Assembly: GCA_964614915.1 (NCBI GenBank)
Contig: CAZTNC010000011.1
Span: 280,705 to 344,704 of the forward strand
Length of the DNA stretch: 64,000 nt
Reading direction: 5' to 3'
Origin: an uncultured Thiotrichales bacterium
Lineage (GTDB): Bacteria; Pseudomonadota; Gammaproteobacteria; UBA4575
Part shown: positions 1 to 64,000 of the stretch, in pieces
Position numbering within the stretch: the stretch's first letter is position 1
Layout: the number at the start of each line of letters is the position of its first letter
The notes under the pieces: model-generated
Told to the model about the DNA's origin: nothing
Databases searched by the model: none
The model's input: the letters and a program-made list of their open reading frames with translations, nothing else
Program-made: the position numbers and the translations under genes

Positions 1-909
1 GACCTTTTTGTATTGCGCACGCGAGGCTTCGCTGAGCTGCTCGTAGACGTTGTTGATGCGGCTCATGTTGGCCGCATCGTAATCGAGCAGGTCGAGGAAC
101 ATTGAGTCCAGCAGGATACCGATGATCTGCGCGACCGGTACATAGCCCTGGATCATGGATTCCTCGGGGCCGAGGTGTGCGTCCTGGAAGCGGGTGGAGA
201 TGGCGAGGATGCGCTCGGCGCCAAGGTGCATGGCCGGGGACAGCGGGGCGATTGAGCGGATGCCACCGTCACCGTGCCAGCCGTCGTTGATCTGGATAGC
301 AGGAAAGATCAGCGGCAGGGCCGTCGAGGCCATCACGTGCTCGATGGTGATGTGTGCATTTTCGCTGCGCCGTCGCGGTCGCCGCCAGTGCTCGCCGACG
401 TGTCCCTGGACCCAGGTGACGGACACCCCGGTGCCGTAGTTCGTGGCGGTGATGCCAAGCACGCGCAGCCGGCCACGCTCGATGTTCTCCTGGATGCCGG
501 CAATGGGCTCGCCCGCAGGAGTGCCCAGGTTTCTTTCCAGGAGTCGGCGAAGCGGGTCGTTGTCCAGCAGGCTTCGCCTGCCCCCGCCGATGCGCCGACC
601 GCCGAGTACCAGGCTCGATCCCCAGCGCAGGAAGTTGGCCAGAAAATACCGGCTGTCGGTGCGAAAGACCTTGTCCGCGTTCAGGTTCGTCCAGATGCCG
701 GCCAGATGCTCGACCGCATCGGTAAAGCTGCCCGGATGCGAGGCCAGGTGCACGGCATTCAGGGCCCCGGCTGAGACCCCGGTGAGGATAGGCGGGTGAA
801 AATCCTCGAAATGCTTGCAGACGTAGCGCAACACGCCGACCTGGTAAGCGGCGCGAGCTCCGCCGCCGGTCATTGCAAGGCCTAGCCCCGAACGGGTTAC
901 ATCTGACAT
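1..909 (-). CDS. Patatin-like phospholipase (5' part; C-terminal end of the protein lies beyond the window start)
   Basis: Reverse-strand translation starts MSDVTRSGLGLAMTGGGARAAYQVGVL (GGGxR oxyanion motif), then GVSAGA (GxSxG nucleophile) and GDGGIRS (catalytic Asp motif). The ORF runs off the window edge. Confidence 0.7.
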   Translation of the reverse strand, partial: MSDVTRSGLGLAMTGGGARAAYQVGVLRYVCKHFEDFHPPILTGVSAGALNAVHLASHPGSFTDAVEHLAGIWTNLNADKVFRTDSRYFLANFLRWGSSLVLGGRRIGGGRRSLLDNDPLRRLLERNLGTPAGEPIAGIQENIERGRLRVLGITATNYGTGVSVTWVQGHVGEHWRRPRRRSENAHITIEHVMASTALPLIFPAIQINDGWHGDGGIRSIAPLSPAMHLGAERILAISTRFQDAHLGPEESMIQGYVPVAQIIGILLDSMFLDLLDYDAANMSRINNVYEQLSEASRAQYKKV

Positions 910-1042
910 GTCAAATCCAGGTCTGTGTGAGCCGGTGAGGTCAGCGTGCGCACCTTCGGGCGATTGCGGACTAAAGTACGCATGACCCGCGTATCCGGTC
1001 TACAATTACACTAGCGTTGAATCTCAAGTATACCGTATCGCC

Positions 1043-3748
1043 ATGTCCGAGCCGCGCACTCAAAAACCCGAGCCACCTCCATCTGAGGAACCGAAAATCT
1101 CCGGGCAGGACATCGACCCGCAGGAGACCCGGGAGTGGCTGGCAGCCCTCGATGCGGTGCTCGAGCGAGACGGTGCCGAGCGCGCCCACCACCTCATCGA
1201 GGAGTTGATCCACAGTGCGCGCATCCGCGGCGTGAACCTGCCGTTTCGAAACACCACGGCCTACGTCAACACCATCCCGGTCGAAGAGGAGGCGCGCCTG
1301 CCGGGTGATCCCCGGATGGAACACCGGGTGCGTTCGCTGGAGCGCTGGAATGCGCTCGCCATGGTCGTCAAGGCCAACCTGAAACACCCCGAGCTCGGCG
1401 GGCACATCTCCACCTACGCCTCGGCGGCAACCCTGATCAGCATCGGCTTCAATCATTTTTTCCGCCCTGCCAACGGTGAGTTTGCCGGTGACCTGGTGTA
1501 CTTTCAGGGCCATGCCGCTCCCGGGGTGTATGCACGCGCCTTCCTCGATGGGCGTCTGAGCGAATCACAGCTGTTGAATTTCAGGCGCGAGGTCGAAGGC
1601 GAAGGCCTGTCATCCTATCCGCACCCCTGGCTGATGCCGGACTTCTGGCAGTTCCCGACGGTGTCCATGGGTCTCGCACCGATCATGGGGATCTACCAAG
1701 CGCGTTTCATGAACTACCTGCATGACCGCAGCCTGATCGACAAGGGCAGCCGCAAGGTGTGGGTGTTCACAGGAGACGGCGAGATGGACGAGCCGGAATC
1801 GCTGGGCGCCATCTCGCTGGCTGCTCGCGAGGAACTCGATCACCTGATCTTCGTGATCAACTGCAACCTGCAGCGACTGGACGGACCGGTGCGCGGCAAC
1901 AGCAAGATCATCCAGGAACTCGAGGGGAATTTCCGGGGTGCTGGCTGGAACGTCATCAAGGTGCTTTGGGGCGGCAACTGGGATCCGCTGTTTGCCCGCG
2001 ACAAGGACGGCATCCTTCGAAAGCGCATGGAGGAGGCAGTCGATGGCGACTACCAGAACTACCGCGCTAAGGGAGGCGCTTACGTGCGCGAGCATTTCTT
2101 CGGCAAGTATCCGGAACTGAAGAAAATGACCGAGCACATGACTGACGATGACATCTGGCGGCTGAACCGCGGTGGCCACGATCAGCAGAAAATCTATGCC
2201 GCGTATGCGCGTGCCGTGGCGCATACCGGTCAGCCGACCGTGATTCTCGCCAAGACCGTCAAGGGTTACGGGCTTGGCAAGAGCGGTGAGAGCCTGAACA
2301 TTGCCCACCAGCTGAAAAAACCGGCGCGCGAATCCCTGGTCGCGTTTCGCGACCGCTACCGCATCCCGATCAGCGATGCCGAACTTGAGGACGTGCCGTT
2401 CTACAAGCCGCCCGAGGACAGCCCCGAGATGCGCTACCTCAAGCGCCTGCGCGACAAGCTGCACGGCGAGATGCCGAGACGCGAGAGCCCGACGATCGAA
2501 CTGAAGATACCAAAGCTTGAGGCCTTCAGGGAATTGCTCGACGGCAGCAAGGGCCGTTCGTATTCCACCACCATGGCTTTCGTCCGCATCCTGCTGACGC
2601 TGACGCGGGACAAGGCGCTGGCCCGCCACATCGTTCCGATCGTGCCGGATGAGGCGCGCACGTTCGGCATGGAGGGCCTGTTCCGGAGCCTCGGGATCTA
2701 CGCGCACCGTGGCCAGCAGTACGACCCGGTGGATTCCGACCAGGTACTGGTCTACCGTGAGGACCGCGCGGGACAGATCCTTGAGGAGGGCATCACCGAG
2801 GCCGGGGCAATGTCCTCCTGGATTGCCGCGGCCACCTCCTTTTGCATCCATAACATGCCGATGATCCCGTTCTACATTTTCTACTCCATGTTCGGCTTTC
2901 AGCGAGTCGGCGATCTGGCCTGGGCAGCTGGAGACAGCCGTGCACGGGGCTTTTTGATCGGCGGCACCTCCGGTCGCACGACTCTGGCTGGTGAAGGACT
3001 ACAGCACCAGGACGGGCACAGCCATGTACTTGCCTCCACGATTCCCAACTGCCGTGCCTACGACCCGGCCTTTGCCTATGAGCTTGCTGTCATCATCCAC
3101 CATGGGCTCGAGGCGATGTACGTGGAACAGAAGGACTGGTACTACTACATCACGGTGACCAATGAGAACTACGAGCACCCGGCCCTGCCCACCGGTTGCG
3201 AGCCCGGCATCATCCAGGGCATGTACCGACTGCAGGAAGCGCCCGGAAACGAGGTACAGGTGCGGTTGCTAGGCAGCGGGGCAATCCTTCGTGAAGTCAT
3301 CCGTGCGGCAGTCTTGCTGCTTGAGAATTTCGGCATCCATGCCGAGGTCTGGAGTGTGACGAGCTTCAATCGGCTGCGACGTGAAGGCATGGAGCGTGAA
3401 CGCTGGAACATGCTGCATCCCCGGAAAAAGGCGCGAAGGTCCTTCGTCGAGACATGCCTCGACGGTAGCGATGCGCCGGTGGTGGCGGCCACGGACTACA
3501 TGAAAATCTATGCTGACCAGATCCGTCCCTACGTGAAGGCTCCTTATGTCGTGCTCGGTACCGACGGGTTCGGGCGAAGCGATACCCGCCAAAGCCTGCG
3601 CCGTTACTTTGAGGTCGATGCCGAGTCCATTGCGGTGGCGACCCTGCACACGCTTGCCGAGCAAGGCACTATTGAGCGCAAGCACATCGGGGCTGCCATA
3701 AAAAAATACCGGCTGGACCCTGAAAAACCACCCCCGGTGCACAACTGA
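1043..3748 (+). CDS. aceE: Pyruvate dehydrogenase E1 component (homodimeric type)
   Basis: 901-aa ORF. The N-terminus and overall length match AceE (E. coli 887 aa). It contains a ThDP-binding GDGEMDEPE region. Confidence 0.95.
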   Translation: MSEPRTQKPEPPPSEEPKISGQDIDPQETREWLAALDAVLERDGAERAHHLIEELIHSARIRGVNLPFRNTTAYVNTIPVEEEARLPGDPRMEHRVRSLERWNALAMVVKANLKHPELGGHISTYASAATLISIGFNHFFRPANGEFAGDLVYFQGHAAPGVYARAFLDGRLSESQLLNFRREVEGEGLSSYPHPWLMPDFWQFPTVSMGLAPIMGIYQARFMNYLHDRSLIDKGSRKVWVFTGDGEMDEPESLGAISLAAREELDHLIFVINCNLQRLDGPVRGNSKIIQELEGNFRGAGWNVIKVLWGGNWDPLFARDKDGILRKRMEEAVDGDYQNYRAKGGAYVREHFFGKYPELKKMTEHMTDDDIWRLNRGGHDQQKIYAAYARAVAHTGQPTVILAKTVKGYGLGKSGESLNIAHQLKKPARESLVAFRDRYRIPISDAELEDVPFYKPPEDSPEMRYLKRLRDKLHGEMPRRESPTIELKIPKLEAFRELLDGSKGRSYSTTMAFVRILLTLTRDKALARHIVPIVPDEARTFGMEGLFRSLGIYAHRGQQYDPVDSDQVLVYREDRAGQILEEGITEAGAMSSWIAAATSFCIHNMPMIPFYIFYSMFGFQRVGDLAWAAGDSRARGFLIGGTSGRTTLAGEGLQHQDGHSHVLASTIPNCRAYDPAFAYELAVIIHHGLEAMYVEQKDWYYYITVTNENYEHPALPTGCEPGIIQGMYRLQEAPGNEVQVRLLGSGAILREVIRAAVLLLENFGIHAEVWSVTSFNRLRREGMERERWNMLHPRKKARRSFVETCLDGSDAPVVAATDYMKIYADQIRPYVKAPYVVLGTDGFGRSDTRQSLRRYFEVDAESIAVATLHTLAEQGTIERKHIGAAIKKYRLDPEKPPPVHN

Positions 3749-3754
3749 TCGCAC

Positions 3755-4996
3755 ATGGGTCAACTCAAGGACATTTGCATCACCGAGCTTGAAGATGACG
3801 CTCCGGTGGATGTGGTCGAGATCCTGGTGCAGGCGGGCGAGACCGTCGAGGCCGACCAGCCCCTGGCCACCTTGGAGACAGACAAGGCCCTGGTGGAGTT
3901 CCCGTCCCCGCATGCCGGCGTGGTGGGCAAGATCCACGTGCAGCCCGGGGACCAGATGGTGCAAGGGGATGCATTGCTCGCTCTGGAACTTACTGCTTCC
4001 GCGCCCGATGCAGAGCCGTCTACGCTTGAAGAGGCGCAGACTCCGGTATCGCGCGAACCCGCACTGAACCCCGAGCCCGTACCGGCGCCACTTGGGACAA
4101 CTCCTCGAGCCTACGCCAGCCCGGCCATGTACCGCTATGCCCGTGAACTCGGGGTCTCGCTTGAGCGCGTGCAGGGCAGCGGGCGCGGACTGCGGGTCTT
4201 GAAGGAGGATATCGAGCAGCATGTGCGCACCCGCCTACAGTCTTCATCCGAGCCTTCGGTGCCAGCACCGGCCCCCCTGCCGGACTTTTCCAAGTACGGG
4301 GACACCGAGGAAGAACCCCTGACCCGGATCCAGCGCCTGACTGCAGAGAACCTGCTTTCGGCCTGGCAGTCCATCCCGCACGTGACCCATTTCGAGCGTG
4401 CCGATGTGACCGCCCTCGAGGCCTATCGTGCCGAGCTGGCCGAGGAGGCAAGGTCCCAGGGATTGCGACTTACGCCACCAATCTTCGTCATCAAAGCCTT
4501 GGCCGACGCATTGGCCGAGTTTCCACGTTTCAATGCCTCCTACGATGCAGCAAAAGGCTGCATCCTGCTGAAAAAGTTCTTCCACATCGGTATCGCAGTG
4601 GACACCCCGCATGGATTGCTGGTGCCGGTACTGCGCGATGTGAACAAGAAGACCTTGGCTGAAGTGGCCGTCGAGGTGGCGGACCTCGGTCAGCGTGCCC
4701 GCGAACGAAAGTTGAGGCCGGACGAGATGGGTGGTGCGAGCATGACGGTCACGAGCCTCGGACATATCGGCGGGCAGGCCTTCACGCCGATCATCAATCC
4801 GCCCGAGGTGGCCATCCTGGGCCTGTCACGCATGATCGTGCGCACCAGTTCTTCCCCGCAGGGCACCTCCCGGCAGAATTTTCTGCCACTCTCGTTGTCC
4901 TATGATCACCGGGTCATCAATGGAGCAGAGGCCGCCCGGTTTTCTTTGCATCTGAAGGCCATTCTTGAAGACATCTGGAAGCTGGTTCTGGGATAA
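3755..4996 (+). CDS. aceF: Dihydrolipoamide acetyltransferase E2 (single lipoyl domain)
   Basis: Lipoyl-lysine motif LETDKA. E3-binding domain (YASPAMYRYARELGV). Catalytic C-terminus SYDHRVINGAEAARF (DHRxxDG). Confidence 0.9.
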   Translation: MGQLKDICITELEDDAPVDVVEILVQAGETVEADQPLATLETDKALVEFPSPHAGVVGKIHVQPGDQMVQGDALLALELTASAPDAEPSTLEEAQTPVSREPALNPEPVPAPLGTTPRAYASPAMYRYARELGVSLERVQGSGRGLRVLKEDIEQHVRTRLQSSSEPSVPAPAPLPDFSKYGDTEEEPLTRIQRLTAENLLSAWQSIPHVTHFERADVTALEAYRAELAEEARSQGLRLTPPIFVIKALADALAEFPRFNASYDAAKGCILLKKFFHIGIAVDTPHGLLVPVLRDVNKKTLAEVAVEVADLGQRARERKLRPDEMGGASMTVTSLGHIGGQAFTPIINPPEVAILGLSRMIVRTSSSPQGTSRQNFLPLSLSYDHRVINGAEAARFSLHLKAILEDIWKLVLG

Positions 4997-5003
4997 TGCC
5001 GTT

Positions 5004-6104
5004 ATGAGGATTGGAGTCCCGAAGGAGATCATGGTCGACGAGTACCGGGTGTCGTTGCTGCCGGTCGGTGCCCAGTTGCTGGTCGAGGACGGCCACGAGG
5101 TGTGGGTGCAGACCTTGGCCGGTACGGGCAGTGGTTATCTGGACGAGGAATACCAAAAGGCCGGCGCACGCATTGTGGACTCGGCCGATACCATCCACCA
5201 GGAATGCGAGTTGCTGCTCAAGGTTAAGGAGCCGCAGATGTCGGAGATCGGACACTACGCGAACTCCTTGATGGTCTTCGGGTATTTCCACCTGGCGGTC
5301 TCAAGACCTTTGGTTGAGACCTGCCTTGAAAAAAATATCTCGGCACTGGCCTGCGAGACGCTGGGAGATCCGAGAGGTGAGCGCCCGCTGCTCAAACCCA
5401 TGAGCGAGGTTGCCGGCAAGATGTCGATCCAGGAAGGGGCGAAATGCCTGGAGCGTCCGATGATGGGGCGCGGCATCCTGCTCGGTGGGGTAGCCGGTGT
5501 GGCCCCGGCCAATGTGCTGGTGCTGGGGGCGGGCGTGGTTGGCGCCAATGCCGCACGGGTGGCAGCCGGGCTCGGTGCCAACGTCACCATCATGGATATC
5601 GATATCGAAAAACTCAGGCGCCTCGGTGAGGTCATGCCGGACAATGTCACGACCATCTACTGCGACCCCCATGCCGTGCACCAGTACGCCGTGCAGGCGG
5701 ACCTGATCGTGGGGGCCTTGCTGATTCCCGGTGCCCGCTCACCAAGGCTGATCAACCGCGCGATGCTGGGTGAGATGAAGCGCGGTGCCGTCCTTGTGGA
5801 TGTGTCCATTGACCAGGGCGGATGTTTCGAGACGAGCCGGCGCACCTCGCACAGCGATCCGGTATACGTGATCGATGACATCGTGCACTACTGCGTGCCG
5901 AACATGCCGGGTGCGGTGGGCCGCACCAGCACCCAGGCATATTGCAACGCTACGCTGCCCTACATTCGCAAGCTGGCTAAACTGGGGCTTGAGGGTTTTC
6001 TCGGGTATGAAGCCGGTGTGCAAGAGGCGCTCAACCTCCATGGCGGTAAAATCACCCATGCCGGGGTGGCCAGCGCTTTTCCGGATCTGCCAAGTTCCGC
6101 CTGA
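5004..6104 (+). CDS. ald: L-alanine dehydrogenase
   Basis: MRIGVPKEI N-terminus, PLLKPMSEVAG, VLVDVSIDQGG and HYCVPNMPGAVGRTST all match AlaDH rather than PntA. Start taken at the internal ATG 5004; the tracked ORF starts at 4965 inside aceF. Confidence 0.85.
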   Translation: MRIGVPKEIMVDEYRVSLLPVGAQLLVEDGHEVWVQTLAGTGSGYLDEEYQKAGARIVDSADTIHQECELLLKVKEPQMSEIGHYANSLMVFGYFHLAVSRPLVETCLEKNISALACETLGDPRGERPLLKPMSEVAGKMSIQEGAKCLERPMMGRGILLGGVAGVAPANVLVLGAGVVGANAARVAAGLGANVTIMDIDIEKLRRLGEVMPDNVTTIYCDPHAVHQYAVQADLIVGALLIPGARSPRLINRAMLGEMKRGAVLVDVSIDQGGCFETSRRTSHSDPVYVIDDIVHYCVPNMPGAVGRTSTQAYCNATLPYIRKLAKLGLEGFLGYEAGVQEALNLHGGKITHAGVASAFPDLPSSA

Positions 6105-6127
6105 CCCTCAACGATCCGCCGGCCCTC

Positions 6128-6161
6128 CTGTCACGGGCCTTCAGCAAAGGCCTGCTACAAT
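6128..6161 (+). promoter_or_regulatory. Possible PhoB-type promoter upstream of phoX: Pho-box-like half-site CTGTCAC (6128-6134), weak second repeat, then a TACAAT -10-like hexamer (6156-6161)
   Basis: CTGTCAC is 6/7 identical to the CTGTCAT half-site. The 10-11 bp spacing to the -10-like element fits PhoB promoter geometry. The second half-site is poor. Confidence 0.25.
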
Positions 6162-6206
6162 CAATTATCACTAATTACCCTGCAAACCAGGGGGTTCGAT
6201 AGAAGA

Positions 6207-8099
6207 ATGAGCAGTCTGGATGTGGATGATTTCCCGGTGCCGCGCGAACACTGCTCAACACCGTTTCGTGAAATCCTTGAGCGTCGTATCGCACGGCGCA
6301 CCTTCCTGAAAGGCTCTGCGCTTGCCGGTGCACAAACGACGTTACTCAGTCAGGCGCTAGCTTCAAAGACAACTTCTCCAGTTTCGTTCAAGGAGTTGCC
6401 CCATGGGCTAGATGACACCCTGCATGTGCCAGAAGGTTATGTCTGGCAGGTAGTGTGCGCCTGGGGAGATCCCGTGTTTGGTGATGCCCCGGACTTTGAT
6501 CCGTACCGGCAAACGCCTGACGCCCAGGCCAGGCAATTCGGATATAACAATGATTTTCTCGCCTGGCTCCCCTTGCCAGGCGCCCCTCACTCATCAAAAT
6601 CCGGCCTCCTGGTGATCAACCACGAGTATACGAGCAGTGCCATGATGCACCCGGGCTCACCCGACCCCTTTGGCCTAAGCCGCGAACAGGTGGATATCGA
6701 GATACAGGCCCACGGCTTGTCCGTGATCGAGGTACACCGGCAAGCGGGTGTTTGGAAGACCAACCTCGCCTCCGGATACAATCGGCGCATCACACCGCTC
6801 ACTGAAATGCAATTCTCCGGCCCGGCCCGTGGCCATCGCAGGCTGAGGACCACTTTCTCTCCCGAGGGTGTGGAATCTATGGGCACGTTCGGCAACTGTG
6901 CGGGACAGGCTACACCGTGGGGCACGGTACTCACAGCAGAAGAAAATGTGCAGTTTTACTTCATGGGCGAGGCAAGGCTGACCGATGAAATCAGGAGTTA
7001 CAAGCGCTTTGGCATGCATGGCAGCGACGTCGCCCTCTCGGCCTGGGGGATGTTTCATGAGCACTGGAACCTGGACCTGCACCCGCAGGCCGGAATGCAC
7101 GCCGGGTGGATCGTCGAGATCGACCCGTACGATCCGGAATCCGTACCGGTGAAACGAACGGCGCTTGGGCGCTGCAAGCACGAGGGTTGTGATGTGATCA
7201 TCAATCCGGACGGGCGGGTGGTGGTGTACATGGGTGATGACCAGGCCTTCGAGTACATCTACCGGTTTGTCAGCAAGCACCGCTATCGCCCGGGAGATGC
7301 CGGGCACAACCGCACCTTGCTGGATGAAGGAGAGCTGTCGGTAGCCGAGTTCACCGAACAGGGCGTGCTTGTCTGGCATCCCCTGGTATGGGGACAGGGC
7401 GCCTGTACGCCGGCCAACGGTTTCTCCAGCCAAGCGGATGTGGTCATCGATCTGCGAAAGGCGGCAGACCTTGCAGGAGCGACCCCGATGGACCGGCCTG
7501 AGGAGATCAAGGTCAACCCGATCACGGGCCACGTCTTTGCGATCCTCACGAACAACGTGATGCGTGAGCCGCTGTCAGACGATCCTGCCAACCCGAGGGG
7601 TTTCAATCGCCATGGGCACATCCTTGAATTCATTGCGTCCGTCGGTGATCACACCGCCCCAGAGTTCACATGGGAGATCTTCATACTTGCCGGTGACCCA
7701 CAAAGTCCGATGGACGGGGCCCGCTATCATCCAGACATCAGTGAACAGGGCTGGTTCTCCTGTCCGGACAACGGTACGTTCGATCGCTCCGGCCATCTGT
7801 GGATTGCAACCGACGGCTTTGGAAAACAGGGCGTTGCAGATGGTATATGGGTCAGTGGTACCCAAGGAAGCCATCGTGCCCGATCTCGCCATTTTCTGCA
7901 CGCTCCCCGAGGAGCGGAGATCTGCAGTCCGTGCTTCACACCTGATCAAAAAACGATGTTCTGTTCCGTACAACACCCCGGGGAAGGCTCAAGATTCGAC
8001 GCACCCTCAACACGATGGCCTGATTTTGATGCCAGTACGCCACCGCGTCCGGCAATAGTAGCGATTTCTCATGGTAGGGATCAGGTGATAGGCAGCTAA
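6207..8099 (+). CDS. phoX: PhoX-family (DUF839) phosphatase with Tat signal peptide
   Basis: Twin-arginine motif RRTFLKGSALAGA. The motif NCAGQATPWGTVLTAEEN is characteristic of PhoX/DUF839. 630 aa. Confidence 0.7.
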   Translation: MSSLDVDDFPVPREHCSTPFREILERRIARRTFLKGSALAGAQTTLLSQALASKTTSPVSFKELPHGLDDTLHVPEGYVWQVVCAWGDPVFGDAPDFDPYRQTPDAQARQFGYNNDFLAWLPLPGAPHSSKSGLLVINHEYTSSAMMHPGSPDPFGLSREQVDIEIQAHGLSVIEVHRQAGVWKTNLASGYNRRITPLTEMQFSGPARGHRRLRTTFSPEGVESMGTFGNCAGQATPWGTVLTAEENVQFYFMGEARLTDEIRSYKRFGMHGSDVALSAWGMFHEHWNLDLHPQAGMHAGWIVEIDPYDPESVPVKRTALGRCKHEGCDVIINPDGRVVVYMGDDQAFEYIYRFVSKHRYRPGDAGHNRTLLDEGELSVAEFTEQGVLVWHPLVWGQGACTPANGFSSQADVVIDLRKAADLAGATPMDRPEEIKVNPITGHVFAILTNNVMREPLSDDPANPRGFNRHGHILEFIASVGDHTAPEFTWEIFILAGDPQSPMDGARYHPDISEQGWFSCPDNGTFDRSGHLWIATDGFGKQGVADGIWVSGTQGSHRARSRHFLHAPRGAEICSPCFTPDQKTMFCSVQHPGEGSRFDAPSTRWPDFDASTPPRPAIVAISHGRDQVIGS

Positions 8100-8410
8100 C
8101 TACGTACGGTTACCCCCCAACAAGCTGAAGACTGGAGATACATGACCCTAAAATTCAGAATCGAAATTGTAGAAGAATTTCAGGTTAACTAAACCGCGGT
8201 GTAGGGTTGTTGTATAAATCTAGAATCATGTGGGGTTAAATTGAACGTTCGTCGCATTCTCTCTCTGTCTCCTGGCTTGGAATGCGTTTGTCCGTACAAG
8301 GATCGTAGGCGTACAGAGAGAACCACTGAAAATTAATGGAGCCCGGTGGGGCAAGATCATGTCGGCGAAATATACTGACGCTTTGCTATGGTTGATTGCA
8401 TCAATGGGGC

Positions 8411-9565
8411 TCAGAGGCCTGTCCTTGTAAAAAGACACTCCCGACCGATATTTTCAATCGATGCGCATCCGGCCAGTGACATGGCGAATTCCAGCTCGTT
8501 GCGAACCAGCTTGATGAGGTGTGCAACGCCCAGGCGACCCGCTATGGCCAGTGCATAGACTTGCGGTCGACCAATCATCACGGCATCGGCGCCCATGGCA
8601 ATGGCCTTGAACACATCGTATCCGCTTCTAATTCCACCATCCATGAGCAGCGGGAAATCATCACCGACGGCCTCGCGGATTTCGGGCAGGCAATGAATGC
8701 TGGCCGGCATCGCATCCAGGCCCCTGCCACCGTGATTAGACACCGCAATACAGTCGATGCCCATATCGACCAGACGCCTGGCATCCTGCGGATGCGTCAC
8801 CCCCTTTGCAATCGTGGGCAGCGAGGTCTGTTCAAGTATCCAGGCCAGCTCGTCCCAGCCTGGCGCCTCGCTCATCATGCCTTGGAAAATCGGGCTTTGA
8901 TCGGGCTGCAGAACGGCTTGCGGCCGGGGGGCTGAATCGGTCAGGTTTGCCGGGCGGGCATGATCGGGCAGGACAAACCCGGCTCTCAATGCACGATAGA
9001 TGGGGGCCTGAATGGGCACGTTCAGGGTCACCATGAGGGCGCCGAAGCCTGCTTCTTCTGCGCGGCCAATCAACGTCTGAGTGTGCTCACGGGAAGACTG
9101 AATGTAGAGCTGGAACCACTTCGGCGCATCGGTTTCTGCGGCGATCTCCTCCATGGGTTTGGAGGCCAGGGTACTGACGACGAGCCCTGCCTCCTGTTCT
9201 GCGGCACCTGCGGCTGTGGCGAGTTCTCCTTGTGGGTGCACCAGGGTTTGTGCGCTCACCGGTGCGAGTAGCACGGGATGACGGAATGGCTGCCCGAGCA
9301 GCGTCACCCGCGTTGAGGCTTCCCTGAGGTCCTGCAGGATTCGGCTGTGCAGCTCGATGTCTGCCAGTGCCCGAAGGTTTGCGTGCAGGGCCAGCTCGCT
9401 ACCGCTGCCGCCAGCAATTTGTGCCAGGGCCGCAGCCCCGATGAATTCGGGGGCAAGCCGCTCGTAATCAGACGGGGCTGCCAGTTCGGATGAGATCACA
9501 TCCAGAGGCTCCCGCAGAGCAGAGAATTGAGTTTTTGTGCCGCCCATAGTCGTATGGTTACACAA
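8411..9565 (-). CDS. FMN-dependent alpha-hydroxy acid dehydrogenase/oxidase (LldD / glycolate oxidase family)
   Basis: SNHGGRGLD active-site motif and a TIM-barrel FMN family pattern (PxxLAPxxxQ, GADAVMIGRP). The start may be the internal Met at 9547. Confidence 0.75.
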   Translation of the reverse strand: MCNHTTMGGTKTQFSALREPLDVISSELAAPSDYERLAPEFIGAAALAQIAGGSGSELALHANLRALADIELHSRILQDLREASTRVTLLGQPFRHPVLLAPVSAQTLVHPQGELATAAGAAEQEAGLVVSTLASKPMEEIAAETDAPKWFQLYIQSSREHTQTLIGRAEEAGFGALMVTLNVPIQAPIYRALRAGFVLPDHARPANLTDSAPRPQAVLQPDQSPIFQGMMSEAPGWDELAWILEQTSLPTIAKGVTHPQDARRLVDMGIDCIAVSNHGGRGLDAMPASIHCLPEIREAVGDDFPLLMDGGIRSGYDVFKAIAMGADAVMIGRPQVYALAIAGRLGVAHLIKLVRNELEFAMSLAGCASIENIGRECLFTRTGL

Positions 9566-9619
9566 ATTCTTCTACCCGCCTACTGACAGCCCCCAGGGCC
9601 GCCTTGGCCTCATTTCAGT

Positions 9620-10978
9620 TCAGGCTTTTTTGAAGCGCCAGCCGTACATCATGCGGCCGTAAAAGTTGAACCAGTGCCTCGCCTCGGCATCCTGGAACGG
9701 GTAGTCGGCACCGAGTTGCCTTGCCGTGGCCAGACCAGTCACGAAACAGGTCTCCTGGCTGTTGATCAGCGTGTGTGCGCCGCAGTGCCAGGTTCGTCTT
9801 TTCCCCTGGATGAAGCGAAACATCAGGATGAGCAGGGCCACCTGGCGCACATCATGCACGATGTGCTGGAACCACCACCGCTTGATGATCTTGTCCTCAT
9901 CGATACGGCTGATCGGGTTGTAGGTCACCAGGCAGGGCTTGTCCGAGCGTTTTGCCCAGGGCTGTTGGTTGTGCATGATGTAGGTGATCTCGTAATTGTC
10001 CGGGCGCACCCCGTACTGCTCGATGTGGTTACTGCGGGTATCGATCTCCCTGACCTCCGTGTCCGGCAGCACCGAGGCATCCGAATGTACGATCGTATGA
10101 TTATGCAGTTCGCTCTCGTAACGGACCGAGGAGAGTAGCCAGTTCTCCAGAAGGGTCGGTTGGTCCAGCATCATCAGCGTCTGGTTCGCATTGCACGCGA
10201 ACACCACGTCATCGTAGGTCTCTCTTTTCCCATTCTCGTCCTCGACGACAACCTCGTTCTCGCGCCGGTACACCTTACGGACCGGTCGCTCCAGGTAGAT
10301 CTTGTCCCGGAACTCCTTGGACAGGCTTTCGTAGATGCGCCGCGTGCCCTGGTCCCAGGACTTCATCGGCGTGGCGGTTTCGATGTCGAAGAACTCCAGG
10401 TAGCGGGAAAACAGCGCGGCCGGCATGTCGAACACGTTGGTGGCCATCAGGAAGTTGACGAACATAGGCTTGAGGATCTTGTAGCGGAAGTCGCCCGAGA
10501 AGCGCCCGAGGTTGAGCAGTGTGCCCATGCTGACGTAGTTGAACGGGTTGAGCGCATTGAGCAGGGCGGACCTCGAGCGGTTCAGTCGGCCGAACCACTT
10601 CAGGCGCCTCAGCAGTTTCTGGAACTTCTCGATTTCCGGCAGCAGCTGCCGACGGATGTCGGAGTCGAAATCGTGCGCGTAGACCCCGCCTTTGTACTTC
10701 ACGCTGTAGCTGAAGCGGGTGTCGATCAGGTCGATGCCGTATTGCTGCATGACCAGCACGATATGGTGGTAGGCTGAGGGGATACAGGCGGTGACGGAAA
10801 TATCGAACGGGATCGAGCCGCCGTCCTCCTGCGGCATGTCCACCGTGATGGCGTTGCCGCCGATCCGCGACTGGGCCTCGTAAATTCTGAAATCGAACCG
10901 CTCGGGGTGGTGGTGCAGCGCCCAGGCCACACCCAGTCCCGAGACTCCCCCACCGATAATTGCGACTTTCCTTGGCAT
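9620..10978 (-). CDS. FAD/NAD(P)-binding amine-oxidase-like oxidoreductase (COG2907-like)
   Basis: N-terminal Rossmann MPRKVAIIGGGVSGLGVAWAL...EAQSRIGGN. C-terminal RTWHCGAHTLINSQETCFVTGLATARQLG resembles the COG2907 C-terminus (recognised from memory, no search run). Start chosen at MPRKV (452 aa); the tracked ORF extends 59 aa upstream. Confidence 0.6.
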   Translation of the reverse strand: MPRKVAIIGGGVSGLGVAWALHHHPERFDFRIYEAQSRIGGNAITVDMPQEDGGSIPFDISVTACIPSAYHHIVLVMQQYGIDLIDTRFSYSVKYKGGVYAHDFDSDIRRQLLPEIEKFQKLLRRLKWFGRLNRSRSALLNALNPFNYVSMGTLLNLGRFSGDFRYKILKPMFVNFLMATNVFDMPAALFSRYLEFFDIETATPMKSWDQGTRRIYESLSKEFRDKIYLERPVRKVYRRENEVVVEDENGKRETYDDVVFACNANQTLMMLDQPTLLENWLLSSVRYESELHNHTIVHSDASVLPDTEVREIDTRSNHIEQYGVRPDNYEITYIMHNQQPWAKRSDKPCLVTYNPISRIDEDKIIKRWWFQHIVHDVRQVALLILMFRFIQGKRRTWHCGAHTLINSQETCFVTGLATARQLGADYPFQDAEARHWFNFYGRMMYGWRFKKA

Positions 10979-11171
10979 CCTCGCGACCTGCAAATCAAAG
11001 GCTGCTACTCTACTACGCTTGGCGGTTGCCTCCAACGAAATTCCATCACAGTTCGTGATGCCCATACAGCCCGGCCTGCCACGGTTATGAATCAGTGGCT
11101 TACACGGCCACGGTATTGCCAGTGGTGGACCGGTAGCGGTACCATACACGTGCATCTTGGAACGCAGGGCT

Positions 11172-12395
11172 ATGGTTAGGCGCCCGCCTTCACCGGATTG
11201 TGCAAAGCAGGAAAATCAGGACCTTCTAGACTCACATGCAGCACACCCAATGACTTCGGGACTGAGCACTTCCAATGGTTCCTCGTCGCCGCCGGTATTC
11301 GTGACCGGCGCAGCCGGGCATGTTGGCGCCAACCTCGTGCTGCGCCTGCTTGAGGACGGGGTCCGGGTACGTGTATTGCTCCGCCAAGGGGACAACAACG
11401 AGGCCATGGAGGGGCTGGAGGTGGAACGCATCTACGGGGACATCCGTGATCTCGATGACACCCGGCGTGCGCTTGAAGGTTGCCAGGGGGTCTATCATGT
11501 CGCCGCCATGATCTCCACTATCGAGGGTAACCATGCCTACCGCCGTAACATCTACGAATGCAACGTGCTGGGCACTCGCCATGTGCTGCAGGCTGCGCGC
11601 GAAGCCGGGGCCGGACGGGTGGTGGTGACGGGTTCTTTCAGTGCCGTCGGTTACGATCTGGACAACCCGTCTTTGCCCAGCGACGAGACGATGCAGTTCT
11701 ATCCCATGGAACGCACCATGCCCTACGAGCGCAGCAAGGCGCTCGTCGAGCACGAGTGCTGGCGTGCCGCAGCTCAGGGGCAGGATGTCATGGTCGCCAC
11801 CTGCTGTGCGGTGATCGGTGGTGCCGATTATTTCCCGTCGCGCCTTGGCAGAACCCTGTGCGACTATACCAACGGCAAGCTGCGTGCCTACGTGGACGGT
11901 GGATTTGAATTTGTTGCCGCGCGGGACATCGTGGAAGGGCACCTGCTGTGCATGGCGCACGGGCGCGCCGGGGAGAAGTACATTTTCAGCAGCGAGTACA
12001 AGACGATCTCCGAGATTCTTGACCTGTACGAGGAGGTTACCGGCATCTCGCGGCCCGGCCGGCGCATCCCCACGCACATGATGCTTGCCTTCTCGGAAGT
12101 GGCGAGCTTTTATCTCAGCCGCTTTCACCCGAGCTTCCCGCAGCGCTTCACGCCAGGTGCCATCCGCCTGCTGAAAAAGTGTCGCCACGCGGACACCGGC
12201 AAAGCAAAGCGCGAGCTTGGCTATTGCCCCACCAGTATCCTTGATGCGGTACACCAGGCGTACGCGTTTCACTATCACCGCGGTGCGATCCAGAACCCGC
12301 TTGCAAATCCCCCGCGCGAGGAGGCCCTGCGAGCGGTGCAACACCCCGTCTGCGGTGAGGACGTCTCCGTCGCCTCCGAAAGGGGCCCACTGTGA
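11172..12395 (+). CDS. NAD(P)-dependent 3-beta-HSD/extended-SDR family dehydrogenase, SdmB-like (candidate sterol C-4 decarboxylating dehydrogenase)
   Basis: VFVTGAAGHVGANLVLRLL Rossmann motif and a YERSK catalytic dyad. First gene of an overlapping operon with a Rieske oxygenase, a sterol reductase, CYP51 and OSC. Start is uncertain (TTG 11157, ATG 11172 or ATG 11250). Confidence 0.6.
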   Translation: MVRRPPSPDCAKQENQDLLDSHAAHPMTSGLSTSNGSSSPPVFVTGAAGHVGANLVLRLLEDGVRVRVLLRQGDNNEAMEGLEVERIYGDIRDLDDTRRALEGCQGVYHVAAMISTIEGNHAYRRNIYECNVLGTRHVLQAAREAGAGRVVVTGSFSAVGYDLDNPSLPSDETMQFYPMERTMPYERSKALVEHECWRAAAQGQDVMVATCCAVIGGADYFPSRLGRTLCDYTNGKLRAYVDGGFEFVAARDIVEGHLLCMAHGRAGEKYIFSSEYKTISEILDLYEEVTGISRPGRRIPTHMMLAFSEVASFYLSRFHPSFPQRFTPGAIRLLKKCRHADTGKAKRELGYCPTSILDAVHQAYAFHYHRGAIQNPLANPPREEALRAVQHPVCGEDVSVASERGPL

Positions 12396-13489
12396 GCGCG
12401 AGAGTGGATCCGCCTCCGGGCTTTGAGCAGGCCACCAACCTGCGCCAGCAGGTGCGCGCTACCGGGCTCGACCCGGATTACTGGTACGCCGTTGAGGAAG
12501 TGCGAAACATCAAGCCGGGCACCGTGGTCGAGGTCATCTTCTGGAAACGCTCGATTGCCCTGTATCGCTCGAACGACGGTTCGTTTCATGCGCTCGAGAA
12601 CCGCTGTGCGCATCGCCAGATCAAGCTTTCTTTGGGCGATGTGCAGGGCTGCAAGCTGGTATGCGCCTACCATGGCTGGGAGTATGATCAGGAGGGCCGC
12701 CGGGTCGACATCGTTCATGATGCCAGCAAGGGCGGTCTTCCGAAGCCCTCCATCCGGGCTTATCCCGTGAAGGTCCGTTACGGCATGGTGTGGCTGTTTC
12801 CCGGCAATCCCGAGCGTGCCGAGGAGCACCGAATCCCGGACATTCCCGAACTGGAAGGACCGGAACGCTGGGCATGTGTGCCGCTGAGCTTCACTTGGTC
12901 CGCCCACCACTCCATGATTATCGACAACGTCAGCGACTTCACACATGCTCATCTGCACCGCCGTTACCGCCCCTTTGAAGGCGCAACGCTGACCCGTTGC
13001 GAGACCATTGGCGACAACGTGCACCTGGCCTATGACACGAAGGTGGGGCGCGGGCGCATTTCAGGGCGGTTTGTCGATCACCGGCAGCTGGACACCAATC
13101 ACATGGACCTGTGCTTTGAATACCCCTACCAGTGGTCCAACACCGATGATGCGATCAAGCACTGGTTGTTCGTCTTGCCGATCGATGAGCGCACCACTCG
13201 GGTGTTCTTCATGTTCTATTTCAAGTCTCTGAAGATTCCCCTGCTGCCGGTCCATATCCCGCGTTTTGCCATGACCACGGTGTTGAAGCTGTCGAACCGC
13301 ATGCTGATCGCACCCCTGTTGGATCAGGACCGCTATGCGGTCGAAGCCGAGCAGCTGGGCTACGAGAAACACTGGGATGCAGCGCCCATCGAGTTCAATC
13401 CGGTGGTCAAGGCCTTCCAGAACGTGACCGTGCGCAAGTGGCAGGAATACCTGGCGCGCGAGGCGGAAAACGGCCGTGCCGTTGCCTGA
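12392..13489 (+). CDS. Rieske [2Fe-2S] non-heme iron oxygenase, SdmA-like (candidate sterol C-4 methyl oxidase)
   Basis: Rieske motifs CAHRQ and CAYHGW. Mononuclear iron motif D-F-T-H-A-H-L-H. GTG start overlaps the upstream stop (GTGA). It sits in the sterol operon. Confidence 0.65.
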   Translation: MSARVDPPPGFEQATNLRQQVRATGLDPDYWYAVEEVRNIKPGTVVEVIFWKRSIALYRSNDGSFHALENRCAHRQIKLSLGDVQGCKLVCAYHGWEYDQEGRRVDIVHDASKGGLPKPSIRAYPVKVRYGMVWLFPGNPERAEEHRIPDIPELEGPERWACVPLSFTWSAHHSMIIDNVSDFTHAHLHRRYRPFEGATLTRCETIGDNVHLAYDTKVGRGRISGRFVDHRQLDTNHMDLCFEYPYQWSNTDDAIKHWLFVLPIDERTTRVFFMFYFKSLKIPLLPVHIPRFAMTTVLKLSNRMLIAPLLDQDRYAVEAEQLGYEKHWDAAPIEFNPVVKAFQNVTVRKWQEYLAREAENGRAVA

Positions 13490-14576
13490 ACTCGCGGGCG
13501 AACCACTTCTGCTGTCGGGGGCAACCCTGCTTGAGTCCGCGGCCATGCTGGCGGTGTTTATCGGGGCCCTGTTCGCAGGCTCGATCCTGTTGCCCGGACA
13601 TCGCATCACCGGACCGCAGGTGGCAGGTCAGGTACGTACATATAAGCTCAACGGCTTCCTGCTGTTCTTGCTGACTGTGATCGCGGCAGGCACCGCCCAG
13701 CTCCTGGGCTGGTTTTCGCTCGCTGCGCTCTATACTCACTTTGGTGCCCTGTTCGTAGCCGCCAACGTATTCGCATTCGCCCTGTCCGCCTGGTTGTACT
13801 GGCGAGGGGTGAAGGTCCGGGAGGAACGCCCGGGGCTGTGGCGGGGCTTTTTCTTCGGCGTCGAACTCAACCCGAGTTGGCTCGGGGTGGACCTGAAGCT
13901 GTTCAGCTACCGACCCTCCCTGATCGGACTGGCCCTGCTCAACCTGTCCTTTGCCGTCGTGCAGTACGAAACCTATGGCGAACTGACCCTGGCCATGGTG
14001 CTCTACCAGGCCTTCACGTTCCTGTATGTACTCAACTACTTCCAGTTCGAACACGGCATGGTCCACACCTGGGACATCGTCAGTGAGCGTTTCGGCTGGA
14101 TGCTGGTCTGGGGCGACTATGTGCTGGTGCCGTTTTTCTACTGCCTCGCCGGCTGGTGGCTGGTTCATGCCACGGAGACGCTGTCAATGCTGGGTGCCGC
14201 AGCCATCGTCTCGCTGTTCGCGTTCGGCTTCTGGCTGTTTCGCGGCGCCAATGAGCAAAAGCACCGCTTCAAGCGTGACCCGGACGTGAAAATATGGGGG
14301 CGACCCGCCGAGACTTTGGATGGGCGCTTGCTGGTATCCGGCTTCTGGGGGATCGGGCGACATCTTAACTATACAGGCGAGATTTGCATCTACCTCTCGT
14401 TTACCCTGACTACCGGGTTCGCATCCTGGTTGCCGTACCTGCTACCGGCCTGGCTCGCAAGCCTGCTGTGGCACCGCTCCCGACGGGATGAACGCCGCTG
14501 CCGTGCCAAGTACGGAGAACTGTGGGGACGCTACAAGAAGCGGGTGCGCTATTCCATGTTGCCGTTCGTCTATTAG
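13476..14576 (+). CDS. Sterol reductase, ERG4/ERG24 family (likely delta-14 sterol reductase)
   Basis: Polytopic membrane protein. Family signatures GVELNPS (LNPR-like), LLVSGFWGIGRHLNYTGE and C-terminal HRSRRDERRCRAKYGELWGRY. GTG start at 13476; an alternative ATG lies at 13545. Confidence 0.8.
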   Translation: MPLPELAGEPLLLSGATLLESAAMLAVFIGALFAGSILLPGHRITGPQVAGQVRTYKLNGFLLFLLTVIAAGTAQLLGWFSLAALYTHFGALFVAANVFAFALSAWLYWRGVKVREERPGLWRGFFFGVELNPSWLGVDLKLFSYRPSLIGLALLNLSFAVVQYETYGELTLAMVLYQAFTFLYVLNYFQFEHGMVHTWDIVSERFGWMLVWGDYVLVPFFYCLAGWWLVHATETLSMLGAAAIVSLFAFGFWLFRGANEQKHRFKRDPDVKIWGRPAETLDGRLLVSGFWGIGRHLNYTGEICIYLSFTLTTGFASWLPYLLPAWLASLLWHRSRRDERRCRAKYGELWGRYKKRVRYSMLPFVY

Positions 14577-14584
14577 GAGCCGAA

Positions 14585-15991
14585 ATGGTGCAGCGATCAG
14601 ACAGGGTGACTACGGTGGGTTCTGCGAACCCTTCACCGCCAGACAGGGCCGTGCCCGAGATGGCCGGCGGCTGGCCGCTGATCGGCCACCTGCCGGAGTT
14701 TCTCAAGGATCCGGTCTCAATGCTGGCGCGCGGCTGGGAGGAACAGGGTGAGCTTTTCCAGTTTCGCATCGGCCCGCGCAAATTTGTGCTCTTCTCCGGG
14801 CCCGAGGCCCACGATTTCTATTTCAGAACGCCCGAGGAGCAGCTGAATGCCAAGGCCGTCTACCAGTTCACGGTGCCCATCTTCGGGCGTGGCGTGGCGT
14901 ACGACATTTCCCCGGAATTGATGGCCGAGCAGTTGGGGTTTCTGTACCCGGCGCTTCGTGAATCCGCGATGCGCAGATTTGCCCGTATCATGTTTGCGGA
15001 GACCAGCCGCTTTGCCGATGCCCTCGGCGAATCCGGAGAAATCGATCTGCCGCACGCGATGAACGAACTCACCGTCAAGATCGCAAGTCGCTGCCTGATT
15101 GGAGAAGAAGTCAGGGCACAGGTGGACACGGGGTTTGCCGAGGCCTATCACGATCTGCAAAACGGCATCAATACCTTGGGGTTCTTCCTCCCCAGGCTGC
15201 CGACCCCGGCCCATCGCACCCGCGACCGGGCCCGGCAAAAAGTGGCCGAGATCTTCAGCCGGGTCATGACGGAACGCCGGCGCACCGGAGCGCAGCCCGA
15301 CGATTTCATGCAAACGCTCATGCACGCCCGGTACAAGGATGGCCGCGCACTGAGCGACGACGAGATTACCGGCATCCTGCTGACGGTGCTGTTTGCGGGA
15401 CAGCACACGAGTGCCGTGCTCGCGACCTGGACGTTGCTAGAGCTTTTAAGAACGCCCACCTACCTGGAGCGCATCCGGGACGAGATGCAGGAGGTCTACC
15501 GCGAGAGTGCGCAGGTGAGTCTTGCGAGTCTCAAGCAGCAGGTGGCCTTGGAGCACGCCGTGCGTGAAGGGGAGCGACTGCATCCGCCATTGATCATGCT
15601 GATCCGCAAGGTACTCAAGCCCTTGCAATACAAGGGCTACAGCGTGCCGGAAGGCACCCTGGCTGTGGTGTCACCGGCGGTCTCTCATCGCTTGCCGCAC
15701 GTCTTTGCCGACCCGGAACGTTTTGCTCCAGAGCGTTTTGACCCGCCAGCCAGTGAGGACAAGCAGCACCACTTCGCCCTGATCGGTTTTGGCGGCGGCA
15801 AACACCGGTGCATGGGCAAGCATTTTGCGGTCATGCAACTGAAAGCGATCTGGACCGTGCTGCTCGATCGCTTCGACTTTTATCTCGACTCTGAATTTCC
15901 CGCCCCGAATTACGGCAGCTGGGTGACCGGTCCGGTGGAGCCCTGCCGGCTGCGCTACCGGCGACGCCCAAGCACGGGGCTGCTCCAGTGA
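14585..15991 (+). CDS. cyp51: Sterol 14-alpha demethylase cytochrome P450 (CYP51)
   Basis: Heme-thiolate FGGGKHRCMG. CYP51-specific I-helix AGQHTS. B' helix YQFTVPIFGRGVAYD. AGGAG ribosome-binding site 6 nt upstream of ATG 14585. No C-terminal ferredoxin domain. Confidence 0.85.
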   Translation: MVQRSDRVTTVGSANPSPPDRAVPEMAGGWPLIGHLPEFLKDPVSMLARGWEEQGELFQFRIGPRKFVLFSGPEAHDFYFRTPEEQLNAKAVYQFTVPIFGRGVAYDISPELMAEQLGFLYPALRESAMRRFARIMFAETSRFADALGESGEIDLPHAMNELTVKIASRCLIGEEVRAQVDTGFAEAYHDLQNGINTLGFFLPRLPTPAHRTRDRARQKVAEIFSRVMTERRRTGAQPDDFMQTLMHARYKDGRALSDDEITGILLTVLFAGQHTSAVLATWTLLELLRTPTYLERIRDEMQEVYRESAQVSLASLKQQVALEHAVREGERLHPPLIMLIRKVLKPLQYKGYSVPEGTLAVVSPAVSHRLPHVFADPERFAPERFDPPASEDKQHHFALIGFGGGKHRCMGKHFAVMQLKAIWTVLLDRFDFYLDSEFPAPNYGSWVTGPVEPCRLRYRRRPSTGLLQ

Positions 15992-17340
15992 ACGGTGCCT
16001 CGGCCCGGCGTTACGATGTAGCCATCGTCGGTGCGGGTCCGGTCGGCAGCCTGTGCGCACTGGCCCATGCACGAAAGGGCGCTCGGGTGATCCTGCTCGA
16101 AGCCAATCCCAAGGCTTCCCTGCGTCTAGCCGGCGAATGGCTGCATCCTCCCGCCGTGCGCATCTTGCGCGATCTTGAGGTTGATCTGGGCTTGCCGCTC
16201 AGCGATCCCAGGGGCAAGGGTTTTGCCGTGTTCCCGGAAGACGGTACGGAGCCGATCGTCTTTCCCTATCCGCAAGGCGCCCGGGGGCTGACCTGCGAGC
16301 ATGCCTCACTGGTCTCGAACCTGCGCGAAGCGGTCGGCTGTCACCCCGAGATCGAGTTCCTTGTTCATGCCCGCGTGCGCGAGGTCGAGGACGGCCGCCT
16401 CACGTTCAGCTACAACGGCACGGACGAAACGGTGATGGCGCCGCGCATCGTCGGTGCTGACGGCCAGGCATCGATCGTGCGTCAATCGCTGGGACTGTCG
16501 AAAAACCCGGTGATCTGCTCCCAGACGGTGGGTGTGGTTCTGAGCGGGGTGACGTTGCCGCTGGAAGGTTACGGGCATGTGTTGCTCGGTGGTCCGGGCC
16601 CCGTACTCATCTACCGTCTCGACGAGCAGCATGTGCGGTTGATCGTCGATGTCCCGCTGGAGCGCACCACGCCCCGGGACCGCATCGGGTTCCTGCTGGA
16701 TTCGTATACCGACCTGCTGCCGGGACCCTTTCGCACGGCATTTGTCGATGCATTGCGTGCCGGCCAATTCCATGTTGCCGCCAACAAGCTGAGACCACGG
16801 CTCACCTACGGGAATGCACAGCGTGTTCTGATCGGCGATGCGGCAGGACACTACCACCCAATGACGGCTATGGGAATGACTTTTGGTTTCGGTGATGCGG
16901 TGGCGCTCGCCGAGAGCGATGACTTTCGCGACTTTACCCACCAGCGCATCCGCGCTACCCGGGGTCCGGCGTTTCTCGCCATGGGACTCTATGAGGTGTT
17001 TGCCGATCACCGTGCAGAGGCAGTCGCCTTCCGACACACGATTTACCGAAGTGCCCGCACCAATACGGCGTTCAGGGACCAGACCGTGCGATTACTCGCT
17101 TGTGAAGACACTTCATCAATCCGCATGGGGATTGCCTTTGTCACGACCGTGGCGCGTGCCATCGTCGAGCAAATCCCGCGATCCTTCAACCACCTCGCAT
17201 GGCGACGAGCACGCGATGTGCTTCGAGCGATTACGATCCGGATCAGCTGGTTTTTGCGAAGCATACTGCAACTCTCCAGGGCGAGAAGCGGCAAAGGGGA
17301 ACTGGACTCCGAATCGTGGAACACGCTGGCTGGCGTGCTT
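15988..17340 (+). other. Squalene epoxidase domain of the fusion protein (approx. aa 1-450)
   Basis: Rossmann FAD motif at aa 10-25. GD-AAGHYHPMT motif at aa 283-300. Confidence 0.7.
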
Positions 17341-19428
17341 CAGATCTCCATGCCTGCCAAAGCCCGAGACCCTCAGCCCAGTCGCCCGAAGGAAGTGCCC
17401 TCCCTCGATGCCACGGCTGCACTGCAGCATGCAGTTACGCGCTTGCTGGAGCTGCAGGGCAAGGAGGGTGGCTGGGAAGGCGAGATGGTCTGGTGTCCCA
17501 TGCTGACGGCACAGTACGTATTGTTGCATTACATCATCGGCAGACCCTTGGAACCTACCCGGCGCAGGCTCGTGCTGCGCTCGTTCGAACATACCCGTCT
17601 TGAAGGGGGCACATGGGGGATGCACGAGCACTCCCGGCCCCACCTGTTCGTCACCACCCTGGTCTACGTAGCGGCGAGACTGCTCGGCATCGAACGCGAG
17701 GATCCGTTGCTCGTGCCAGCGAGACAATTCCTGCAGGCCGAGGGGGTGCTCGCCATTCCGAGCTGGGGGAAGTTCTGGCTGGCCCTTCTCAATCTATACG
17801 ACTGGCGCGGTGTCAATGCCGTGCTGCCGGAGTTGTGGAGCCTGCCGCGCTGGATTGCGCTGCATCCCTCAAACTGGTACTGCCACACCCGGCTGATCTA
17901 CATGGCCATGTCGGTGATGTATTCGCATCGGTTCCAGGCCCCGATAACTCCCCTGATCACGTCCTTGCGTGAGGAGTTGTACCCGCAGGGGTTTGACTCT
18001 GTCAATTTCTACCAGGGCCGCAACCGCCTGCGAGACGCCGACCTTTTCTCACGGCCTAGCATATGGCTTCGGATCGGCTATCGTCTTGCGCAGGTATTCG
18101 AGCGCTACCACGGGCAACGCTTTCGCAATCGGTGTGTGGAAGCGATCCTGCATCAGATTCGGTGGGAGTTGCAGACCACCAGCCATACGAGTATTTCTCC
18201 GGTCAGCGGTATCCTGAACATGCTTGCCCTGTGGCTGCGCGATCCCGACGACCCGGATCTGCACCAGGCGCTCGACCAGCTGGAAGGTTGGATCTGGGAA
18301 GACGAGGCGATGGGGGCACGTGTCACAGGTGCAAGAAGCGCCTCGTGGGATACCGGGTTTGCATTGCAGGCGCTGGCCTTGATGAGTGAAGTTGAAGGGG
18401 TAGGGGATGCCCGCATGGCGGGTGCCGAGTTTCTGTACCGACAGCAGATCACCACCAGCTTCGAAGGCTATCGCGAGGCCTACCGAAACGACCCCAAGGG
18501 CGGCTGGTGTTTTGCTGGCGGATGGCATGGCTGGCCGGTATCCGACTGTACGGCCGAGGCTGTGCTTGGACTGATCGCCACCCATCGCGAGACGACAGAC
18601 CAAACCGTGCTTCGCGATGCGATTCGGTTCATGTTGCGCAGTCAAAACCGTGACGGTGGCTTTGGCAGCTACGAATCCCAACGTTCCGTTCTCGGGCTCG
18701 AGTGGCTGAATCCTGCCGAGATGTTCGGTGAATCGATGACCGAGCATTCCTACATTGAATGCACCGCATCGTGTCTTGCGGCGTTCGCCGCCTGCCGGGA
18801 GCACTTCCCGAAACTCGCTGATCGGCAATTGATGGAGGCGATCTTGCGGGCGGATAACTGGATTCGCTGGTCCCAGGCCAGTGACGGGTCCTGGCGTGGC
18901 GTGTGGGGTGTTCAGTTCATTTATGGCACGCTGTTCGGGATCCGGGGCCTGTTGGCCACCGGTGCTGGTACCGGTGATCCGGCATTGCGCCAGGCTTGCC
19001 AGTGGTTGCTGGAGCGCCAGCGCGATGACGGCGGGTGGGGTGAACACCACAGCGGCTGTCTGAGTGGCCAATACATCGCGCATGAACAAAGTCAGGTCAT
19101 CCAGACCGCGTGGGCGCTGATTGCGCTCCTTGAGGCGGGGGATTCGAGCTGGAACGCGATTTCCAAGGGTGCTAGGTTTTTGCTCGATGCCCAGCAAGAA
19201 GACGGGTCTTGGCCCAGGCAAGACATGGCCGGGGTCTTTTTCCGCACGGCCCTGCTGGATTATGTTCTTTATCGGCAGTATTTCCCGATGCATGCGCTCG
19301 GACTCTACGAGCAGCGGCGCAGAGCCCGCCAGGATCTGACGAATCCCGTCATTCACAACGTCGCTGCAAGACCGTCTGAACCTGGAGATGCTTCAAAGTC
19401 GGCGGAGCGTTTGCGCTCCTCAGCCTAG
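15988..19428 (+). CDS. Fused squalene monooxygenase (squalene epoxidase) - oxidosqualene cyclase, 1146 aa
   Basis: N-terminal 450 aa carry FAD-binding YDVAIVGAGPVGS and the epoxidase motif IGDAAGHYHPMTAMGMTFGFGD. The C-terminal 690 aa align with lanosterol/cycloartenol synthases (AIPSWGKFWLALLNLYDWRG, catalytic VSDCTAEA, several QW motifs such as LLERQRDDGGWGE). It is one uninterrupted frame. The GTG start overlaps the cyp51 stop. Confidence 0.85.
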   Translation: MNGASARRYDVAIVGAGPVGSLCALAHARKGARVILLEANPKASLRLAGEWLHPPAVRILRDLEVDLGLPLSDPRGKGFAVFPEDGTEPIVFPYPQGARGLTCEHASLVSNLREAVGCHPEIEFLVHARVREVEDGRLTFSYNGTDETVMAPRIVGADGQASIVRQSLGLSKNPVICSQTVGVVLSGVTLPLEGYGHVLLGGPGPVLIYRLDEQHVRLIVDVPLERTTPRDRIGFLLDSYTDLLPGPFRTAFVDALRAGQFHVAANKLRPRLTYGNAQRVLIGDAAGHYHPMTAMGMTFGFGDAVALAESDDFRDFTHQRIRATRGPAFLAMGLYEVFADHRAEAVAFRHTIYRSARTNTAFRDQTVRLLACEDTSSIRMGIAFVTTVARAIVEQIPRSFNHLAWRRARDVLRAITIRISWFLRSILQLSRARSGKGELDSESWNTLAGVLQISMPAKARDPQPSRPKEVPSLDATAALQHAVTRLLELQGKEGGWEGEMVWCPMLTAQYVLLHYIIGRPLEPTRRRLVLRSFEHTRLEGGTWGMHEHSRPHLFVTTLVYVAARLLGIEREDPLLVPARQFLQAEGVLAIPSWGKFWLALLNLYDWRGVNAVLPELWSLPRWIALHPSNWYCHTRLIYMAMSVMYSHRFQAPITPLITSLREELYPQGFDSVNFYQGRNRLRDADLFSRPSIWLRIGYRLAQVFERYHGQRFRNRCVEAILHQIRWELQTTSHTSISPVSGILNMLALWLRDPDDPDLHQALDQLEGWIWEDEAMGARVTGARSASWDTGFALQALALMSEVEGVGDARMAGAEFLYRQQITTSFEGYREAYRNDPKGGWCFAGGWHGWPVSDCTAEAVLGLIATHRETTDQTVLRDAIRFMLRSQNRDGGFGSYESQRSVLGLEWLNPAEMFGESMTEHSYIECTASCLAAFAACREHFPKLADRQLMEAILRADNWIRWSQASDGSWRGVWGVQFIYGTLFGIRGLLATGAGTGDPALRQACQWLLERQRDDGGWGEHHSGCLSGQYIAHEQSQVIQTAWALIALLEAGDSSWNAISKGARFLLDAQQEDGSWPRQDMAGVFFRTALLDYVLYRQYFPMHALGLYEQRRRARQDLTNPVIHNVAARPSEPGDASKSAERLRSSA
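17350..19428 (+). other. Oxidosqualene cyclase domain of the fusion protein (approx. aa 455-1146)
   Basis: DCTAE catalytic aspartate motif at aa 853-857 (nt 18544-18558). QW repeats. The region aligns with human LSS from about residue 60 onward. Confidence 0.75.
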
Positions 19429-19468
19429 TCCCGAATAAGGAAGTGCGCGGGCACAGCGCCCGGCACGT

Positions 19469-20503
19469 TCAGTCTCTCGAAGGCAGGGGTTTTCGGGCCA
19501 GGAAGTAATACATCGGGGTAAAGATGCCGGTCTCACCCCCCTCGACCAGCGCATCCGCTCCCTCGTTCAAGATCGTACTGACCGCCCGGGTGCCTTCCGG
19601 GACCAGCTTCAGGGGCTCCAGCACCCTCAATACGATGTTCGTCAGGGCACGACCCATCGGCGTGCGAGGGATACTCGAAAGCGTCAGGTCGCGGCCCTGT
19701 AGAGCGCGGTACCAGGGAGTTTCCGGGTCCGATTCAAGGGCGAGGTCACGGGCTTCCAGAAGTTCGAATCCGGCTTCACGAAAGGCCGCACACACTTCGG
19801 TGGTGCGCGCGATATCCGGCAAGGCGTCTCCGACCTCGATATCTTTCTTGATTCTCAGGTGCTCTGCATTCTGCGGATCGAAATCATCGGTGAGGCACCA
19901 CTCGTAGCCGGCAAAGCATGCCCCCGGGCGCAGGATGCGAAAGACCTCCCGGAACGCCTCGGTCTTGTTGGGCGCGTGAGGCATGGACTCGATGGCGAAG
20001 GCGCCATCATAGCTGTCGTCCTCTTCGGGGATTTGCATGTAGTTGCCATGAATAAAACGGCACTGCGACTGGATATCCTGGGTATGCACTTTCGCGCGCT
20101 CAATCTGGTAGGCGTTATTGTTGATCCCCACAAAGCTAGCCCCGGAATAACGGGCCAGGGTGTGCATCGGGCCGCCCACGCCGCAGCCCACATCGAGCAC
20201 CTGCATCAACGGTTTCAGGTCCAGTTGGTCCGCCAGAAAATGCTCATGTCTGAGCAGCGACGCCTTGAAGCTTTCCCCCTTGCGTCGCGGAGCGAAATGA
20301 AAGGATCGCCCCCAACCGAACTCGTAAAAGTCCGTCACCAGGTCGTAGTAGTGGTTGACGAGCGACTGGTAGTGCTCTTTTCTACGCTCCGGGGAGTCGG
20401 TTTCGTGGAGTCCGGCATATTGATCGACTACCGACTTCACGTGCTCCGGGGCAAGATCCGCGAGTGAGCGAGAACTTGATCTTTTGACGGGTTCGCGGGT
20501 CAT
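19469..20503 (-). CDS. Sterol 24-C-methyltransferase (ERG6/SMT family)
   Basis: Diagnostic SMT region I YEFGWGRSFHF. SAM motif LDVGCGVGGP. Region II IESMPHAP. C-terminal sterol-MT-like domain. 344 aa. Convergent with the sterol operon. Confidence 0.8.
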   Translation of the reverse strand: MTREPVKRSSSRSLADLAPEHVKSVVDQYAGLHETDSPERRKEHYQSLVNHYYDLVTDFYEFGWGRSFHFAPRRKGESFKASLLRHEHFLADQLDLKPLMQVLDVGCGVGGPMHTLARYSGASFVGINNNAYQIERAKVHTQDIQSQCRFIHGNYMQIPEEDDSYDGAFAIESMPHAPNKTEAFREVFRILRPGACFAGYEWCLTDDFDPQNAEHLRIKKDIEVGDALPDIARTTEVCAAFREAGFELLEARDLALESDPETPWYRALQGRDLTLSSIPRTPMGRALTNIVLRVLEPLKLVPEGTRAVSTILNEGADALVEGGETGIFTPMYYFLARKPLPSRD

Positions 20504-20569
20504 CGGATGATTATGCCGGGTTCGTGCGGCTTCTCCAAATCGATGCTCAACATTATTTGACGGATTTGA

Positions 20570-20643
20570 TGGGCCCGGTAGGACTCGAACCTACGACCAA
20601 AGGATTATGAGTCCTCTGCTCTAACCAACTGAGCTACAGGCCC
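20570..20643 (-). tRNA. ileX: tRNA with CAU anticodon; sequence and synteny suggest tRNA-Ile2 (lysidine) rather than elongator Met
   Basis: 74-nt cloverleaf: 7-bp acceptor stem GGGCCTG/CGGGCCC, D arm GCTC...GAGC, anticodon loop CTCATAA, T arm GTAGGTTCGAGTCCTAC. No encoded CCA. Closely resembles E. coli ileX, which also lies downstream of rpoD. Confidence 0.85.
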
Positions 20644-20667
20644 GGACGGTTTGTCTCAAGAAGGATT

Positions 20668-22488
20668 TTATTCGATTTCCAGAAAGCTGCGTAGCTGTTC
20701 GGACCGACTGGGATGGCGAAGCTTGCGAAGGGCCTTGGCCTCGATTTGGCGGATGCGCTCACGCGTCACATCGAACTGCTTGCCCACTTCCTCCAGAGTG
20801 TGATCGGTGTTCATGTCGATCCCGAAACGCATGCGCAGCACCTTGGCTTCCCGTGGGGTGAGCGAAGCCAGTATTTCACGCGTGGCTTCACCGAGGCCCT
20901 CGGAGGAGGCGGAATCCACCGGAGACTCGATGATGACGTCCTCAATGAAGTCCCCCAGGTGCGAGTCTTCGTCGTCCCCGATCGGAGTTTCCATCGAGAT
21001 CGGCTCTTTGGCGATCTTCAGTACCTTGCGCACTTTTTCCTCGGGCATCTCCATGCGTTCGGCCAATTCTTCCGGGGTCGGTTCGCGCCCCTTTTCCTGC
21101 AGCATCTGCCGCGAGATCCGGTTCAGCTTGTTGATGGTCTCGATCATGTGTACGGGGATTCGTATCGTGCGTGCCTGGTCCGCAATCGAGCGGGTAATGG
21201 CCTGTCGAATCCACCAGGTGGCGTAGGTCGAAAACTTGTAGCCGCGGCGGTACTCGAATTTGTCCACCGCTTTCATCAGGCCGATGTTGCCTTCCTGGAT
21301 CAGGTCCAGGAACTGCAATCCACGATTGGTGTACTTCTTAGCGATAGAAATCACCAGTCGCAGGTTGGCTTCCACCATTTCTTTCTTGGCCCGGCTGGCT
21401 TTGGCCTCGCCGATCGACATGCGTCGATTGATGTCACGGATCTCACCGATAGTCAGGCCGGTTTCCTGCTCGATCAGAAACAGCTTATCCTGTTCCTTGG
21501 CAATCTCCGGTTTCAGGGCAAGCAGGCCTTTCGCATACTTGGCCCTGGATCGAGGCAGGGCGTCCAGCCAGTCGGTGCAGGATTCGTTGCCAACAAAGAC
21601 CTTGATGAAGCGGTCCCGCGGCATCTTGGCATCCTGGATACAAAGCTGGCGAATACGACCTTCATGGATGCGGATTCTGCCGATCATTTTTTTGAAGTCC
21701 CCGGTCAGGATTTCCACCATCTTGGGCGTGAGCTTGACCATGGTGAACTCGTTGGCAAGGTCCTCCCCGGCCTTGAGCCGTTTTTTAGCATCGCTGTTGG
21801 CAGACAGGAACTTCTTGTACAACCGCTGCAGTTTCCGGAAATAGGCTTGGACTTCCTTGGGATCAGGACCGGTGTCCTGCTCTTTTTCATCGACCTCATC
21901 ATCGTCGCCCACCGCGGCATTCTTGCTTTCCTGAGTGATTTGCGCCGCTGGCGGAGGGATGGCATCCGTGTCTTCGTCGAGATCCACGAACCCGATGATC
22001 AGGTCCGTCAGGCGCAACTCCTCGGATTTGACCTTGTCATAGAACGCCAGCAGCTTCTCAATGGTGGATGGATAGTGTCCGATCGCAAACAGGACCTGGC
22101 GCAGTCCCTCTTCGATGCGCTTTGCAATCTTGATTTCCCCCTCGCGGGTCAGCAGGTTCACAATCCCCATCTCGCGCATGTACATGCGTACCGGGTCTGT
22201 GGTACGGCCGAACTCGCTGTCTACAGTAGCCAGGGCTGCGGCGGCTTCCTCGACATCATCATCTGTGGCGGCGCTGTCGGTCAGCACCAGGCTGTCGGTG
22301 TCCGGGGGTTGCTCATGGACATTGATGCCCATGTCATTGATCATGCCAACAATATCTTCGATCTGCTCGGGATCCACGATACCGCTTGGCAGGTGATCGT
22401 TGACTTCCGCATAGGTCAAGTAACCCTGTTCCTTGCCTTTTGCGATAAGTTGCTTGATGCTGCTGGATTGCTGTTGATTTTCGTCCAA
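20668..22488 (-). CDS. rpoD: RNA polymerase sigma-70 factor RpoD
   Basis: [17 protein letters not shown] region 1.1 and conserved regions 2-4 (regions 2.4 and 4.2 present). Start assigned to TTG at 22488, which gives a 17-aa lead before GKEQG like E. coli; the tracked ORF begins at GTG 22536. Confidence 0.93.
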
Positions 22489-22730
22489 ATGTATACCTGC
22501 CACCCGGATTCGGGCACTCCATGAACCAAACACCACAATATATCAGGATCTGTGGGGTATGGATAGCACCCTGATGGAAATCAAGGACTTAACTTGCCAT
22601 CCAGTCCTTCTGCGGCACTCTGAAACACGAAATCGTTTGCGTGTGCGGGTTGTTTGCGAGGGTTCGGGCACAGACGCTTTGCAGTGGTATCAGTACTCAA
22701 GGCCTGCAACGGTGAACCGCATCGTTTTCC

Positions 22731-24446
22731 TTAGGACACCTTGTGGTGAAGCAGGTTCCGAAGCTGCTGTTTCTCCTCTTCGCTCAGCCCGTCCGTTTGT
22801 TCCTTGTCGATCAGTGCCTGCACCCGGGCTTGGTCGGTCTTGCGGCAGACCCATTTCATGGCATCTTCGAAGGCCTGGTCAGGGTGTTTCAGTTGTGGCG
22901 GCTCCCAGGTCATCAGCTTTTGCAGCTGCTGGGCCTCTTCCTGACCGCGAAAGCGCTCGATCAATGCTGCATGGCTCAGTTCGGGTTCCCGTTGCCAGAT
23001 CTGCAGGATTCTTGCAAGAAGTGTCACTCCCGGGATCGGCGATTCATGCAGGGAGTCCGAGTCTGTGACCGTCTTGGCCAGGTCGGGCTGGTGCAACAGG
23101 GCAGAGATCGCAAGCCGCACCGGAGTGGCGCGGGTCAGGGCATCGGCCACCTTGTACCGATACGTGTTCCCGGAGACTGGTTTGGCAACAGTGTAGTGCA
23201 CCGGTGCGCCGACCATTTTTTCCAGTTCCTCGAAAACGAGTTTCTTGAACACGCCGTCCGGAAGCTTGGACAGCAACGGCTTTGCCCGCTGGGCAAGACG
23301 GGCCTTGCCTGCCGGGGTGCGAATGTCCGAATCGCGACTCAGCTTGTCCAGGATGAACTCTGACAGCGGGATGCTGTCTTCCACGTACTGCAGGAAGATC
23401 TCCTTTCCACGTGCGCGAATCAGGCTGTCCGGGTCTTCCCCTTGCGGCAGGAACAGGAATTTCGCTTCCAGCCCGTCGCGAAACACCGGTACGGTATGCT
23501 CGGCGGCGCGCCAGGCCGCCTCGCGGCCGGCGCGATCACCGTCAAAGCAGAAAATGATTTCCTGGGTGTAGCGAAACAGTTGCTGGACATGTTGTGAGGT
23601 CGTGGCCGTGCCAAGCGTGGCTACGGTATTCTCGATGCCGTGCTGTGCCAGGGCGAGTACGTCCATGTAGCCTTCCACTACTACCAGGTTGCGTGGGGCG
23701 CCTTTAGCCTTGCGCGCCTCGTACATGCCGTACAGTACATCGCTCTTGTGAAATACCGGGGTTTCAGGAGAGTTCATGTACTTGGGGATGGCATCGTCCA
23801 GTACACGCCCACCGAAGCCAATCACCCGTCCGCGCCGGTCACGGATCGCGAACATGATGCGGTTTCGAAAGCGATCGTACAGCTTGCCATGGACATTTTT
23901 CTTGACCAGTCCGCTGAGCAAAAGCTCCGCTTCACTCGCTTCATCCTTGAGCACATTCAGCAGGCTGTCAAAACGGTCCGGCGCGAATCCGAGTCCGAAA
24001 CGTGCTGCTACCTCGCCGCTCAGTCCGCGGTCTTTCAGGTACCCGGTGGCTACGGGCTCTGCGCGCAGGCAACTGCGAAAGTGAGCATGGGCCCGCTCCA
24101 GCAAGGCCAGCAGCTTGTGATGGCTCTGCGGCGGTGGGGCACCGGCATCGCGGGGCACTTCCAGGCCCGCACGCTGCGCCAGTACCTCGACGGCTTCCAG
24201 GAATTCAAGGCGTTCGTAATCCATCAGGAAGCCAAGCGCGGTACCGTGTGCGCCGCAGCCGAAACAGTGGTAGAACTGCTTCTCCGGGCTGACCGTGAAC
24301 GAAGGGGTTTTCTCGTTGTGGAAGGGACAGCAGGCCATGTACTCCCGGCCCTTCTTTTTCAGGGACACCTGGCCACTGATGAGCTCGACGATATCCGTGC
24401 GCGTAATCAGTTCATCGATGAAGGATTGCGGGATTCGGGTCGACAC
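22731..24446 (-). CDS. dnaG: DNA primase
   Basis: Zinc-ribbon CCPFHNEKTPSF...CFGCGAHG. TOPRIM domain (VVVEGYMDV). 571 aa. Confidence 0.95.
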   Translation of the reverse strand: MSTRIPQSFIDELITRTDIVELISGQVSLKKKGREYMACCPFHNEKTPSFTVSPEKQFYHCFGCGAHGTALGFLMDYERLEFLEAVEVLAQRAGLEVPRDAGAPPPQSHHKLLALLERAHAHFRSCLRAEPVATGYLKDRGLSGEVAARFGLGFAPDRFDSLLNVLKDEASEAELLLSGLVKKNVHGKLYDRFRNRIMFAIRDRRGRVIGFGGRVLDDAIPKYMNSPETPVFHKSDVLYGMYEARKAKGAPRNLVVVEGYMDVLALAQHGIENTVATLGTATTSQHVQQLFRYTQEIIFCFDGDRAGREAAWRAAEHTVPVFRDGLEAKFLFLPQGEDPDSLIRARGKEIFLQYVEDSIPLSEFILDKLSRDSDIRTPAGKARLAQRAKPLLSKLPDGVFKKLVFEELEKMVGAPVHYTVAKPVSGNTYRYKVADALTRATPVRLAISALLHQPDLAKTVTDSDSLHESPIPGVTLLARILQIWQREPELSHAALIERFRGQEEAQQLQKLMTWEPPQLKHPDQAFEDAMKWVCRKTDQARVQALIDKEQTDGLSEEEKQQLRNLLHHKVS

Positions 24447-24596
24447 GGCAAATCAATGGGCACTGCGGTGCAGGGTTCGTTCTTGTTCACGCCCGTGGGC
24501 CGGGGTACGAGCACGTATTCCCCGATGGCGTGTGTTCGTTCCATGATGCGCCCTGCGCAAGGACAGGGTCAAGCGCTGGGCGATACCGGTGGATGC

Positions 24597-25787
24597 TTAG
24601 AAAATCTTCTCATTGAAGATGCGCTGGTGCTCGGCAATCGCGTAGCGGTCGGTCATGCCGGAGATGTAATCGGAGATCACCCGGGCACGCCCGCTGTCAC
24701 CATCCCGGCTGGCAGCCTCATTGGCCAGTCCGCGGTATTCGTCTGGCATCAGACGGGCATCCCTGAAGAACGCGACGTACAGGTCCGCTACCACTTTTGC
24801 GGCCTCGCGGTTCATGCGGTGTACACGCTCGTGACGATACAGGTGTTCTCGCAGAAAGTGCTTGAGTGCCTGGTTTTTCTCACGCATGGGTTCGCTGAAA
24901 CGGATCAGGGAGCCCGGTGCCGCACGTACCTCATCGAGGCTGCCTACCTTGGCTTCGGCAATGGCAGCCTGGCTCGCCGTGATCAGATCCGCCACCAGCC
25001 GGTTACGGATCCGGCGGATGGTCTCGTAGGTTTTCCGGCGTTGTCCAAGCTGCGGAAATTCATGTTCGACGGCATCAATGTGTAGGTCAAACAGTTCGAC
25101 TTCCCTGAGCTGGGGCACAGTGATCAGGTTGGCGCGCAGGCCGTCATCGATGTCATGGCTGGTGTAGGCAATCTCATCAGCGATATTGGCCAGTTGGGCT
25201 TCCAGGCTCGGTTGCGTGCGCTCGAGAAAGCGCCGTCCCACTGAGCCCAAGGTTCGTGCATTCTTTTTCGAGCAATGCTTGAGGATGCCTTCACGGGTCT
25301 CGAATGTCAGGTTCAAGCCCGGGAACTGCGGGTATTTCAGTTCCAGACAGTCGACCACTCGCAGGGATTGCAGATTGTGCTCGAAGCCGCCGTGCTCCTG
25401 CATGCAGCGGTTGAGGGCATCCTGGCCGGCGTGGCCGAACGGGGTGTGGCCCAGGTCGTGGGCCAGTGCAATCGCCTCGCAGAGAGGCTCATTGAGTCCG
25501 AGGCGGTACGCGATGCTGCGCGCCACCTGAGCCACTTCGATGGAATGGGTGAGGCGGGTGCGATACAGATCTCCCTCGTGATTGACGAACAACTGGGTCT
25601 TGTACTCCAGCCTGCGAAAGGCCGTGCTGTGAATGATCCGTTCGCGGTCGCGCCGGTATTCACCGCGGTGTGACGCCGGGGCCTCGGCATGTTCTCGCCC
25701 CCGACTGTCGGACTCGTGTGCGCCATACGGAGCCAGGATGGTGGATTGGACCTTGTGTACGGGGTCGGATGCCGGGATGCCTCGCAC
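24597..25787 (-). CDS. dgt: dGTP triphosphohydrolase-like HD-domain protein
   Basis: HD motif LAHDLGHTPFGHAGQ. Dgt family length and pattern. Confidence 0.85.
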   Translation of the reverse strand: MRGIPASDPVHKVQSTILAPYGAHESDSRGREHAEAPASHRGEYRRDRERIIHSTAFRRLEYKTQLFVNHEGDLYRTRLTHSIEVAQVARSIAYRLGLNEPLCEAIALAHDLGHTPFGHAGQDALNRCMQEHGGFEHNLQSLRVVDCLELKYPQFPGLNLTFETREGILKHCSKKNARTLGSVGRRFLERTQPSLEAQLANIADEIAYTSHDIDDGLRANLITVPQLREVELFDLHIDAVEHEFPQLGQRRKTYETIRRIRNRLVADLITASQAAIAEAKVGSLDEVRAAPGSLIRFSEPMREKNQALKHFLREHLYRHERVHRMNREAAKVVADLYVAFFRDARLMPDEYRGLANEAASRDGDSGRARVISDYISGMTDRYAIAEHQRIFNEKIF

Positions 25788-25790
25788 CGT

Positions 25791-26876
25791 TCAGGTCTCG
25801 CAAAATTCCTGCAGCGTCTCTTTCAGGGTCGATGCCGGAAACTCGCCGGTGAGCACGGCCTCGCCAATGTCCCTGAGCAGCACCAGGTGCAACTGGCCCG
25901 CACGTGCCTTCTTGTCACGCACCATGTGTTCTAGGAAAGACTCTGCCTGCAGGGCTTCGGGCGGGGCACTGGGCAGTTGTGCGCGTGCCAGCAACGCCTG
26001 GATGCGCTCACCAGCCTCCTCGTTGAGCCAGCCCAGCCGGATCGACATCCGCGCGGCCATCAGCATGCCACAGGCGACTGCTTCGCCATGCAGCCACTGT
26101 CCGTAGCCGAGCGCCGTTTCGATGGCATGACCGAAGGTATGCCCGAGATTGAGTAACGCGCGTGCTCCGGAGATTTCCAGCTCGTCCTTGGCTACAATCT
26201 CGGCCTTGTTCTTGCAGGAGCGGTGCACGGCATAAGTCAGGGCCTCGGCGTCACGGGCCAGCAACTGCTCGACGTTGTCTTCTAGCCAAACGAAGAATTC
26301 GGCATCGCGAATGAGCCCGTACTTGATGATTTCGGCGATCCCCGCCCGCAGTTCTCGGTCCTCGAGGGTGGACAGGCACTCCAAGTCGGCGATCACGCAT
26401 TGCGGCTGGTAGAAGGCACCGATCATGTTTTTGCCCAGTGTGTGGTTGACGCCGGTCTTGCCGCCTACCGAGGAATCCACCTGGGCAAGCAGCGTGGTCG
26501 GAATCTGGATGAAGTCCACGCCGCGCAAATAGGTGGCCGCAGCAAAGCCCGTAATGTCGCCGATCACTCCGCCCCCGAGGGCCACCAGCGTCGTATCACG
26601 CCCGCAGCGGTTCTCCAGCAGGCAGGTATACACCCGCTCCAGGGTTTGCAGGGACTTGGTCGTCTCGCCGTCTGGAAGCACGAGGTGCAGGACGCGATTC
26701 GGTTCAAGCTGTTGGCACACGGTCTCCAGGTACAGCGGCGCCACCTGCTCGTTGCTCAGAACGAACACGCGGCTACCGCGGATATGCTCTTTCAGGTAAC
26801 GGGATTGGCCAAGCAGACCGGCTCCAATGTAGATTGGATACCCGCGCGTGCCTAGTTGTACTTCAAATTGAATCAT
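25791..26876 (-). CDS. aroB: 3-dehydroquinate synthase
   Basis: NAD-binding and metal-site motifs of AroB (GGGVIGDITGFAAATYLRG, LNLGHTFGHAIE). aroK-aroB operon arrangement. Confidence 0.9.
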   Translation of the reverse strand: MIQFEVQLGTRGYPIYIGAGLLGQSRYLKEHIRGSRVFVLSNEQVAPLYLETVCQQLEPNRVLHLVLPDGETTKSLQTLERVYTCLLENRCGRDTTLVALGGGVIGDITGFAAATYLRGVDFIQIPTTLLAQVDSSVGGKTGVNHTLGKNMIGAFYQPQCVIADLECLSTLEDRELRAGIAEIIKYGLIRDAEFFVWLEDNVEQLLARDAEALTYAVHRSCKNKAEIVAKDELEISGARALLNLGHTFGHAIETALGYGQWLHGEAVACGMLMAARMSIRLGWLNEEAGERIQALLARAQLPSAPPEALQAESFLEHMVRDKKARAGQLHLVLLRDIGEAVLTGEFPASTLKETLQEFCET

Positions 26877-26890
26877 CGTCGGGGAGGAAT

Positions 26891-27460
26891 TCAGGACTCC
26901 GTCGTCAGGCCCAGGAGTTGCAACACCCGGTTGGCTGTCCAGCTCACGGTGCGCCGGTCCGTGTCGATGGTATGGTCCGCGGTTTGCAAATACAAGGGCT
27001 CTCTTTGTTCCAGCAATTCAGCGATGGCCCGGCGCTTGTCCGGCACATTCAGCAAGGGTCGGTGATTGCTGTGCCGGGTCCGCTTGAGGAGCATATCGAT
27101 TGACGCCTTCAGGTAGATGACCGTGCCATGGGTCATCAGAAGATTGCGGGAAGGCGCGGCAAGCACCGCACCACCTCCCGTAGCAAGTACCATGGCTTGC
27201 CGGCGACACAGTTCGCCGATGGCCTTCTCCTCGCGCAGCCTGAAGCCGGCTTCACCCTCGTACTCGAAAATGGTCGCGATATCGACGCCGGTTTTCTCTT
27301 CGATGACCTGGTCGCTGTCATAAAAGGGTCGGTTCAGCTTTTTGGCGAGCTTTCGCCCGACCGACGACTTACCGACCCCCATGGCTCCGATCAGGATGAT
27401 GTGTTCCGCAGTCACGGGCCACAGGGAGGGGTTTGCATCCGGTGGCAGGAAACCGGACAT
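26891..27460 (-). CDS. aroK: Shikimate kinase
   Basis: P-loop LIGAMGVGKSSVGRKLA and DSDQ motif. Start taken at ATG 27460; the tracked ORF extends to 27520. Confidence 0.85.
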   Translation of the reverse strand: MSGFLPPDANPSLWPVTAEHIILIGAMGVGKSSVGRKLAKKLNRPFYDSDQVIEEKTGVDIATIFEYEGEAGFRLREEKAIGELCRRQAMVLATGGGAVLAAPSRNLLMTHGTVIYLKASIDMLLKRTRHSNHRPLLNVPDKRRAIAELLEQREPLYLQTADHTIDTDRRTVSWTANRVLQLLGLTTES

Positions 27461-27647
27461 TTGGCGCAGGAAGTCAAGGTAATCACAGGCGGTTCCATTA
27501 TACACGAGGGGGGTTCGCATACGGAGATGTCCGGCTTGCAGGCACCGGTCCAGCCTCCGAACATGGCCTGGGGTTTACTACCGGGGCCAGCTCGGACTAC
27601 CATAACTTTCGGCTTCTCACAATTCATAAAAACAGAGAATTCATTTC

Positions 27648-30600
27648 GTGAAACCGGATAGCCCGCACGATGCCAAGTTATCTCCCGGTCCCGAGGGAGA
27701 TGTGCGAAAACCAGAGAGCTTGATCTCCAGCCCGCCGATCGCCATCGTGGGCATGGCCTGCCGGTTCCCGGGTGCACCGGACCTTGCAGCTTTCTGGCAC
27801 TTGCTGGACAGCGGAGGAAATGCCATCACGCAGGCAGAGCCCGGTACTGGGGTCGATCGCGTGGATGCATTGTTCCCGGACGATGCGGTGCGCAGCCCGG
27901 CCTGCCAGTTCGGGGGATTCGTGGAAGACATCGACCGCTTCGATGCCGCGTTCTTCCGGATTTCACCCGTCGAAGCCCAGATGCTTGACCCGCAACAGCG
28001 AATGATGCTGGAGACGAGCTGGCATGCACTTGAGGATGCGGGCATCGATCCGGAGTGCCTAAAGGGTAGCCGCACAGGGGTCTATACCGGTATCAGCACG
28101 GACGAGTACCGCATGATGGTGCTGAATTCCGCACGGCCTGAAGAGGCCGCCGGATGCCTCTATGCCCTGAGCGGTACCAACATGAACGGCGCTGCGGGGC
28201 GGGTCTCTTTCATACTGGGATTGATGGGTCCCGCAAAAGCGGTGGATGCTGCCTGCGCTTCTTCGCTGGTTTCCGTACACGATGCAGTCGCTGATCTTCA
28301 GCAAGGCAAGGCAGACCTGGCAATCGCCGGCGGGGTGCATACCATGCTCAACGGCCGTGTATACGAATTGCGGGCGGACTCGATGATGCTGTCCCCGGAT
28401 GGGCAATGCAAGGCTTTTGATGCCTCTGCCAATGGCTACGTGCGAGGCGAAGGGTGCGGTGTGGTAATCCTCAAGCGCCTGAGCGAGGCACAGGCGGCCG
28501 GGGACCGAATCTGGGCCGTGATCCGGGGGGCTGCGGTCAATCATGGCGGTGCCAGTTCGGGGCTCACGGTGCCGAATACGCCGGCACTTGAGGCCGTAAT
28601 CGAGGAGGCCCTGACACACGCGGGAATGTCCGCATCGATGGTGGACTACCTTGAGGCGCACGGCACCGGAACTACGGTGGGCGACCCGATCGAACTCAAT
28701 GCTGCTGCCGTGGCTTACGGCCGAGGGCGCAGGGACGATCGCCCACTCCTGGTAGGCTCGGTCAAGACCAACATCGGTCATCTGGAAGCGGCGGCCGGCG
28801 TGGCCGGGCTGATCAAGGCGGCCCTGGTGGTGCATCGCGGCATGATCCCAATGCACCTGCATTTCCACAACCCGAATCCGAGTCTCGACTGGGATCGCCT
28901 GCCGCTTCGCGTGATTACAGACAATCTGCTGTGGCCGTATGCCACCGATGAGCCGCGCCGCGCCGGTGTGAACTCCTTCGGGATCTCCGGGACGAATGCT
29001 CATATCATTCTTGAACAGTACGGCGCAGGGCCCGCGGTGTCCGAGTCCACACTGCAACCCGTAGGCCTGGCTCAGGCAGTTGCCACAACCTTGCCGCAGA
29101 CTGTAGCGGAGTGTCGCGATCAGGCATTTGTGAAACGTACTTCGCGCCTGTTGCCGCTCTCGGCCAAGAGCGAGCCAGCGCTGCATGCGTTGGCAGAGCG
29201 TTACCTGTCCTGGCTCGATCAACAGCAAGCGGCTCAGCCGGATCCAGCCACGGAGGATGAGCAGCTGGCCAATCTTGCCTGGACGGCTTCGATCGGGCGC
29301 AGCCACTTCGATTACCGCGCAGGCCTGGCATTCACCGACGTGGCTTCCTTGCAGCAGCAGTTGAAGAAGTTGGTAAAGGCAGATGGACTGACCCATACAC
29401 GCTCACTGAAGGTCGCATTTGCCTACACCGGACAAGGCAGTCAGTGGCCGGGTATGGGTCAAGTACTTTATGAGCGTGAACCAGTGGTGCGGGCTGTACT
29501 GGACCGTTGCGAGAGCGTGTTTTTCGAGCAGCGGGGCGCCTTGCTTCTGGATGTGATGTTCAATCGCCCGGGTGCTCGTGGTGCCCTGGAAGATACCGCT
29601 TGGGAGCAGCCAGCGCTGTATGCACTCGAATGTGCGTTGACTGCTCTTTGGGCCAGCCTCGGGGTTCGCCCTGCCATTGTGTTAGGACATAGTGTCGGCG
29701 AGCTTGCAGCCGCGCAGGCCGCAGGCGTGTTCAGCCTTGAAGACGGAATGCGGTTTGCCGAAGCCAGGGGCCGACTGCTCTCCCGAACCGCAGAAGGCGC
29801 TATGGCCGCAGTGTTTGCGCCGGCACAACAGGTGGTTTCCGCCGTCGCCAAGCGAAACAAGGAAACGGATGGGGACGCGCTTTGCATCTCAGGCTATAAC
29901 GGCCTTCATCAGGTGATCAGCGGTCCGATTCCGGAAGTGCAATGCCTTCTTGAGCGTTTCGATTCTGAAGGTATTCGCACCCGGCGGTTGAACACGGCCC
30001 GAGCCTTTCACAGTGCCCTGGTGGAGCCGGTTCTCGATGACTTGGAGGCCTCCCTGGAGGGTGTGGCATTCGAGTCGCCTTCTGTGGAAGTGATCAGCAA
30101 TCTGACCGGTGTGGCTGTGGGACCTGGCGAAACACTGGATGCGAAATACTGGAGACGTCATGCGCGCGAGGCAGTCGCCTTTGCCGAGGGGGTTTGCACC
30201 TTGTCCGGCCTTGACGTGGACCTGGTAGTGGAAATCGGCCCGGGCAAAATCCTGGCACCGATGCTGGCCTCGGCTTGGCCGGACTCGACGCGGACTGCAC
30301 CCCCTGGCATATCGAGTCTTCAGGCGCCCTCGGCCTCAGCACCAGAACCAAATTCAGATGCAGGATTTCTACAGGCGGTCGCGAAGGTCTACGAGGCCGG
30401 ACTGCCTGTTCATTTTGAGGGACTTTTTGCAGGCGAGTTACGTGCCAGGATTTCACTGCCTCAATATCCGTTCCAGCGAGAGCGCCACTGGATGGAAACT
30501 CCGCGCAAGCACCGGCGTGAAAAGGGTCACCCGCTACTCGGGGTCCGGCACGAATCGGCCACTGGCGGGATTACATACGAGACACAGTTGTACGCCACCG

Positions 30601-33600
30601 ATCCGGCCTGGCTGGGGGATCACCGGGTATTCGAGCGCATCGTGGTCCCCGGTGCGGTCTATGGCGCGATGGCGGCTCTGGCCTCCCTGGCCGAGGGTGC
30701 TCCACATGCCACGGTGGGGGATATGCAGCTGCACAATGCGATGATCGTCCCGGAAGCGGCCCCTGACGATGGCATGGCAGAACCGGGTGCGACCCTGCAG
30801 CTCATGCTGGGCGAGGAGGAAGTCGGTGCACGGCCTATGCGTGTGTTCAGCAAGGGCGATGAAGGAGACTGGATCCTGCATGCGGAAGGACGCATTGGAA
30901 CAGGTGCCTCCTCCCCCCAGGCACCGGAGCGAATCGACCTTCAGGCACTGGCAGAAAACCTGTCCGTGATGGAGGTGTCGGACTATTACCGTGCCCGGGC
31001 TGAAACAGGAATTGGACTGGGTCCGTCGTTTCGAACGCTGACCAAGATTTGGGCTGCACCCGGTGAAGCCCTGGCAGAGGTGTCGGTCCCGGAAGACCTG
31101 GGCGGTACCGGACTGGGCGTGCATCCACTGGTACTTGACGGCTGCTTCCAGGTCGTGGGTGCGGCACGGGGCCTTGGCGGGATGCAGGGCTCAACGACCT
31201 ACCTGCCCTTCGGCTGGGAGCAGCTATGGCTGGCCGGTCCGCTTCCCCAAAAGGTGTTCTGCCATGTGCGCATGAATGCTGCGGCTGTGCAATCCGAGGA
31301 AGCCCCTGCCGAGGCACCCGAGGTGCAAAGTGGTGAGGTGTACATTTACGATGCCAACGGGATGCTGATCGGTGGCTTGAGCGGCTACACCGTGAAGCGG
31401 GCCGAGCGCTCGGCGATGCTTTCAGCATTGGAAGGTACTGATGATTTGCTGTACGAGGTGGTATGGCGTGAATGCGCTCTTGCCTCTGGACTGGAAGCTG
31501 CGGACTTCTTCCCCGAACCGGCTTCGGTCAAGGATAGTACCCGACTGTTCTCCGAGTATCTGAAGGATGCCGGGGTAGGGCCCGAAGACCGGGACGCCCT
31601 GCTTTCGGAACTCGAGCACTGGTCATGGGCCTATGCGCTCGCGAACCTGGACCGGTTGGGATGGCAGCGTGTGGCCGGCGAAACCGTCGACCCGGATGCA
31701 TTGCGCCAGCAACTGAACGTGAGCGCAGATCACAGGCGTTTGTTTCGCCGAATGCTCGAGATGCTGACCCGGTGCGAGGTGCTGGAAGAGATCGATGACG
31801 GCTTTCTCGTGTTGTCGGGGTCCAAGGATGCGTGGCCAAAGGGGCTTGTCGAGGATCCTGAGGCCCATGCGGAAACAATGGCCGAGCGGTTTCCCCATGG
31901 GCTGACCGAGGTCGGATTATTTCGGCGCTCCGGAAGCGCATTGGCTGATGTTCTGCGGGGTCAGGCCGATCCCCTGACACTGTTGTTCAGCAGTGGCGAG
32001 CCTACTGCAGCCGACCTGTATCTTCGAGCTCCGGTAGCCCGTGCAGCCAACCGAATGCTTGGTGAAGCGGTCCGTACGCTTGTCGGTGCGCTTCCTGCCG
32101 GGCGGCGTCTGCGGGTGATCGAGGTGGGTGCGGGTACGGGTTCGGCGACGGCATCCGTGTTGCCGGAACTGCCGCAGGGACAGTTCGAATACACCTATAC
32201 GGATATCTCGGCGGGCTTTTTCGCAGAAGCGGAGGCACGCTTTGGGGACGGCGGTGGCCACATTGATTATCGACCGCTGGATATCGAGAAAGACCCTCAG
32301 GATCAGGGCTTCGAGGTGCACGGCTATGATTTGCTGATCGCATCCAACGTACTTCATGCGACACGCCTGTTGCCAGAGACGCTGGCCCACTGCCTGAAGC
32401 TCCTCGCCCCTTCCGGACAGTTGATCGCACTTGAGAACCTTCGCGGCCAGGGTTGGATGGACCTGACTTTCGGACAACTGGATGGCTGGTGGCGCTTCGC
32501 CGATGACTACCGCCCACACCATGCGCTGGCCAACCCTGCGGTGTGGCGTCAGGCACTTGGTGATGCCGGTTTTGATGCGATCGAGATTCTGGGCGTGGAC
32601 GAGTCGGAGACAGCCAAACTTCCGGATCGGGGTGTAATTGTGGCCCGTGGCCCCGCCCGGGTGCATGAAGCTCCGGGCATGTGGGTTCTGATGGCGGATG
32701 AGGGTGGGACCGCTACACATCTAGCGCACGAGCTTGCAGATCGCAATCAGACGGTCGTGCTGGCAGGTCCCGGTTTTGACAAGGCTGCCGATTTCAAGGT
32801 ATCCGGCGCCGGTGTGCATGAGGTGTACGTGGATGCGATACGGCGCGAGACTTGGCAGCAACTTGTGGAGCACCTGCCAGGCGACCTGCCCTTCAGCGGG
32901 GTGGTGCATTTTGCAGGACTCGACGGGCATGGCATGCAGGCGAGTACCGCAGAAATTGCAGAGGATGTCGAGCGCACGGGGGCGAGCGCACTGGCCCTGG
33001 TGCAGGGCGTGGCTGATTCGGTCCGTGAGCCTGCCAAGGGCATCTGGTTAATCACGCGGGGTGCACAGATTCTGGAGCGAGAACGCGGCGGGGAACTTGC
33101 CGGTGCGATCCTGTGGGGTTTCGGCAAGGCCGTGGACCGCGAGGCGGCGCACCTGCAACCGCGGATGATCGACCTTGACCCGCAACCCGAAGCCTCACCA
33201 CCCGATCTGGCCAATGAACTGCTGTATCCTGATGTCGAAAACCACATTGCCTATCGCTTGGGTCGACGGCAGGTCGCGCGCCTGGTCCGCTTTGCGGATG
33301 GGCCAGCGCGCCTGGCACTGCCGAAGACGCCGGACTGGGTGCTGGCACCGGATCCAGGCGGCACATTCGATCGCCCCTGCGTGCAGTCCCTGGCTGCGCG
33401 CCCGCTGGAACCCAGGGAAGTGCGTGTCGAGGTCGATGCTGCGGGTCTGAACTTCTGGGATGTGTTCCGCTCCCTCGGGTTTATTGAGGAGGGATTGCTT
33501 GGCCGGGAGATGTGCGGACGTGTCATCGAGACCGGCTCCGAAGTGAGCAGCGCGATTACCGGTAAGCGCGTGATTGGACTTGGCTTCGGCGCCTTTGGTC

Positions 33601-36600
33601 CGCAGATGATCACGCGAGAGGAACTCGTCTCTGCTGCCCCTTCGGGGTATTCGGTCACCGAACTGGCGACGGTGCCGAGCGCGTATGTCTCCGCGGCGCT
33701 CTCCTATGAACTTTCCGGACTGCAGGCCGGCGAGCGCGTATTGATTCATGCCGGTGCCGGCGGGGTGGGCCTTGCGGCCATCCAGCTTGCCCAGGCCGCA
33801 GGGGCCGAAGTATTCGCCACAGCAAGCATTCCCAAACAGGTATACCTCAGATCACTGGGAGTGAAGCATCTGTTTGACAGTCGCACGACCGCCTTCGGGG
33901 AACAGATCCTCGAAGTGACCGGTGGAGCCGGCGTGGACGTGGTGCTGAATAGCCTGACGAGCGAGGGATTTATTGATGCCAGCCTGTCCTGCCTGCGCCA
34001 GGGAGGCCGGTTCGTGGAACTGGCCCGCAGGGACATCCTGAGTCCAGAGGAGATGGCAGCGGTGCGCCCGGATGTGGGTTATGACATTCTGGAACTCGAT
34101 GTCTTGAAAAAGACGGATCCGGCGTGGGTCGGGCGGGTGTTGGACGATGTTACGAGACAGCTCGCTTCAGGCGAAATCGGGCCGATCGTGCACAGCCGGT
34201 GGCCTCTGGCTGAAGCGGGAGCTGCCTTGCGGTTCATGCGGTCTGCCCGTCATCTGGGAAAGATTGTTGTCACGGCACCGCCGCTGGCGACAGGCAGGCT
34301 GCGCCAGGACGCCACCTACCTTGTAACCGGTGGGCTGGGCGGTATCGGCCTTGCCGTGGCTGACTGGCTGGTCGGGCAGGGTGCCGGGACCCTTGTGCTG
34401 AATGGACGCCGCAGCCCGGATGCCGAGGCCGAGGCCGCGATCCAGGAGCTTCGCGAACGCGGGGCATCGATCCACGTAGAGATTGCGGATGTGACGGATG
34501 CCGCGGCAATGGACCGGATGATGTCGCGCATCGACCAGGAATTGCCGCCCCTGGCCGGTGTGATTCACAGTGTCGGGGTGCTGTCGGATGGTGCTCTGAC
34601 AAACCAGAACTGGGAGCGATTCGAACAGGTGCTGTGGCCAAAGATCCTGGGCGCCTGGCACCTGCACCGCTCAACGCTGGATCGTGACCTCGACTTCTTC
34701 ATTCTTTTTTCAAGCCGTGTTGGTGTGATGGGGAATCCGGGTCAGGCGAACCACGCTGCAGCCAATGCCTTTCTGGACCAGTTGGCCGGTCATCGCCGCG
34801 CTCTTGGGCTTGCCGGGCAGGCGATTGCCTGGGGTGCGTGGTCCGAGATCGGCGAAGCTGCGGAGCAAAAAGACCGCATCGAACGCCAGCGCTCTGCACT
34901 GGGCGGGCGCTGGTTCACTCCGCAGCAAGGTCTCAAGGCCCTTGAACGGCTGGTACGCCAGGATGTTACGACCTCCGTGGTGATGTCGATGGACTGGTCC
35001 GTGTTTGAAAAGGCTGTTGGTGCGCGACCTCCGTTTCTTGAGGAGATGCTTGTGACGGACGACGAGACCGAAGCCGGTGCTGTGGCCTCGTCGGCCGATG
35101 TGATGGCCCGACTGCAGCAAACCCCGGCCTCTGAACGGGGCCGCCTGCTAGAGTCGTATCTGCAGGGAGAGGTGCAGGCGGTGCTGCGCTTGCCTTCGGC
35201 TCCGGAGCCCGCCGTCGGATTTTTCGACCTCGGTATGGATTCCCTGATGGCCGTAGAACTGCGAAACCGTCTGAACCGGGCCTTCTCGGATGAGTACACT
35301 GCCTCCAACACGGTGGTGTTCGACTACCCGGACATCATCTCGCTGGCCCGCCACCTGTCCGAGGAACTGGGTGAAGTCGAGGAGGCCCCCGCACCCCAGC
35401 CCCAGCCAGCACCGGTGTCTGCATCCGAAGATGCAACGACCGAGGGCGGCATTGCGATTATCGGCATGGCCTGCCGGTTCCCGGGTGCCCGCAATCTTTC
35501 CGAATTCTGGCAGATCCTCGATGAGGGCCGCGAAACCGTGAGTGACCGGCGCGAGGACACTGGTTCGTGGGACGGGGTGTTGGGAGATCCTGCCAAGCCC
35601 GATGACGGCTACCAGCGTGGCGGGTTCATCGAGGGGATCGATCGCTTCGATGCTCGTTTTTTCGGCATTCGGCCGATCGAAGCCCACGCCATGGATCCGC
35701 AGCAGCGGATGCTGCTCGAGACGAGCTGGCACGCCCTTGAGGATGCCGGTATTGATCCTGAGCGTTTGCGAGGCAGTCCCACCGGAGTTTATGCCGGCAT
35801 TGCCTCCAGCGAATACCGGGACTTGATGGTGGACAGTGGCGGCCCCAGCTATCTAGGCACAGCAGGAAGTATGGCGGTCGGGCGTGTCTCGTTTTGCCTG
35901 GGCCTGGAAGGACCGACCATGCCGGTCATGCTCAACTGCGCTTCATCTCTGGTTGCCATACATCATGCCGTAGTGAGCTTGCGCCAGGGCGAGGCGGACT
36001 TGGCGTTGGCTGGCGGAGTCAACGCGATCCTTTCGAACGGGCTGACCCGTGAACTCGCTGAACTCGGGATGCTGTCGCGTGATGGACGATGCAAGACGTT
36101 CAATGCCTCGGCGGACGGGTTTGTACGCAGTGAAGGTTGCGGAATGGTTGTCCTCAAGCGCCTGAGCGAGGCGCAGGCGGATGGCGATCGAATCTGGGGC
36201 GTGATCCGTGGCTCGGCTATCAACCACAGTGGGGCGAGTGCAGGGCCCACTGTGCCCACGGGTCCAACGAAGGAACGGGTCATCGAGGAGGCGCTTGCCG
36301 GGACAGGTGTCTCGCCACACGAAGTGGACTATCTTGAGGCGCACGGAGGTGGCTCGGAGTTGGGTGATTCAATTGAGGTCAATGCTTCTGCAAGGGTCTA
36401 TGGGCGAGGGCGCGAGGCAGAGGATCCCCTGTTGATTGGTTCGGTGAAAACGAACCTCGGACACCTGGAATCCGCTGCCGGCATTGCAGCACTCATCAAG
36501 ACGGTGTTGGCAATGGATCGGCGCAGGATCCCTCAACACCTGCATTTTCATGACCCGAACCCGCACATGGACTGGGAGCAGTTACCGGTGAAGGTGGTCT

Positions 36601-37289
36601 CGGAGGCCATGGACTGGCCTCGGCATGAGGGCCGGCCTGCGCGTGCAGGGGTCAGTGCATTTGGAATCTCGGGAACCAATGCCCATGTGGTGGTCGAAGA
36701 GTATCCGGCGCCGGAGGATACTCCGTACCCAGACCGTACACGATCTTTCCCTGCAGGGAATGCTCAACAGGTCACATCGCCCCTGTCGGACTCACCCCAG
36801 GAGACTCCCTCTGAAATACCTGCACCGGACGAGCGAAAGATCCGCCTGCTGCCGCTTTCTGGAAAGTCTCTAGTCGTTCTTGGGGAGCTGGCCGAAGCGT
36901 ATCTTGCCTGGCTTGATGCGCACTCGGAGGAGCTTTCGGGTGATGACAGTGCATCCGGCCCACTGCTTTCGGATATGGCATGGACGGCCAGCACGGGACG
37001 TGCGCACTTCGATCATCGGGCGGGTATCCTGTTCAGTGATGCGGCCTCGCTCCGGGCTCAACTTCAGTCACTTGCCAGGGGCACTGGCAAAGAGGTGGCT
37101 GCAGCAGCGAACGCAGACTCCCGCAATGGGAAAACGGATGAAGTACATGCCTTCATGCTGGAAGTGGCAGAAGCCTACGAGGCAGGGCGTGCGGTTTCGC
37201 TTGCAGGTCTTTTTGAGGGCGAGATGCGCCGGCGAATTTCCGTACCAGACTATCCATTTGAGCGGAAGAGGTTTTGGGTCAAGGCCTGA
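27648..37289 (+). CDS. Type I highly reducing polyketide synthase, 3213 aa: KS-AT-DH-cMT-ER-KR-ACP-KS(-AT-less linker)
   Basis: KS1 active Cys203 (DAACASS), HGTGT, NIGH. AT GHSVGE (Ser682) and AFHS. DH HxxxGxxxxP at His992. Class I methyltransferase VIEVGAGTG near aa 1490. ER (medium-chain dehydrogenase-like GAGGVGLAAIQLA). KR YLVTGGLGGIG. ACP GMDSL (Ser2532). Second KS Cys2764 (NCASS), EAHGGGS, NLGH. Terminates after an AT-less linker. GTG start. Confidence 0.9.
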   Translation: MKPDSPHDAKLSPGPEGDVRKPESLISSPPIAIVGMACRFPGAPDLAAFWHLLDSGGNAITQAEPGTGVDRVDALFPDDAVRSPACQFGGFVEDIDRFDAAFFRISPVEAQMLDPQQRMMLETSWHALEDAGIDPECLKGSRTGVYTGISTDEYRMMVLNSARPEEAAGCLYALSGTNMNGAAGRVSFILGLMGPAKAVDAACASSLVSVHDAVADLQQGKADLAIAGGVHTMLNGRVYELRADSMMLSPDGQCKAFDASANGYVRGEGCGVVILKRLSEAQAAGDRIWAVIRGAAVNHGGASSGLTVPNTPALEAVIEEALTHAGMSASMVDYLEAHGTGTTVGDPIELNAAAVAYGRGRRDDRPLLVGSVKTNIGHLEAAAGVAGLIKAALVVHRGMIPMHLHFHNPNPSLDWDRLPLRVITDNLLWPYATDEPRRAGVNSFGISGTNAHIILEQYGAGPAVSESTLQPVGLAQAVATTLPQTVAECRDQAFVKRTSRLLPLSAKSEPALHALAERYLSWLDQQQAAQPDPATEDEQLANLAWTASIGRSHFDYRAGLAFTDVASLQQQLKKLVKADGLTHTRSLKVAFAYTGQGSQWPGMGQVLYEREPVVRAVLDRCESVFFEQRGALLLDVMFNRPGARGALEDTAWEQPALYALECALTALWASLGVRPAIVLGHSVGELAAAQAAGVFSLEDGMRFAEARGRLLSRTAEGAMAAVFAPAQQVVSAVAKRNKETDGDALCISGYNGLHQVISGPIPEVQCLLERFDSEGIRTRRLNTARAFHSALVEPVLDDLEASLEGVAFESPSVEVISNLTGVAVGPGETLDAKYWRRHAREAVAFAEGVCTLSGLDVDLVVEIGPGKILAPMLASAWPDSTRTAPPGISSLQAPSASAPEPNSDAGFLQAVAKVYEAGLPVHFEGLFAGELRARISLPQYPFQRERHWMETPRKHRREKGHPLLGVRHESATGGITYETQLYATDPAWLGDHRVFERIVVPGAVYGAMAALASLAEGAPHATVGDMQLHNAMIVPEAAPDDGMAEPGATLQLMLGEEEVGARPMRVFSKGDEGDWILHAEGRIGTGASSPQAPERIDLQALAENLSVMEVSDYYRARAETGIGLGPSFRTLTKIWAAPGEALAEVSVPEDLGGTGLGVHPLVLDGCFQVVGAARGLGGMQGSTTYLPFGWEQLWLAGPLPQKVFCHVRMNAAAVQSEEAPAEAPEVQSGEVYIYDANGMLIGGLSGYTVKRAERSAMLSALEGTDDLLYEVVWRECALASGLEAADFFPEPASVKDSTRLFSEYLKDAGVGPEDRDALLSELEHWSWAYALANLDRLGWQRVAGETVDPDALRQQLNVSADHRRLFRRMLEMLTRCEVLEEIDDGFLVLSGSKDAWPKGLVEDPEAHAETMAERFPHGLTEVGLFRRSGSALADVLRGQADPLTLLFSSGEPTAADLYLRAPVARAANRMLGEAVRTLVGALPAGRRLRVIEVGAGTGSATASVLPELPQGQFEYTYTDISAGFFAEAEARFGDGGGHIDYRPLDIEKDPQDQGFEVHGYDLLIASNVLHATRLLPETLAHCLKLLAPSGQLIALENLRGQGWMDLTFGQLDGWWRFADDYRPHHALANPAVWRQALGDAGFDAIEILGVDESETAKLPDRGVIVARGPARVHEAPGMWVLMADEGGTATHLAHELADRNQTVVLAGPGFDKAADFKVSGAGVHEVYVDAIRRETWQQLVEHLPGDLPFSGVVHFAGLDGHGMQASTAEIAEDVERTGASALALVQGVADSVREPAKGIWLITRGAQILERERGGELAGAILWGFGKAVDREAAHLQPRMIDLDPQPEASPPDLANELLYPDVENHIAYRLGRRQVARLVRFADGPARLALPKTPDWVLAPDPGGTFDRPCVQSLAARPLEPREVRVEVDAAGLNFWDVFRSLGFIEEGLLGREMCGRVIETGSEVSSAITGKRVIGLGFGAFGPQMITREELVSAAPSGYSVTELATVPSAYVSAALSYELSGLQAGERVLIHAGAGGVGLAAIQLAQAAGAEVFATASIPKQVYLRSLGVKHLFDSRTTAFGEQILEVTGGAGVDVVLNSLTSEGFIDASLSCLRQGGRFVELARRDILSPEEMAAVRPDVGYDILELDVLKKTDPAWVGRVLDDVTRQLASGEIGPIVHSRWPLAEAGAALRFMRSARHLGKIVVTAPPLATGRLRQDATYLVTGGLGGIGLAVADWLVGQGAGTLVLNGRRSPDAEAEAAIQELRERGASIHVEIADVTDAAAMDRMMSRIDQELPPLAGVIHSVGVLSDGALTNQNWERFEQVLWPKILGAWHLHRSTLDRDLDFFILFSSRVGVMGNPGQANHAAANAFLDQLAGHRRALGLAGQAIAWGAWSEIGEAAEQKDRIERQRSALGGRWFTPQQGLKALERLVRQDVTTSVVMSMDWSVFEKAVGARPPFLEEMLVTDDETEAGAVASSADVMARLQQTPASERGRLLESYLQGEVQAVLRLPSAPEPAVGFFDLGMDSLMAVELRNRLNRAFSDEYTASNTVVFDYPDIISLARHLSEELGEVEEAPAPQPQPAPVSASEDATTEGGIAIIGMACRFPGARNLSEFWQILDEGRETVSDRREDTGSWDGVLGDPAKPDDGYQRGGFIEGIDRFDARFFGIRPIEAHAMDPQQRMLLETSWHALEDAGIDPERLRGSPTGVYAGIASSEYRDLMVDSGGPSYLGTAGSMAVGRVSFCLGLEGPTMPVMLNCASSLVAIHHAVVSLRQGEADLALAGGVNAILSNGLTRELAELGMLSRDGRCKTFNASADGFVRSEGCGMVVLKRLSEAQADGDRIWGVIRGSAINHSGASAGPTVPTGPTKERVIEEALAGTGVSPHEVDYLEAHGGGSELGDSIEVNASARVYGRGREAEDPLLIGSVKTNLGHLESAAGIAALIKTVLAMDRRRIPQHLHFHDPNPHMDWEQLPVKVVSEAMDWPRHEGRPARAGVSAFGISGTNAHVVVEEYPAPEDTPYPDRTRSFPAGNAQQVTSPLSDSPQETPSEIPAPDERKIRLLPLSGKSLVVLGELAEAYLAWLDAHSEELSGDDSASGPLLSDMAWTASTGRAHFDHRAGILFSDAASLRAQLQSLARGTGKEVAAAANADSRNGKTDEVHAFMLEVAEAYEAGRAVSLAGLFEGEMRRRISVPDYPFERKRFWVKA
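27738..29012 (+). other. PKS ketosynthase domain 1 (KS1)
   Basis: IAIVGMACRFPGA start. Cys203 at nt 28254-28256. HGTGT. NIGH. Confidence 0.8.
29415..30317 (+). other. PKS acyltransferase domain (malonyl-type inferred)
   Basis: GHSVGE at nt 29688-29705. AFHS motif (His-Ala-Phe-His-Ser pattern typical of malonyl-specific ATs). Confidence 0.7.
30525..31397 (+). other. PKS dehydratase domain
   Basis: HPLLGVRH...LGDHRVFERIVVPGAVY hot-dog motif. His992 at nt 30621. Confidence 0.7.
32055..32627 (+). other. PKS C-methyltransferase domain
   Basis: SAM motif I VIEVGAGTGSATA (nt 32115-32150). Motif II region LLIASNVLHAT. Catalytic competence not assessed. Confidence 0.6.
33390..34277 (+). other. PKS enoylreductase domain
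   Basis: MDR/quinone-oxidoreductase-like LIHAGAGGVGLAAIQLAQAAGAEVFATAS. Confidence 0.7.
34305..34847 (+). other. PKS ketoreductase domain
   Basis: YLVTGGLGGIGLAVADWL Rossmann motif and an SDR catalytic region. Confidence 0.7.
35145..35387 (+). other. PKS acyl carrier protein domain
   Basis: LGMDSLMAVELRNRL. Ser2532 at nt 35241-35243. Confidence 0.75.
35448..36737 (+). other. PKS ketosynthase domain 2 (terminal KS2, paralogous to KS1)
   Basis: IAIIGMACRFPGA. Cys2764 at nt 35937-35939. EAHGGGS variant of HGTGT. NLGH. About 70% nucleotide identity to the KS1 region. Confidence 0.75.
36738..37289 (+). other. C-terminal KS-AT linker remnant fused directly to a post-AT linker motif (no AT domain)
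   Basis: LLPLSGKS...MAWTASTGRAHFDHRAGILF parallels the KS1-AT linker. The terminal ISVPDYPFERKRFW parallels ISLPQYPFQRERHW, which follows the AT. Confidence 0.6.
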
Positions 37290-37342
37290 CGCACTTCGAG
37301 ATCACGGGCCTGTTTTGACAGTTGTGGGTGCCACCGCCGCCT

Positions 37343-38239
37343 TCAGGCATCGGGCAACAGTTGCTGTTCCTGGAATTCTCGCACCGCAGATACACAGTCC
37401 ACCGGCTTTTCCAGTTGAAGAAGATGTGTGGTCTCAGGGATGAAATCATAATCGACAGTCAGGACATCGCTGAGATCGAAGGTTGGCAGATAGGCATACG
37501 GCAAGGTCGGGTCCGCCCCGATGACCTTCGTCGGACACGGGAGCGTCTCAAAGTCCACCAGCGGGGAAAAGCTTCGGACATAATCGGTGATTTGGGCTTC
37601 GTATTCGCGTGGGCAACGCAGCTCATACCCCAGCCCGTCGGGAACCTCGCGAAGCGTGGTCTTGGCCATGAGTTCCCGGACCCCGGGAACCACATGGGTG
37701 AAGGTCGGGATGTAGCTCAGGAAATCAGAAAATTCTTCCTCCGTCTGGAATCGGTATCCGCGTCGGCGCGTCAGCGATGCAGCGTGTTCGGCAGCCACGT
37801 CAAATTCGGTCTGGCTGGCACCAGGCTTGCATACGGGCGGGTCAAATAGAATCTGTGCAGAGCAGCTGTTGTCCTGCGGCGCCGAAAGCAGCGAGATCAG
37901 CGCTGAGACGGAGTGTAATACCCCGATCTTGGGTTTGTTGCCATAGTGGCGGTCGATGGATTCCAGTATCAGGGCATAATCCTGTATTAGTACGGGAACG
38001 TTGTGGTCGCGGCGCTCGCCCACGGAATTCCAGCCATGGTTTCTGAGGTCATAGAGGATTAGTTCGTAGTCCTCGGCAAGCAGCGACCAGAACGGGTAAT
38101 ACAGGTCAATGGCAAGACCGTTGCCGTGACAAAGCACAAGCCGAGGCCCTGACGGATTGCCGTGCTGTCGCAAGTGCGTGACTGTATTTTGATCCAGTCG
38201 GACTTCACGCACTGAGATTGGTTCAGGAATTTCCCACAT
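37343..38239 (-). CDS. Alpha/beta-hydrolase fold protein (thioesterase/lipase-like), convergent with the PKS
   Basis: HG oxyanion motif (LVLCHGNG). Nucleophile elbow GVLHSVSA. C-terminal His region. 298 aa. Confidence 0.6.
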   Translation of the reverse strand: MWEIPEPISVREVRLDQNTVTHLRQHGNPSGPRLVLCHGNGLAIDLYYPFWSLLAEDYELILYDLRNHGWNSVGERRDHNVPVLIQDYALILESIDRHYGNKPKIGVLHSVSALISLLSAPQDNSCSAQILFDPPVCKPGASQTEFDVAAEHAASLTRRRGYRFQTEEEFSDFLSYIPTFTHVVPGVRELMAKTTLREVPDGLGYELRCPREYEAQITDYVRSFSPLVDFETLPCPTKVIGADPTLPYAYLPTFDLSDVLTVDYDFIPETTHLLQLEKPVDCVSAVREFQEQQLLPDA

Positions 38240-38323
38240 GGTCCTTATGAGGTAAATCGTATTCTCGTTTTATCAGGTTCAAAAGGTTGGACCGAATCGC
38301 CTGGTTCATTCTCCAGGCCGGCA

Positions 38324-39061
38324 TCACCCCGGGTTAAGCTCGTGTGCCAGGGCTGCGGCAAAATTAGGGTCGTCCAGGGATTCAAGCCACCACCGGACTG
38401 TGGGCAGTTGAGGAAAGCAAAATTCGCCTGCACTCATCCCCTGGCGCAGGGTTTTCGGAATTTCGATTCCTGACATGTCCAGCGAGAATCCCGTACCCAG
38501 GGCCTTGAGTAATGCTTCTTTCATCGTCCACAGGCGGAAAAACAAGTGGATCTTTTGCGGGCCGCGGGCCGCGGCCAGGTCCGCGCGTTCATTCGGAGTA
38601 AATACCGACTGAATATCTCCATCCAGGTTCTGTTGCATGTTCCGTTCTTCCACGTCCACCCCGATACGCCCATGCAGGGCAAGTGCCACCAGCCCGTGCT
38701 GGTGGCTGTGGCTGACGTTGAAGCCGATACCTTTCGATTCTCCATCCACCAGGGCATGGGGTTTTCCGTATTTTGATGTCCCGAAGGCGAGTTGTTCGTT
38801 GCTGCAGTCGAGATGTTTGCAGAGAATCGCACGCAGAGCGGCACGGCACAAGCTGAATTCATACCGGGCACGGGCATGGCGAAACCGGCGCCAGCGTGCC
38901 TGTTCATTGTGATCCAACCACTCCAGCGCCTCGGCCTCACGAGTATCATGAGGCCGCAGGTCCACATGAAAAATTGTGGTATCCCGGGTTCTCCTGTACG
39001 GGCGCCACCAGTCCTTTGTCGCGGTAGCCGATTCCTTGTGCCTGCTCACCTTCACGGGCAC
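38324..39061 (-). CDS. 4'-phosphopantetheinyl transferase, Sfp/EntD type
   Basis: KYGKP, GFNVSHS, GVDVE and WTMKEALLKALG motifs. Confidence 0.8.
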   Translation of the reverse strand: MPVKVSRHKESATATKDWWRPYRRTRDTTIFHVDLRPHDTREAEALEWLDHNEQARWRRFRHARARYEFSLCRAALRAILCKHLDCSNEQLAFGTSKYGKPHALVDGESKGIGFNVSHSHQHGLVALALHGRIGVDVEERNMQQNLDGDIQSVFTPNERADLAAARGPQKIHLFFRLWTMKEALLKALGTGFSLDMSGIEIPKTLRQGMSAGEFCFPQLPTVRWWLESLDDPNFAAALAHELNPG

Positions 39062-39201
39062 AGGGTCAAGTCACGTTGTACAGTGCCCGGGTTGTCCATG
39101 ACCATCGCAGTGTCTGCGCTTGTCCCGGCCTGGGAACTGGGGCACACGTGCACCCCGATGTCCGGATGCAGTTCTGCCTACATCCCTGAACCGGAAAAGG
39201 T

Positions 39202-39432
39202 TTACCCGGAGTTCGAATCCAGATAGGAAGCCAGTTCCCGCAGAGACTGGAACTGGGAGAAATCTTCAGGAGGAATTGTCAACCCGAATTCCTGGCCGAC
39301 CTTCTTGATGAAGGCGACGGCATCCACTGAGGACACGCCAGAGTCACCAAACCCGGTGTCCATATCCGGTTCCCTGCCAATATCCAGATTTTCATTTGCT
39401 AGTGCCATGAGGCGGTCTTCTGTTGAGGACAT
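39202..39432 (-). CDS. Discrete acyl carrier protein
   Basis: 76 aa, acidic. GFGDSGVSSVDAV phosphopantetheine-attachment-like motif. Heads an ACP-PPTase-hydrolase operon. Confidence 0.65.
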   Translation of the reverse strand: MSSTEDRLMALANENLDIGREPDMDTGFGDSGVSSVDAVAFIKKVGQEFGLTIPPEDFSQFQSLRELASYLDSNSG

Positions 39433-39927
39433 GATGAAATTCTCCTGATTGTTTTAGTTGGTTTTTGGTGTAGACAGACCGGTATTTTAGGTGCAGGCAC
39501 GTTTTCAGACAAGGGCAGGTGTAAGTCGCCGATGAACCTGGGCAGGCATGCTACGGAATTGATCCCGGCCTGACCGCTGGCCGCATACGCTTCTCGAGGC
39601 ATACGTTCGAAATCCCTGCATTTTTTGAGCGCATTTTCGAACGGATTCAGCCGATCCGCGTCTATACCTATGTAGGCTGCTGTTGCTTCCTGACAGCACC
39701 TGTCCGCGTCATGACTTGTCCGGGGCTTTGACTTACAATGACAGAACAGGAAACTGCCTGGGTCGGGGAGCGCAGTCCATCTGAATTGATTTGTCAAGAT
39801 TGGCGGGAGTCCGTATGTCTGTACCGGTGAATAAGGAAGGAAGCCATGCGGCTTCGCCCGACCGTCCGGCCCTGGGTCCCGCCGCAAGCGAGATGATGTC
39901 AGGCGATCGCTTTCCCCTACAGGGCAC

Positions 39928-42372
39928 ATGGCCTATCTCCTGAAGCTTTTGCGCCTTGCGCTGGGGGCTTTTCTTGCCATCATCGTCGCAATACTGGCCA
40001 CCTACATATACTTGGCACCTTCCCTGCCCGGGGTGGCCGTGCTCAGGGATGTGGAACTGCAGGTGCCGCTCAAGGTGTACAGCCGGGACGGCAAGCTGAT
40101 TGCCGTGTATGGAGAACAAAGGCGTGAACCCCTGGGGGTGGATGAGATCCCGGAATTGCTGGTCCAGGCATTCCTTGCTGCAGAAGATGACCGCTTTTAC
40201 GAACACTTAGGCGTCGATTATCAGGGTCTGGCCCGTGCTGCACTTTATGTATTGCTGACCGGAGAAAAACGGCAGGGCGGCAGCACCGTCACGATGCAGT
40301 TGGCCCGGAACTTCTTTCTGGACAATGAGCGCACCTACCGACGCAAGCTCAAGGAAATTTTCCTGGCCCTGAGAATTGAGCACGAGTTCAACAAGAACGA
40401 AATCCTCGAACTGTACCTGAACAAGATCTACTTGGGGAACCGGGCCTACGGCGTGGGTGCGGCGGCCGAGGTCTATTACGGGCGCAGCGTGCATGATCTC
40501 AATCTAGCCCAGATTGCCATGATTGCAGGCCTGCCCAAGGCTCCTTCGAGGTTTAACCCGATTGTCAATCCCGAGCGTGCCGTCATCCGCCGCAATTATG
40601 TGCTTGGCAGAATGCACAAGCTTGAATTCATTGACGATGACACCTACCGCAAAATGCTGGATGAGCCGGTAAGCGCATCGGTCCACTACCCCCGGGTTGA
40701 GATGAATGCGCCGTACATTGGAGAGATGGCGCGCGCGCAGATGTTCGGGGAATACGGCTCCGAGGCCTATACCAAGGGTTACCGGGTGTACACGACGATC
40801 AACAGCAAACTCCAGCGCCAAGCCCAACTGGCCCTTAGAAAAGGGTTGCATGCCTACGACCGGCGTCATGGCTGGCGGGGTGCAAAATCCCATTTGGAAC
40901 TGGAGTTAACAGGCGATGACATGGACCAGATTGCGTTTGAAAAACTGGATGAGGTGATTCTGGGCATGGATCTGATCGGAGGGTTGATGCCGGCCGTGGT
41001 GACCCGGGTGGAGCCCTTGGAAATCGAGGTGTATCTGGGTGAGCAGCAGTTTGCCTTGGTGTCAATCGACCAGGCCAAGTGGGCTAGGCCTTACATCAGC
41101 GAAAATACCATGGGGGAGGTGCCGGAAGACTTCACCGGACTGCTTGCACCGGGGGATGTGATCCGGATTACCCGGGCAGATACCGGCAAATGGGCCCTCA
41201 GCCAGATTCCTGAGGCGGCCGGTGCCTTCGTGGCGATCGACCCGCAAAACGGCAGCGTACTGGCCCTGGTCGGCGGGTACGATTACCTGCACAGCAAGTT
41301 CAATCGCGTCACGCAGGCGAAACGCCAGCCCGGCTCAAGTTTCAAGCCGTTTATCTATTCGGCCGCGCTCGAGTCAGGCTTCACGCCAGCCAGCATTGTC
41401 AACGATGCGCCGGTGGTACATGACGGCAGCGGCCTGGAAAGTGCCTGGCGCCCCAAAAATTACAGCGGCAAGTTTTTCGGACCGACCCGCCTTCGCGAGG
41501 CCTTGGTGAAGTCCCGCAACATGGTTTCGATCCGCGTGCTGCGAAGCGTGGGTCACCGCTATACCGAGCAGCACATCACCAACTTCGGTTTTGGCCCGGA
41601 GCAACTGCCCCAGGGCTTGTCCCTGGCATTGGGTTCCGGTGTGGCGACGCCACTGGAGATGGCCCGCGGCTATGCAGTGTTTGCCAATGGCGGTCACTAC
41701 GTGGAACCGTTCGTGATTGAAAGGATAGAAGATGTCAGTGGTGAGGTCCTGTTTCGCTCCAGTCCACTCATGGTATGCGAGGCAGACTGTCTGGACCTAC
41801 AACAACAGTTGTACCAAAGCGTAGAGGAGGTCATCGGGGAGGATGGGGCCCCCGAACTGGGCATACGGGTCGCTGAGCGCGTGCTGTCCAAAGAGAACGC
41901 CTATCAGATGGTGAGCATGATGCATGATGTCATACAAAGTGGCACAGGCAGGCGTGCGCGCCAGTTGGGACGCAGTGATCTTGCTGGAAAAACAGGTACG
42001 ACGAACGAGCAGCGGGATGCATGGTTCTGCGGCTTCAACGGTGACATTGTTGCAATCTCCTGGGTGGGGTTTGATCAGCACAAGCCGCTCGGACGCAAGG
42101 AAGTCGGCAGTGTCACAGCGTTACCAATATGGATCGAGTTCATGCGTGCTGCCCTTCAGGGTAAACCGGAAAACAAGCTGAAGCGACCGGAGACAATCGT
42201 CAGTGTGCGTATCGATCCTGCCACTGGACAGCGGGTGGACCCGGGCAATGAACAGGGCATTGAGGAGACCTTCCGTATGGGGTATGTTCCGGCTGAAGGC
42301 TCCGGATCGGGTACACCGCCGGCATATCCGAGAAATGACCAGGGGATGGGAACTCCGGAACAGCTTTTTTAA
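39928..42372 (+). CDS. mrcA: Penicillin-binding protein 1A (bifunctional transglycosylase/transpeptidase)
   Basis: N-terminal TM helix. GT51 motifs (EDDRFYEH, RQGGSTVTMQLARN). Transpeptidase SxxK region (SSFKPF), SRN and KTGTT. Confidence 0.9.
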   Translation: MAYLLKLLRLALGAFLAIIVAILATYIYLAPSLPGVAVLRDVELQVPLKVYSRDGKLIAVYGEQRREPLGVDEIPELLVQAFLAAEDDRFYEHLGVDYQGLARAALYVLLTGEKRQGGSTVTMQLARNFFLDNERTYRRKLKEIFLALRIEHEFNKNEILELYLNKIYLGNRAYGVGAAAEVYYGRSVHDLNLAQIAMIAGLPKAPSRFNPIVNPERAVIRRNYVLGRMHKLEFIDDDTYRKMLDEPVSASVHYPRVEMNAPYIGEMARAQMFGEYGSEAYTKGYRVYTTINSKLQRQAQLALRKGLHAYDRRHGWRGAKSHLELELTGDDMDQIAFEKLDEVILGMDLIGGLMPAVVTRVEPLEIEVYLGEQQFALVSIDQAKWARPYISENTMGEVPEDFTGLLAPGDVIRITRADTGKWALSQIPEAAGAFVAIDPQNGSVLALVGGYDYLHSKFNRVTQAKRQPGSSFKPFIYSAALESGFTPASIVNDAPVVHDGSGLESAWRPKNYSGKFFGPTRLREALVKSRNMVSIRVLRSVGHRYTEQHITNFGFGPEQLPQGLSLALGSGVATPLEMARGYAVFANGGHYVEPFVIERIEDVSGEVLFRSSPLMVCEADCLDLQQQLYQSVEEVIGEDGAPELGIRVAERVLSKENAYQMVSMMHDVIQSGTGRRARQLGRSDLAGKTGTTNEQRDAWFCGFNGDIVAISWVGFDQHKPLGRKEVGSVTALPIWIEFMRAALQGKPENKLKRPETIVSVRIDPATGQRVDPGNEQGIEETFRMGYVPAEGSGSGTPPAYPRNDQGMGTPEQLF

Positions 42373-42378
42373 AGAATC

Positions 42379-42990
42379 GTGGCTGTAAGAAAACAGGACC
42401 GGCTTCGGGAGAAGCTTGCCCAAGAGGCTGCCAGAATCATTGTCAGCGAAGGGGTGCACGACTACCAGAAAGCCAAGTGCAAGGCTCGCGAGCGCCTGCA
42501 TGCACTGCAGGGCGTGGCGCTGCCCAGCAATGTCGAGATCGAGTCCGCCATCCGTTCATTTACACGGACTTTTTTGCCGGACCATGAGGGGATCCTTCGA
42601 AACTTGCGATGTACGGCACTGACCGTGATGAACTGGCTGACTCCGTATCACCCCTACCTGACAGGTCCCGTGCTGGAAGGTACCGCAGGTGCAAAAACGC
42701 CGATCAGCCTGCACGTCTCCTGTGACTGCCCAGAAGAAGTTCTGGCGGTGCTGCAGCAACGCGGCCTGGTAGTGCGGCTGGCAGACCGTCATTTCAAGCA
42801 AAACCGCCATTACACCTGCCTGCCCGTTCTGGTGTTCACGTATCGCGAGCATGAAATTGATGTCACGATTTTCAGCTTGCGCCAGCAGCACCAGCCTCCG
42901 AAAAGCAAGACGCATCACCGCAGTGCTCAAAGAATGAACGGAAAGGCGCTGGCCAGCCTGCTGGGGCAAGCCCGCAGCAAGGCTCTGTAA
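42379..42990 (+). CDS. Conserved hypothetical protein co-transcribed with mrcA
   Basis: 203-aa ORF 7 bp after the mrcA stop. No family recognised. Confidence 0.4.
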   Translation: MAVRKQDRLREKLAQEAARIIVSEGVHDYQKAKCKARERLHALQGVALPSNVEIESAIRSFTRTFLPDHEGILRNLRCTALTVMNWLTPYHPYLTGPVLEGTAGAKTPISLHVSCDCPEEVLAVLQQRGLVVRLADRHFKQNRHYTCLPVLVFTYREHEIDVTIFSLRQQHQPPKSKTHHRSAQRMNGKALASLLGQARSKAL

Positions 42991-43081
42991 GAACGCCGCG
43001 GTGCTTTTTACTGCCTGCAGGGGCTCTGCATCGGCATGCAGCTTCGATCCGACCCCGGCGCATCTGCCGGGATTGTAACGG

Positions 43082-44143
43082 CTAGTGATAGGCGGGGCTG
43101 AACTCCCTGACCGCATCAACCAGTACCGTGACTTTTTCCGGGTCCACGAATTGCTGTATACCGTGGCCTAGGTTGAAGACGTGACCGCTGCCCTGACCAT
43201 ATTTTTCCAGCACTTTCTGCACCTCACGTCGAATGGCCGAATCCGGAGCATACAGCACAGCCGGGTCTAGGTTGCCTTGCAACGCGACTTTTGAACCAAC
43301 CTGCGCCCGGGCCTGATCCAGTTCCATGGTCCAGTCCAGTCCCACCGCATGGCACCCGCTGGCAGCCAAGTCCGCCAATTCATGCCCGACCCCCTTGGTA
43401 AACAAGATGATCGGGACCGTGTGTGACGTCTCGAGTCGTAACAGTTCCGAGACAATGTGCTGCATGGGTCCCAGGGAGTATTTCAGGTAGGCATCCCGGG
43501 ATAGCACGCCCCCCCAAGTGTCAAAAACCATTACAGCCTGTGCGCCGGCGCGAATCTGTGCCGACAGGTAGTCGGCTGCCGCCTGACTCAGAATCTCGAG
43601 CAGGCGTTCAAGTATGTCCGGGTGGGTATAGAGCAGGCTCTTGATCTTGCGGAACTCGCGGCTGGTTTCACCTTCCACCATGTAGGTTGCAAGTGTCCAC
43701 GGACTGCCGGTGAATCCAATCAGCGGAACCCGTCCGTTCAGTTCATGCCGGATCATGCGCACTGCATCGCACACGTACCCCAAGCCTTCCATGGGCCGGG
43801 TACGGGCGATGCGTTCTACGTCTTTCATGCTTGATACGGGTCTTGAAAACCGTGGTCCCTCACCCTCGCTGAAGGAAAGGCCCAGTCCCATCGCGTCCGG
43901 GATAGTCAGGATGTCCGAAAACAGGATTGCCGCATCGAGATCGAAACGCTCTACCGGTTGCAGCGTGACCTCGCATGCCAGTTCCGGAGTTTTGCAAAGG
44001 GTCAGGAATCCGCCGGCACGCTTGCGGGTGGCCCGGTATTCCGGCAGGTAACGGCCCGCTTGGCGCATGATCCACAGGGGGGTTCGTGGCACCGGTTTTT
44101 TGAGCAGTGCCCGGATCAGGACATCGTTTCGTAAGGGTGGCAT
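43082..44143 (-). CDS. hemE: Uroporphyrinogen decarboxylase
   Basis: N-terminal [15 protein letters not shown] signature. 353 aa. Confidence 0.9.
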
Positions 44144-44258
44144 AGCACTTCGAGTATAGCCGCAAACAAGGATTTGGAACCAGCGCGAAGAAGGCGGTTC
44201 GCTGCATGTGTGTGCACCCGCACTGCGGACACGTCAAGGGTTACAAGCCTGGAGGGAT

Positions 44259-44474
44259 TCAGTAAAGCCGCCGGCGTCGCAGGCTGGTTCGCGCCACGCG
44301 CTTCAGGTTGCGCTTGACGGCTGCGGCCGCTTTGCGTTTGCGCACCTCGGTAGGCTTTTCATAGTATTCGCGTCGACGCACTTCAGTAATGATTCCCGCT
44401 TTTTCGCAAGAGCGTCGAAATCGCCGCAAGGCAAAGTCGAACGGTTCATTTTCTTTTACACGTACACCGGGCAT
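44259..44474 (-). CDS. rpsU: 30S ribosomal protein S21
   Basis: 71 aa. [28 protein letters not shown] matches bS21. Confidence 0.9.
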
Positions 44475-44816
44475 TCAATACTGTCCTGATCCTAGGATGC
44501 TCAAACCAAAAAGAACCGCGATTATACCGACAGGTTCCTATATTTCAAATATATTTTGAGCAAAAACAATCTATTCGGCCCCCTCAAGGATTCAGCAGAT
44601 TTGCCATAAGTACAACCATGCCAAGGAGAAGAACCATCCGCGTGAACCATTTGATGATTGTTTCGAAAGCAAGTGAAAGCAGCTTCTGCATGAAAGGCAT
44701 TATTTGCGTGGTGAAAGGAGGTTAATGATGGTGATTTGGATTGTATACACGTTCTGTGAACGCCCGATGAAAATACATGCTATGTTTGCCGGGACGAACC
44801 ACACTAAGCTGTCCGC

Positions 44817-45827
44817 ATGCGAGTACTGGGTATTGAAACCTCTTGCGACGAAACCGCCGTTGCCGTGATCTGTGAACGCCAGGGACTGCTGGCCCACCAT
44901 CTGTATTCGCAGTCTGCCCTGCACAGCGAATACGGGGGCGTCGTTCCAGAACTGGCCTCACGCGATCATATTCGAAAGCTCGCGCCCCTGGTTGAGTCTG
45001 CAATACACACGGCGCGACTGTCTCTGAGAGAGGACATCGATGCCGTGGCCTATACCTCGGGGCCGGGACTGATGGGGGCCCTGATGGTGGGGGCCGGACT
45101 GGGCCGCAGCCTGGCCTTCGCACTCGACAAGCCAGCCGTGGCGGTTCATCACATGGAGGCCCACCTGCTGGCACCCCTGCTGGAGGAGGTTGCCCCCGCC
45201 TGCCCGTACGTGGCATTGCTGGTCTCGGGAGGACACACCCTGCTGGTTGAGGTCCGCTCGGTCGCACGCTATGCAGTGCTCGGAGAGAGCATTGATGATG
45301 CCGTTGGCGAGGCATTTGACAAAGTGGCGCTGATGTTGGGTCTCGGCTACCCAGGCGGGCCACAGATCCAGCGATTGGCCAGGCAGGGCGACCCGGAGCG
45401 TTTCATATTTCCCCGCCCGATGGTAAACCGTGCAGGGCTTGATTTCAGTTTCAGCGGGCTGAAGACCCATGTGCTTAGCACCCTGAAAGGGCTTGGAAAG
45501 CCGGATCACCAGGCCCGTGCCGATGTGGCGCGGGCCTTCGAGGACGCGGTTGTGGACACCCTGAGAATCAAGTGTACGCGGGCAATCGAGCACACGGGTG
45601 CGAAGACGCTGGTTGTGGCCGGGGGCGTCGGTGCGAACCAGAAGCTGCGCCAGCAGCTCATGCAGCGGCTGGGCGAGCAAGACGTGACGGTGATCTTTCC
45701 GGCACTTGAATTCTGCACGGACAATGCTGCCATGGTTGCGCAGTTGGGCCTGCTTAGGCTGCAAAGCGGAAGCCGCGAGCCGCTGCAGATCCGGGTTCAG
45801 CCTCGCTGGGCCCTCGAAGACGTCTGA
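44817..45827 (+). CDS. tsaD: tRNA N6-adenosine threonylcarbamoyltransferase
   Basis: [18 protein letters not shown]-terminus. Divergent from rpsU as in many gammaproteobacteria. Confidence 0.9.
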
Positions 45828-46430
45828 CTAATCCTCCCCCAACCGGGCCTCCTTTCCTGCAAGCAGGTCGCGAATGTTGCTGACATGCCGCCAGAAGATC
45901 AGGGCGGTGATGACCGCAAGGACACCGGCGGTCCACATCTGTTCTGAAGGGGTGACAAGTACGAGACCCAAGGTAATCGACATGGCGGTCATGGCGGCCA
46001 CGGACGAATACCGGAACACCAATGCGGTGGCTAGCCAGACCAGGGCCCAAAACACGCCGAGCAGCCAGTCCATTGCCAGCAGGACACCCAATGTGGTCGC
46101 TACCCCTTTGCCGCCTCGAAAGTGATAATAGACTGGATAGATATGGCCAAGCACTGCCGCCAAGCCCACTGCGGCAACCAGCCGTGGGTCGTCCGTGAGC
46201 ACGGTGGTCAGCAGGACTGGCAGATAGCCTTTCAGGAGATCGCTCAGCAGCGTGATTGCTGCGGCCGATTTGTTGCCAACGCGCAATACATTGGTGGCGC
46301 CAGGGTTGCCGGACCCGGCGGTCCTTGGGTCCGGCAGGTGCAGGGCCTTGCTGGCCAGCACTGCACTGTTGATTGAGCCCAGTAGATATGCCGCAATGAC
46401 TACTGCGATCTGAAGAAGGATTACACCCAT
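45828..46430 (-). CDS. plsY: Glycerol-3-phosphate acyltransferase PlsY
   Basis: SGNPGATNVLR motif. 200-aa membrane protein. Confidence 0.85.
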   Translation of the reverse strand: MGVILLQIAVVIAAYLLGSINSAVLASKALHLPDPRTAGSGNPGATNVLRVGNKSAAAITLLSDLLKGYLPVLLTTVLTDDPRLVAAVGLAAVLGHIYPVYYHFRGGKGVATTLGVLLAMDWLLGVFWALVWLATALVFRYSSVAAMTAMSITLGLVLVTPSEQMWTAGVLAVITALIFWRHVSNIRDLLAGKEARLGED

Positions 46431-46440
46431 CTGAGGTACC

Positions 46441-47211
46441 GTGTCAAAACTGCACTGTTCAAAGTCCGGTCAAGGCCCGAATCTTGTATTGTTGCATGGA
46501 TGGGGGTCGAGTTCGAAAATCTGGCACAAGGTGGCTGGTGATCTGGCCTTGCAACATCAGGTCTGGTGCGTTGATCTGCCGGGACACGGACACAGTCACG
46601 CCGTGCACTGGGATTGCAGTCCCGGACAGGGGGTACAGCTGCTGGCCGACGTGCTGCCGCCTGCCGCAACTCTTCTGGGATGGTCCCTGGGGGGGCTGTG
46701 GGCCTTGCTGTATGCCAAACAGTATCCTGACCGGGTCGCCCACGTGATGCTCGTATCAAGTGCCCCAAGATTTACCGCAGCACCGGACTGGCCGCATGGC
46801 ATGGCACATACGGAGCTGCTGGATTTTTCGAGACAGTTCACGCAGGCTCCCCAGCGGACCCTGCAAAAATTCTGTTCGCTGCAGACCATCAACAGCGAAC
46901 ATGCGAAACCGACGCTTGTTGCATTGCGCAGCGCCCTGTCCGGTTCGCCCGATCATGTCGGGAATATCGCCTGGGGTTTGAAATGGCTGGAGCAGGTCGA
47001 CCTGCGCACCAATGGCAGGCTCTCGCACCTGCCTGTGGGCTTGCTGCATGGCGAGGAGGATCAGGTGTTGCCAGTCGGCACCGCCGAGGATACGAGTCGC
47101 ATTTGGCAGCATGCGCGGGTCGAGCGCATTGCCCGGGCCGGGCATGCTCCGTTTGTTTCACATCCCGAACAGTTTTTGCGATGGGTGAGCCAAAGTAAAA
47201 TCCATGAGTGA
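46441..47211 (+). CDS. bioH: Pimeloyl-[ACP] methyl ester esterase (alpha/beta hydrolase)
   Basis: LVLLHGWG and GWSLGG nucleophile elbow. It immediately precedes bioC. Confidence 0.7.
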   Translation: MSKLHCSKSGQGPNLVLLHGWGSSSKIWHKVAGDLALQHQVWCVDLPGHGHSHAVHWDCSPGQGVQLLADVLPPAATLLGWSLGGLWALLYAKQYPDRVAHVMLVSSAPRFTAAPDWPHGMAHTELLDFSRQFTQAPQRTLQKFCSLQTINSEHAKPTLVALRSALSGSPDHVGNIAWGLKWLEQVDLRTNGRLSHLPVGLLHGEEDQVLPVGTAEDTSRIWQHARVERIARAGHAPFVSHPEQFLRWVSQSKIHE

Positions 47212-48091
47212 GCATGCGGACATAAAAAAGCAGCGCGTGCGCGATGATTTCTCGAACGCTGCCGCCAGTTACGATACTGCAGCAGTGCTGCAACGCGAGG
47301 TGTGTGAGCGTACTCTTGAACGCGTGGACATGCTCAAGCTGCAACCTCGGCGGGTGCTCGATGTCGGAACCGCAACCGGTCGCAGCCTGAAGGGCCTTGC
47401 CACGCGTTTTCCCAACAGTTCGATGGTCGCTTGTGACCTTGCCTTGCCCATGCTGTCGTGGTGTCGCCGACATCACGATGCTCGGTATACGGACGCACTG
47501 GTATGCAATGATGCCGAACAGTTGCCTTTTGCGAACGGGTCGGTCGACCTGATTTTCTCTTCTTCAACGTTTCAGTGGTGTGTGAACCTGCCGCAGGTAT
47601 TTTCCGAATGCATGCGGGTGCTGCGCATCGAAGGTGTGTTGATATTTTCCACATTCGGGCCGGATACCCTGCACCAGTTGCGCGATAGTTTTGCAAGACT
47701 GGACGATTACCGGCATGTACACGAGTTTGTCGACATGCACCATATCGGAGACATGCTGCTAGCAGAACATTTCACGGACCCGGTCGTTGACATGGAGATG
47801 ATCGATATTCAATATCAATCCCTGCCGCAGTTGCTGCAGGATCTGAAAGACACAGGCAGCCGTGGAAAATTTGGCTCCACGCATGACACGGCTCCAGGGC
47901 TGATGGGCAAACAGAAATACCGCACGCTCGTGCAGGCATACGAAGAGTACCGCCTGGACAACGGCATGCTTCCGGCAAGCTACGAAGTGATTTACGGGTA
48001 TGCCCGCAAGTCGGCGAACCCTGCGCCAGAAACAGCAGACGGCAACGAGGTCAGGATACCGGTCGACCAACTGCAAGGCAGGAACCGGTAG
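47204..48091 (+). CDS. bioC: Malonyl-[ACP] O-methyltransferase
   Basis: SAM-methyltransferase motif VLDVGTATG and a BioC-like C-terminal region. Overlaps the bioH stop. Confidence 0.7.
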   Translation: MSEHADIKKQRVRDDFSNAAASYDTAAVLQREVCERTLERVDMLKLQPRRVLDVGTATGRSLKGLATRFPNSSMVACDLALPMLSWCRRHHDARYTDALVCNDAEQLPFANGSVDLIFSSSTFQWCVNLPQVFSECMRVLRIEGVLIFSTFGPDTLHQLRDSFARLDDYRHVHEFVDMHHIGDMLLAEHFTDPVVDMEMIDIQYQSLPQLLQDLKDTGSRGKFGSTHDTAPGLMGKQKYRTLVQAYEEYRLDNGMLPASYEVIYGYARKSANPAPETADGNEVRIPVDQLQGRNR

Positions 48092-48188
48092 GTGGCTTGC
48101 GAGCGGTGCCGACATGAAATGACGTGGCTTCATCTGCAGGGGCAGACGGGGTTGCGGGAGTAAGAAAAATTCAGGACCGAAGATATGC

Positions 48189-49229
48189 ATGAGTGTTACA
48201 AGTCAGATGGACAATAAGCGCAGAAACCGGTTTCGGACCTTGGCCTTGGTCAGCTGTGCACTGGCTTTGCTGGTGGTGGTGCTGGGCGCCTATGTACGCC
48301 TTTCTGATGCAGGACTGGGCTGCCCGGACTGGCCTGGATGTTACGGCCATCTGCTGGGCATTCCGGAATCTGAGCAAGAAATCTTGCAGGCCAACCGTGC
48401 CTTTCCCGAGCGTGCAGTGGAAGCGGACAAGGCCTGGAAAGAGATGGCTCATCGCTATTTTGCGGGTGTGCTCGGCATTCTGATCCTGGTTCTCGCCGTG
48501 ATGGGCCTGCGCAATCGCAAGGACCCGGGGCAGCCCGTGGGCCTGCCGGTGTTTCTGGTGGGCCTGGTAATTTTTCAGGCCCTGCTCGGGATGTGGACGG
48601 TGACCTTGTTGCTCAAGCCAGTGATCGTCATGCTGCATCTGATTGGCGGCTTTGCCGTGTTGTCATTGCTGTGGTGGACGTACCTGGATACCGGTACCGA
48701 GCGGCTGATCTACCGCCAGCGCCTCAGCCATGCAATTCTGCCGATGCTGGTGGCTGGCTTGTTGCTGTTGATCGGACAGATCATTCTGGGTGGCTGGACC
48801 AGCGCAAATTACGCAGCGCTCGCCTGCATTGATTTTCCGACCTGCCAAGGGCAGTGGTGGCCGCCCATGGATTTCAAGGAAGGTTTCGTGTTCTGGCGCG
48901 GCCTCGGCACCAATTATGAATTCGGGGTGCTGGATAACCCGGCGCGCACGGCCATTCACTTGAGCCATCGATACATGGCTGTCGTGGTGGCTGCTTACTG
49001 GGTGGTATTGCTGATCTACCTGCTGGCCACGAGCCAGGCCACGGCGTCGTTGCGCATCGCCAGTATCGTGACCCTGCTGTTGTTGTCGGGCCAGTTGGCG
49101 TTAGGGATATCGAATATTGTGCTGCACCTGCCAATCGCTGTGGCCGTCATGCACAACGGAGGGGCAGCCCTGCTGCTGCTCAGCGTAGTGACTTTGGTAT
49201 ATCTCGCCCGCAGCGAGGCGGGCCGGTGA
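48189..49229 (+). CDS. ctaA: Heme A synthase (COX15/CtaA)
   Basis: GLGCPDWPGCYG cysteine motif. Multi-TM protein with His-containing helices. Confidence 0.75.
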   Translation: MSVTSQMDNKRRNRFRTLALVSCALALLVVVLGAYVRLSDAGLGCPDWPGCYGHLLGIPESEQEILQANRAFPERAVEADKAWKEMAHRYFAGVLGILILVLAVMGLRNRKDPGQPVGLPVFLVGLVIFQALLGMWTVTLLLKPVIVMLHLIGGFAVLSLLWWTYLDTGTERLIYRQRLSHAILPMLVAGLLLLIGQIILGGWTSANYAALACIDFPTCQGQWWPPMDFKEGFVFWRGLGTNYEFGVLDNPARTAIHLSHRYMAVVVAAYWVVLLIYLLATSQATASLRIASIVTLLLLSGQLALGISNIVLHLPIAVAVMHNGGAALLLLSVVTLVYLARSEAGR

Positions 49230-49238
49230 CGACGAAAA

Positions 49239-50141
49239 TCAGCTGACGACTGCAGCCTTGAGTGCCTGGATGGCGTTGCTCTCCAGCTGGCGTATGCGCT
49301 CTGCCGAAACCTCGTACTTGGCAGCAAGTTCCTGCAGGGTGGCGCGCTTCTCGCTTAACCAGCGCTGTGCGATGATGTCCCTGCTGCGCTCGTCCAACAC
49401 GGTCAGTGCAGTTTGCAGTTGCCGGGCCTGATGGGATTCCCAGTCCTCGTGTTCGACCTGCAGTTCCGGGTTGTCTTCTTCATGGCTCAGGTAGGCCGCG
49501 GGTGCAAAGTGACCTGACTCGTCCTTATGCTCATCGTGATCCTGATCAAATCCGAGGTCATGATTGCTGAGCCGCTTTTCCATCTCCACCACTTCGCTGC
49601 GCTTGACGCCGAGTTCCTTGGCGACCGTGTCCACCTCATCCTGATTCAGCCAGGCCAAACGTTTCTTGGAGTTGCGCAGGTTGAAGAACAGCTTGCGCTG
49701 GGCCTTGGTGGTTGCAACTTTGACAATGCGCCAGTTGCGCAGTACGAACTCATGGATCTCGGCGCGAATCCAGTGCACCGCAAACGAAACCAGACGCACG
49801 CCCTTGTGCGGGTTGAAGCGGTTGACAGCCTTCATCAGCCCGACATTGCCTTCCTGAACCAGGTCCGCAAGCGGCAGGCCGTATCCTAGGTACCCACGCG
49901 CCACATGGATCACGAACCGCAGGTTGTGAATGATCAGGGTACGTGCTGCATCCAGGTCGTTGTCCTCATACAGGCGCAGTGCCAGGGCATGTTCCTCTTC
50001 CATGCTCAGCACCGGAATCTGCAACGTTGAGGCGATGTAGCTGTCCAGATTGGCAGTGGAAATCGCCGTTGAAGCTTGCAGAGGTTGTATGGAGGTTGCC
50101 ACGATTCTCAAGTTCTCCCAGGTTGGAGTTTTTCGTTTCAA
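49239..50141 (-). CDS. rpoH: RNA polymerase sigma-32 heat-shock factor
   Basis: NLDSYI, region 2 ([30 protein letters not shown]) and the RpoH box motif QRKLFFNLR. Sits downstream of ftsYEX as in E. coli. Confidence 0.85.
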
Positions 50142-50158
50142 TCTTTTTCCACGGGTAA

Positions 50159-50189
50159 TTTTAGCACTCTTTTATATAGAGTGCTAAAA
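50159..50189. promoter_or_regulatory. Perfect 12-bp inverted repeat (TTTTAGCACTCT-N7-AGAGTGCTAAAA) in the ftsX-rpoH intergenic region: candidate operator or ftsX terminator
   Basis: Read directly from the sequence. The AT-rich context contrasts with a 63% GC genome. Lies about 20-50 bp upstream of the rpoH start. Confidence 0.35.
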
Positions 50190-50336
50190 ATTTTTCATAT
50201 TAAAAATCATATGCTTATGACATATGAACAAAGGCTTTACCGGCGGGATGTACAGGATGACGAAGATCTCCCATTGCTGAATTTTGTAGGTCAAGGGCCA
50301 GGATGCTGGCGAGAGTATCTGTCTTGGACCTGATGT

Positions 50337-51305
50337 TCAGCTGGGTTCTATCCGCACGATGTGGCGTCCAACTGCCAGCCATGAACCCAGAAGTCCCAGC
50401 ACAATACTGGTCGCGACCAGCGCCAGGCCCTGCTTGAGATCCGGAAAGATCAACTCGAAATTGCTGTTGTACAGTCCAATCAGGTGTTGTGCAGGTGCTT
50501 CGATAAAGTGCAGCACGAGCAGCACCAGTAATAGCGCCAGACTTCCTCCCAGCAGACCATACCACATGCCACCGTACAGGAAGGGCCTGCGCACGAAGCG
50601 GTTGGTCGCACCGATCAGCTTGGCGACCTCGATTTCCTCGCGTCGATTCTCAATGTCCAGGCGGATGCTGTTGCCGACCACCAGCAGCACGGAAATGGCC
50701 AGGGTGATGCCCAGCATCATGATCGCACGGTGCACCACTCCAGTGATGGCCTGCAACCGCTGCAACCATTGCAGGTCGAGCTGTACCTGCTCGACTTGGG
50801 GGTAGGTCCCGAGATCCTGGACCAGACGGTCCAGATGACCGGCCTGCTTGGCATGCTCAAACGGGGTCAGGGTCAGAGTTGGCGGCAGAGGATTTTCCTC
50901 CAGCCCTTCGATCAGGTATTCGAGCTTGCTGAGTTTGCGAAACTCCTCCAAGGCCTGCTGTGCTGATACGTACTTGATGCTTTCGATCTCCTCGAGCGCG
51001 GCCAGGCGCGTGCGAAGTGTCTTGATCTCGGTTTCACTGCTGTCCACGTTCAAAAACAGCGTGATTTGTCCGGAGTCGTCCCATTTTTCGGTGATCGCCT
51101 GCAGATTATCCAGCAGCAGGTACATACAGGCCGGTAGCGCCAGCGCTACGGCGATCATGAGGATAGTCAGCGTCGATGCGAACGGGTGGCGGTACAGCTT
51201 GCCGAGGCTGAATACCAGGCTGCGCAGATGCTCGCGCACCAGCGCACGAAAGCGCATCAGGGAGTTCGGCCGATTCGGGGAAGGTCTGCGTCGGGATACC
51301 TGCAT
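50337..51305 (-). CDS. ftsX: Cell division ABC transporter permease FtsX
   Basis: Four TM segments with an FtsX-like periplasmic domain. Follows ftsE. Confidence 0.8.
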   Translation of the reverse strand: MQVSRRRPSPNRPNSLMRFRALVREHLRSLVFSLGKLYRHPFASTLTILMIAVALALPACMYLLLDNLQAITEKWDDSGQITLFLNVDSSETEIKTLRTRLAALEEIESIKYVSAQQALEEFRKLSKLEYLIEGLEENPLPPTLTLTPFEHAKQAGHLDRLVQDLGTYPQVEQVQLDLQWLQRLQAITGVVHRAIMMLGITLAISVLLVVGNSIRLDIENRREEIEVAKLIGATNRFVRRPFLYGGMWYGLLGGSLALLLVLLVLHFIEAPAQHLIGLYNSNFELIFPDLKQGLALVATSIVLGLLGSWLAVGRHIVRIEPS

Positions 51306-51342
51306 GTTCCTGTGAAGGTTTGTGCTGCCGTGTTACCTGCTA

Positions 51343-52014
51343 TCAGGCCGGTTGTGCCTGTCCATTGATGCACTGTCCGTCCTGCAGGCGGATAATGCGT
51401 TTGCCCAGACGGGAAATCAGGTCCAGATCATGACTGGCGATCAGCACGGTGACACCGACCTGGTTGAACTCGGAAAAAAGCTGCATGATCTCGGCCGACA
51501 AACCCGGGTCCAGGTTGCCAGTCGGTTCGTCCGCCAGCAAAATTGCCGGCTTGTGGACGACCGCACGTGCGATCCCGACCCGCTGCTGTTCCCCCCCGGA
51601 CAATGTGATGGGCATGGCCTTTTCCTTGTTCAGTAATGCCACCTTGTCCAGAGCAGCCCGCACCCGGCGGCTGATTTCTGCCCGCGCATAACCTGCGATC
51701 TGCAACGGCAGGGACACGTTGTCGAAGACACTGCGGTCGTACAGCAGATGGTGATCCTGGAATACGATTCCCATGAATCTTCGCAAGTTGGGAATCTTGC
51801 GCTTGGGGATGTGTGTGATATTTTTCTGGTTGACCAAAATCCGGCCCCGGGTCGGGCGCTCGATGGCCGCAATCAGTTTCAGCAAGGTGCTTTTGCCCGC
51901 ACCCGAAGGCCCGGTGAGAAATGCCATTTCGCCACGTTCGAGCACCAGGTCCAGTTGCGTCAGGGCTTCACGGTTTCCCGGGTATCGCTTGGTGACATTC
52001 TGCAGTTCAATCAT
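51343..52014 (-). CDS. ftsE: Cell division ABC transporter ATP-binding protein FtsE
   Basis: Walker A GPSGAGKST. ABC signature LSGGEQQR. Walker B ILLADEPTGNLD. Confidence 0.9.
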   Translation of the reverse strand: MIELQNVTKRYPGNREALTQLDLVLERGEMAFLTGPSGAGKSTLLKLIAAIERPTRGRILVNQKNITHIPKRKIPNLRRFMGIVFQDHHLLYDRSVFDNVSLPLQIAGYARAEISRRVRAALDKVALLNKEKAMPITLSGGEQQRVGIARAVVHKPAILLADEPTGNLDPGLSAEIMQLFSEFNQVGVTVLIASHDLDLISRLGKRIIRLQDGQCINGQAQPA

Positions 52015-52041
52015 CGGTCCGTGCCTGACACCGGTTCCTGC

Positions 52042-52956
52042 CTAGGCATGCAACAGGGCTTCGGCATACCGGTAGGCATCAAATACGCGCAAATCCTCGA
52101 TGCCCTCACCCACACCAATATAGCGAATCGGGATCTCCAGCCGATCGGCGATGGCAATGACGGTGCCACCCTTGGCCGTACCATCCAGCTTGGTCACACA
52201 CAGGCCTGTAAGGTTCAGTACCTCGTGAAAGCCTAGCGCCTGCTTCAGGGCATTTTGTCCGGTACCGGCTTCCAGCACCAGCAGGATTTCATGCGGTGCC
52301 TCGGGCTCTATTTTTTGCATGGCCCGCTTGATCTTGAGCAGTTCGTCCATCAGGTTTTGCTGGGTATGCAGCCGCCCTGCAGTATCGGCAATCAGCACGT
52401 CGATGTCGCGTGCCTTCGCAGACTGGTATGCATCGAACACGACGGCGGCGCTGTCCGCCCCGCTTTTTTGCGCTACCACAGGCACCTCAATTTTCTTTCC
52501 CCAGGATTGCAACTGCTCGACCGCTGCCGCACGAAAGGTATCCCCGGCGGCCAGCATCACGGTCTGGTCCTGCCCGGTCAGGCGGTGGGCAATCTTGCCG
52601 ATGGTGGTGGTCTTGCCCGCCCCGTTGATGCCGACCACCAGAATGGTGAAGGGCTTGCTGCCACGGGTCAGTAGTGGCTTGTTGCAGGCCGCCATGATTT
52701 CTGCGAGGCTTTCCTGCAGAAGTGCATCCGCCCCCTGGGCCTCACCGCTGCGACTGCGCAGGCGCGTTTTCAGATCGTCGATGATCCGGGTAGTCGTCTC
52801 GATACCCACATCCGCGAGCAGCAAGCGGTCTTCCAGTTCACTGAGCAGATCCTCGCTGTTATTCCGCCACGCAGCCGCAGGGATGCCACTGGTTAGCACA
52901 TTTCTGGTTTTTTGCAGGCCCAGGCGCAGCCGTGAAAAAACTCCGGTTTCAGGCAT
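52042..52956 (-). CDS. ftsY: Signal recognition particle receptor FtsY (NG domain only, short form)
   Basis: GINGAGKTTTIGK GTPase motif, DTAGR and TKLDGTAKGG. Confidence 0.85.
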   Translation of the reverse strand: MPETGVFSRLRLGLQKTRNVLTSGIPAAAWRNNSEDLLSELEDRLLLADVGIETTTRIIDDLKTRLRSRSGEAQGADALLQESLAEIMAACNKPLLTRGSKPFTILVVGINGAGKTTTIGKIAHRLTGQDQTVMLAAGDTFRAAAVEQLQSWGKKIEVPVVAQKSGADSAAVVFDAYQSAKARDIDVLIADTAGRLHTQQNLMDELLKIKRAMQKIEPEAPHEILLVLEAGTGQNALKQALGFHEVLNLTGLCVTKLDGTAKGGTVIAIADRLEIPIRYIGVGEGIEDLRVFDAYRYAEALLHA

Positions 52957-53049
52957 GGATTTCGGGCAAACAGTTATAGTAAGGTTCGCTGATCATACAT
53001 CAATGCATCCGACGCGATGCTAATCCTAACATCCCAACACCCATCATTT

Positions 53050-54432
53050 ATGGAAGTAGCCAAAATTGCCGGACTGCTGCTGGGCCTGGCACTCTTTGGC
53101 CATGCGCAGGCCGGTTCCGGGAACACCCACGAGATGGTGTTGGACAATGGCCTGAAAGTCATTGTCAAGGAAGATCATCGAGCCCCTGTGGCGGTTTCCC
53201 AAATCTGGTACCGCGTGGGATCTGCCCAGGAACATAACGGTATCACCGGAATATCCCACATGCTCGAGCACATGATGTTCAAGGGCACGGAAAAATATTC
53301 TGCCGAGAAATTTACATCGACACTGGCGGAAATCGGCGCACGTGACAATGCATTCACCGGGCGCGACTACACTGCCTACTTTCAAGTAATGGGCCGCGAT
53401 CACCTGGAGGTGAGTTTCGACATCGAGTCGGACCGCATGGTCAACCTGATCCTCACACAGGAAGATTTTGACAGCGAGCGCGAGGTCGTCAAGGAGGAGC
53501 GACGTTTGCGCACCGACGATGATCCGAATGCACTCGTCTACGAGCAACTGAGTGCAGCCGCTTTCTCCAGCAGTCCGTATCACCACCCAGTGATCGGATG
53601 GATGAACGATCTGGAGCATCTCGAGCTTGAGGATCTGAGTCGTTGGTACCAACGCTGGTATGCGCCAAACAACGCCAGCTTGGTAGTGGTGGGGGATGTT
53701 GAGCCCGAGGCCGTGTTTGCTTTGGCCCGCAAGTACTTCGGCGCAATCGAGCGCCGGCATATCCGCAACAGCAAGCCGCGGGTCGAGCCCGTCCAGAGCG
53801 GGCTGCGCCGCATCAAGGTGAAAGCCGTCGCCAAACTGCCGTACATTCTGTTGGGATACAAGGCGCCGAGCCTGACCACGGCTGAACAGGACTGGGAACC
53901 ATATGCCCTGTCGGTACTGTCCGGCGTGCTCGACGGGGGCCGCAGCGCGCGGCTCAGCAAGCACTTGGTGCGGGAAATGGAAATAGCCGCCAGTGCAGGC
54001 GCCGGATACAGTCTGTATGCCCGCTATCCCACCCTGTTCCTGATGGAGGCCACGCCTGCGCCACAGCACAACCTGGAGGATGTCGAGCAGGCCCTCTATG
54101 CCGAGATTCGGGCACTGCAGGAAGATCTGGTCAGCGAACGGGAACTTGCCCGTGTCAAGGCACAGGTCATCGCCAGCGAAGTGTATGCGCAGGACTCCAT
54201 CCGTGCGCAAGCTGGCGTAATTGGCCGACTTGAATCGGCGGGACTGGGCTGGCGTGTGATGGACGAATACAGCCGGCGCATCAATGCGATCAGTGCCGAG
54301 CAGGTGCGCCAGGTGGCCCGCACCTACCTAATCGAGGACCGCCTCACCGTGTCCGTACTGGAGCCGTTGCGCGAACCGCTGCAAGCCGGCGGGAGGATCG
54401 GTGCGGCTGTGGTATCCGATGCTGCACACTAG
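53050..54432 (+). CDS. M16 family zinc metallopeptidase (pitrilysin-like), secreted, active-site subunit
   Basis: Signal peptide MEVAKIAGLLLGLALFGHAQA. Inverted zinc motif HMLEHMMF (HxxEH). Confidence 0.75.
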   Translation: MEVAKIAGLLLGLALFGHAQAGSGNTHEMVLDNGLKVIVKEDHRAPVAVSQIWYRVGSAQEHNGITGISHMLEHMMFKGTEKYSAEKFTSTLAEIGARDNAFTGRDYTAYFQVMGRDHLEVSFDIESDRMVNLILTQEDFDSEREVVKEERRLRTDDDPNALVYEQLSAAAFSSSPYHHPVIGWMNDLEHLELEDLSRWYQRWYAPNNASLVVVGDVEPEAVFALARKYFGAIERRHIRNSKPRVEPVQSGLRRIKVKAVAKLPYILLGYKAPSLTTAEQDWEPYALSVLSGVLDGGRSARLSKHLVREMEIAASAGAGYSLYARYPTLFLMEATPAPQHNLEDVEQALYAEIRALQEDLVSERELARVKAQVIASEVYAQDSIRAQAGVIGRLESAGLGWRVMDEYSRRINAISAEQVRQVARTYLIEDRLTVSVLEPLREPLQAGGRIGAAVVSDAAH

Positions 54433-55747
54433 TACACCATTGAGAGTTGCCTGCGGCACACTGTGGCTTTGTGTGGCGCTGCTCGGAAATGCCGTGGCCG
54501 CACCTTCGATCGAGCAGTGGACCAGTGCTCAGGCTGTTCGCACCCTGTTCGTGGCGGCCCCGGAGTTGCCAATGCTGGACATCGCCGTGACCTTTGGTGC
54601 CGGCAGTGACCGGGACGCTGAACTTGCCGGTCTCTCGCAGCTCACGCATGGTCTGCTGAGTGCCGGTACCGAAGCCATGGATGCCGATACGGTGGCCGAG
54701 AGATTCGAAGAGGTCGGCGCCCGCTACGGGTACGACGTCAATCTGGATCATTCCAGAGTCAGCTTGCGCAGTCTGACCGAGGAGCGGCTGCTTGAGCAGG
54801 CGTTGTCTACCTTCGTCGAGATCCTGACCCGTCCCGGCTTTCCGCAAAAGGACTTCCTGCGTTTGAAGAACCAAGCGCTTACTGCAATCCGCGACGAGCA
54901 GCAACGCCCGGACAGGATTGCTGGTAAGGCGTTCTACCAGGCCGTATACGGCACTCATCCCTACGCACAGCCGGTTTCGGGAAGCGAGAGCAGCATGCAG
55001 GCCATTGCACTGGCGGATGTCAAGGCATTCCAGCGGCAGTATCTGGTTGCGGAAAATGCCACAATTGCAATCGTTGGAGACTTGGATACGGATCAGGCCC
55101 GCCGAATTTCCGAGTACATTGCATCCCATCTTCCCAGGGGCACGCAGCCTGCGCTCGCACCACCCCCGCAGCCTGCAACAGAGGGCCAGTACCGGTTTAT
55201 TCCCTATCCCTCCCAGCAGTCGCATGTCTACCTGGGGCAGTTGGGTATTGCCCGGGGAGATCCGGATTATTTCATCCTGTACACCGGCAATTATGTCCTG
55301 GGCGGAGGCGGTTTCAGCTCGCGTTTGATGAAAAGGATCCGCAAGCAACTGGGGTTGTCCTACAGCGTATACAGTTACTTCTTCCCCTTGCAGCAACCGG
55401 GGCCTTTCATGCTGGGTCTGCAGACACGCGCCGATCAGGCCCAGATGGCACTCGATCAGGCTTGGCAACTGGTTCAGGACTATGTGGACCAGGGTCCCAG
55501 CGAGGAAGAGCTGGAACTCGCCAAGAAAAGCATCATCGGCGGTTTTCCGTTACGGGTAGACCAGAACAGCGATATCCTGGCGTATTTGTCGTTGATCGGG
55601 TACTACGACCTGCCTCTGGACTACCTCGAGACCTTCACCACACACATTGCCGAGGTCACACAGGAGGATGTTCGAGTAGCGTTCAGCCGGCATTTGCACA
55701 CTGACCGCATGGTCAAGATTGTCGTTGGTGGTCCCGAAGAGGAATAG
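54401..55747 (+). CDS. M16 family peptidase homolog lacking the HxxEH motif (non-catalytic partner)
   Basis: Signal peptide. M16 fold similarity to the upstream gene. No HxxEH. GTG start with a GGGAGGA ribosome-binding site, overlapping the upstream gene. Confidence 0.6.
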   Translation: MRLWYPMLHTSTPLRVACGTLWLCVALLGNAVAAPSIEQWTSAQAVRTLFVAAPELPMLDIAVTFGAGSDRDAELAGLSQLTHGLLSAGTEAMDADTVAERFEEVGARYGYDVNLDHSRVSLRSLTEERLLEQALSTFVEILTRPGFPQKDFLRLKNQALTAIRDEQQRPDRIAGKAFYQAVYGTHPYAQPVSGSESSMQAIALADVKAFQRQYLVAENATIAIVGDLDTDQARRISEYIASHLPRGTQPALAPPPQPATEGQYRFIPYPSQQSHVYLGQLGIARGDPDYFILYTGNYVLGGGGFSSRLMKRIRKQLGLSYSVYSYFFPLQQPGPFMLGLQTRADQAQMALDQAWQLVQDYVDQGPSEEELELAKKSIIGGFPLRVDQNSDILAYLSLIGYYDLPLDYLETFTTHIAEVTQEDVRVAFSRHLHTDRMVKIVVGGPEEE

Positions 55748-56297
55748 CCTGCGCATCGTCGGCGGCGTTTGGCGCAGCCGTCGGATCCAGTTTGCAAATA
55801 CTCCGGGTATCCGGCCCACTCCAGACCGGGTGCGTGAGACCCTGTTCAACTGGCTGGCCGACAAAATCGACGGTGCACGCTGTCTGGACCTGTTTGCCGG
55901 CAGTGGTGCACTGGGATTTGAAGCGGCTTCCCGGGGGGCCTCGCATGTCACCCTGGTGGATCGCGATGCTTCGGTGGTGGCTATGCTGGAGTTGCAGAAA
56001 CAAGCCCTGCGGGCTCGGCAGGTGGATATCGTATGCCAAGATGCACTGGACTATGTGCAGCGGGCAAGAGAGCCGTTCGATATCGTGTTCCTCGATCCTC
56101 CCTTTGCAACAGACCTGGACCGGCAGGTATTGCCGGAGCTGGTCACTCACCGACTGGTGCGCCCGCCCGCCCGGGTCTATGTGGAATCCCCGGCCAATCG
56201 GATCCTGGAATTTCCGGGCTCCCTGTGCTGCATCCGTGAAAAAACGGCGGGACAGGTGCGTTACCAGCTGTACGCGCTGGAAGATAAAATCGTGTGA
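55719..56297 (+). CDS. rsmD: 16S rRNA (guanine966-N2)-methyltransferase
   Basis: LRIVGG...DRVRETLFNWL...LDLFAGSGALGFEA matches RsmD. TTG start; precise start uncertain. Confidence 0.8.
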   Translation: MSLVVPKRNSLRIVGGVWRSRRIQFANTPGIRPTPDRVRETLFNWLADKIDGARCLDLFAGSGALGFEAASRGASHVTLVDRDASVVAMLELQKQALRARQVDIVCQDALDYVQRAREPFDIVFLDPPFATDLDRQVLPELVTHRLVRPPARVYVESPANRILEFPGSLCCIREKTAGQVRYQLYALEDKIV

Positions 56298-56334
56298 CAA
56301 AGCCCCCGGGGGCGCCGGGATCGCTTCATGCTAG

Positions 56335-56829
<495 letters not shown>

Positions 56830-56845
56830 AACCCTTTTGTTTGAA

Positions 56846-58564
56846 ATGCGGATTCTGGTCTTCGTGTGCTTGGCATGGGGAGTGATCTCCTGTGGCACGT
56901 CCCCGACTGACAAATCCGCTCTGTCAAGCTCGCCATCCCGGCCCTCCCTCACAGATTATGCTGTGGCCAGTGCCCATCCGCTGGCCACTCAGGCAGGCAT
57001 CGATATCCTGCGTCAGGGTGGCAACGCCTTCGATGCGGCCGTAGCGGTGACCGCATGCCTGGCGGTGGTGGAGCCCTATGGCTCAGGTCTGGGCGGCGGC
57101 GGCTTCTGGCTATTGCACACGGCATCGGATGGACGCGATGTCATGCTGGATGGGAGGGAGGTGGCACCGCTTGCAGCGACCCGGGACATGTATCTGGATG
57201 ATGCTGGCAGGCCCACCCGAGAGTCCGTCGTAGGTCCCTTGGCTGCAGGCATTCCAGGCGTCCCTGCAGCCCTCGTTCACCTGTCGGACAGGTATGGGCG
57301 GCTTCCCCTTGATCGCACCTTGCACGCGGCCATCCGACATGCCCATGAGGGTTTTGAGGTGAGCACGCGTTATCAAAGGCTGGCCACAGCCGTGCTTGAT
57401 CACTTGCAGGAGACCACCGAGGGAAATTCAATTTTTCTGGAGCAGGGCAGCGTACCCGAACCCGGCTATGTGCTTCGACAACCGCAATTGGCCCGTGTCC
57501 TGGAACGCATCCGCGACGAGGGCGCTGACGGATTCTATCAGGGAGAAGTGGCAGCGCTACTGGTCCAGGGCGTGCAGCAGGCCGGAGGAATCTGGCAGAT
57601 GCAGGACCTGACGAAATACCGGGTCCGGGAACGAAAGCCGGTTTCCGGTACCTACGCAAACATGAGAGTCACCAGCGCCGCGCTGCCTTCTTCGGGAGGC
57701 ATCCTACTGGCGCAAATGCTCAACATGCTGTCGTTACTGGACCTGTCACAGATGGAAGCCACACAGCGCACTCATGCCCTAGTCGAAGTCATGCGCCGGG
57801 CGTATGTCGACCGTGCCCGGTATCTCGGGGATACGGACCATGTCGAGGTGCCCGTCGAGAGTCTTTTATCTGCACAGCATGCAACCCTGATGCTGGCGGA
57901 TTTCAACCCGCAGCGGGCTTCCTTGAGCAGCACATACCTCAAGGAACAGGCCGGTTTGCAGGGTGGTGAACCTGCAGAAGGCCGCAACACCACACATTTT
58001 TCCATCATCGACCGGGAGGGCAATTACGTGGCCGCGACGCTTTCCATCAACTACCCGTTTGGTTCGGGATTTGTACCGCCCGGCACAGGGGTCCTGCTGA
58101 ACAACGAAATGGACGATTTTGCGATCAAGCCGGGGCATGCCAACCTGTATGGCCTGACCGGCAACCGCGCAAATGCCATCGAAGCAGGTAAACGCATGCT
58201 TTCAAGCATGTCGCCTACGTTCCTGGATGATGGTGAACGAGTGGCGATTTTGGGGACCCCGGGCGGCAGCCGGATAATTACCATGGTGTTGCTGGCCGCG
58301 CTGGAATTTGTCCGTGGCGGGGATGTGAACGCCATGGTCTCGCGGCCACGATTTCATCACCAGTTCGCCCCGGACCGTATCGAGTTTGAAAACGGGACCT
58401 TCGATGCTGCCACCCTGGCTGCACTCGCCGAGATGGGCCACACGTTGCAGGCTACCTCTCGCAGCTACGGGGACATGCATGCCGTCATCTGGAATCGAAA
58501 GACCGGGCACGTGACTGCAGCCAGCGATCCTCGGGGCCTGGGTCTTGCACAGGTCGGCGAATAA
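56846..58564 (+). CDS. ggt: Gamma-glutamyltranspeptidase, lipoprotein precursor
   Basis: Lipobox GVISCG after MRILVFVCLAW. GGT family with a conserved Thr autoprocessing region (ATLSINYPFGSG, TTHFS). Confidence 0.85.
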   Translation: MRILVFVCLAWGVISCGTSPTDKSALSSSPSRPSLTDYAVASAHPLATQAGIDILRQGGNAFDAAVAVTACLAVVEPYGSGLGGGGFWLLHTASDGRDVMLDGREVAPLAATRDMYLDDAGRPTRESVVGPLAAGIPGVPAALVHLSDRYGRLPLDRTLHAAIRHAHEGFEVSTRYQRLATAVLDHLQETTEGNSIFLEQGSVPEPGYVLRQPQLARVLERIRDEGADGFYQGEVAALLVQGVQQAGGIWQMQDLTKYRVRERKPVSGTYANMRVTSAALPSSGGILLAQMLNMLSLLDLSQMEATQRTHALVEVMRRAYVDRARYLGDTDHVEVPVESLLSAQHATLMLADFNPQRASLSSTYLKEQAGLQGGEPAEGRNTTHFSIIDREGNYVAATLSINYPFGSGFVPPGTGVLLNNEMDDFAIKPGHANLYGLTGNRANAIEAGKRMLSSMSPTFLDDGERVAILGTPGGSRIITMVLLAALEFVRGGDVNAMVSRPRFHHQFAPDRIEFENGTFDAATLAALAEMGHTLQATSRSYGDMHAVIWNRKTGHVTAASDPRGLGLAQVGE

Positions 58565-58573
58565 CGGCCGGCA

Positions 58574-59386
58574 TTAATGCTGGCACTGGCTGCAATAAAA
58601 ACTGCTGCGCTGACCGAGTGTCCGGAGTTGGATGGGATGACCGCAGACCGGGCACGGCTCCCCGTGCCGGTTGTAGACATTGAGTTCTTGCGCAAAATAG
58701 CCGGGGCTGCCGTTTTCACGGGTGAAATCGCGCAAGGTGGTACCCCCCGCATCAATGGCGGTGCTCAGTACATGCTTGATGTCCGCGACCAGTTTTTCAT
58801 AACGGGACAGCGAGATACGGCCTGCAGCTCGCTGCGGGTGTATGCCGCTTAGAAAAAGCGCTTCACTGGCATAGATGTTGCCTACGCCGGCAACTACACT
58901 GCTGTTCATGATGAAATTCTTGACACCGACCTTCCTGGAAGCAGCACGGCCGTGGAGGTAACGGCCGCTGAATGCATCGCTGAAGGGTTCCGGTCCGAGG
59001 TTTTGCAGCAGCTTGTGCTGCAGGGGGTCTTGGCGGGTCCAGTGTATGCTCCCGAAACGGCGTGGATCATGAAACCGCAGAATCTTGTTGCCGAACACGA
59101 AATCCACCTGGTCATGCTTTTGTGCCGGCACACCGTTTGCGACGATGCGCAAACTTCCAGACATTCCGAGATGCACAATGAGGCAGCCGTTGCCGGTTTC
59201 AAGCAGCAGATACTTGGCGCGTCGCCCGACCGATTTCACCTGCTGGTCTTTTAACGATCTTTTCAACTGGCCCGGTACAGGCCAGCGAAGCTGCCGCTGA
59301 TGCACGATGAGGTCAGTGATTCTTCTGCCGGCAACGTGCGGACGAATGCCGCGACACGTCGTTTCCACTTCTGGCAGTTCAGGCAT
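58574..59386 (-). CDS. mutM: Formamidopyrimidine-DNA glycosylase
   Basis: MPELPEVETT N-terminus. C-terminal zinc finger CPVCGHPI...CSQCQ. Confidence 0.9.
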   Translation of the reverse strand: MPELPEVETTCRGIRPHVAGRRITDLIVHQRQLRWPVPGQLKRSLKDQQVKSVGRRAKYLLLETGNGCLIVHLGMSGSLRIVANGVPAQKHDQVDFVFGNKILRFHDPRRFGSIHWTRQDPLQHKLLQNLGPEPFSDAFSGRYLHGRAASRKVGVKNFIMNSSVVAGVGNIYASEALFLSGIHPQRAAGRISLSRYEKLVADIKHVLSTAIDAGGTTLRDFTRENGSPGYFAQELNVYNRHGEPCPVCGHPIQLRTLGQRSSFYCSQCQH

Positions 59387-59398
59387 TCCGGTCGTGGC

Positions 59399-60460
59399 TC
59401 ATGACTGGTAGAGTGCCTCGATCTCCACCAGCAGGTCGGTCCGGCACATGTCTCCCAGCAGCAATATCCGGGGCGTCGTGCTGGGCAGACGCGCAGCCAA
59501 CACTCTTTGGATGTGGGGCACGTCACGGCGGTGGCGTACGTACACTTTCATGCACAGCAGATCGTCCTGTGCGTTCAGCTGCGTTTGATGCCGGTGATTG
59601 GCATGGACAACCAGAGTTTCGACGTTGTTCAGGGATTCGTTGAGTTGCGCACCGACATCGTCCACGTGCCGGGTTTCATGTCCAACGATGCTGGCAGTGC
59701 CCGAGACATAAAAGTGTATGCAGTTACTCCAGTGCTTGAGCACCCCCCGTGAAAACAGGGGCGGTGCCTGCACATCGGCAGTTGGGTAGTCGTAGGCGCT
59801 CGTCTGTCGCGGGTTTTCAACGGCAATTCCTGGAGCATCCCCCGCCAGAAAATAAATTTGCAGGCACGGGTTTTGGTTGCCAATCACGGTTGCTGCCGGA
59901 TAGATGCTGCTTTCGGCATTGCAGGCCTGCATGGCCTGCAGGCGGCCGCTGCAAAACAGGTCGTAGCGGCAGGACTGGTTTCCAGCCGGATCGGTAATGC
60001 CCGGGAAGTAGTTCCAGGTGCGCAAAAGATGGTTGCAGGCGGTGCTTTGCAAGCAGTCATAGATCTCCTGGTAGGCCTGCTTGGCCAGCGCTTGGAAATC
60101 GCTCGTCTGCGGACAGTCCAGCTGGATATGGCCAAACAGTACTTGGGGGTGACCGGCATACTGTATGTTTGCGTGCTGCCCATGCGTGACCGGACCGTCC
60201 GTATACCAGTTCTGGAAATGGAAATCAGACCCCTGCAGAACCTCAAGGCGGCTGTTGACCGACCACCCCTTTGCCCGGCATTGTCCGGGGTCCCCGAAAT
60301 GCACGTGTGTCAGCAGGGCGGAGTCGACGACCGGGTCCATGCTTTCATGGACTGCGACTTCCAGGCTGGGCATCGGACCGGAGTGGACGGGTTTGGGATC
60401 ACCTGCTGTCATGAGAACACTGTAACCTGCAAATGGCGGCCTTGCGAACAAAAGATACAA
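59399..60460 (-). CDS. FkbO/Hyg5/XanB2-type chorismatase-like protein with C-terminal RidA/YjgF-like fold
   Basis: C-terminus ILLLGDMCRTDLLVEIEALY resembles RidA-family ends. Overall length about 340 aa is typical of chorismatases. Assignment from pattern memory only. N-terminal start uncertain. Confidence 0.4.
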   Translation of the reverse strand: MYLLFARPPFAGYSVLMTAGDPKPVHSGPMPSLEVAVHESMDPVVDSALLTHVHFGDPGQCRAKGWSVNSRLEVLQGSDFHFQNWYTDGPVTHGQHANIQYAGHPQVLFGHIQLDCPQTSDFQALAKQAYQEIYDCLQSTACNHLLRTWNYFPGITDPAGNQSCRYDLFCSGRLQAMQACNAESSIYPAATVIGNQNPCLQIYFLAGDAPGIAVENPRQTSAYDYPTADVQAPPLFSRGVLKHWSNCIHFYVSGTASIVGHETRHVDDVGAQLNESLNNVETLVVHANHRHQTQLNAQDDLLCMKVYVRHRRDVPHIQRVLAARLPSTTPRILLLGDMCRTDLLVEIEALYQS

Positions 60461-60651
60461 GGCGGATTCGGACTGGCTTTAAATTCCCGGTAATGATGTT
60501 TAAAGTGTGGTCCGACCGGTAGCACTTGTACCGGGTGATACCTCGGCATCACCAATAAAGAATCCGAAACGGACATGCTGCGGCCTCTTGCTGCACCCGG
60601 TTGTGTGCCCATGCAAAGACGTGACCCGATTGACTGAACCGGAATGAATTC

Positions 60652-62610
60652 ATGCGCTTGCTAGGTGTCGATACAGGTGGAACCTTTACGGATCTGGTCT
60701 ATTTTAATGGACAATCCGTGCAGACACACAAGGAACTGTCCACACCGCAGGCACCTGAGCGTGCCATCCTGCAGGGCATTGCCTCTCTGGGGATTGATAC
60801 CCGCGGTCTGCACATCGTGCATGGTACCACGGTGGCTACCAACGCACTGCTCGAGGGCAAGGGGGCACGAACGGTATTTGTCACCAACCATGGTTTCAAG
60901 GACCTGCTGTTGATTGGCCGCCAGACCCGTGAGGAGCTCTACAATCTCACACCCCGGGAAAAGCCCACGTTGTTCGAACCGCAGTTGTGCCTGGAAACCG
61001 GCGGACGTACGGATTCCCGGGGGAACACGGTCTTGCAGCTGCCCACTGCGGAAATGGACATGCTTGCCGACACCATCGACCAGCTTGATGCCGAGGCAGT
61101 TGCAGTTTGCCTGCTGTTTTCATTTATCGACAACCGCTTTGAGAAGGCACTCAAGGCGCGGCTGGATGAGCGGTATTTTGTTTCGATTTCATCCGAGGTG
61201 CTGGCGGAGTACCGCGAATATGAACGTGGACTGGCTACTTGGATTAACAGCTATCTGGGTCCTGTGATGCAAGGCTACCTGTCTCGCCTTGGCGAGGCAC
61301 TGCCGGACTCCCGACTCTTCGTCATGCAAAGTGACGGCCTGACCCTGAGCACGGGGGCGGCAGAACGTAATGCCGTGCGCCTGTTGTTGTCCGGGCCGGC
61401 AGGCGGGCTCTGGGGCAGCCTTCACACAGGGGCGAGTGTCGGATGCGCGCGATTGCTGACCTTTGACATGGGGGGGACATCCACGGATGTTTCCATCATT
61501 GATGGGGAATTCGAGCTGACCCGCCGCGGGAAAATCGCAGGACTCCCGGTGGCCGTGCCCATGCTGGACATTCACACCATCGGTGCGGGCGGCGGCTCGA
61601 TTGCGTGGGTGGATGAGGGCGGACTGCTGCAGGTGGGCCCGGACTCAGCTGGCGCCTCGCCCGGACCGGCATGTTATGGACAGGGAGGGGATCACCCCAC
61701 CGTGACCGATGCACATGTGGTACTGGGGCGCCTACCCTCCAGTTGCAGGCTCGCCGGGAATCTGGATCTGGATCCTGAAGCTTCCCAAAGCGTCATCTCC
61801 CGCCTTGCTCGGCATCTGAGCCTGGACTCCCAAGCCTGTGCCCAGGGAATCGTGCGGATTGCCAATGAGCAGATGACACAAGCTCTGCGAGTGATGTCGG
61901 TGTACCGGGGTCATGACCCGAAGGACTTTACACTGGTCAGTTTTGGGGGTGCGGGCGGCCTTCACGTCTGCGATCTCGCCGAGAGTTTACGCATTTACCA
62001 GGCGCTGGTCCCCGCCCATACCGGTGTGTTATCAGCGTTTGGTCTCCTGGCGGCACCTTCCGGCAAGGAGGTGTCCCAGAGCTGTATCCAGTTGTTGGCT
62101 GAGTGCGAGGACCAGGAGCTGGAGGAAGTGTTTGCTCGACTGGAGCACAGAATTACCTCCGACTTGAGTGCGGAGTCTGCCTCACAGTATGCGCTGAAAA
62201 GGGAACTCGATCTGCGTTACCGGGGCCAGTCGACGACGCTGAGGCTGCCTTGGCAGGATCCGTCCCTCGCAGAACAGGCATTCCATGAGCGTCACCGCGA
62301 ACGCTATGGCTATGCACTGGATATGCCAGTGGAACTGGTCAATCTGCGGCTTACAGCAACGGGCACGGACACATCCGAGTTGCCCATGCCCCGCGTCGCC
62401 CGCAGACAACCCGGCTCGCCGATCGGAAAGACTCGCCTGCACGAGCTCGCAAAGGAGGTCCCTGTGTTCAGGCGCTCCGACATTGCACGGGACCAGATGC
62501 TGAGCGGTCCAGTCATCGTGATTGAACCCCAGGCTACCCTGTACATTGCTCCCAAGTGGACCGCATTGCAGCGGGAATCGGGCGGTCTTTTGTTGGAAAA
62601 AATGAAATAA
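60652..62610 (+). CDS. Hydantoinase/oxoprolinase A-subunit family protein (HyuA-like), no B subunit adjacent
   Basis: MRLLGVDTGGTFTDLV N-terminus and an ASKHA-fold hydantoinase_A pattern. 652 aa. Confidence 0.7.
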   Translation: MRLLGVDTGGTFTDLVYFNGQSVQTHKELSTPQAPERAILQGIASLGIDTRGLHIVHGTTVATNALLEGKGARTVFVTNHGFKDLLLIGRQTREELYNLTPREKPTLFEPQLCLETGGRTDSRGNTVLQLPTAEMDMLADTIDQLDAEAVAVCLLFSFIDNRFEKALKARLDERYFVSISSEVLAEYREYERGLATWINSYLGPVMQGYLSRLGEALPDSRLFVMQSDGLTLSTGAAERNAVRLLLSGPAGGLWGSLHTGASVGCARLLTFDMGGTSTDVSIIDGEFELTRRGKIAGLPVAVPMLDIHTIGAGGGSIAWVDEGGLLQVGPDSAGASPGPACYGQGGDHPTVTDAHVVLGRLPSSCRLAGNLDLDPEASQSVISRLARHLSLDSQACAQGIVRIANEQMTQALRVMSVYRGHDPKDFTLVSFGGAGGLHVCDLAESLRIYQALVPAHTGVLSAFGLLAAPSGKEVSQSCIQLLAECEDQELEEVFARLEHRITSDLSAESASQYALKRELDLRYRGQSTTLRLPWQDPSLAEQAFHERHRERYGYALDMPVELVNLRLTATGTDTSELPMPRVARRQPGSPIGKTRLHELAKEVPVFRRSDIARDQMLSGPVIVIEPQATLYIAPKWTALQRESGGLLLEKMK

Positions 62611-62740
62611 CGTGAACCCTGCGCTCACCCTGGACACATCTTGCGAACTTGTGTAATTCCCCCGTCAGCACGTATGATGCACGGACCGAAAAGCGGGCTT
62701 CTTCTAAAACAATAACAAATGCCCGGACTAGGATCTGCCT

Positions 62741-63925
62741 ATGCTTGATGGACTGGTAGCTTTGCCTGGGTGGGGATATGTCGTCCTCACGCTCGTTCTC
62801 ACACATCTCACCATCGTGTCGGTCACCGTGTTTCTGCATCGGTGCCAGGCACATTGTGCTCTGGACCTGCATCCGCTGCCTGCACATTTGTTCCGTTTCT
62901 GGCTCTGGCTGACTACAGGTATGGTGACCAAGGAGTGGGTTGCAATTCACAGGAAGCACCATGCCAAGACCGAGACCGCAGAAGATCCGCACAGCCCGCA
63001 CGTGGTGGGTATCGGCACGGTGTTCTGGCAGGGTTCGGAGCTGTATCGGGAAGAAGCCGGAAATGCGGACACGCTGGAGCATTATGGTCACGGCACGCCT
63101 GATGACTGGATCGAGCGAAACCTGTACACGCGTTTCTCCTCCATGGGAGTGGTGTTGATGCTGGTCTTGAACTTGGTGTTGTTTGGCCTTCTTGGAGTCG
63201 TGATCTGGGCGGTACAAATGATCTGGATACCGGTTACTGCGGCGGGCGTTATCAATGGCTTTGGTCATTACTGGGGGTACCGCAACTTCGAAACCCCGGA
63301 CGGCTCGACCAATATCATGAATCTGGGCATCCTGATCGGCGGTGAGGAGCTGCACAACAACCACCATGCCTATCCGAGTTCGGCGAAGTTTTCCAGCAAG
63401 CGCTGGGAGGTTGATGCGGGCTGGCTTTACATTCGGATGCTGTGCTTCCTAAATCTGGCCAGGGTTCGCCGGCGCGCTCCGCAACCCGTGCGTGTGGCCA
63501 TCAAGGAAAAAATTGACCTCGAAACGGCTAAGGCCATTATTTCCAGCAAGCTACACGTCATGGCTGACTATGCTCAGCACGTGACGCTGCCAACGTTTCG
63601 CAGCGAATTGTCCGGCAACAAACTGCGTGGTAAAAAGCTGATGCGTCAGATGCGAACTGCGCTGATCCGTGAAAAATCCCGCCTGAAACCGCTGCATCAC
63701 AAACACCTGCAGGTGCTTTTGCAGGACAGCGAAACTTTACATACGGTGTATGAGTTTCAGGGACGATTACAGCAATTGTGGAACGAGACCTATGCCAGTC
63801 ACGAACCTTTGGTCCAGGCCATCACCCAGTGGTGCAAGGAAGCGGAGGCCACCGGGATTCGTGTCCTGCAGACCTTTGCGCAAGGCCTGAGAGGCTATGC
63901 ATTGCAGCCCACCCCTGTGGGCTAG
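62741..63925 (+). CDS. desA: Membrane fatty-acid desaturase (DesA-type acyl-lipid delta-9 desaturase)
   Basis: Three His boxes (HRCQAH, HRKHH, HNNHHAYP). 394 aa, as Pseudomonas DesA. Confidence 0.75.
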   Translation: MLDGLVALPGWGYVVLTLVLTHLTIVSVTVFLHRCQAHCALDLHPLPAHLFRFWLWLTTGMVTKEWVAIHRKHHAKTETAEDPHSPHVVGIGTVFWQGSELYREEAGNADTLEHYGHGTPDDWIERNLYTRFSSMGVVLMLVLNLVLFGLLGVVIWAVQMIWIPVTAAGVINGFGHYWGYRNFETPDGSTNIMNLGILIGGEELHNNHHAYPSSAKFSSKRWEVDAGWLYIRMLCFLNLARVRRRAPQPVRVAIKEKIDLETAKAIISSKLHVMADYAQHVTLPTFRSELSGNKLRGKKLMRQMRTALIREKSRLKPLHHKHLQVLLQDSETLHTVYEFQGRLQQLWNETYASHEPLVQAITQWCKEAEATGIRVLQTFAQGLRGYALQPTPVG

Positions 63926-63958
63926 CGAGACAGTCACTGGATGCATCTAGCCCAAGGG
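63912..63958. terminator. Imperfect 13-bp stem hairpin (CCCCTGTGGGCTAG ... CTAGCCCAAGGGG) overlapping the desaturase stop, between convergent genes
   Basis: Read from the sequence. About 20-nt loop. No clear U-tract, so weak as an intrinsic terminator. Confidence 0.3.
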
Positions 63959-64000
63959 GAGTTGGGCAGGCTGCGGGGTTACTTGATCTTGGCTTCCTTG

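What the first reader, a model, noticed from the sequence alone, without database searches (positions are those of the whole stretch)
9620..20503. Compact bacterial sterol-biosynthesis gene cluster in a gammaproteobacterium
Five overlapping or near-contiguous genes at 11172-19428 carry hallmark motifs of sterol enzymes. They encode an SdmB-like 3-beta-HSD-family dehydrogenase, an SdmA-like Rieske oxygenase, an ERG4/ERG24 sterol reductase, CYP51 (AGQHTS, FGGGKHRCMG), and squalene epoxidase plus oxidosqualene cyclase (DCTAE, QW motifs). A sterol 24-C-methyltransferase is convergent downstream and a flavin oxidoreductase divergent upstream. Together this predicts squalene to oxidosqualene to lanosterol or cycloartenol, then 14-demethylation, delta-14 reduction, C-4 demethylation by the bacterial SdmAB route and C-24 methylation. 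Bacterial sterol synthesis is rare, and having the pathway in one locus is unusual. A 24-alkylated sterol from a bacterium also matters for biomarker interpretation.
Basis: partly seen in the sequence, partly recalled or inferred. Interest (0 to 1): 0.9.

Follow-up and report, generated by a model that had tools for sequence, protein, structure and literature searches.

The report
Sponge-symbiont bacterial sterol gene cluster
This is a real, intact bacterial gene cluster for making C-24-methylated sterols from squalene, but it is one more copy of a cluster type already published from sponge-associated bacteria, so only one extra flavoprotein gene beside it is a new lead.

Summary
Window 11250-19428 (+) is a tightly packed operon: sdmB, sdmA, an ERG24-type sterol reductase, CYP51, and one 1146-aa ORF fusing squalene epoxidase to oxidosqualene cyclase. 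A sterol C-24 methyltransferase is convergent (19469-20503, -). A flavoprotein is divergent (9620-10978, -). HMM, PDB and motif checks support every assignment. All seven genes are under purifying selection (dN/dS 0.04-0.17).

The functional reading is supported, but the rarity premise is outdated. The same architecture, including the fused epoxidase/cyclase and the opposite-strand methyltransferase, was published for sponge-symbiont MAGs (Kelly 2022; Brown 2023). My scan found relatives of the fusion in 323 GTDB species across many phyla. The nearest are Gammaproteobacteria MAGs at 88-92% identity. Methyltransferase genes on three contigs whose SMTs Brown tested in vitro are 73-75% identical.

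One lead is new. The divergent flavoprotein resembles LkcE and the 2b9w protein. It is embedded in sterol gene sets in at least four arrangements, including distant clusters, and none of the five papers I term-searched mentions it. It may be an unrecognised sterol-modifying enzyme.

No squalene synthase or redox partners lie in the 64 kb, and no lipid data exist. Verdict: new member of a known kind, modest interest.

The parts
9620..10978 (-). LkcE/2b9w-like FAD flavoprotein ('AmOx'), 452 aa from the Met directly before the GxGxxG motif. The longest ORF runs on to 11155. It is divergent from sdmB.
   Evidence: Pfam Amino_oxidase 66 bits. Most homologues are 452 aa. It matches LkcE 6f7l over the full length at 80 bits. 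A profile of 31 homologues hits LkcE at 94 bits and 2b9w at 34 bits. It sits inside sterol gene sets in 17 related GTDB loci (by ORF family; 22 by tblastn), in at least 4 arrangements, and also in L120, L108 and L161. dN/dS is 0.07-0.11.
10979..11249 (.). Divergent intergenic region between AmOx and sdmB, a presumed bidirectional control region.
   Evidence: Sequence read. One sigma-70-like match lies at 11116-11145 (+), but the number of matches is not above the shuffled expectation.
11250..12395 (+). sdmB-type SDR (C-4 decarboxylase / 3-ketoreductase). The likely start is ATG 11250.
   Evidence: NCBIfam SdmB NF052578 is the best hit at 299 bits, against HpnA at 227 bits. Pfam 3Beta_HSD/Epimerase. 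Translation. 72-94% identical in about 65 related loci.
12392..13489 (+). sdmA-type Rieske oxygenase (C-4 methyl oxidase).
   Evidence: NCBIfam 4beta-methylsterol monooxygenase NF052579 at 411 bits, next-best family 35 bits. The Rieske motif CAHRQ...CAYHGW and the Fe motif DNVSDFTHAHLH are visible.
13476..14576 (+). ERG4/ERG24-family sterol reductase, a presumed delta-14 reductase.
   Evidence: Pfam ERG4_ERG24 257 bits, covering profile positions 85-432 only. The best PDB hit is the delta(14)-sterol reductase 4quv at 257 bits.
14585..15991 (+). CYP51 sterol 14-alpha-demethylase, with no ferredoxin domain. The longest ORF starts at GTG 14522.
   Evidence: The top 56 PDB sequences are all CYP51. 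The best is 6mcw at 364 bits, from memory the Methylococcus capsulatus enzyme. The alignment stops before that chain's C-terminal ~100-residue extension. AGQHTS and FGGGKHRCMG are present.
15988..19428 (+). Single 1146-aa ORF. It holds a squalene epoxidase domain (about residues 1-370, 15988-17097), a hydrophobic/linker stretch (about 371-477) and an oxidosqualene cyclase domain (about residues 478-1109, 17419-19314).
   Evidence: Pfam SE, FAD_binding_3 and SQHop_cyclase_N/C. osq_cycl scores 741 bits against hopene cyclase at 264 bits. Human SQLE 6c6n scores 92 bits. Human lanosterol synthase 1w6k scores 434 bits against SHC at 185 bits, and DCTAE is conserved. More than 120 90%-clusters are all about 1113-1174 aa and carry both domains.
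19469..20503 (-). Sterol C-24 methyltransferase (SMT/ERG6 type), convergent with the operon.
   Evidence: Pfam Sterol_MT_C 85 bits. The SMT signature regions YEFGWGRSFHF, LDVGCGVGGP and YEW are visible. It is 73-75% identical to SMT genes on contigs whose SMTs were tested in vitro: LXNI01004480.1, LXNJ01014139.1 and the T. swinhoei Chromatiales contig.

Best explanation
The locus is a horizontally mobile sterol-biosynthesis cassette of the kind found in many sponge-associated bacteria. Here it sits in the chromosome of an uncultured gammaproteobacterium whose closest relatives have chromosomes of about 1.9-2.0 Mb.

Inferred from family membership, the pathway runs as follows:
1. The fused enzyme epoxidises squalene (FAD, O2) and cyclises 2,3-oxidosqualene to a protosterol. 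Lanosterol is most likely, but cycloartenol or parkeol are not excluded.
2. CYP51 removes the 14-alpha-methyl group.
3. The ERG24-type reductase saturates the resulting delta-14 bond.
4. SdmA (Rieske oxygenase) and SdmB (SDR) remove one or both C-4 methyl groups by the bacterial route.
5. The SMT adds at least one methyl carbon at C-24.

No delta-8/7 isomerase, C-5 desaturase or delta-7 or delta-24 reductase homologue is present. The default product is therefore a delta-8, 24-methyl(ene) sterol that is fecosterol-like or its 4-methyl form, unless the neighbouring flavoprotein modifies it.

Shown here: gene content, order, intactness, purifying selection, and orthology to published clusters. 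Inferred: every catalytic step, the cyclase product, the number of C-4 demethylations and of C-24 methylations, and any role of the flavoprotein.
For: PDB relatives are CYP51 at 364 bits, lanosterol synthase at 434 bits with the catalytic Asp in DCTAE, squalene monooxygenase and delta-14 sterol reductase at 257 bits.

The translationally coupled operon layout is seen. NG86 dN/dS is 0.04-0.17 for all seven genes against four relatives, like RpoD at 0.08.

The same order and spacing occurs in about 65 of 80 loci from Gammaproteobacteria, Binatia, Nitrospirales, Alphaproteobacteria, Ca. Porisulfidus and others.

L035 is the very contig (444,506 bp) of Brown's T. swinhoei Chromatiales cluster. The window's proteins are 63-77% identical to it.

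Brown et al. showed that 8 of 10 sponge-symbiont SMTs methylate desmosterol in vitro. Kelly et al. showed purifying selection and HGT of these clusters. Calothrix SdmAB removes both C-4 methyls, and SdmB of the related clusters is closer to Calothrix SdmB (52-54%) than to M. capsulatus SdmB (43-45%).
Against: No enzyme of this organism has been assayed, and no sterol has been shown in any such uncultured symbiont.

NCBIfam equivalog or subfamily cut-offs are not reached: SdmB 299/600, SdmA 411/600, osq_cycl 741/851.

No squalene synthase (or HpnCDE), ferredoxin or ferredoxin reductase lies in the 64 kb.

The residues at human OSC positions T381/C449/V453 are A/H/V, a mixed pattern that does not predict the product.

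The ERG24 homologue lacks about 84 N-terminal profile positions.
Confidence: 0.85

Rival explanations
1. The cassette is used mainly to remodel sterols or squalene taken from the sponge host, for example by demethylating or C-24-methylating host intermediates, rather than for de novo synthesis.
For: No squalene synthase is in the window. Closest relatives have small genomes of 1.85-1.97 Mb. Brown et al. discuss shared host/symbiont sterol synthesis and a Chlamydiae SMT in a MAG that lacks the other sterol-biosynthesis homologues.
Against: An epoxidase-cyclase fusion only makes sense with squalene as the input. Related MAGs do carry ERG9/FDFT1 elsewhere in the genome (for the T. swinhoei MAG; for FDFT1 enrichment). 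The full early pathway is kept under strong purifying selection.
Confidence: 0.1
2. The cyclase makes a non-sterol triterpenoid such as an arborane-type or other pentacyclic product, and the downstream enzymes tailor that scaffold instead of a sterol.
For: A bacterial OSC that makes arborane triterpenols is on record (Banta et al. 2017, seen only as a title in a reference list). The product-determining residues here are an atypical A/H/V.
Against: CYP51, a delta-14 reductase, SdmAB and an SMT with a Sterol_MT_C domain are all sterol-specific partners. From memory, the Banta 2017 arborinol producer lacks this enzyme set.
Confidence: 0.04
3. The divergent flavoprotein 9620-10978 is only a neighbour, for example an amine or amide oxidase of unrelated metabolism that is common in sponge symbionts, and has no role in sterol chemistry.
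For: In Ca. Porisulfidus it stands alone among unrelated genes. Only 22 of 80 fusion-centred loci carry it within 10 kb. Its closest solved relative, LkcE, acts on a polyketide amide.
Against: It is embedded in sterol gene sets in at least four arrangements across several phyla. In a divergent cluster with an unfused OSC it heads an AmOx-Rieske-DHCR24-like-SMT operon. It lies near SMT and ERG4/24 on a non-sponge contig. It sits between a KshA-like Rieske gene and a GPP34-P450 gene in a Bacteroidetes MAG. A single-copy gene would fall by chance within a 20-kb window of a 2-5 Mb genome less than 1% of the time.
Confidence: 0.4
4. The locus is sponge (eukaryotic) DNA or a chimeric assembly rather than a bacterial operon.
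For: SE, OSC, CYP51, ERG24 and SMT are classically eukaryotic families.
Against: The genes are overlapping and intron-free. C-4 demethylation is by the bacterial SdmAB route. The flanks are PDH, PhoX, a tRNA, rpoD, dnaG, aroB and aroK. The same junctions are assembled independently in many MAGs, including closed long-read chromosomes. Whokaryote called the published contigs prokaryotic.
Confidence: 0.01

Closest known systems
Clusters of steroid genes (CSGs) of Ircinia sponge symbiont MAGs (Kelly et al. 2022, Microbiome, PMC9531527)
   Same: The core is ERG24-CYP51-LSS. It is preceded on the same strand by 'dihydroflavonol-4-reductase' (= sdmB) and a 'hypothetical protein' (= sdmA), and followed on the opposite strand by SMT. 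Gammaproteobacteria is among the host classes. MAGs named in that paper's style (jk18x.., p16x..; for example L006, JAJDYY010000006) are among my nearest hits at 92%.
   Different: In the passages I retrieved, that paper annotates the big gene only as LSS/ERG7, did not annotate SdmAB, and does not mention the flavoprotein. This exact genome is not one of the GTDB representatives; the best is 92%.
Sterol clusters with functional SMTs from sponge metagenomes and MAGs (Brown et al. 2023, Nat Commun, PMC10070321, Fig. 3 and Suppl. Data 1)
   Same: The cluster is sdmB-sdmA-ERG24-ERG11-[ERG1 and ERG7 on one gene ID]-SMT in the A. aerophoba contig, the T. swinhoei Chromatiales MAG and the Nitrospira MAG, and the methods mention 'fused SMO/OSC homologs'. 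The T. swinhoei contig is my L035. The window proteins are 63-77% identical to it, and the SMT is 73-75% identical to SMT genes on contigs with tested SMTs.
   Different: The window has one SMT, and no DHCR24 or desaturase-like accessory gene. Its SMT has not been assayed, so the number of methylations is unknown. The propylating A. aerophoba contig itself was not retrieved.
Methylococcus capsulatus sterol pathway (SdmAB, CYP51; Lee et al. 2018/2023)
   Same: It uses bacterial SdmA/SdmB for C-4 demethylation. Its CYP51 is, from memory, the best PDB match at 364 bits.
   Different: From my own knowledge, M. capsulatus has separate SQMO and OSC genes that are not in one operon with the rest, a CYP51 fused to ferredoxin, and no SMT. 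It removes only one C-4 methyl. Here SE and OSC are fused, CYP51 has no ferredoxin domain, and an SMT is present.
Calothrix sp. NIES-4105 21-kb sterol gene cluster (Lee et al. 2023, PMC10202945)
   Same: It is a single bacterial locus with oxidosqualene production, cyclisation, C-14 demethylation and SdmAB. Its SdmAB removes both C-4 methyls. SdmB of the sponge-type clusters is 52-54% identical to it.
   Different: Calothrix also has a C-8 isomerase homologue and further genes. A fusion and an SMT are not reported in the text I read.
Eukaryotic ergosterol/cholesterol early pathway (ERG1, ERG7, ERG11, ERG24, ERG6)
   Same: The enzyme families and reaction order for epoxidation, cyclisation, 14-demethylation, delta-14 reduction and C-24 methylation are the same.
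   Different: C-4 demethylation uses SdmAB rather than ERG25/26/27. The genes form an operon. The late steps (ERG2, ERG3, ERG5, ERG4 or DHCR7/24) are absent.

Membership tests
Sponge-symbiont sterol cassette (CSG; Kelly 2022 / Brown 2023) | Gene order sdmB-sdmA-ERG24-CYP51-OSC on one strand, with SMT (or FDFT1) at the 3' end, on the opposite strand in Kelly's description | tested here: met
   Window coordinates match the published description and about 65 of 80 related loci.
Sponge-symbiont sterol cassette (CSG; Kelly 2022 / Brown 2023) | Squalene monooxygenase fused to the cyclase in one polypeptide | tested here: met
   One 1146-aa ORF holds SE and SQHop_cyclase domains. The 120 best 90%-clusters listed share the architecture. 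Brown reports one gene ID for ERG1 and ERG7.
Sponge-symbiont sterol cassette (CSG; Kelly 2022 / Brown 2023) | Host is a sponge-associated bacterium | tested here: inconclusive
   The source of the window is not given. A sup-like PKS lies nearby. The exact SMT also occurs in run SRR16090826, whose origin I could not look up.
Oxidosqualene cyclase (as opposed to squalene-hopene cyclase) | Catalytic Asp in a DCTAE motif, and higher similarity to OSC than to SHC | tested here: met
   DCTAE lies at residue 853. osq_cycl scores 741 bits against hopene cyclase at 264 bits. 1w6k scores 434 bits against 1gsz at 185 bits. The score is below the TIGR03463 cut-off of 851.
Lanosterol synthase versus cycloartenol synthase | Residues at human T381/C449/V453. 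From memory, T/C(Q)/V gives lanosterol and Y/H/I gives cycloartenol. | tested here: inconclusive
   The alignment to 1w6k gives A/H/V. This mixed pattern does not predict the product.
CYP51 sterol 14-alpha-demethylase | CYP51 signature in helix I (AGQHTS) and the heme-Cys loop, with nearest relatives all CYP51 | tested here: met
   The 56 best PDB sequences are all CYP51. Activity and redox partner were not tested.
SdmA/SdmB bacterial C-4 demethylase pair | A Rieske [2Fe-2S] plus mononuclear Fe oxygenase adjacent to an SDR, with best HMM matches to SdmA and SdmB | tested here: met
   The genes are adjacent and overlapping. NF052579 at 411 bits and NF052578 at 299 bits are the top hits.
SdmA/SdmB bacterial C-4 demethylase pair | Score above NCBIfam's equivalog cut-off (600 bits; from its name, the model was built on the methanotroph proteins) | tested here: not met
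   299 and 411 bits. The proteins are homologues but not equivalogs of the M. capsulatus enzymes. Related clusters are closer to Calothrix SdmB.
Delta-14 sterol reductase (ERG24/TM7SF2) | ERG4_ERG24 fold with the C-terminal NADPH-binding motifs, and position next to CYP51 | tested here: met
   Pfam 257 bits. 4quv scores 257 bits. Specificity for delta-14 rather than delta-7 or delta-24(28) cannot be tested with these tools.
Sterol C-24 methyltransferase (ERG6/SMT) | SAM-MT core plus the Sterol_MT_C domain and the conserved YEFGWG region | tested here: met
   Sterol_MT_C scores 85 bits against a cut-off of 21.7. It is 73-75% identical to SMT genes on contigs whose SMTs were tested in vitro.
Sterol C-24 methyltransferase (ERG6/SMT) | Number of successive methylations (methyl, ethyl or isopropyl) | not testable with these tools
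   Brown et al. state that no predictive residues are known.
Complete de novo sterol pathway | A squalene source (FDFT1 or HpnCDE) and electron donors for the P450 and Rieske enzymes | tested here: not met
   None lies in the 64-kb window. The rest of the genome could not be scanned.
LkcE / PAI-type flavin amine-oxidase-fold enzymes (for the divergent flavoprotein) | Full-length similarity with an N-terminal FAD Rossmann motif | tested here: met
   GGGVSGLG lies at the N-terminus. LkcE scores 80-94 bits and 2b9w scores 34 bits, both over the full length. Substrate and chemistry were not tested.

The most novel reading that the evidence does not exclude
The divergent flavoprotein (9620-10978) may be an unrecognised bacterial sterol-modifying enzyme. 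Its only full-length solved relatives are LkcE and the protein of 2b9w. From memory, 2b9w is the FAD-dependent fatty-acid C=C isomerase of Propionibacterium acnes. This suggests a flavin-dependent double-bond isomerase, desaturase or saturase acting on the sterol nucleus (for example the missing delta-8 to delta-7 step) or on the side chain.

It would belong to a wider accessory set seen in related clusters: a GPP34-P450 fusion, a 240-275-aa membrane protein, a KshA-like Rieske oxygenase, and an MMPL/TPR/LolA-like export set. None of the five papers I term-searched mentions an amine-oxidase-type gene.
Probability: 0.45. Interest if true: 0.55.

Novelty: new member of a known kind. Interest (0 to 1): 0.3.

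Why it matters
The cluster adds one more genome, from a lineage whose closest relatives have small chromosomes of about 1.9-2.0 Mb, to the evidence that bacteria associated with sponges can make C-24-alkylated sterols. This bears on reading 24-alkyl steranes as eukaryote or sponge biomarkers. That argument and the cluster type are already published (Kelly 2022; Brown 2023), so the window does not change the picture.

The useful new lead is the conserved flavoprotein. If it acts on sterols, it would fill one of the late steps for which these bacteria have no canonical enzyme. There is a precedent: the geranylgeranyl-reductase homologue recently shown to be the myxobacterial C-24 reductase (Lee and Welander 2025).

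Tried and rejected
1. Genomic island integrated at the adjacent tRNA. There is no tRNA-derived direct repeat in 6000-21000 and no integrase. The rpoD-tRNA arrangement is native and shared with close relatives. Rejected.

2. Promoter and terminator scan of 9400-20800. The counts equal the shuffled expectation, so it is uninformative.

3. AlphaFold2 model of the flavoprotein from 31 homologues at 81-94% identity. Mean pLDDT was 47.9, which is unusable, so no fold search was run.

4. Exact look-up of the fusion protein's contig. Nothing is on record. The exact SMT was found only on a 2.7-kb Logan contig, so the source sample stays unidentified.

5. The metagenome scan did not return the propylating A. 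aerophoba contig JGIcombinedJ30088_10000835. It returned only another A. aerophoba contig (L081, 78%). Identity to the propylating SMTs is therefore unknown.

6. Predicting the cyclase product from three residues gave a mixed A/H/V pattern.

7. The FMN-dependent dehydrogenase 8411-9565 as a cluster member. It is present only in the closest relatives and missing in L001 and in other phyla. Rejected.

8. The flavoprotein as HpnE or a geranylgeranyl-reductase-type C-24 reductase. Only the N-terminal Rossmann region matches HpnE at 22 bits, and no GGR family appears among its ten listed NCBIfam hits. Rejected.

9. The flavoprotein as electron donor for CYP51 or SdmA. It has a single FAD motif and no NAD(P)H or Fe-S domain. 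Unlikely.

10. The 274-aa membrane protein of relatives as an EBP homologue. There is only a non-significant EXPERA hit at E = 7.

Full report
**Observation.** Pfam gives the following:
- 11157-12395 (+): NAD-dependent epimerase/3-beta-HSD-type SDR (119 and 73 bits).
- 12392-13489 (+): Rieske plus VanA_C oxygenase (71 and 54 bits).
- 13476-14576 (+): ERG4_ERG24 (257 bits).
- 14522-15991 (+): cytochrome P450 (214 bits).
- 15988-19428 (+): one ORF with the squalene epoxidase family (78 bits), FAD_binding_3 and both squalene/oxidosqualene cyclase halves (176 and 180 bits).
- 19469-20503 (-): a methyltransferase with the Sterol_MT_C domain (85 bits).
- 9620-11155 (-): a flavin amine-oxidase-fold protein (66 bits).

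NCBIfam's best hits are SdmB (299 bits), SdmA or 4-beta-methylsterol monooxygenase (411 bits), and 2,3-oxidosqualene cyclase (741 bits, against 264 for hopene cyclase). The quoted motifs are all in the translations. These are AGQHTS and FGGGKHRCMG, DCTAE at residue 853, two strict and two core QW motifs, and the SMT regions YEFGWGRSFHF, LDVGCGVGGP and YEW. Stop and start codons overlap or nearly abut at every junction, so the five plus-strand genes form an operon.

**Checks against solved structures.** The 56 best PDB sequences for the P450 are all CYP51. The top hit is 6mcw, from memory the Methylococcus capsulatus enzyme (364 bits). The alignment ends before that chain's C-terminal ~100-residue extension, so this CYP51 has no fused ferredoxin. 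The cyclase half aligns end to end with human lanosterol synthase (434 bits; squalene-hopene cyclase only 185) and keeps the catalytic Asp. At human positions T381/C449/V453 it has A/H/V, a mixed pattern that does not say whether lanosterol, parkeol or cycloartenol is made. The N-terminal half matches human squalene monooxygenase (92 bits). The reductase matches the delta-14 sterol reductase 4quv (257 bits). No sterol-pathway SMT stood out among the PDB hits.

**Are the genes functional?** I computed Nei-Gojobori dN/dS between the window and four relatives (L001, L002, L006, L003). All seven genes, including the flavoprotein, give 0.04-0.17. This is the same range as RpoD (0.08) and PhoX (0.10-0.15). 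The cluster is intact and under purifying selection.

**Whose genome?** The flanks are ordinary chromosomal genes. Upstream lie pyruvate dehydrogenase E1/E2, alanine dehydrogenase, PhoX and an FMN-dependent dehydrogenase. Downstream lie a tRNA(CAU), rpoD, dnaG, a dGTPase-like HD protein, aroB and aroK.

Exact copies of four of the seven cluster proteins (SMT, SE-OSC, ERG24, SdmA), and of the flanking PhoX, are on an NCBI contig of 349,091 bp. Near-identical ones carry the labels 'MAG: Gammaproteobacteria bacterium' or 'Pseudomonadota bacterium'. A scan of one genome per GTDB species found 323 species that encode a relative of the fusion protein. The closest are unnamed Gammaproteobacteria MAGs: L001 and L006 at 92%, L002 and L053 at 88%. 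Two of these sit on chromosome-level contigs of 1.85-1.97 Mb, and they share the flanking PhoX, RpoD and DnaG.

The other hits come from many groups: Ca. Poriferihabitaceae, Ca. Porisulfidus, Ca. Rariloculaceae, Binatia, Nitrospirales, Alphaproteobacteria, Acidimicrobiales, Arenicellales, Bryobacterales, Vicinamibacterales, Longimicrobiales and Thermodesulfobacteriota. Several record titles name sponges or sponge-symbiont lineages (Spongia_Bin9, 'lac_sponge' TsSOB, Ca. Poriferihabitaceae, Ca. Porisulfidus). From memory, the APA_, RHO, CAR, SB06xx and jk18x/p16x series also come from sponge-microbiome studies. The window itself carries a 3213-aa KS-AT-DH-MT-ER-KR-ACP-KS synthase with a hydrolase and a PPTase. 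From memory, this resembles the 'sponge symbiont ubiquitous' (sup) PKS. A sponge-associated gammaproteobacterium is therefore the most likely source, although the sample is not identified.

**Comparison with what is known.** The architecture is published.
- Kelly et al. 2022 (PMC9531527) describe 'clusters of steroid genes' in 115 of 537 Ircinia-sponge MAGs from 11 classes and 10 phyla, including Gammaproteobacteria. The core is ERG24-CYP51-LSS. It is usually preceded on the same strand by 'dihydroflavonol-4-reductase' and a hypothetical protein, and followed on the opposite strand by SMT or FDFT1. They report purifying selection and horizontal transfer. These two 5' genes are evidently sdmB and sdmA.
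- Brown et al. 2023 (PMC10070321) list sdmB, sdmA, ERG24, ERG11, ERG1 and ERG7 and at least one SMT for five sponge- or coral-reef-derived contigs or MAGs (A. aerophoba, two P. ficiformis contigs, the T. swinhoei Chromatiales MAG and a Nitrospira MAG). Where gene IDs are given (A. aerophoba, T. swinhoei, Nitrospira), ERG1 and ERG7 share one gene ID and the numbering is consecutive. The S. foetidus contig lists only the ERG homologues. Their methods mention 'fused SMO/OSC homologs'. They show that 8 of 10 sponge-symbiont SMTs methylate desmosterol in vitro, and that two of them go on to the 24-isopropyl side chain.
- Their T. swinhoei contig (444,506 bp) is my locus L035. The window's proteins are 63-77% identical to it.
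- The window's SMT is 75% and 73% identical to SMT genes on the S. foetidus and P. ficiformis contigs whose SMTs they tested (LXNI01004480.1, LXNJ01014139.1).

In my own table the order and spacing sdmB-sdmA-ERG24-CYP51-fusion is the same in about 65 of 80 loci, and an SMT is present in about 55. Its premise that a one-locus bacterial sterol pathway is unusual no longer holds for this ecological group, and the biomarker argument has already been made.

**Most likely mechanism.** By homology, the steps are these:
1. The fusion epoxidises squalene and cyclises oxidosqualene.
2. CYP51 removes the 14-alpha-methyl group.
3. The ERG24-type enzyme reduces the delta-14 bond.
4. SdmA and SdmB remove C-4 methyl groups.
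5. The SMT methylates C-24.

Whether one or both C-4 methyls go is open. M. capsulatus SdmAB removes one, Calothrix SdmAB removes both, and E. salina needs a third protein. SdmB of the related published clusters is closer to the Calothrix protein (52-54%) than to the methanotroph protein (43-45%). The window's SdmA and SdmB also score below NCBIfam's methanotroph-based equivalog cut-offs.

No homologue of a C-8 isomerase, C-5 desaturase, or delta-7 or delta-24 reductase lies in the 64 kb. Nor does a squalene synthase or any P450/Rieske electron donor. The default product is a delta-8, 24-methyl(ene) sterol. The early and redox steps must be encoded elsewhere, as ERG9 is in the T. swinhoei MAG.

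**The one unreported element.** The divergent flavoprotein most likely starts at the Met before its GGGVSGLG motif (9620-10978, 452 aa), because most homologues have that length. It has no named family in NCBIfam. A profile of 31 homologues matches only two PDB families over the full length. One is the lankacidin amide oxidase/cyclase LkcE (94 bits). The other is 2b9w (34 bits, E = 8e-8). From memory, 2b9w is the FAD-dependent polyunsaturated-fatty-acid double-bond isomerase of Propionibacterium acnes.

The protein is very conserved. It is 81-96% identical in more than 110 90%-clusters, including MAGs labelled Rhodospirillaceae and Bacteroidetes. This exceeds the conservation of the fusion protein (67-76%). 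It lies within 10 kb of the fusion in 22 of 80 loci. It is always embedded among sterol genes, in at least four arrangements:
- Divergent from sdmB in Gammaproteobacteria. The same pairing holds in Binatia and Thermodesulfobacteriota, where sdmBA have moved together with it.
- Between a 240-275-aa membrane protein and a GPP34-P450 fusion downstream of the cyclase, in Nitrospirales.
- Between the cyclase and SMT (L041; directly after the cyclase in L050).
- Next to an MMPL transporter (L014).

The link holds beyond the sponge cassette.
- On contig JADMIO010957421.1 (L120) the cyclase is unfused and the sterol proteins are only 43-61% identical to the window's. There the flavoprotein (72%) again sits divergent from sdmB. 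It heads an operon with a KshA-like Rieske oxygenase, a FAD_binding_4 (DHCR24-like) protein and an SMT.
- On a 380-kb contig of unidentified origin, not one of the sponge-metagenome records (L108), a 55% homologue lies near an SMT, a full-length ERG4/ERG24 reductase and a KshA-like Rieske gene.
- In a Bacteroidetes MAG it sits between a KshA-like Rieske gene and a GPP34-P450 gene, with no cyclase within 8 kb.
- One counter-example exists: in Ca. Porisulfidus it stands alone among unrelated genes.

Term searches of the main text of five papers turned up no amine-oxidase-type gene. The papers are Brown 2023, Kelly 2022, Lee 2023, Lee and Welander 2025, and Hoshino and Gaucher 2021. The supplements of Lee 2023 were also searched. 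I did not query Brown's or Kelly's text for that term, though the Brown passages I read do not mention one. There is a precedent for a non-canonical flavoprotein in bacterial sterol synthesis: a geranylgeranyl-reductase homologue is the myxobacterial C-24 reductase. I therefore put about 0.45 on this protein being a sterol-modifying enzyme. The chemistry of its relatives points to a flavin-dependent double-bond isomerase, desaturase or saturase. That is inference only.

**Things that led nowhere.**
- There is no tRNA-derived repeat or integrase to mark an island.
- Promoter and terminator matches are at chance level.
- The AlphaFold model of the flavoprotein was unusable (pLDDT 48), because the available homologues are too similar to each other.
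- The propylating A. aerophoba contig was not retrieved.

**Verdict.** The feature is real, correctly interpreted and functional-looking, but it is a further member of a cluster type described in 2022-2023. A specialist would not be surprised. The flavoprotein association is a modest new lead that can be tested directly by co-expression.

Noticed in passing
window 27648-39061: There is a 3213-aa single-module type I PKS/FAS-like protein (KS-AT-DH-MT-ER-KR-ACP-KS). It is followed on the other strand by an alpha/beta hydrolase (37343-38239) and a 4'-phosphopantetheinyl transferase (38324-39061). From memory, this resembles the 'sponge symbiont ubiquitous' (sup) PKS linked to mid-chain methyl-branched fatty acids, another sponge lipid biomarker. 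I ran one term search, which listed Della Sala et al. 2013 (PMC3908369, on swf/sup mono-modular PKSs) among others, but I did not read it or compare sequences.
   Followed up: partly
window 62741-63925 (+): This ORF has an N-terminal half matching FA_desaturase (residues 9-213) and a C-terminal part matching an ISL3-family DDE transposase (residues 267-385). It may be a desaturase gene disrupted by, or read through into, an IS remnant. It is not the FA_desaturase-like family seen in relatives' sterol loci.
   Followed up: no
window 20570-20643 (-): ARAGORN and Rfam call this a tRNA-Met (CAT). It lies directly after rpoD. Its anticodon arm reads CTCATAATC, like E. coli ileX, so from memory it may be the lysidine-modified tRNA-Ile2 rather than a Met tRNA.
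   Followed up: no
related loci, e.g. L025 13382-15403, L161 9549-11576, L038 15544-17580: A protein of about 675 aa fuses an N-terminal GPP34 (Golgi phosphoprotein 3-like, lipid-binding) domain to a cytochrome P450. It recurs in 24 of 80 sterol loci and next to the flavoprotein in a Bacteroidetes MAG. It is absent from the window. It may be a second sterol-tailoring P450.
   Followed up: partly
related loci, e.g. L045 14607-15428, L003 16321-17043, L074 13375-14109: A 240-275-aa multi-pass membrane protein with no Pfam family recurs in 20 of 80 loci directly after the cyclase or SMT, often beside the flavoprotein. The only similarity is a non-significant EXPERA/EBP hit at E = 7. It is a candidate for a missing sterol step such as C-8 isomerisation, and is absent from the window.
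   Followed up: partly
related loci, e.g. L069 6447-8747, L038 1765-2736, L062 13427-14365: An MMPL/RND transporter with a sterol-sensing-domain hit occurs in 16 loci, a TPR protein in 8 and a LolA-like protein in 6, all flanking sterol clusters in Nitrospirales and others. From memory, this resembles the BstABC sterol-transport idea in Methylococcus. None is in the window.
   Followed up: no
L120 7391-9908; L108 7533-8606; L161 6872-7975: KshA-like Rieske oxygenases (Rieske plus KshA_C) are distinct from SdmA, at 24% identity in L161. They sit next to the flavoprotein, to a DHCR24-like gene or to an SMT in divergent clusters. They may be sterol desaturases or hydroxylases.
   Followed up: partly
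window 6207-8099 versus 9620-20503, compared with L001 and L006: Synonymous divergence of the sterol genes (dS 0.32-0.51) is lower than that of the flanking PhoX (0.74-0.80) and similar to or lower than RpoD (0.49). This could mean more recent exchange of the cluster among close relatives, or codon-usage constraint. It was not tested.
   Followed up: no
window 13476-14576 (+): The ERG24 homologue is 366 aa and covers only positions 85-432 of the Pfam model and residues 79-427 of the 4quv reductase. It therefore lacks the first transmembrane part. Most cluster mates have the same 366-368-aa length, so this is a natural short form and not a truncation.
   Followed up: partly
window 59399-60460 (-): This is a chorismatase of the FkbO/Hyg5 type (112 bits). 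Such enzymes supply hydroxybenzoate starter units for secondary metabolites. Its relation to the PKS 22 kb away is unknown.
   Followed up: no
L108 15444-18617 (+): In this high-GC contig the flavoprotein homologue lies at the end of a 1057-aa ORF, after about 590 in-frame upstream residues with no Pfam hit. This may be a real N-terminal extension or only a long upstream ORF artefact.
   Followed up: no

What the first reader, a model, noticed from the sequence alone, without database searches (positions are those of the whole stretch)
11172..14576. Bacterial-type C-4 demethylation pair (Rieske oxygenase plus SDR) and ERG24-like reductase chained by overlapping start and stop codons
There are no eukaryote-type C-4 demethylation enzymes (ERG25 methyl oxidase, ERG26 decarboxylase, ERG27 reductase). 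Instead a Rieske oxygenase (CxH...CxxH, DxxHxxxxH) and a 3-beta-HSD-like dehydrogenase sit together, matching the SdmA/SdmB system described for Methylococcus. The stop-start overlaps are GTGA at 12392-12395 and GTGA at 15988-15991, and there is a 14-bp overlap at 13476-13489. This implies tight co-translation across the operon.
Basis: partly seen in the sequence, partly recalled or inferred. Interest (0 to 1): 0.6.

Follow-up and report, generated by a model that had tools for sequence, protein, structure and literature searches.

The report
Bacterial sterol-synthesis operon, sponge-symbiont type
This is a sterol-making operon from a sponge-associated bacterium that removes the C-4 methyl groups with the bacterial SdmA/SdmB enzyme pair, and this cluster type has already been published, so it is a correct but ordinary finding.

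Summary
An extended SDR (11250-12395), a Rieske oxygenase (12392-13489) and an ERG4/ERG24 reductase (13476-14576) sit head to tail. The stated overlaps are real: GTGA at 12392-12395, 14 bp at 13476-13489, GTGA at 15988-15991.

The Rieske protein is 43% identical (E 2e-106) to Methylococcus SdmA, and the SDR is 43% identical (E 2e-82) to Methylococcus SdmB. Both match the NCBIfam SdmA/SdmB models over their full length, though below the 600-bit equivalog cut-off. KshA scores only 36-49 bits. The context is biosynthetic: CYP51, a fused squalene epoxidase::oxidosqualene cyclase and a sterol methyltransferase follow, and no steroid-degradation genes are in the window.

Corrections:
- The iron motif is DxxHxxxH, an SdmA-family signature, not DxxHxxxxH.
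- The SDR most likely starts at ATG 11250, not 11172.
- The reductase lacks the N-terminal 55-80 residues of MaSR1.

The same operon, with the same junction geometry, occurs in 72-78 of 80 sponge-symbiont MAG loci from many phyla. It was described by Kelly 2022 and annotated sdmA/sdmB by Brown 2023, so this is a new member of a known kind.

The least explained part is a co-travelling amine-oxidase-fold flavoprotein (9620-10978).

The parts
11250..12395 (+). sdmB-like extended SDR (381 aa from the conserved ATG; the ORF could extend back to TTG 11157 or ATG 11172). Proposed role: C-4 decarboxylase and 3-ketoreductase.
   Evidence: NCBIfam SdmB NF052578 scores 299 bits over the full length, with HpnA at 227. 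It is 43% identical to Methylococcus SdmB with TGxxGxxG and YxxxK aligned. The start is fixed by conservation and an upstream in-frame stop in L005. Present in 78/80 related loci.
12392..13489 (+). sdmA-like Rieske non-haem-iron oxygenase (365 aa). Proposed role: C-4 methyl oxidase. Its GTG start overlaps the sdmB stop (GTGA).
   Evidence: NCBIfam SdmA NF052579 scores 411 bits, profile positions 4-349 of 351. It is 43% identical to Methylococcus SdmA, E 2e-106. CxH, CxxH and the D-F-x-H-x-x-L-H motif are conserved. KshA scores only 36-49 bits.
13476..14576 (+). ERG4/ERG24-family sterol reductase (366 aa), most likely a delta-14 reductase. Its start overlaps the sdmA stop by 14 bp (or 8 bp if TTG 13482 is used).
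   Evidence: Pfam ERG4_ERG24 scores 257 bits, profile positions 85-432. The best solved structure is MaSR1 4QUV at 257 bits, residues 26-366 against 79-427. The start is supported by codon-position analysis.
14585..15991 (+). CYP51-type P450 (sterol 14-alpha-demethylase homologue, 468 aa, no ferredoxin fusion). It follows an 8-nt spacer with an AGGAG Shine-Dalgarno sequence.
   Evidence: Pfam p450 scores 214 bits. Junction sequence. The corrected frame gives 65-97% identity across loci. Kelly 2022 and Brown 2023 annotate the same gene as CYP51/ERG11.
15988..19428 (+). Single 1146-aa ORF fusing a squalene epoxidase (N-terminal) to an oxidosqualene cyclase (C-terminal). Its GTG start overlaps the CYP51 stop (GTGA).
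   Evidence: Pfam finds SE and FAD_binding_3 at residues 9-370 and SQHop_cyclase_N/C at 480-1108. NCBIfam osq_cycl scores 741 bits. The two parts are fused in 72/72 loci.
19469..20503 (-). Sterol C-24 methyltransferase (ERG6/SMT homologue, 344 aa), convergent with the operon.
   Evidence: Pfam Sterol_MT_C scores 85 bits, plus methyltransferase domains. Present near the cluster in 52-56 of 80 loci.
9620..10978 (-). Amine-oxidase-fold FAD protein (452 aa from Met60 of the ORF), transcribed divergently from sdmB. It travels with the cluster and its function is unknown.
   Evidence: Pfam Amino_oxidase. The best PDB matches are LkcE at 81-94 bits and 2b9w at 34 bits. Homologues are 81-96% identical and mostly 452 aa. 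It lies within 10 kb of the cluster in 31-33 of 80 loci.
10979..11249 (.). Divergent intergenic region between the flavoprotein gene and sdmB, the presumed promoter region. It contains a conserved block at about 11085-11150.
   Evidence: Alignment of the window with L001-L005. A sigma-70-like TTGCCA-18-TACCAT lies at 11116-11145, but the number of such sites in the region is not above the shuffled expectation.

Best explanation
The region is the front half of a biosynthetic sterol operon in a sponge-associated gammaproteobacterium.

Shown by sequence:
- Five co-directional ORFs encode six activities: sdmB-like SDR, sdmA-like Rieske oxygenase, ERG24-type reductase, CYP51, and a fused squalene epoxidase::oxidosqualene cyclase.
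- They are joined by 4-bp, 14-bp and 4-bp overlaps and one 8-nt spacer.
- A sterol methyltransferase gene lies convergent downstream.

Inferred pathway, from family membership and published biochemistry of homologues:
1. The fusion protein epoxidises and cyclises squalene.
2. CYP51 removes the 14-alpha methyl.
3. The ERG24-type enzyme reduces the resulting delta-14 bond.
4. The Rieske oxygenase oxidises a C-4 methyl stepwise, using electrons from a reductase or ferredoxin not encoded in the cluster.
5. The SDR decarboxylates the product and re-reduces the 3-ketone.
6. The methyltransferase alkylates C-24.

The overlapping junctions probably couple translation so that the enzymes are made in fixed proportion. 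Whether one or both C-4 methyl groups are removed cannot be told from sequence.
For: - SdmA and SdmB are by far the best family matches, over the full length.
- Direct BLASTP to the Methylococcus pair, which itself passes the curated cut-offs, gives 43% identity for each protein with E 2e-106 and 2e-82.
- The D-F-x-H-x-x-L-H iron motif is shared with Methylococcus SdmA and absent from KshA-like, Sxt and Ddm proteins.
- The protein sits inside the SdmA family on an NJ tree, far from a KshA-like outgroup.
- All ten 50%-cluster representatives tested from among the best full-length matches hit only the SdmA model.
- The ERG24-like protein matches the solved bacterial delta-14 reductase MaSR1 at 257 bits.
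- Gene order and junction geometry are conserved in 72-78 of 80 loci from many phyla.
- Published annotation of the same architecture: the A. aerophoba scaffold has genes 16 to 9 as sdmB, sdmA, ERG24, ERG11, ERG1+ERG7 and SMT (PMC10070321). Ircinia MAG clusters are flanked by 'DFR + hypothetical protein' (PMC9531527).
- SdmA/SdmB homologues from Methylococcus, Calothrix and Enhygromyxa were shown to act in C-4 demethylation (PMC10202945).
Against: - No activity was measured for this clade.
- Both proteins fall below the NCBIfam equivalog cut-offs (411 and 299 against 600).
- The SDR's margin over the HpnA model is modest (299 against 227).
- The E. salina SdmB homologue alone was insufficient for demethylation, so a single SDR does not guarantee a complete reaction.
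- No reductase or ferredoxin partner and no squalene synthase is present in the window.
- The reductase lacks the N-terminal segment of MaSR1.
- Its specificity (delta-14 against delta-7 or delta-24(28)) was not resolved.
- Translational coupling is inferred from geometry only.
Confidence: 0.85

Rival explanations
1. The Rieske/SDR pair is catabolic. It would be a KshA-like steroid ring hydroxylase plus a dehydrogenase used to degrade host sterols.
For: Rieske oxygenases with a short C-terminal catalytic domain include KshA. Sponge tissue is rich in sterols. A weak match to KshA exists at 36-49 bits.
Against: The SdmA model scores 411 bits against at most 49 for KshA. Pfam gives VanA_C, not KshA_C. 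A real KshA_C protein from related loci is only about 20% identical. The iron-motif spacing differs. The operon partners are anabolic, namely the squalene epoxidase::cyclase fusion, CYP51 and SMT. No KstD, Hsa or Mce-type genes were found in the window.
Confidence: 0.02
2. The cluster tailors sterols or triterpenoids, but the Rieske/SDR pair does something other than C-4 demethylation. For example, it might stop at a C-4 aldehyde or carboxylate, or the SDR might be an HpnA-like protein acting on another position.
For: Both proteins are below the equivalog cut-offs, and the SDR scores 227 bits on HpnA. In E. salina, SdmA plus SdmB stop at the 4-methylaldehyde and need a second SDR, SdmC. This clade is only 41-47% identical to the characterised Methylococcales enzymes.
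Against: True Methylococcus SdmB also scores 274 bits on HpnA, so that cross-hit is a family property. The sdmB-sdmA adjacency is conserved in nearly all loci (78 of 80 carry sdmB). Calothrix SdmAB alone remove both methyl groups. Brown 2023 found the equivalent sponge-cluster SDR 52% identical to Calothrix SdmB.
Confidence: 0.1
3. The stop/start overlaps are ordinary operon compaction with no special role in co-translation. Their conservation reflects common descent of a horizontally transferred cassette.
For: Short overlaps such as ATGA are the commonest junction type in bacterial operons (established knowledge). Other gene pairs in this window also overlap, for example 46441-47211 with 47204-48091. 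The 80 loci are related by descent, not independent. One junction, ERG24 to CYP51, is a plain spacer with a Shine-Dalgarno sequence.
Against: The exact -4, -14 and -4 geometry is kept while proteins diverge to 55-80% identity and the start codon itself changes among ATG, GTG and TTG. The Methylococcus sdmA-sdmB pair also overlaps by ATGA, although the gene order is reversed. The downstream epoxidase and cyclase are physically fused, which fits selection for fixed stoichiometry.
Confidence: 0.35

Closest known systems
Sponge-symbiont 'clusters of steroid genes' (Kelly et al. 2022, PMC9531527) and the sdmAB-containing sterol clusters of Aplysina aerophoba and Petrosia ficiformis metagenomes (Brown et al. 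2023, PMC10070321)
   Same: The gene order matches: SDR ('DFR'), Rieske ('hypothetical' or sdmA), ERG24, CYP51, a single gene hit by both ERG1 and ERG7, and a flanking SMT. The reported identities to MCA1016/MCA1017 (44-47%) are close to those measured here (43%). Hosts and phyla are the same as in the 80 loci recovered.
   Different: Nothing essential. This window is another genome carrying the cassette; its closest relatives are the Gammaproteobacteria MAGs OZ242174.1 and COS4_bin_31, at 98% Rieske identity. The papers searched and read here were not found to discuss the junction overlaps, the fusion as such or the flavoprotein.
Methylococcus capsulatus SdmA/SdmB (MCA1016/MCA1017; Lee et al. 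2018, as cited in PMC10202945)
   Same: Adjacent Rieske oxygenase and extended SDR. Each is 43% identical over its full length. They share the D-F-x-H-x-x-L-H motif and the SDR catalytic motifs. The two genes overlap by ATGA.
   Different: The gene order is reversed (sdmA then sdmB). In Methylococcus the pair sits next to bstABC-like transport genes, not in a full biosynthetic operon. Methylococcus lacks an ERG24 homologue and uses the NTF2-like 8,14-Bsr, and its CYP51 is fused to a ferredoxin. It removes only one C-4 methyl. The window proteins fall below the curated equivalog cut-offs.
Calothrix sp. NIES-4105 SdmAB and Enhygromyxa salina SdmABC (Lee et al. 2023, PMC10202945)
   Same: SdmA/SdmB homologues embedded among otherwise eukaryote-like sterol genes. 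On the tree, the closest non-sponge relatives here are a Chloroflexota MAG (64%) and a Sandaracinaceae myxobacterial MAG (58%). That Sandaracinaceae homologue also scores about 420 bits on the SdmA model.
   Different: Calothrix needs two proteins and E. salina needs three to remove both methyl groups. Only one SDR is in this cluster, and which behaviour applies is unknown. I did not have the Calothrix or E. salina sequences to compare directly.
MaSR1, delta-14 sterol reductase of Methylotuvimicrobium alcaliphilum (PDB 4QUV)
   Same: ERG4/ERG24 family, 257-bit match over residues 26-366. The C-terminal block LLxSGxWGxxRHxNYxG is aligned.
   Different: The window protein is 366 aa against 427 aa. 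It lacks the region matching MaSR1 residues 1-78, or Pfam profile positions 1-84.
Eukaryotic C-4 demethylation complex ERG25/ERG26/ERG27
   Same: The overall chemistry is the same, by inference: methyl oxidation, decarboxylation through a 3-ketone, then ketoreduction. The SDR has a weak 3Beta_HSD Pfam match of 73 bits.
   Different: The oxidase is a Rieske protein rather than a membrane di-iron FA_hydroxylase. One SDR stands in for two enzymes. No FA_hydroxylase gene is in the window.

Membership tests
SdmA (Rieske-type 4-methylsterol monooxygenase) | Rieske [2Fe-2S] ligands CxH...CxxH | tested here: met
   C72-A-H74 and C91-A-Y-H94 are invariant in 81 sequences. Pfam Rieske scores 71 bits.
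SdmA (Rieske-type 4-methylsterol monooxygenase) | Mononuclear-iron motif as in characterised SdmA (D-F-x-H-x-x-L-H, that is Hx3H) | tested here: met
   The window has DFTHAHLH and Methylococcus SdmA has DFNHEYLH. KshA-like, SxtT and DdmC proteins have Hx4H.
SdmA (Rieske-type 4-methylsterol monooxygenase) | Full-length sequence similarity to M. capsulatus SdmA (literature criterion: BLASTp below 1e-50 and at least 30% identity, PMC10202945) | tested here: met
   43% identity over 338 aa, E 2e-106, against P0483, which scores 710 bits on NF052579.
SdmA (Rieske-type 4-methylsterol monooxygenase) | NCBIfam NF052579 equivalog cut-off (600 bits) | tested here: not met
   The window scores 411 bits. 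Only Methylococcales sequences pass, at 710-714 bits. A Sandaracinaceae homologue scores 422 and a JGI-named '4beta-methylsterol monooxygenase' scores 576. The cut-off therefore appears to define the Methylococcales-type subgroup (the only sequences that passed it here) rather than the wider family.
SdmA (Rieske-type 4-methylsterol monooxygenase) | Encoded next to an sdmB homologue and with sterol-biosynthesis genes | tested here: met
   An sdmB-like SDR accompanies the Rieske gene in 78 of 80 loci.
SdmA (Rieske-type 4-methylsterol monooxygenase) | Oxidises the C-4 methyl of 4,4-dimethyl or 4-methyl sterols | not testable with these tools
   This needs heterologous expression and GC-MS.
SdmB (SDR decarboxylase/3-ketoreductase) | Extended-SDR cofactor and catalytic motifs (TGxxGxxG, Ser, YxxxK) | tested here: met
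   TGAAGHVG, TGSFSAVG and YERSK align with the Methylococcus SdmB motifs.
SdmB (SDR decarboxylase/3-ketoreductase) | Closest family model is SdmB, with full-length similarity to Methylococcus SdmB | tested here: met
   NF052578 scores 299 bits over profile positions 4-327 of 328, with HpnA at 227. Identity is 43%, E 2e-82.
SdmB (SDR decarboxylase/3-ketoreductase) | NCBIfam NF052578 equivalog cut-off (600 bits) | tested here: not met
   299 bits, against 690 bits for Methylococcus SdmB.
SdmB (SDR decarboxylase/3-ketoreductase) | Decarboxylation and 3-keto reduction activity, and the number of methyl groups removed | not testable with these tools
   Homologues behave differently in Methylococcus, Calothrix and E. 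salina.
ERG4/ERG24 sterol reductase (delta-14 reductase) | Family domain and similarity to a characterised delta-14 reductase | tested here: met
   Pfam ERG4_ERG24 scores 257 bits against a cut-off of 27. MaSR1 4QUV scores 257 bits, and a 592-aa delta-14 reductase scores 154 bits.
ERG4/ERG24 sterol reductase (delta-14 reductase) | Full-length architecture, including the N-terminal transmembrane segment | tested here: not met
   The match covers profile positions 85-432 and MaSR1 residues 79-427 only. The ORF cannot extend further upstream.
ERG4/ERG24 sterol reductase (delta-14 reductase) | Specificity for delta-14 rather than delta-7 or delta-24(28) | tested here: inconclusive
   The only solved relatives are delta-14 reductases. 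The position directly upstream of CYP51 fits delta-14. No DHCR7 or ERG4 reference sequences were available for comparison.
KshA (3-ketosteroid 9-alpha-hydroxylase, catabolic) | KshA-type C-terminal catalytic domain and closest similarity to KshA | tested here: not met
   There is no KshA_C hit. KshA structures score 36-49 bits, ranked 12th to 16th. The KshA_C protein of L012 is about 20% identical.
Eukaryote-type C-4 demethylation (ERG25/26/27) | FA_hydroxylase-family methyl oxidase present | tested here: not met
   No FA_hydroxylase hit appeared in any scanned ORF of the window. The rest of the genome could not be examined.

The most novel reading that the evidence does not exclude
The sponge-symbiont SdmB/SdmA clade might remove both C-4 methyl groups with a single SDR. 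The co-travelling amine-oxidase-fold flavoprotein (9620-10978) might be an unrecognised sterol-tailoring enzyme, for example an FAD-dependent double-bond isomerase, desaturase or saturase. Together with the SMT, that would let symbionts from many phyla make 4-desmethyl, side-chain-alkylated 'sponge-type' sterols de novo from one horizontally spreading, translationally coupled cassette.
Probability: 0.25. Interest if true: 0.6.

Novelty: new member of a known kind. Interest (0 to 1): 0.28.

Why it matters
Sterols with alkylated side chains are used as molecular fossils for early animals, and bacterial production inside sponges complicates that reading. This locus adds one more complete, compact example of the cassette. 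It shows directly that the cassette's two unnamed genes are true SdmA/SdmB relatives. Public annotation still labels them 'aromatic ring-hydroxylating dioxygenase', and KEGG-based pipelines label them 'dihydroflavonol reductase' and 'hypothetical protein'.

The practical gains are modest:
- a corrected gene model;
- a family-specific iron motif, DFxHxxLH;
- calibration of the NCBIfam cut-offs;
- a conserved flavoprotein flagged as an untested candidate pathway member.

Tried and rejected
- **Structure prediction.** AlphaFold2 models of the Rieske protein and the flavoprotein, built on alignments of 43 and 34 close homologues, gave mean pLDDT of 46 and 49. They were too poor to use, so no fold search was run.
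- **Source look-up.** Exact look-ups of the window's Rieske protein and of the 100%-identical flavoprotein P0276 returned nothing. The source record was not identified beyond 'NCBI, 349-kb contig'.
- **Naming representatives.** Cluster look-up of the 50%-cluster representatives gave no organism names. I anchored the family by scoring them on NCBIfam instead, and by a further search from P0124 that recovered a named Methylococcus protein.
- **My own error.** In some searches the CYP51 query started at 14586 instead of 14585 and was out of frame. The CYP51 identities and the ERG24-to-CYP51 and CYP51-to-SQMO junction figures from those calls are wrong. One search supersedes them.
- **Promoters and terminators.** The scan over 9400-20800 found no more sites than shuffled sequence does, so no transcription start or terminator is claimed.
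- **Catabolic reading.** Rejected, as set out under the rivals.
- **HpnA reading of the SDR.** Rejected as the primary reading, because genuine SdmB cross-hits HpnA equally strongly.
- **Accessory genes from other loci.** A 244-aa membrane protein, an MMPL transporter, a LolA-like protein, squalene synthase and a KshA-like Rieske were searched for in the window and are absent.

Full report
**What is in the sequence**

The window carries co-directional ORFs on the + strand between about 11.2 and 19.4 kb. Pfam assigns them as follows:
- an extended SDR (Epimerase 119 bits, 3Beta_HSD 73 bits);
- a Rieske protein with a VanA_C-type catalytic domain;
- an ERG4/ERG24 reductase (257 bits);
- a cytochrome P450;
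- a 1146-aa protein with a squalene-epoxidase N-terminal half and an oxidosqualene-cyclase C-terminal half (NCBIfam osq_cycl 741 bits).

A sterol methyltransferase with the Sterol_MT_C domain lies convergent just downstream. An amine-oxidase-fold flavoprotein is transcribed divergently just upstream.

The flanks are housekeeping genes: aceE/aceF, ald and phoX on one side, and rpoD, dnaG, aroB and aroK on the other. Further along there are a type I PKS and a phosphopantetheinyl transferase. Nothing in the window resembles steroid catabolism or a eukaryote-type ERG25 methyl oxidase.

**Checking the stated coordinates**

- GTGA at 12392-12395;
- GTG 13476 overlapping the TGA at 13487-13489;
- GTGA at 15988-15991.

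The fourth junction, reductase to P450, is not an overlap. The TAG stop at 14574-14576 lies inside an AGGAG Shine-Dalgarno sequence, and the P450 ATG is at 14585.

Two details need correcting.

First, the SDR start. The upstream ATG at 11172 is not conserved among relatives. ATG 11250 is conserved in all eight loci aligned, including distant ones, and one locus has an in-frame stop four codons upstream of it. The flavoprotein likewise most probably starts at Met60 of its ORF (10978), because most homologues are 452 aa. That leaves a 271-bp divergent intergenic region.

Second, the iron motif. The motif 'DxxHxxxxH' is not present. The protein has D182-F-T-H185-A-H-L-H189.

**Are the start codons real?**

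I recovered 80 related loci from species-representative genomes and mapped the window proteins onto them.
- A start codon sits exactly 4 nt inside the SDR stop in 48 of 77 loci (ATGA 25, GTGA 19, TTGA 4).
- A start codon sits 14 nt inside the Rieske stop in 47 of 75 loci, and 8 nt inside in 27.
- A start codon sits 4 nt inside the P450 stop in 63 of 72 loci.
- For the reductase, 35 loci share identical spacing. The codon at -14 is ATG or GTG in 28 of them. Codons 13-24 vary mostly at third positions, so translation begins upstream of the internal Met24.

The overlaps are therefore genuine features of the gene models and are conserved. Overlaps of this kind are common in operons generally. They indicate an operon and make translational coupling likely, but they do not prove it.

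**Is the Rieske/SDR pair SdmA/SdmB?**

NCBIfam now holds models for both proteins. The Rieske protein scores 411 bits on SdmA (NF052579) across positions 4-349 of 351, and the next family scores 35 bits. The SDR scores 299 bits on SdmB (NF052578) across 4-327 of 328, followed by HpnA at 227 bits. Both are below the curated 600-bit cut-offs.

To calibrate this I needed a named reference sequence. A search of 1.84 billion cluster representatives showed a compact family: 86 representatives at E below 1e-30. All ten full-length representatives tested hit only the SdmA model, at 245-496 bits. A further search from one of them recovered a protein named for Methylococcus.

That protein scores 710 bits on the SdmA model, and its downstream neighbour scores 690 bits on the SdmB model. 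Direct comparison gives:
- 43% identity over 338 residues, E 2e-106, for the Rieske proteins;
- 43% identity over 331 residues, E 2e-82, for the SDRs, with cofactor and catalytic motifs aligned.

A Sandaracinaceae homologue scores 422 bits, about the same as the window protein. The 600-bit cut-off was passed only by the Methylococcales sequences tested, so it does not appear to mark the limit of the family. Genuine SdmB also cross-hits HpnA at 274 bits, so that second hit is not a warning sign.

**Is it KshA-like instead?**

It is not.
- KshA structures score 36-49 bits, well behind the saxitoxin, dicamba and caffeine demethylase oxygenases.
- Pfam finds VanA_C rather than KshA_C.
- A true KshA_C-type Rieske gene occurs beside the cluster in some Binatia-type loci. 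It is only about 20% identical and serves as a long-branch outgroup.
- The profile alignment to SxtT shows that the SdmA-like proteins have one residue fewer between the two histidine ligands.
- The resulting D-F-x-H-x-x-L-H motif is shared by the window protein, all sponge-clade members, Methylococcus SdmA and most other family members examined. It is absent from the KshA-like protein.

**The reductase**

Its best solved relative is MaSR1, the delta-14 sterol reductase of a methanotroph. The match is 257 bits over residues 26-366 against 79-427. The protein and its orthologues are about 350-366 aa and lack the N-terminal segment of MaSR1. The ORF cannot extend further upstream.

Its position directly before CYP51 fits delta-14 reduction, but I could not discriminate this from delta-7 or delta-24(28) specificity.

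According to PMC13277303, most methanotrophs lack an ERG24 homologue and use an NTF2-like 8,14-reductase, and their CYP51 is fused to a ferredoxin. Here the P450 is unfused and the reductase is of the canonical type.

**Where the cassette occurs**

The 80 best loci are all metagenome-assembled genomes. Most come from sponge-microbiome MAG sets, judging from the isolate names, the sponge-derived Candidatus taxa and the Ircinia study. They are assigned to Gammaproteobacteria, Alphaproteobacteria, Nitrospirales, Binatia, Thermodesulfobacteriota, Opitutales and others.

Gene order sdmB, sdmA, ERG24, CYP51, epoxidase::cyclase is kept in 72-78 of them. Median protein identities to the window are 61-79%. 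The epoxidase and cyclase are one ORF in all 72 loci that contain both. On a neighbour-joining tree the sponge sequences form one tight clade regardless of host phylum. Their nearest outside relatives are a Chloroflexota MAG (64%) and a Sandaracinaceae MAG (58%). Methylococcales lie in a different clade, at 41-43%. This pattern fits horizontal spread of the whole cassette.

**Comparison with the literature**

This is already published.

Kelly et al. 2022 described 'clusters of steroid genes' (ERG24, CYP51, LSS) in 115 of 537 Ircinia MAGs across 10 phyla. They reported evidence of horizontal transfer and purifying selection. The clusters were usually preceded by 'dihydroflavonol-4-reductase and a hypothetical protein', and the authors suspected that SdmA/SdmB were hidden among the hypotheticals.

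Brown et al. 2023 annotated sdmA and sdmB in such clusters. Their Supplementary Data 1 lists consecutive genes on an A. aerophoba scaffold as sdmB (45% to MCA1017, 52% to Calothrix sdmB), sdmA (47% to MCA1016), ERG24, ERG11, and one gene matched by both ERG1 and ERG7, followed by SMT genes.

Lee et al. 2023 showed that SdmA/SdmB homologues behave differently between organisms: one methyl is removed in Methylococcus, both in Calothrix, and a third protein is needed in E. salina. The number of methyl groups removed here therefore cannot be inferred.

**Most likely mechanism**

Shown: the gene content, the homologies, the operon geometry and its conservation.

Inferred:
1. Squalene is epoxidised and cyclised by the fusion protein.
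2. CYP51 removes the 14-alpha methyl.
3. The ERG24-type enzyme reduces the delta-14 bond.
4. The Rieske oxygenase oxidises a C-4 methyl, using an electron donor encoded elsewhere.
5. The SDR decarboxylates the product and reduces the 3-ketone.
6. The methyltransferase alkylates C-24.

The coupled junctions and the fusion suggest selection for fixed enzyme ratios. I put about 0.85 on the biosynthetic SdmA/SdmB reading.

**What remains open**

The flavoprotein at 9620-10978 is the least explained element.
- It has 81-96% identical homologues in more than a hundred 90%-identity clusters from several phyla.
- It lies within 10 kb of the cassette in about 31-33 of 80 loci, in varying positions.
- Its only solved relatives are LkcE and, weakly, 2b9w. 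From memory, 2b9w is an FAD-dependent fatty-acid double-bond isomerase.
- No paper in the searchable library links such a protein to bacterial sterol clusters.
- Structure prediction failed.

**Verdict**

The locus is a new member of a published kind of cluster, so interest is low to moderate.

Noticed in passing
window 9620-10978 (-): An amine-oxidase-fold FAD protein (452 aa) is transcribed divergently from sdmB. It is very highly conserved across phyla (81-96% identity) and lies within 10 kb of the sterol cassette in about 31-33 of 80 loci. Its only solved relatives are LkcE and, weakly, 2b9w. No paper found links it to sterol synthesis, so it is a candidate unknown sterol-tailoring enzyme.
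   Followed up: partly
window 15988-19428 (+): Squalene epoxidase and oxidosqualene cyclase are fused in one 1146-aa ORF. The fusion is present in all 72 related loci that have both parts. It is visible only implicitly in Brown 2023 Supplementary Data 1, where one gene id is hit by both ERG1 and ERG7.
   Followed up: partly
window 19469-20503 (-): A sterol C-24 methyltransferase (Sterol_MT_C domain) lies convergent with the operon. Of the related loci, 13 carry two or three SMT copies.
   Followed up: partly
window 27648-39061: A 3213-aa type I polyketide synthase (KS-AT-DH-MT-ER-KR-ACP-KS) is followed on the opposite strand by an alpha/beta hydrolase and a phosphopantetheinyl transferase. From memory, it resembles the PKS types widespread in sponge symbionts.
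   Followed up: no
window about 11085-11150: A conserved non-coding block lies in the sdmB/flavoprotein intergenic region and is shared with L001-L005. It includes a TTGCCA-18-TACCAT promoter-like site and an inverted repeat TGGTA...TACCA, which could be an operator.
   Followed up: no
window 62741-63925 (+): This ORF has a fatty-acid-desaturase N-terminal part and an ISL3 transposase C-terminal part. It may be an insertion-disrupted gene or a read-through, and it sits near the window edge.
   Followed up: no
L030:16959-17693 (-) and 24 other loci: A 244-aa predicted membrane protein with no Pfam match lies next to the cyclase gene in 25 related loci. It is absent from this window and could be an unrecognised sterol isomerase or a similar enzyme.
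   Followed up: partly
L012:4204-5280 (+) and 7 other loci: A second Rieske oxygenase, of the KshA_C type, lies beside the sterol cassette in Binatia-type loci. It has the canonical DxxHxxxxH motif. Its function there is unknown.
   Followed up: no
L082:375-8093 (Methylococcus chromosome CP079097.1): In Methylococcus, sdmA and sdmB follow an FA_hydroxylase gene and MMPL/Phosphonate-bd transport genes. The sdmA stop and the sdmB start overlap as ATGA at 7107-7110.
   Followed up: partly
L026:18731-21025 (-), L050:1968-2813 (+): An MMPL transporter with sterol-sensing-domain similarity and a LolA-like protein recur near the cassette in 16 and 9 loci respectively. They may export sterols. Neither is in this window.
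   Followed up: no

What the first reader, a model, noticed from the sequence alone, without database searches (positions are those of the whole stretch)
15988..19428. Single-ORF fusion of squalene epoxidase and oxidosqualene cyclase
One 1146-aa frame contains a complete FAD squalene monooxygenase domain (GxGxxG, GD-AAGHYHPMT) joined to a cyclase whose own N-terminal 60-70 residues are missing. The bacterial examples I know encode these as separate adjacent genes. A covalent fusion would channel the oxidosqualene epoxide to the cyclase. The GTG start overlaps the cyp51 stop (GTGA), so it is translationally coupled.
Basis: seen in the sequence. Interest (0 to 1): 0.85.

Follow-up and report, generated by a model that had tools for sequence, protein, structure and literature searches.

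The report
Fused squalene epoxidase–lanosterol cyclase gene
This is a genuine single gene joining the two enzymes that turn squalene into the first sterol ring system, but the same fusion is already present in hundreds of marine-sponge symbiont genomes and has been noted in print, so it is real and conserved rather than new.

Summary
The 1146-aa ORF (15988-19428, +) exists as described and is not an assembly artefact. At least 120 protein clusters (67-92% identity) cover its full length. 79 of 80 related genomic loci from many bacterial groups read through the junction in one frame. The junction has no indels and is under purifying selection. One claim fails: the cyclase is not N-terminally truncated. 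Standalone bacterial OSCs (about 665 aa) and the bacterial OSC profile start at query residue about 465, and the 77-residue N-terminal extension belongs to eukaryote-type OSCs. The "linker" is the normal C-terminal tail of a bacterial squalene epoxidase, so two complete enzymes are joined end to end. An unfused relative (L081) has SE, a 5-nt spacer and OSC in the same context. The gene sits in the sdmB-sdmA-erg24-cyp51-SE/OSC plus SMT cassette already described in sponge-symbiont MAGs (Kelly 2022). "Fused SMO/OSC homologs" are mentioned by Brown et al. 2023. I found no biochemical study of the fusion. Catalytic motifs of both halves are invariant, and V851 (human V453) predicts lanosterol. Substrate channelling is plausible but untested. 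Verdict: real, architecture already known, modest interest.

The parts
15988..19428 (+). Whole SE-OSC fusion ORF (1146 aa plus stop)
   Evidence: Full-length homologues.
15988..15991 (+). GTGA: the GTG start of the fusion overlaps the TGA stop of cyp51
   Evidence: ATGA/GTGA overlap conserved in 56 of 70 loci.
15988..17382 (+). Complete bacterial-type squalene epoxidase half (aa 1-465). Contains GxGxxG at 15-20, GADG at 156-159 and GDAAGHYHPMT at 283-293.
   Evidence: Pfam SE/FAD_binding_3. Human SQLE 6C6N aligns to 8-304. Standalone SE81/P0142 (477 aa) aligns 6-465 without gaps. Motif residues invariant in 54 sequences.
17116..17343 (+). SE C-terminal tail: three amphipathic, Arg-rich helices (aa 377-394, 402-433, 441-452), likely membrane-interfacial
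   Evidence: AF2 secondary structure. Hydrophobic moments, and no KD-19 window above 1.52. Homologous to the tail of standalone SE.
17344..17421 (+). Junction coil (aa 453-478, ISMPAKARDPQPSRPKEVPSLDATAALQ). The fusion point maps to about aa 465.
   Evidence: pLDDT below 50 for 438-469. No indels in 79 homologues. omega 0.1-0.5 for codons 430-490. SE81 ends and OSC81 begins here.
17383..19347 (+). Complete bacterial-type oxidosqualene cyclase half (aa 466-1120)
   Evidence: TIGR03463 positions 2-633 of 634 and TIGR01787 above cutoff. Human OSC 1W6K residues 78-722 align. OSC81 residues 3-658 align at 73% identity.
18526..18558 (+). OSC active-site stretch HGWPVSDCTAE (aa 847-857). Catalytic Asp is D853. 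V851 corresponds to human V453 (lanosterol-type).
   Evidence: Alignment to 1W6K. H847, G848, W849, P850, V851, D853, C854, T855 and E857 invariant. V453 rule from Wei et al. 2016.
19348..19425 (+). Variable C-terminal tail (aa 1121-1146), poorly conserved
   Evidence: identity 0.08-0.14 and gaps 0.31-0.70
14522..15991 (+). Cytochrome P450, CYP51-like sterol 14-demethylase candidate (exact start uncertain)
   Evidence: Pfam p450. Syntenic in most loci. The homologous gene is listed as the ERG11 hit in Brown 2023 Supp Data 1.
13476..14576 (+). ERG4/ERG24-family sterol C-14 reductase candidate
   Evidence: Pfam PF01222, 256.6 bits. Synteny.
12392..13489 (+). SdmA-like Rieske oxygenase (C-4 demethylation)
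   Evidence: NF052579, 411 bits, below the curated cutoff of 600. Pfam Rieske and VanA_C. Synteny.
11157..12395 (+). SdmB-like SDR (C-4 demethylation). The true start is probably downstream of the first TTG.
   Evidence: NF052578, 299 bits, below the curated cutoff of 600, with the match starting at aa 48. Synteny.
19469..20503 (-). Sterol C-24 methyltransferase (SMT), convergent with the fusion gene
   Evidence: Pfam Sterol_MT_C, 84.9 bits. Present next to the fusion in most loci.
9620..11155 (-). Unassigned flavin amine-oxidase-like protein that travels with the cassette in some genomes
   Evidence: Pfam Amino_oxidase. No NCBIfam assignment. Homologue within the held flanks of 18 of 80 loci at 70-94% identity.

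Best explanation
The ORF is a genuine, conserved bifunctional gene. A complete bacterial squalene epoxidase (aa 1 to about 465, including its amphipathic C-terminal tail) is joined head to tail to a complete bacterial oxidosqualene cyclase (aa about 466-1120).

Origin (inferred): loss of the SE stop codon and a tiny spacer between two adjacent genes. The unfused relative L081 still shows SE, a 5-nt spacer and OSC.

Context (shown): it is the last + strand gene of a horizontally mobile sterol-synthesis cassette, sdmB-sdmA-erg24-cyp51-SE/OSC, with a convergent sterol methyltransferase. This cassette is typical of marine-sponge symbionts.

Mechanism (inferred from family knowledge): the SE half uses FAD, O2 and an unidentified electron donor to make 2,3-oxidosqualene at the membrane surface. 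The OSC half protonates the epoxide with D853 of the DCTAE motif and cyclises it, most likely to lanosterol (V851 = human V453). Downstream enzymes then demethylate at C-14 and C-4 and methylate at C-24.

Effect of the fusion: it guarantees 1:1 stoichiometry, co-translation and co-localisation of two monotopic membrane enzymes. Proximity hand-over of the epoxide is plausible but unproven.
For: Shown:
- ORF and domains.
- At least 120 clusters at 90% identity cover the full length.
- 323 matching stretches in species-representative genomes. All of the best 80 contain both halves on one strand.
- 79 of 80 have an uninterrupted frame across the junction.
- No indels across aa 380-480 in 79 homologues.
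- dN/dS is 0.1-0.5 across the junction against about 0.1 in the domain cores.
- SE81 6-465 = query 6-465, and OSC81 3-658 = query 465-1120.
- Standalone SEs and OSCs in the 1.84-billion-protein library end and begin at the same point.
- FAD motifs, DCTAE, W787 and H633 are invariant, with mapping to 1W6K and 6C6N.
- V453 correlates with lanosterol in tested bacteria (Wei 2016).
- The same cassette and the fused gene are reported in the literature.

Inferred: catalytic activity of both halves, the product, the membrane association (amphipathic helices, no TM segment) and any kinetic benefit.
Against: - No enzymatic or expression data for any member were found.
- The TIGR03463 score (741) is below its curated cutoff (851).
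- Residues aligned with human OSC Y98 and SQLE Y195 are Met500 and Phe79, so details of catalysis may differ.
- AF2 gave only pLDDT 67 and pTM 0.50, so there is no evidence for a defined domain interface.
- No reductase or ferredoxin partner was recognised among the ORFs annotated here, and no squalene synthase was found by tblastn of the whole window.
- Standalone forms persist inside the same clade, so fusion is not obligatory for function.
Confidence: 0.85

Rival explanations
1. Assembly or sequencing artefact: an indel near 17.3-17.45 kb merged two adjacent genes that are separate in the real genome.
For: Separate adjacent SE and OSC genes with only a 5-nt spacer do exist in a relative (L081), so a single indel could in principle merge them.
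Against: - 79 of 80 independent loci, from short- and long-read MAGs of many bacterial groups, keep the same frame with no indel at the junction.
- At least 120 full-length protein clusters exist.
- The junction codons are under purifying selection.
- The fusion is also seen in published data.
Confidence: 0.01
2. The fusion is real but kinetically neutral: a frozen accident (stop-codon loss) that persists because it does no harm and travels with the mobile cassette. There is no substrate channelling, and the only benefit is fixed stoichiometry.
For: - The join is seamless between two otherwise unchanged enzymes, with no added linker or interface element.
- Standalone and fused forms are interleaved in the OSC tree.
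- AF2 finds no confident inter-domain packing.
- Both substrates are membrane-dissolved lipids, so diffusion within the leaflet may suffice.
Against: - The junction length is strictly invariant across 79 homologues.
- Fused forms persist over deep divergence, down to 39-48% identity (P0121-P0126, P0132, P0136).
- Other fusions of consecutive early-pathway enzymes recur (SE-SQS, SQS-OSC), which hints at a selective benefit.
Confidence: 0.35
3. One half is catalytically dead and serves only as a membrane anchor or scaffold. For example, the SE domain may be inactive, with oxidosqualene supplied by another enzyme or by the sponge host.
For: - Human SQLE Y195 aligns with an invariant Phe79.
- No electron donor is encoded nearby.
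- The SE half evolves faster than the OSC half (56-92% against 67-92% identity).
Against: - All FAD-binding motifs and the SE signature are invariant.
- SE core omega is about 0.1.
- The SE Pfam score is well above its cutoff.
- Standalone bacterial SE relatives share the same sequence features.
Confidence: 0.06
4. The cyclase half makes a product other than lanosterol (cycloartenol, parkeol or another triterpenol).
For: - Two of the three classical specificity positions are not lanosterol-type. Human C449 aligns with H847, which is cycloartenol-like, and T381 aligns with A782.
- Human Y98 aligns with Met500.
Against: - V851 at the V453 position is invariant. In tested bacteria, V453 versus I453 correlated completely with lanosterol versus cycloartenol (Wei 2016).
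- The downstream genes (CYP51, ERG24, SdmAB, SMT) expect a protosterol.
Confidence: 0.15

Closest known systems
Fused SMO/OSC homologues in sponge-symbiont sterol gene clusters (Brown et al. 2023, Nat Commun, PMC10070321; 'clusters of steroid genes' of Kelly et al. 2022, Microbiome, PMC9531527)
   Same: - Single gene hit by both ERG1 and ERG7 queries.
- Same neighbours: ERG11/CYP51, ERG24, sdmA, sdmB, and SMT on the opposite strand.
- The window's protein is 63-92% identical to such proteins from sponge-associated MAGs across many bacterial groups.
   Different: Nothing architectural. This is another member, about 90% nucleotide identity to its nearest database relatives. The literature mentions the fusion only in Methods and supplementary data (Brown) or annotates it simply as LSS/ERG7 (Kelly). 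Its biochemistry has not been studied.
Separate, adjacent bacterial SE and OSC genes (for example locus L081 here; from my own knowledge also Methylococcus capsulatus and Gemmata obscuriglobus)
   Same: Same two enzymes, same order SE then OSC, same cassette context. SE81 is 54% and OSC81 is 73% identical to the two halves.
   Different: There is a stop codon and a 5-nt spacer between them. SE81 carries 12 extra C-terminal residues and OSC81 two extra N-terminal residues.
Eukaryotic lanosterol synthase (human OSC, PDB 1W6K) and squalene epoxidase (human SQLE, PDB 6C6N)
   Same: Homologous folds and motifs. OSC residues 78-722 align with E = 1e-128, with DCTAE, W387, H232 and V453 equivalents conserved. 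The SQLE FAD domain aligns with E = 1e-25.
   Different: - Separate polypeptides in eukaryotes.
- Human OSC has a 77-residue N-terminal extension that is absent here, as it is in standalone bacterial OSCs.
- Y98 corresponds to Met500, T381 to Ala782, C449 to His847, and SQLE Y195 to Phe79.
Other natural fusions in sterol pathways: CYP51-ferredoxin of Methylococcus capsulatus (PMC7947880); SE-squalene synthase and squalene synthase-OSC fusions seen here
   Same: Covalent joining of consecutive or partner enzymes of early sterol synthesis in bacteria or uncultured organisms.
   Different: Different partners. None of them joins SE to OSC.

Membership tests
Squalene epoxidase / squalene monooxygenase (Pfam PF08491 SE; flavoprotein monooxygenase) | Match to the SE family profile above the curated cutoff | tested here: met
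   PF08491 scores 77.8 bits against a cutoff of 20.1, over residues 151-370. Human SQLE 6C6N has E = 2.9e-25.
Squalene epoxidase / squalene monooxygenase (Pfam PF08491 SE; flavoprotein monooxygenase) | FAD-binding motifs: GxGxxG, DG and GD | tested here: met
   G15, G17, G20, G156-A157-D158-G159, G283-D284-A285 and H290-P291 are invariant in 54 family members.
Squalene epoxidase / squalene monooxygenase (Pfam PF08491 SE; flavoprotein monooxygenase) | Converts squalene to 2,3-oxidosqualene using O2 and an electron donor | not testable with these tools
   No biochemical data. No reductase partner was identified in the window.
2,3-Oxidosqualene cyclase (NCBIfam TIGR03463 osq_cycl; TIGR01787 squalene/oxidosqualene cyclases) | Score above the curated cutoff of the OSC-specific model TIGR03463 | tested here: not met
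   741.2 bits against a cutoff of 851, although the profile is covered end to end (2-633 of 634).
2,3-Oxidosqualene cyclase (NCBIfam TIGR03463 osq_cycl; TIGR01787 squalene/oxidosqualene cyclases) | Score above the cutoff of the general triterpene cyclase model, and both Pfam cyclase domains present | tested here: met
   TIGR01787 scores 510.4 against 322.7. PF13249 scores 176 bits and PF13243 scores 180 bits.
2,3-Oxidosqualene cyclase (NCBIfam TIGR03463 osq_cycl; TIGR01787 squalene/oxidosqualene cyclases) | OSC-type catalytic motif DCTAE (epoxide-protonating Asp) rather than the DxDD of squalene-hopene cyclases | tested here: met
   VSDCTAEA at 851-858 aligns with human D455-C456. D853, C854, T855 and E857 are invariant.
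2,3-Oxidosqualene cyclase (NCBIfam TIGR03463 osq_cycl; TIGR01787 squalene/oxidosqualene cyclases) | Full-length cyclase, not N-terminally truncated | tested here: met
   Standalone bacterial OSCs align from their residue 3-4 (OSC81, P0130). Only the eukaryote-type extension (human residues 1-77) is absent.
Lanosterol synthase subtype | Val at the position of human V453 (Ile in cycloartenol synthases) | tested here: met
   V851 is invariant. Rule from Wei et al. 2016. The other two classical positions (A782, H847) are not lanosterol-type, so the product remains a prediction.
Sponge-symbiont fused SMO/OSC within the sterol cassette (Brown 2023; Kelly 2022 CSG) | SE and OSC domains in one uninterrupted ORF | tested here: met
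   The same holds in 79 of 80 related loci.
Sponge-symbiont fused SMO/OSC within the sterol cassette (Brown 2023; Kelly 2022 CSG) | Cassette synteny: ERG24-CYP51-(SE/)OSC, preceded by the sdmB-like ('DFR') and sdmA-like genes, with SMT or FDFT1 on the opposite strand | tested here: met
   Window genes 11157-20503. The same order is seen in about 65 of 80 loci. It matches the descriptions.
Sponge-symbiont fused SMO/OSC within the sterol cassette (Brown 2023; Kelly 2022 CSG) | Origin in a marine-sponge-associated bacterium | tested here: inconclusive
   The window's source is not given. Its nearest relatives (about 90% nt identity) are Gammaproteobacteria MAGs (L001, L002, L006, L053) whose titles do not name a host. 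Other family members carry explicit sponge names: Poriferihabitaceae, Spongia_Bin9, and TsSOB 'lac_sponge'. A PKS that I recall, unverified, as typical of sponge symbionts is also in the window.

The most novel reading that the evidence does not exclude
The fixed-length, seamless junction positions the SE active site and the OSC substrate entrance side by side on the membrane surface. In that arrangement 2,3-oxidosqualene would pass directly from one to the other, raising flux and suppressing over-epoxidation to 2,3;22,23-dioxidosqualene. This would make the family the first natural bifunctional squalene-to-lanosterol synthase with true substrate channelling. It would also be a compact, transfer-ready module that helps explain why the cassette spreads across so many bacterial groups in sponges.
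Probability: 0.25. Interest if true: 0.55.

Novelty: already known. Interest (0 to 1): 0.3.

Why it matters
- **Biomarker debate:** the cassette carrying this gene is central to whether sponge sterols and their fossil steranes (24-isopropylcholestane) could derive from bacterial symbionts (Brown 2023; Kelly 2022). The fused gene supplies the two oxygen-dependent entry steps of that pathway in one polypeptide.
- **Enzymology and engineering:** a naturally fused, apparently soluble or monotopic bacterial squalene-to-lanosterol enzyme would be a convenient part for heterologous sterol or triterpenoid production. It would also be a natural test case for proximity channelling between two membrane-surface enzymes.
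- **Limits:** the gene itself is neither unique nor newly discovered. What remains open is its biochemistry: activity, electron donor, product, and the benefit of fusion.

Tried and rejected
- **Artefact hypothesis:** rejected on 79 of 80 in-frame loci, the absence of junction indels and purifying selection.
- **Truncated cyclase:** rejected by profile coverage and by standalone bacterial OSCs.
- **AF2 of the full-length protein with a 54-sequence alignment:** mean pLDDT 67 and pTM 0.50. This is too weak to infer a domain interface, so no fold search was run.
- **Literature searches for a dedicated study of a natural SE-OSC fusion:** nothing beyond the Methods line and Supplementary Data 1 of Brown 2023. 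Hoshino & Gaucher 2021 and Wei 2016 do not mention it (one search failed on a syntax error).
- **Squalene synthase in the window:** none found by tblastn.
- **Electron-transfer partners:** none recognised among the flanking ORFs scanned with Pfam.
- **NJ tree of OSC domains to count fusion events:** fused and standalone forms interleave. The tree has no support values, so the number and direction of fusion or fission events is unresolved. No SE-half tree was made.
- **Transmembrane helices:** none by Kyte-Doolittle 19-residue windows (maximum 1.52).
- **Cluster-member look-up of distant fused and standalone representatives:** only one informative organism name, a Myxococcota MAG for the standalone OSC P0129.

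Full report
**Observation**

The window contains one ORF at 15988..19428 (+), 1146 aa, with a GTG start.
- Pfam places FAD_binding_3 (9-308) and the squalene-epoxidase family domain SE (151-370) in the N-terminal part.
- It places the two triterpene-cyclase domains SQHop_cyclase_N (480-773) and SQHop_cyclase_C (784-1108) in the C-terminal part.
- NCBIfam matches the bacterial oxidosqualene-cyclase model TIGR03463 over profile positions 2-633 of 634. The score is 741 bits, below the curated cutoff of 851.
- The general cyclase model TIGR01787 scores above its cutoff (510 against 323).
- The GTG start overlaps the TGA stop of the upstream P450 gene as GTGA at 15988-15991.

**Is it an artefact?**

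No.
- A search of 5.8 billion proteins returned at least 120 clusters (at 90% identity) of 1113-1174 aa. They cover 96-100% of the query at 67-92% identity, and many lie on megabase-scale contigs.
- A scan of species-representative genomes found 323 matching stretches. In all of the best 80, both halves lie on one strand.
- In 79 of those 80 loci a single uninterrupted frame runs across the junction. The one exception, L075, has a stop inside the cyclase rather than at the junction.
- An alignment of window plus 80 loci shows no indels between residues 380 and 480. Sequence identity there is lower (34-49%) than in the domain cores.
- Nei-Gojobori estimates on twelve pairs give omega of about 0.1-0.5 for codons 430-490, against about 0.1 for the SE core and the OSC half. 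The junction is therefore translated in this frame and constrained.

**What exactly was joined**

The exhaustive search of 1.84 billion representatives shows where standalone relatives begin and end.
- Standalone bacterial OSCs (P0130, 665 aa; P0135, 644 aa) begin to align at query residues 466-473.
- Standalone bacterial SEs (P0142, 477 aa) align through query residue 466.

The genomic context of P0142 (locus L081) is a related cassette with sdmB-like, sdmA-like and P450 genes. In it SE (477 aa, 8001-9434) is followed after a 5-nt spacer by a separate OSC (666 aa, 9440-11440).
- SE81 residues 6-465 align without gaps to query 6-465 at 54% identity.
- OSC81 residues 3-658 align to query 465-1120 at 73% identity.

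So the fusion is a seamless end-to-end join of two complete enzymes.
- Only the last 12 residues of the SE, its stop codon, the spacer and the first two OSC codons are missing.
- The apparent "linker" is the ordinary C-terminal tail of a bacterial SE.
- The claim that the cyclase lacks 60-70 N-terminal residues holds only relative to eukaryotic OSCs, since human 1W6K aligns from its residue 78. It is not a truncation relative to bacterial OSCs.

**Structure hints**

AF2 with a 54-sequence alignment gave only mean pLDDT 67 and pTM 0.50, so nothing can be said about a domain interface.
- The model predicts three helices in the SE tail (377-394, 402-433, 441-452). A low-confidence coil (about 453-475, Pro-rich) follows, before the first OSC helix.
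- The helices are amphipathic and Arg-rich.
- No 19-residue window reaches a transmembrane-like hydropathy; the maximum is 1.52.
- This fits a peripheral or monotopic membrane association, as is established for eukaryotic SE and OSC. That step is an inference.

**Catalytic competence (inferred)**

Several functional residues are invariant in 54 family members, mapped through the alignments to 1W6K and 6C6N:
- the FAD-binding residues G15, G17, G20, D158-G159 and G283-D284;
- the SE signature H290-P291;
- the OSC motif residues D853, C854, T855 and E857;
- W787 (human W387) and H633 (human H232).

At the product-determining position the family has an invariant Val (V851 = human V453). Wei et al. 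2016 report that V453 against I453 correlated completely with lanosterol against cycloartenol in the bacteria they tested.

The other two classical positions are not lanosterol-type: A782 aligns with T381 and H847 with C449. Human Y98 aligns with Met500, and SQLE Y195 aligns with an invariant Phe79. The product is therefore a prediction, not a result.

**Genomic context**

The gene is the last + strand member of a cassette:
- sdmB-like, 11157-12395;
- sdmA-like, 12392-13489;
- ERG24-like, 13476-14576;
- CYP51-like P450, 14522-15991;
- the SE/OSC fusion;
- a convergent sterol C-24 methyltransferase, 19469-20503 (-).

Further context:
- The same order is found in about 65 of the 80 related loci, at 60-85% amino-acid identity.
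- The record titles place these loci in Gamma- and Alphaproteobacteria, Nitrospirales, Binatia, Thermodesulfobacteriota, Acidimicrobiales, Vicinamibacterales, Bryobacterales and Longimicrobiales.
- For comparison, the window's RpoD finds only about 38% identity in the Acidimicrobiia-group loci (L026, L031, L048).
- The ATGA/GTGA overlap with cyp51 is conserved in 56 of 70 loci.
- In the window the cassette lies next to rpoD-dnaG.
- The nearest loci (L001, L006, L002) are about 90% identical at the nucleotide level.
- No squalene synthase was found by tblastn of the window. No electron-transfer partner was recognised among the flanking ORFs scanned with Pfam.

**Comparison with what is known**

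- Kelly et al. 2022 (PMC9531527) described "clusters of steroid genes" (ERG24-CYP51-LSS/ERG7). These are flanked by a "DFR" and a hypothetical gene on one side, with SMT or FDFT1 on the opposite strand.
- They found the clusters in 115 of 537 Ircinia sponge MAGs from 10 phyla, with purifying selection and horizontal transfer. That is the cassette seen here, with the fused gene annotated simply as LSS.
- Brown et al. [quoted passage not shown]
- Their Supplementary Data 1 lists one Aplysina aerophoba metagenome gene as the hit for both ERG1 and ERG7, next to ERG11, ERG24, sdmA, sdmB and SMT genes. They place the sponge-metagenome OSCs in the bacterial OSC Group 1.
- I found no paper that characterises the fusion biochemically or discusses it further.

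**Wider distribution**

- Beyond the tight sponge-symbiont family, which collapses into one 50%-identity cluster (P0043), eight more fused representatives at 39-48% overall identity exist: P0121-P0126, P0132 and P0136.
- One of them, P0122, sits in a differently ordered cluster: sdmB-cyp51-sdmA-SE/OSC-EBP-ERG24 (L082).
- In a rough NJ tree of OSC domains, all fused forms fall in one broad bacterial clade with a few standalone OSCs interleaved. The standalone OSC81 nests inside the sponge family.
- That implies more than one fusion or fission event. The tree has no support values, so the direction is unresolved.

**Mechanism and rivals**

- The best-supported reading is a real bifunctional squalene-to-lanosterol enzyme whose fusion fixes stoichiometry and co-localisation.
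The constant junction length, the persistence of the fusion over deep divergence and the recurrence of other early-pathway fusions all hint at a benefit.
- It is untested, however, and a neutral frozen accident is a serious rival.
- An inactive half or a non-lanosterol product are minor rivals.

**Verdict**

The architecture is already in public databases in hundreds of genomes and has been noted in the literature. It is a further instance of a known but uncharacterised fused enzyme within a published cassette. Interest is modest and lies in the unexplored enzymology.

Noticed in passing
window 27648-37289 (+): A 3213-aa type I polyketide synthase with domain order KS-AT-DH-MT-ER-KR-ACP-KS. 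From memory it resembles the small 'Sup' PKS reported as widespread in sponge symbionts and linked to methyl-branched fatty acids. I did not verify this.
   Followed up: partly
window 9620-11155 (-): A 511-aa flavin amine-oxidase-like protein, divergent from sdmB, with no specific family assignment. A 70-94% identical homologue lies within the held flanks of the sterol cassette in 18 of 80 loci, at varying positions, in Gammaproteobacteria, Binatia, Thermodesulfobacteriota and Nitrospirales/Nitrospira. It may be an unrecognised sterol-modifying accessory enzyme.
   Followed up: partly
L081 8001-11440 (ENA ERZ24894576, contig ctg49556l): An unfused version inside the same family: SE (477 aa), a 5-nt spacer, then OSC (666 aa). 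This cassette lacks erg24 between sdmA and cyp51. OSC81 is 73% identical to the window's OSC half and nests within the fused clade in an NJ tree. It is either a secondary fission or a retained ancestral state.
   Followed up: partly
proteins P0200, P0203, P0206, P0207, P0245 and P0199 (representative library): Other natural fusions of early sterol-pathway enzymes. One type has an SE domain, about 400 unassigned residues and a squalene/phytoene synthase domain (1080-1190 aa). P0199 is a squalene synthase-OSC fusion (1022 aa). Organisms are unknown.
   Followed up: partly
L082 3879-12110 (Logan SRR14366766): A distant fused SE/OSC (P0122, 48% identity) in a differently ordered sterol cluster that also encodes an EBP-family (C-8 isomerase-like) protein: sdmB-cyp51-sdmA-SE/OSC-EBP-ERG24.
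   Followed up: no
window 20668-24446 (-): The sterol cassette abuts the housekeeping rpoD-dnaG pair. rpoD follows the SMT in the same way in relatives L001 and L053. This suggests a stable chromosomal insertion in this gammaproteobacterial lineage, whose closest chromosomes are only 1.85-1.97 Mb.
   Followed up: no
L011, L013, L018, L071 (regions downstream or upstream of the fusion): Several loci carry two or three tandem SMT paralogues next to the cassette, some at only 41-52% identity to the window's SMT. This is relevant to multiple side-chain methylations.
   Followed up: no
window 15988-19428, residues M500 and F79: Residues aligned with human OSC Y98 and human SQLE Y195 are an invariant Met and an invariant Phe in this family. 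From memory, Y98 is implicated in enforcing the B-ring boat and Y195 in the SQLE active site and inhibitor binding. The functional meaning here is unknown.
   Followed up: no
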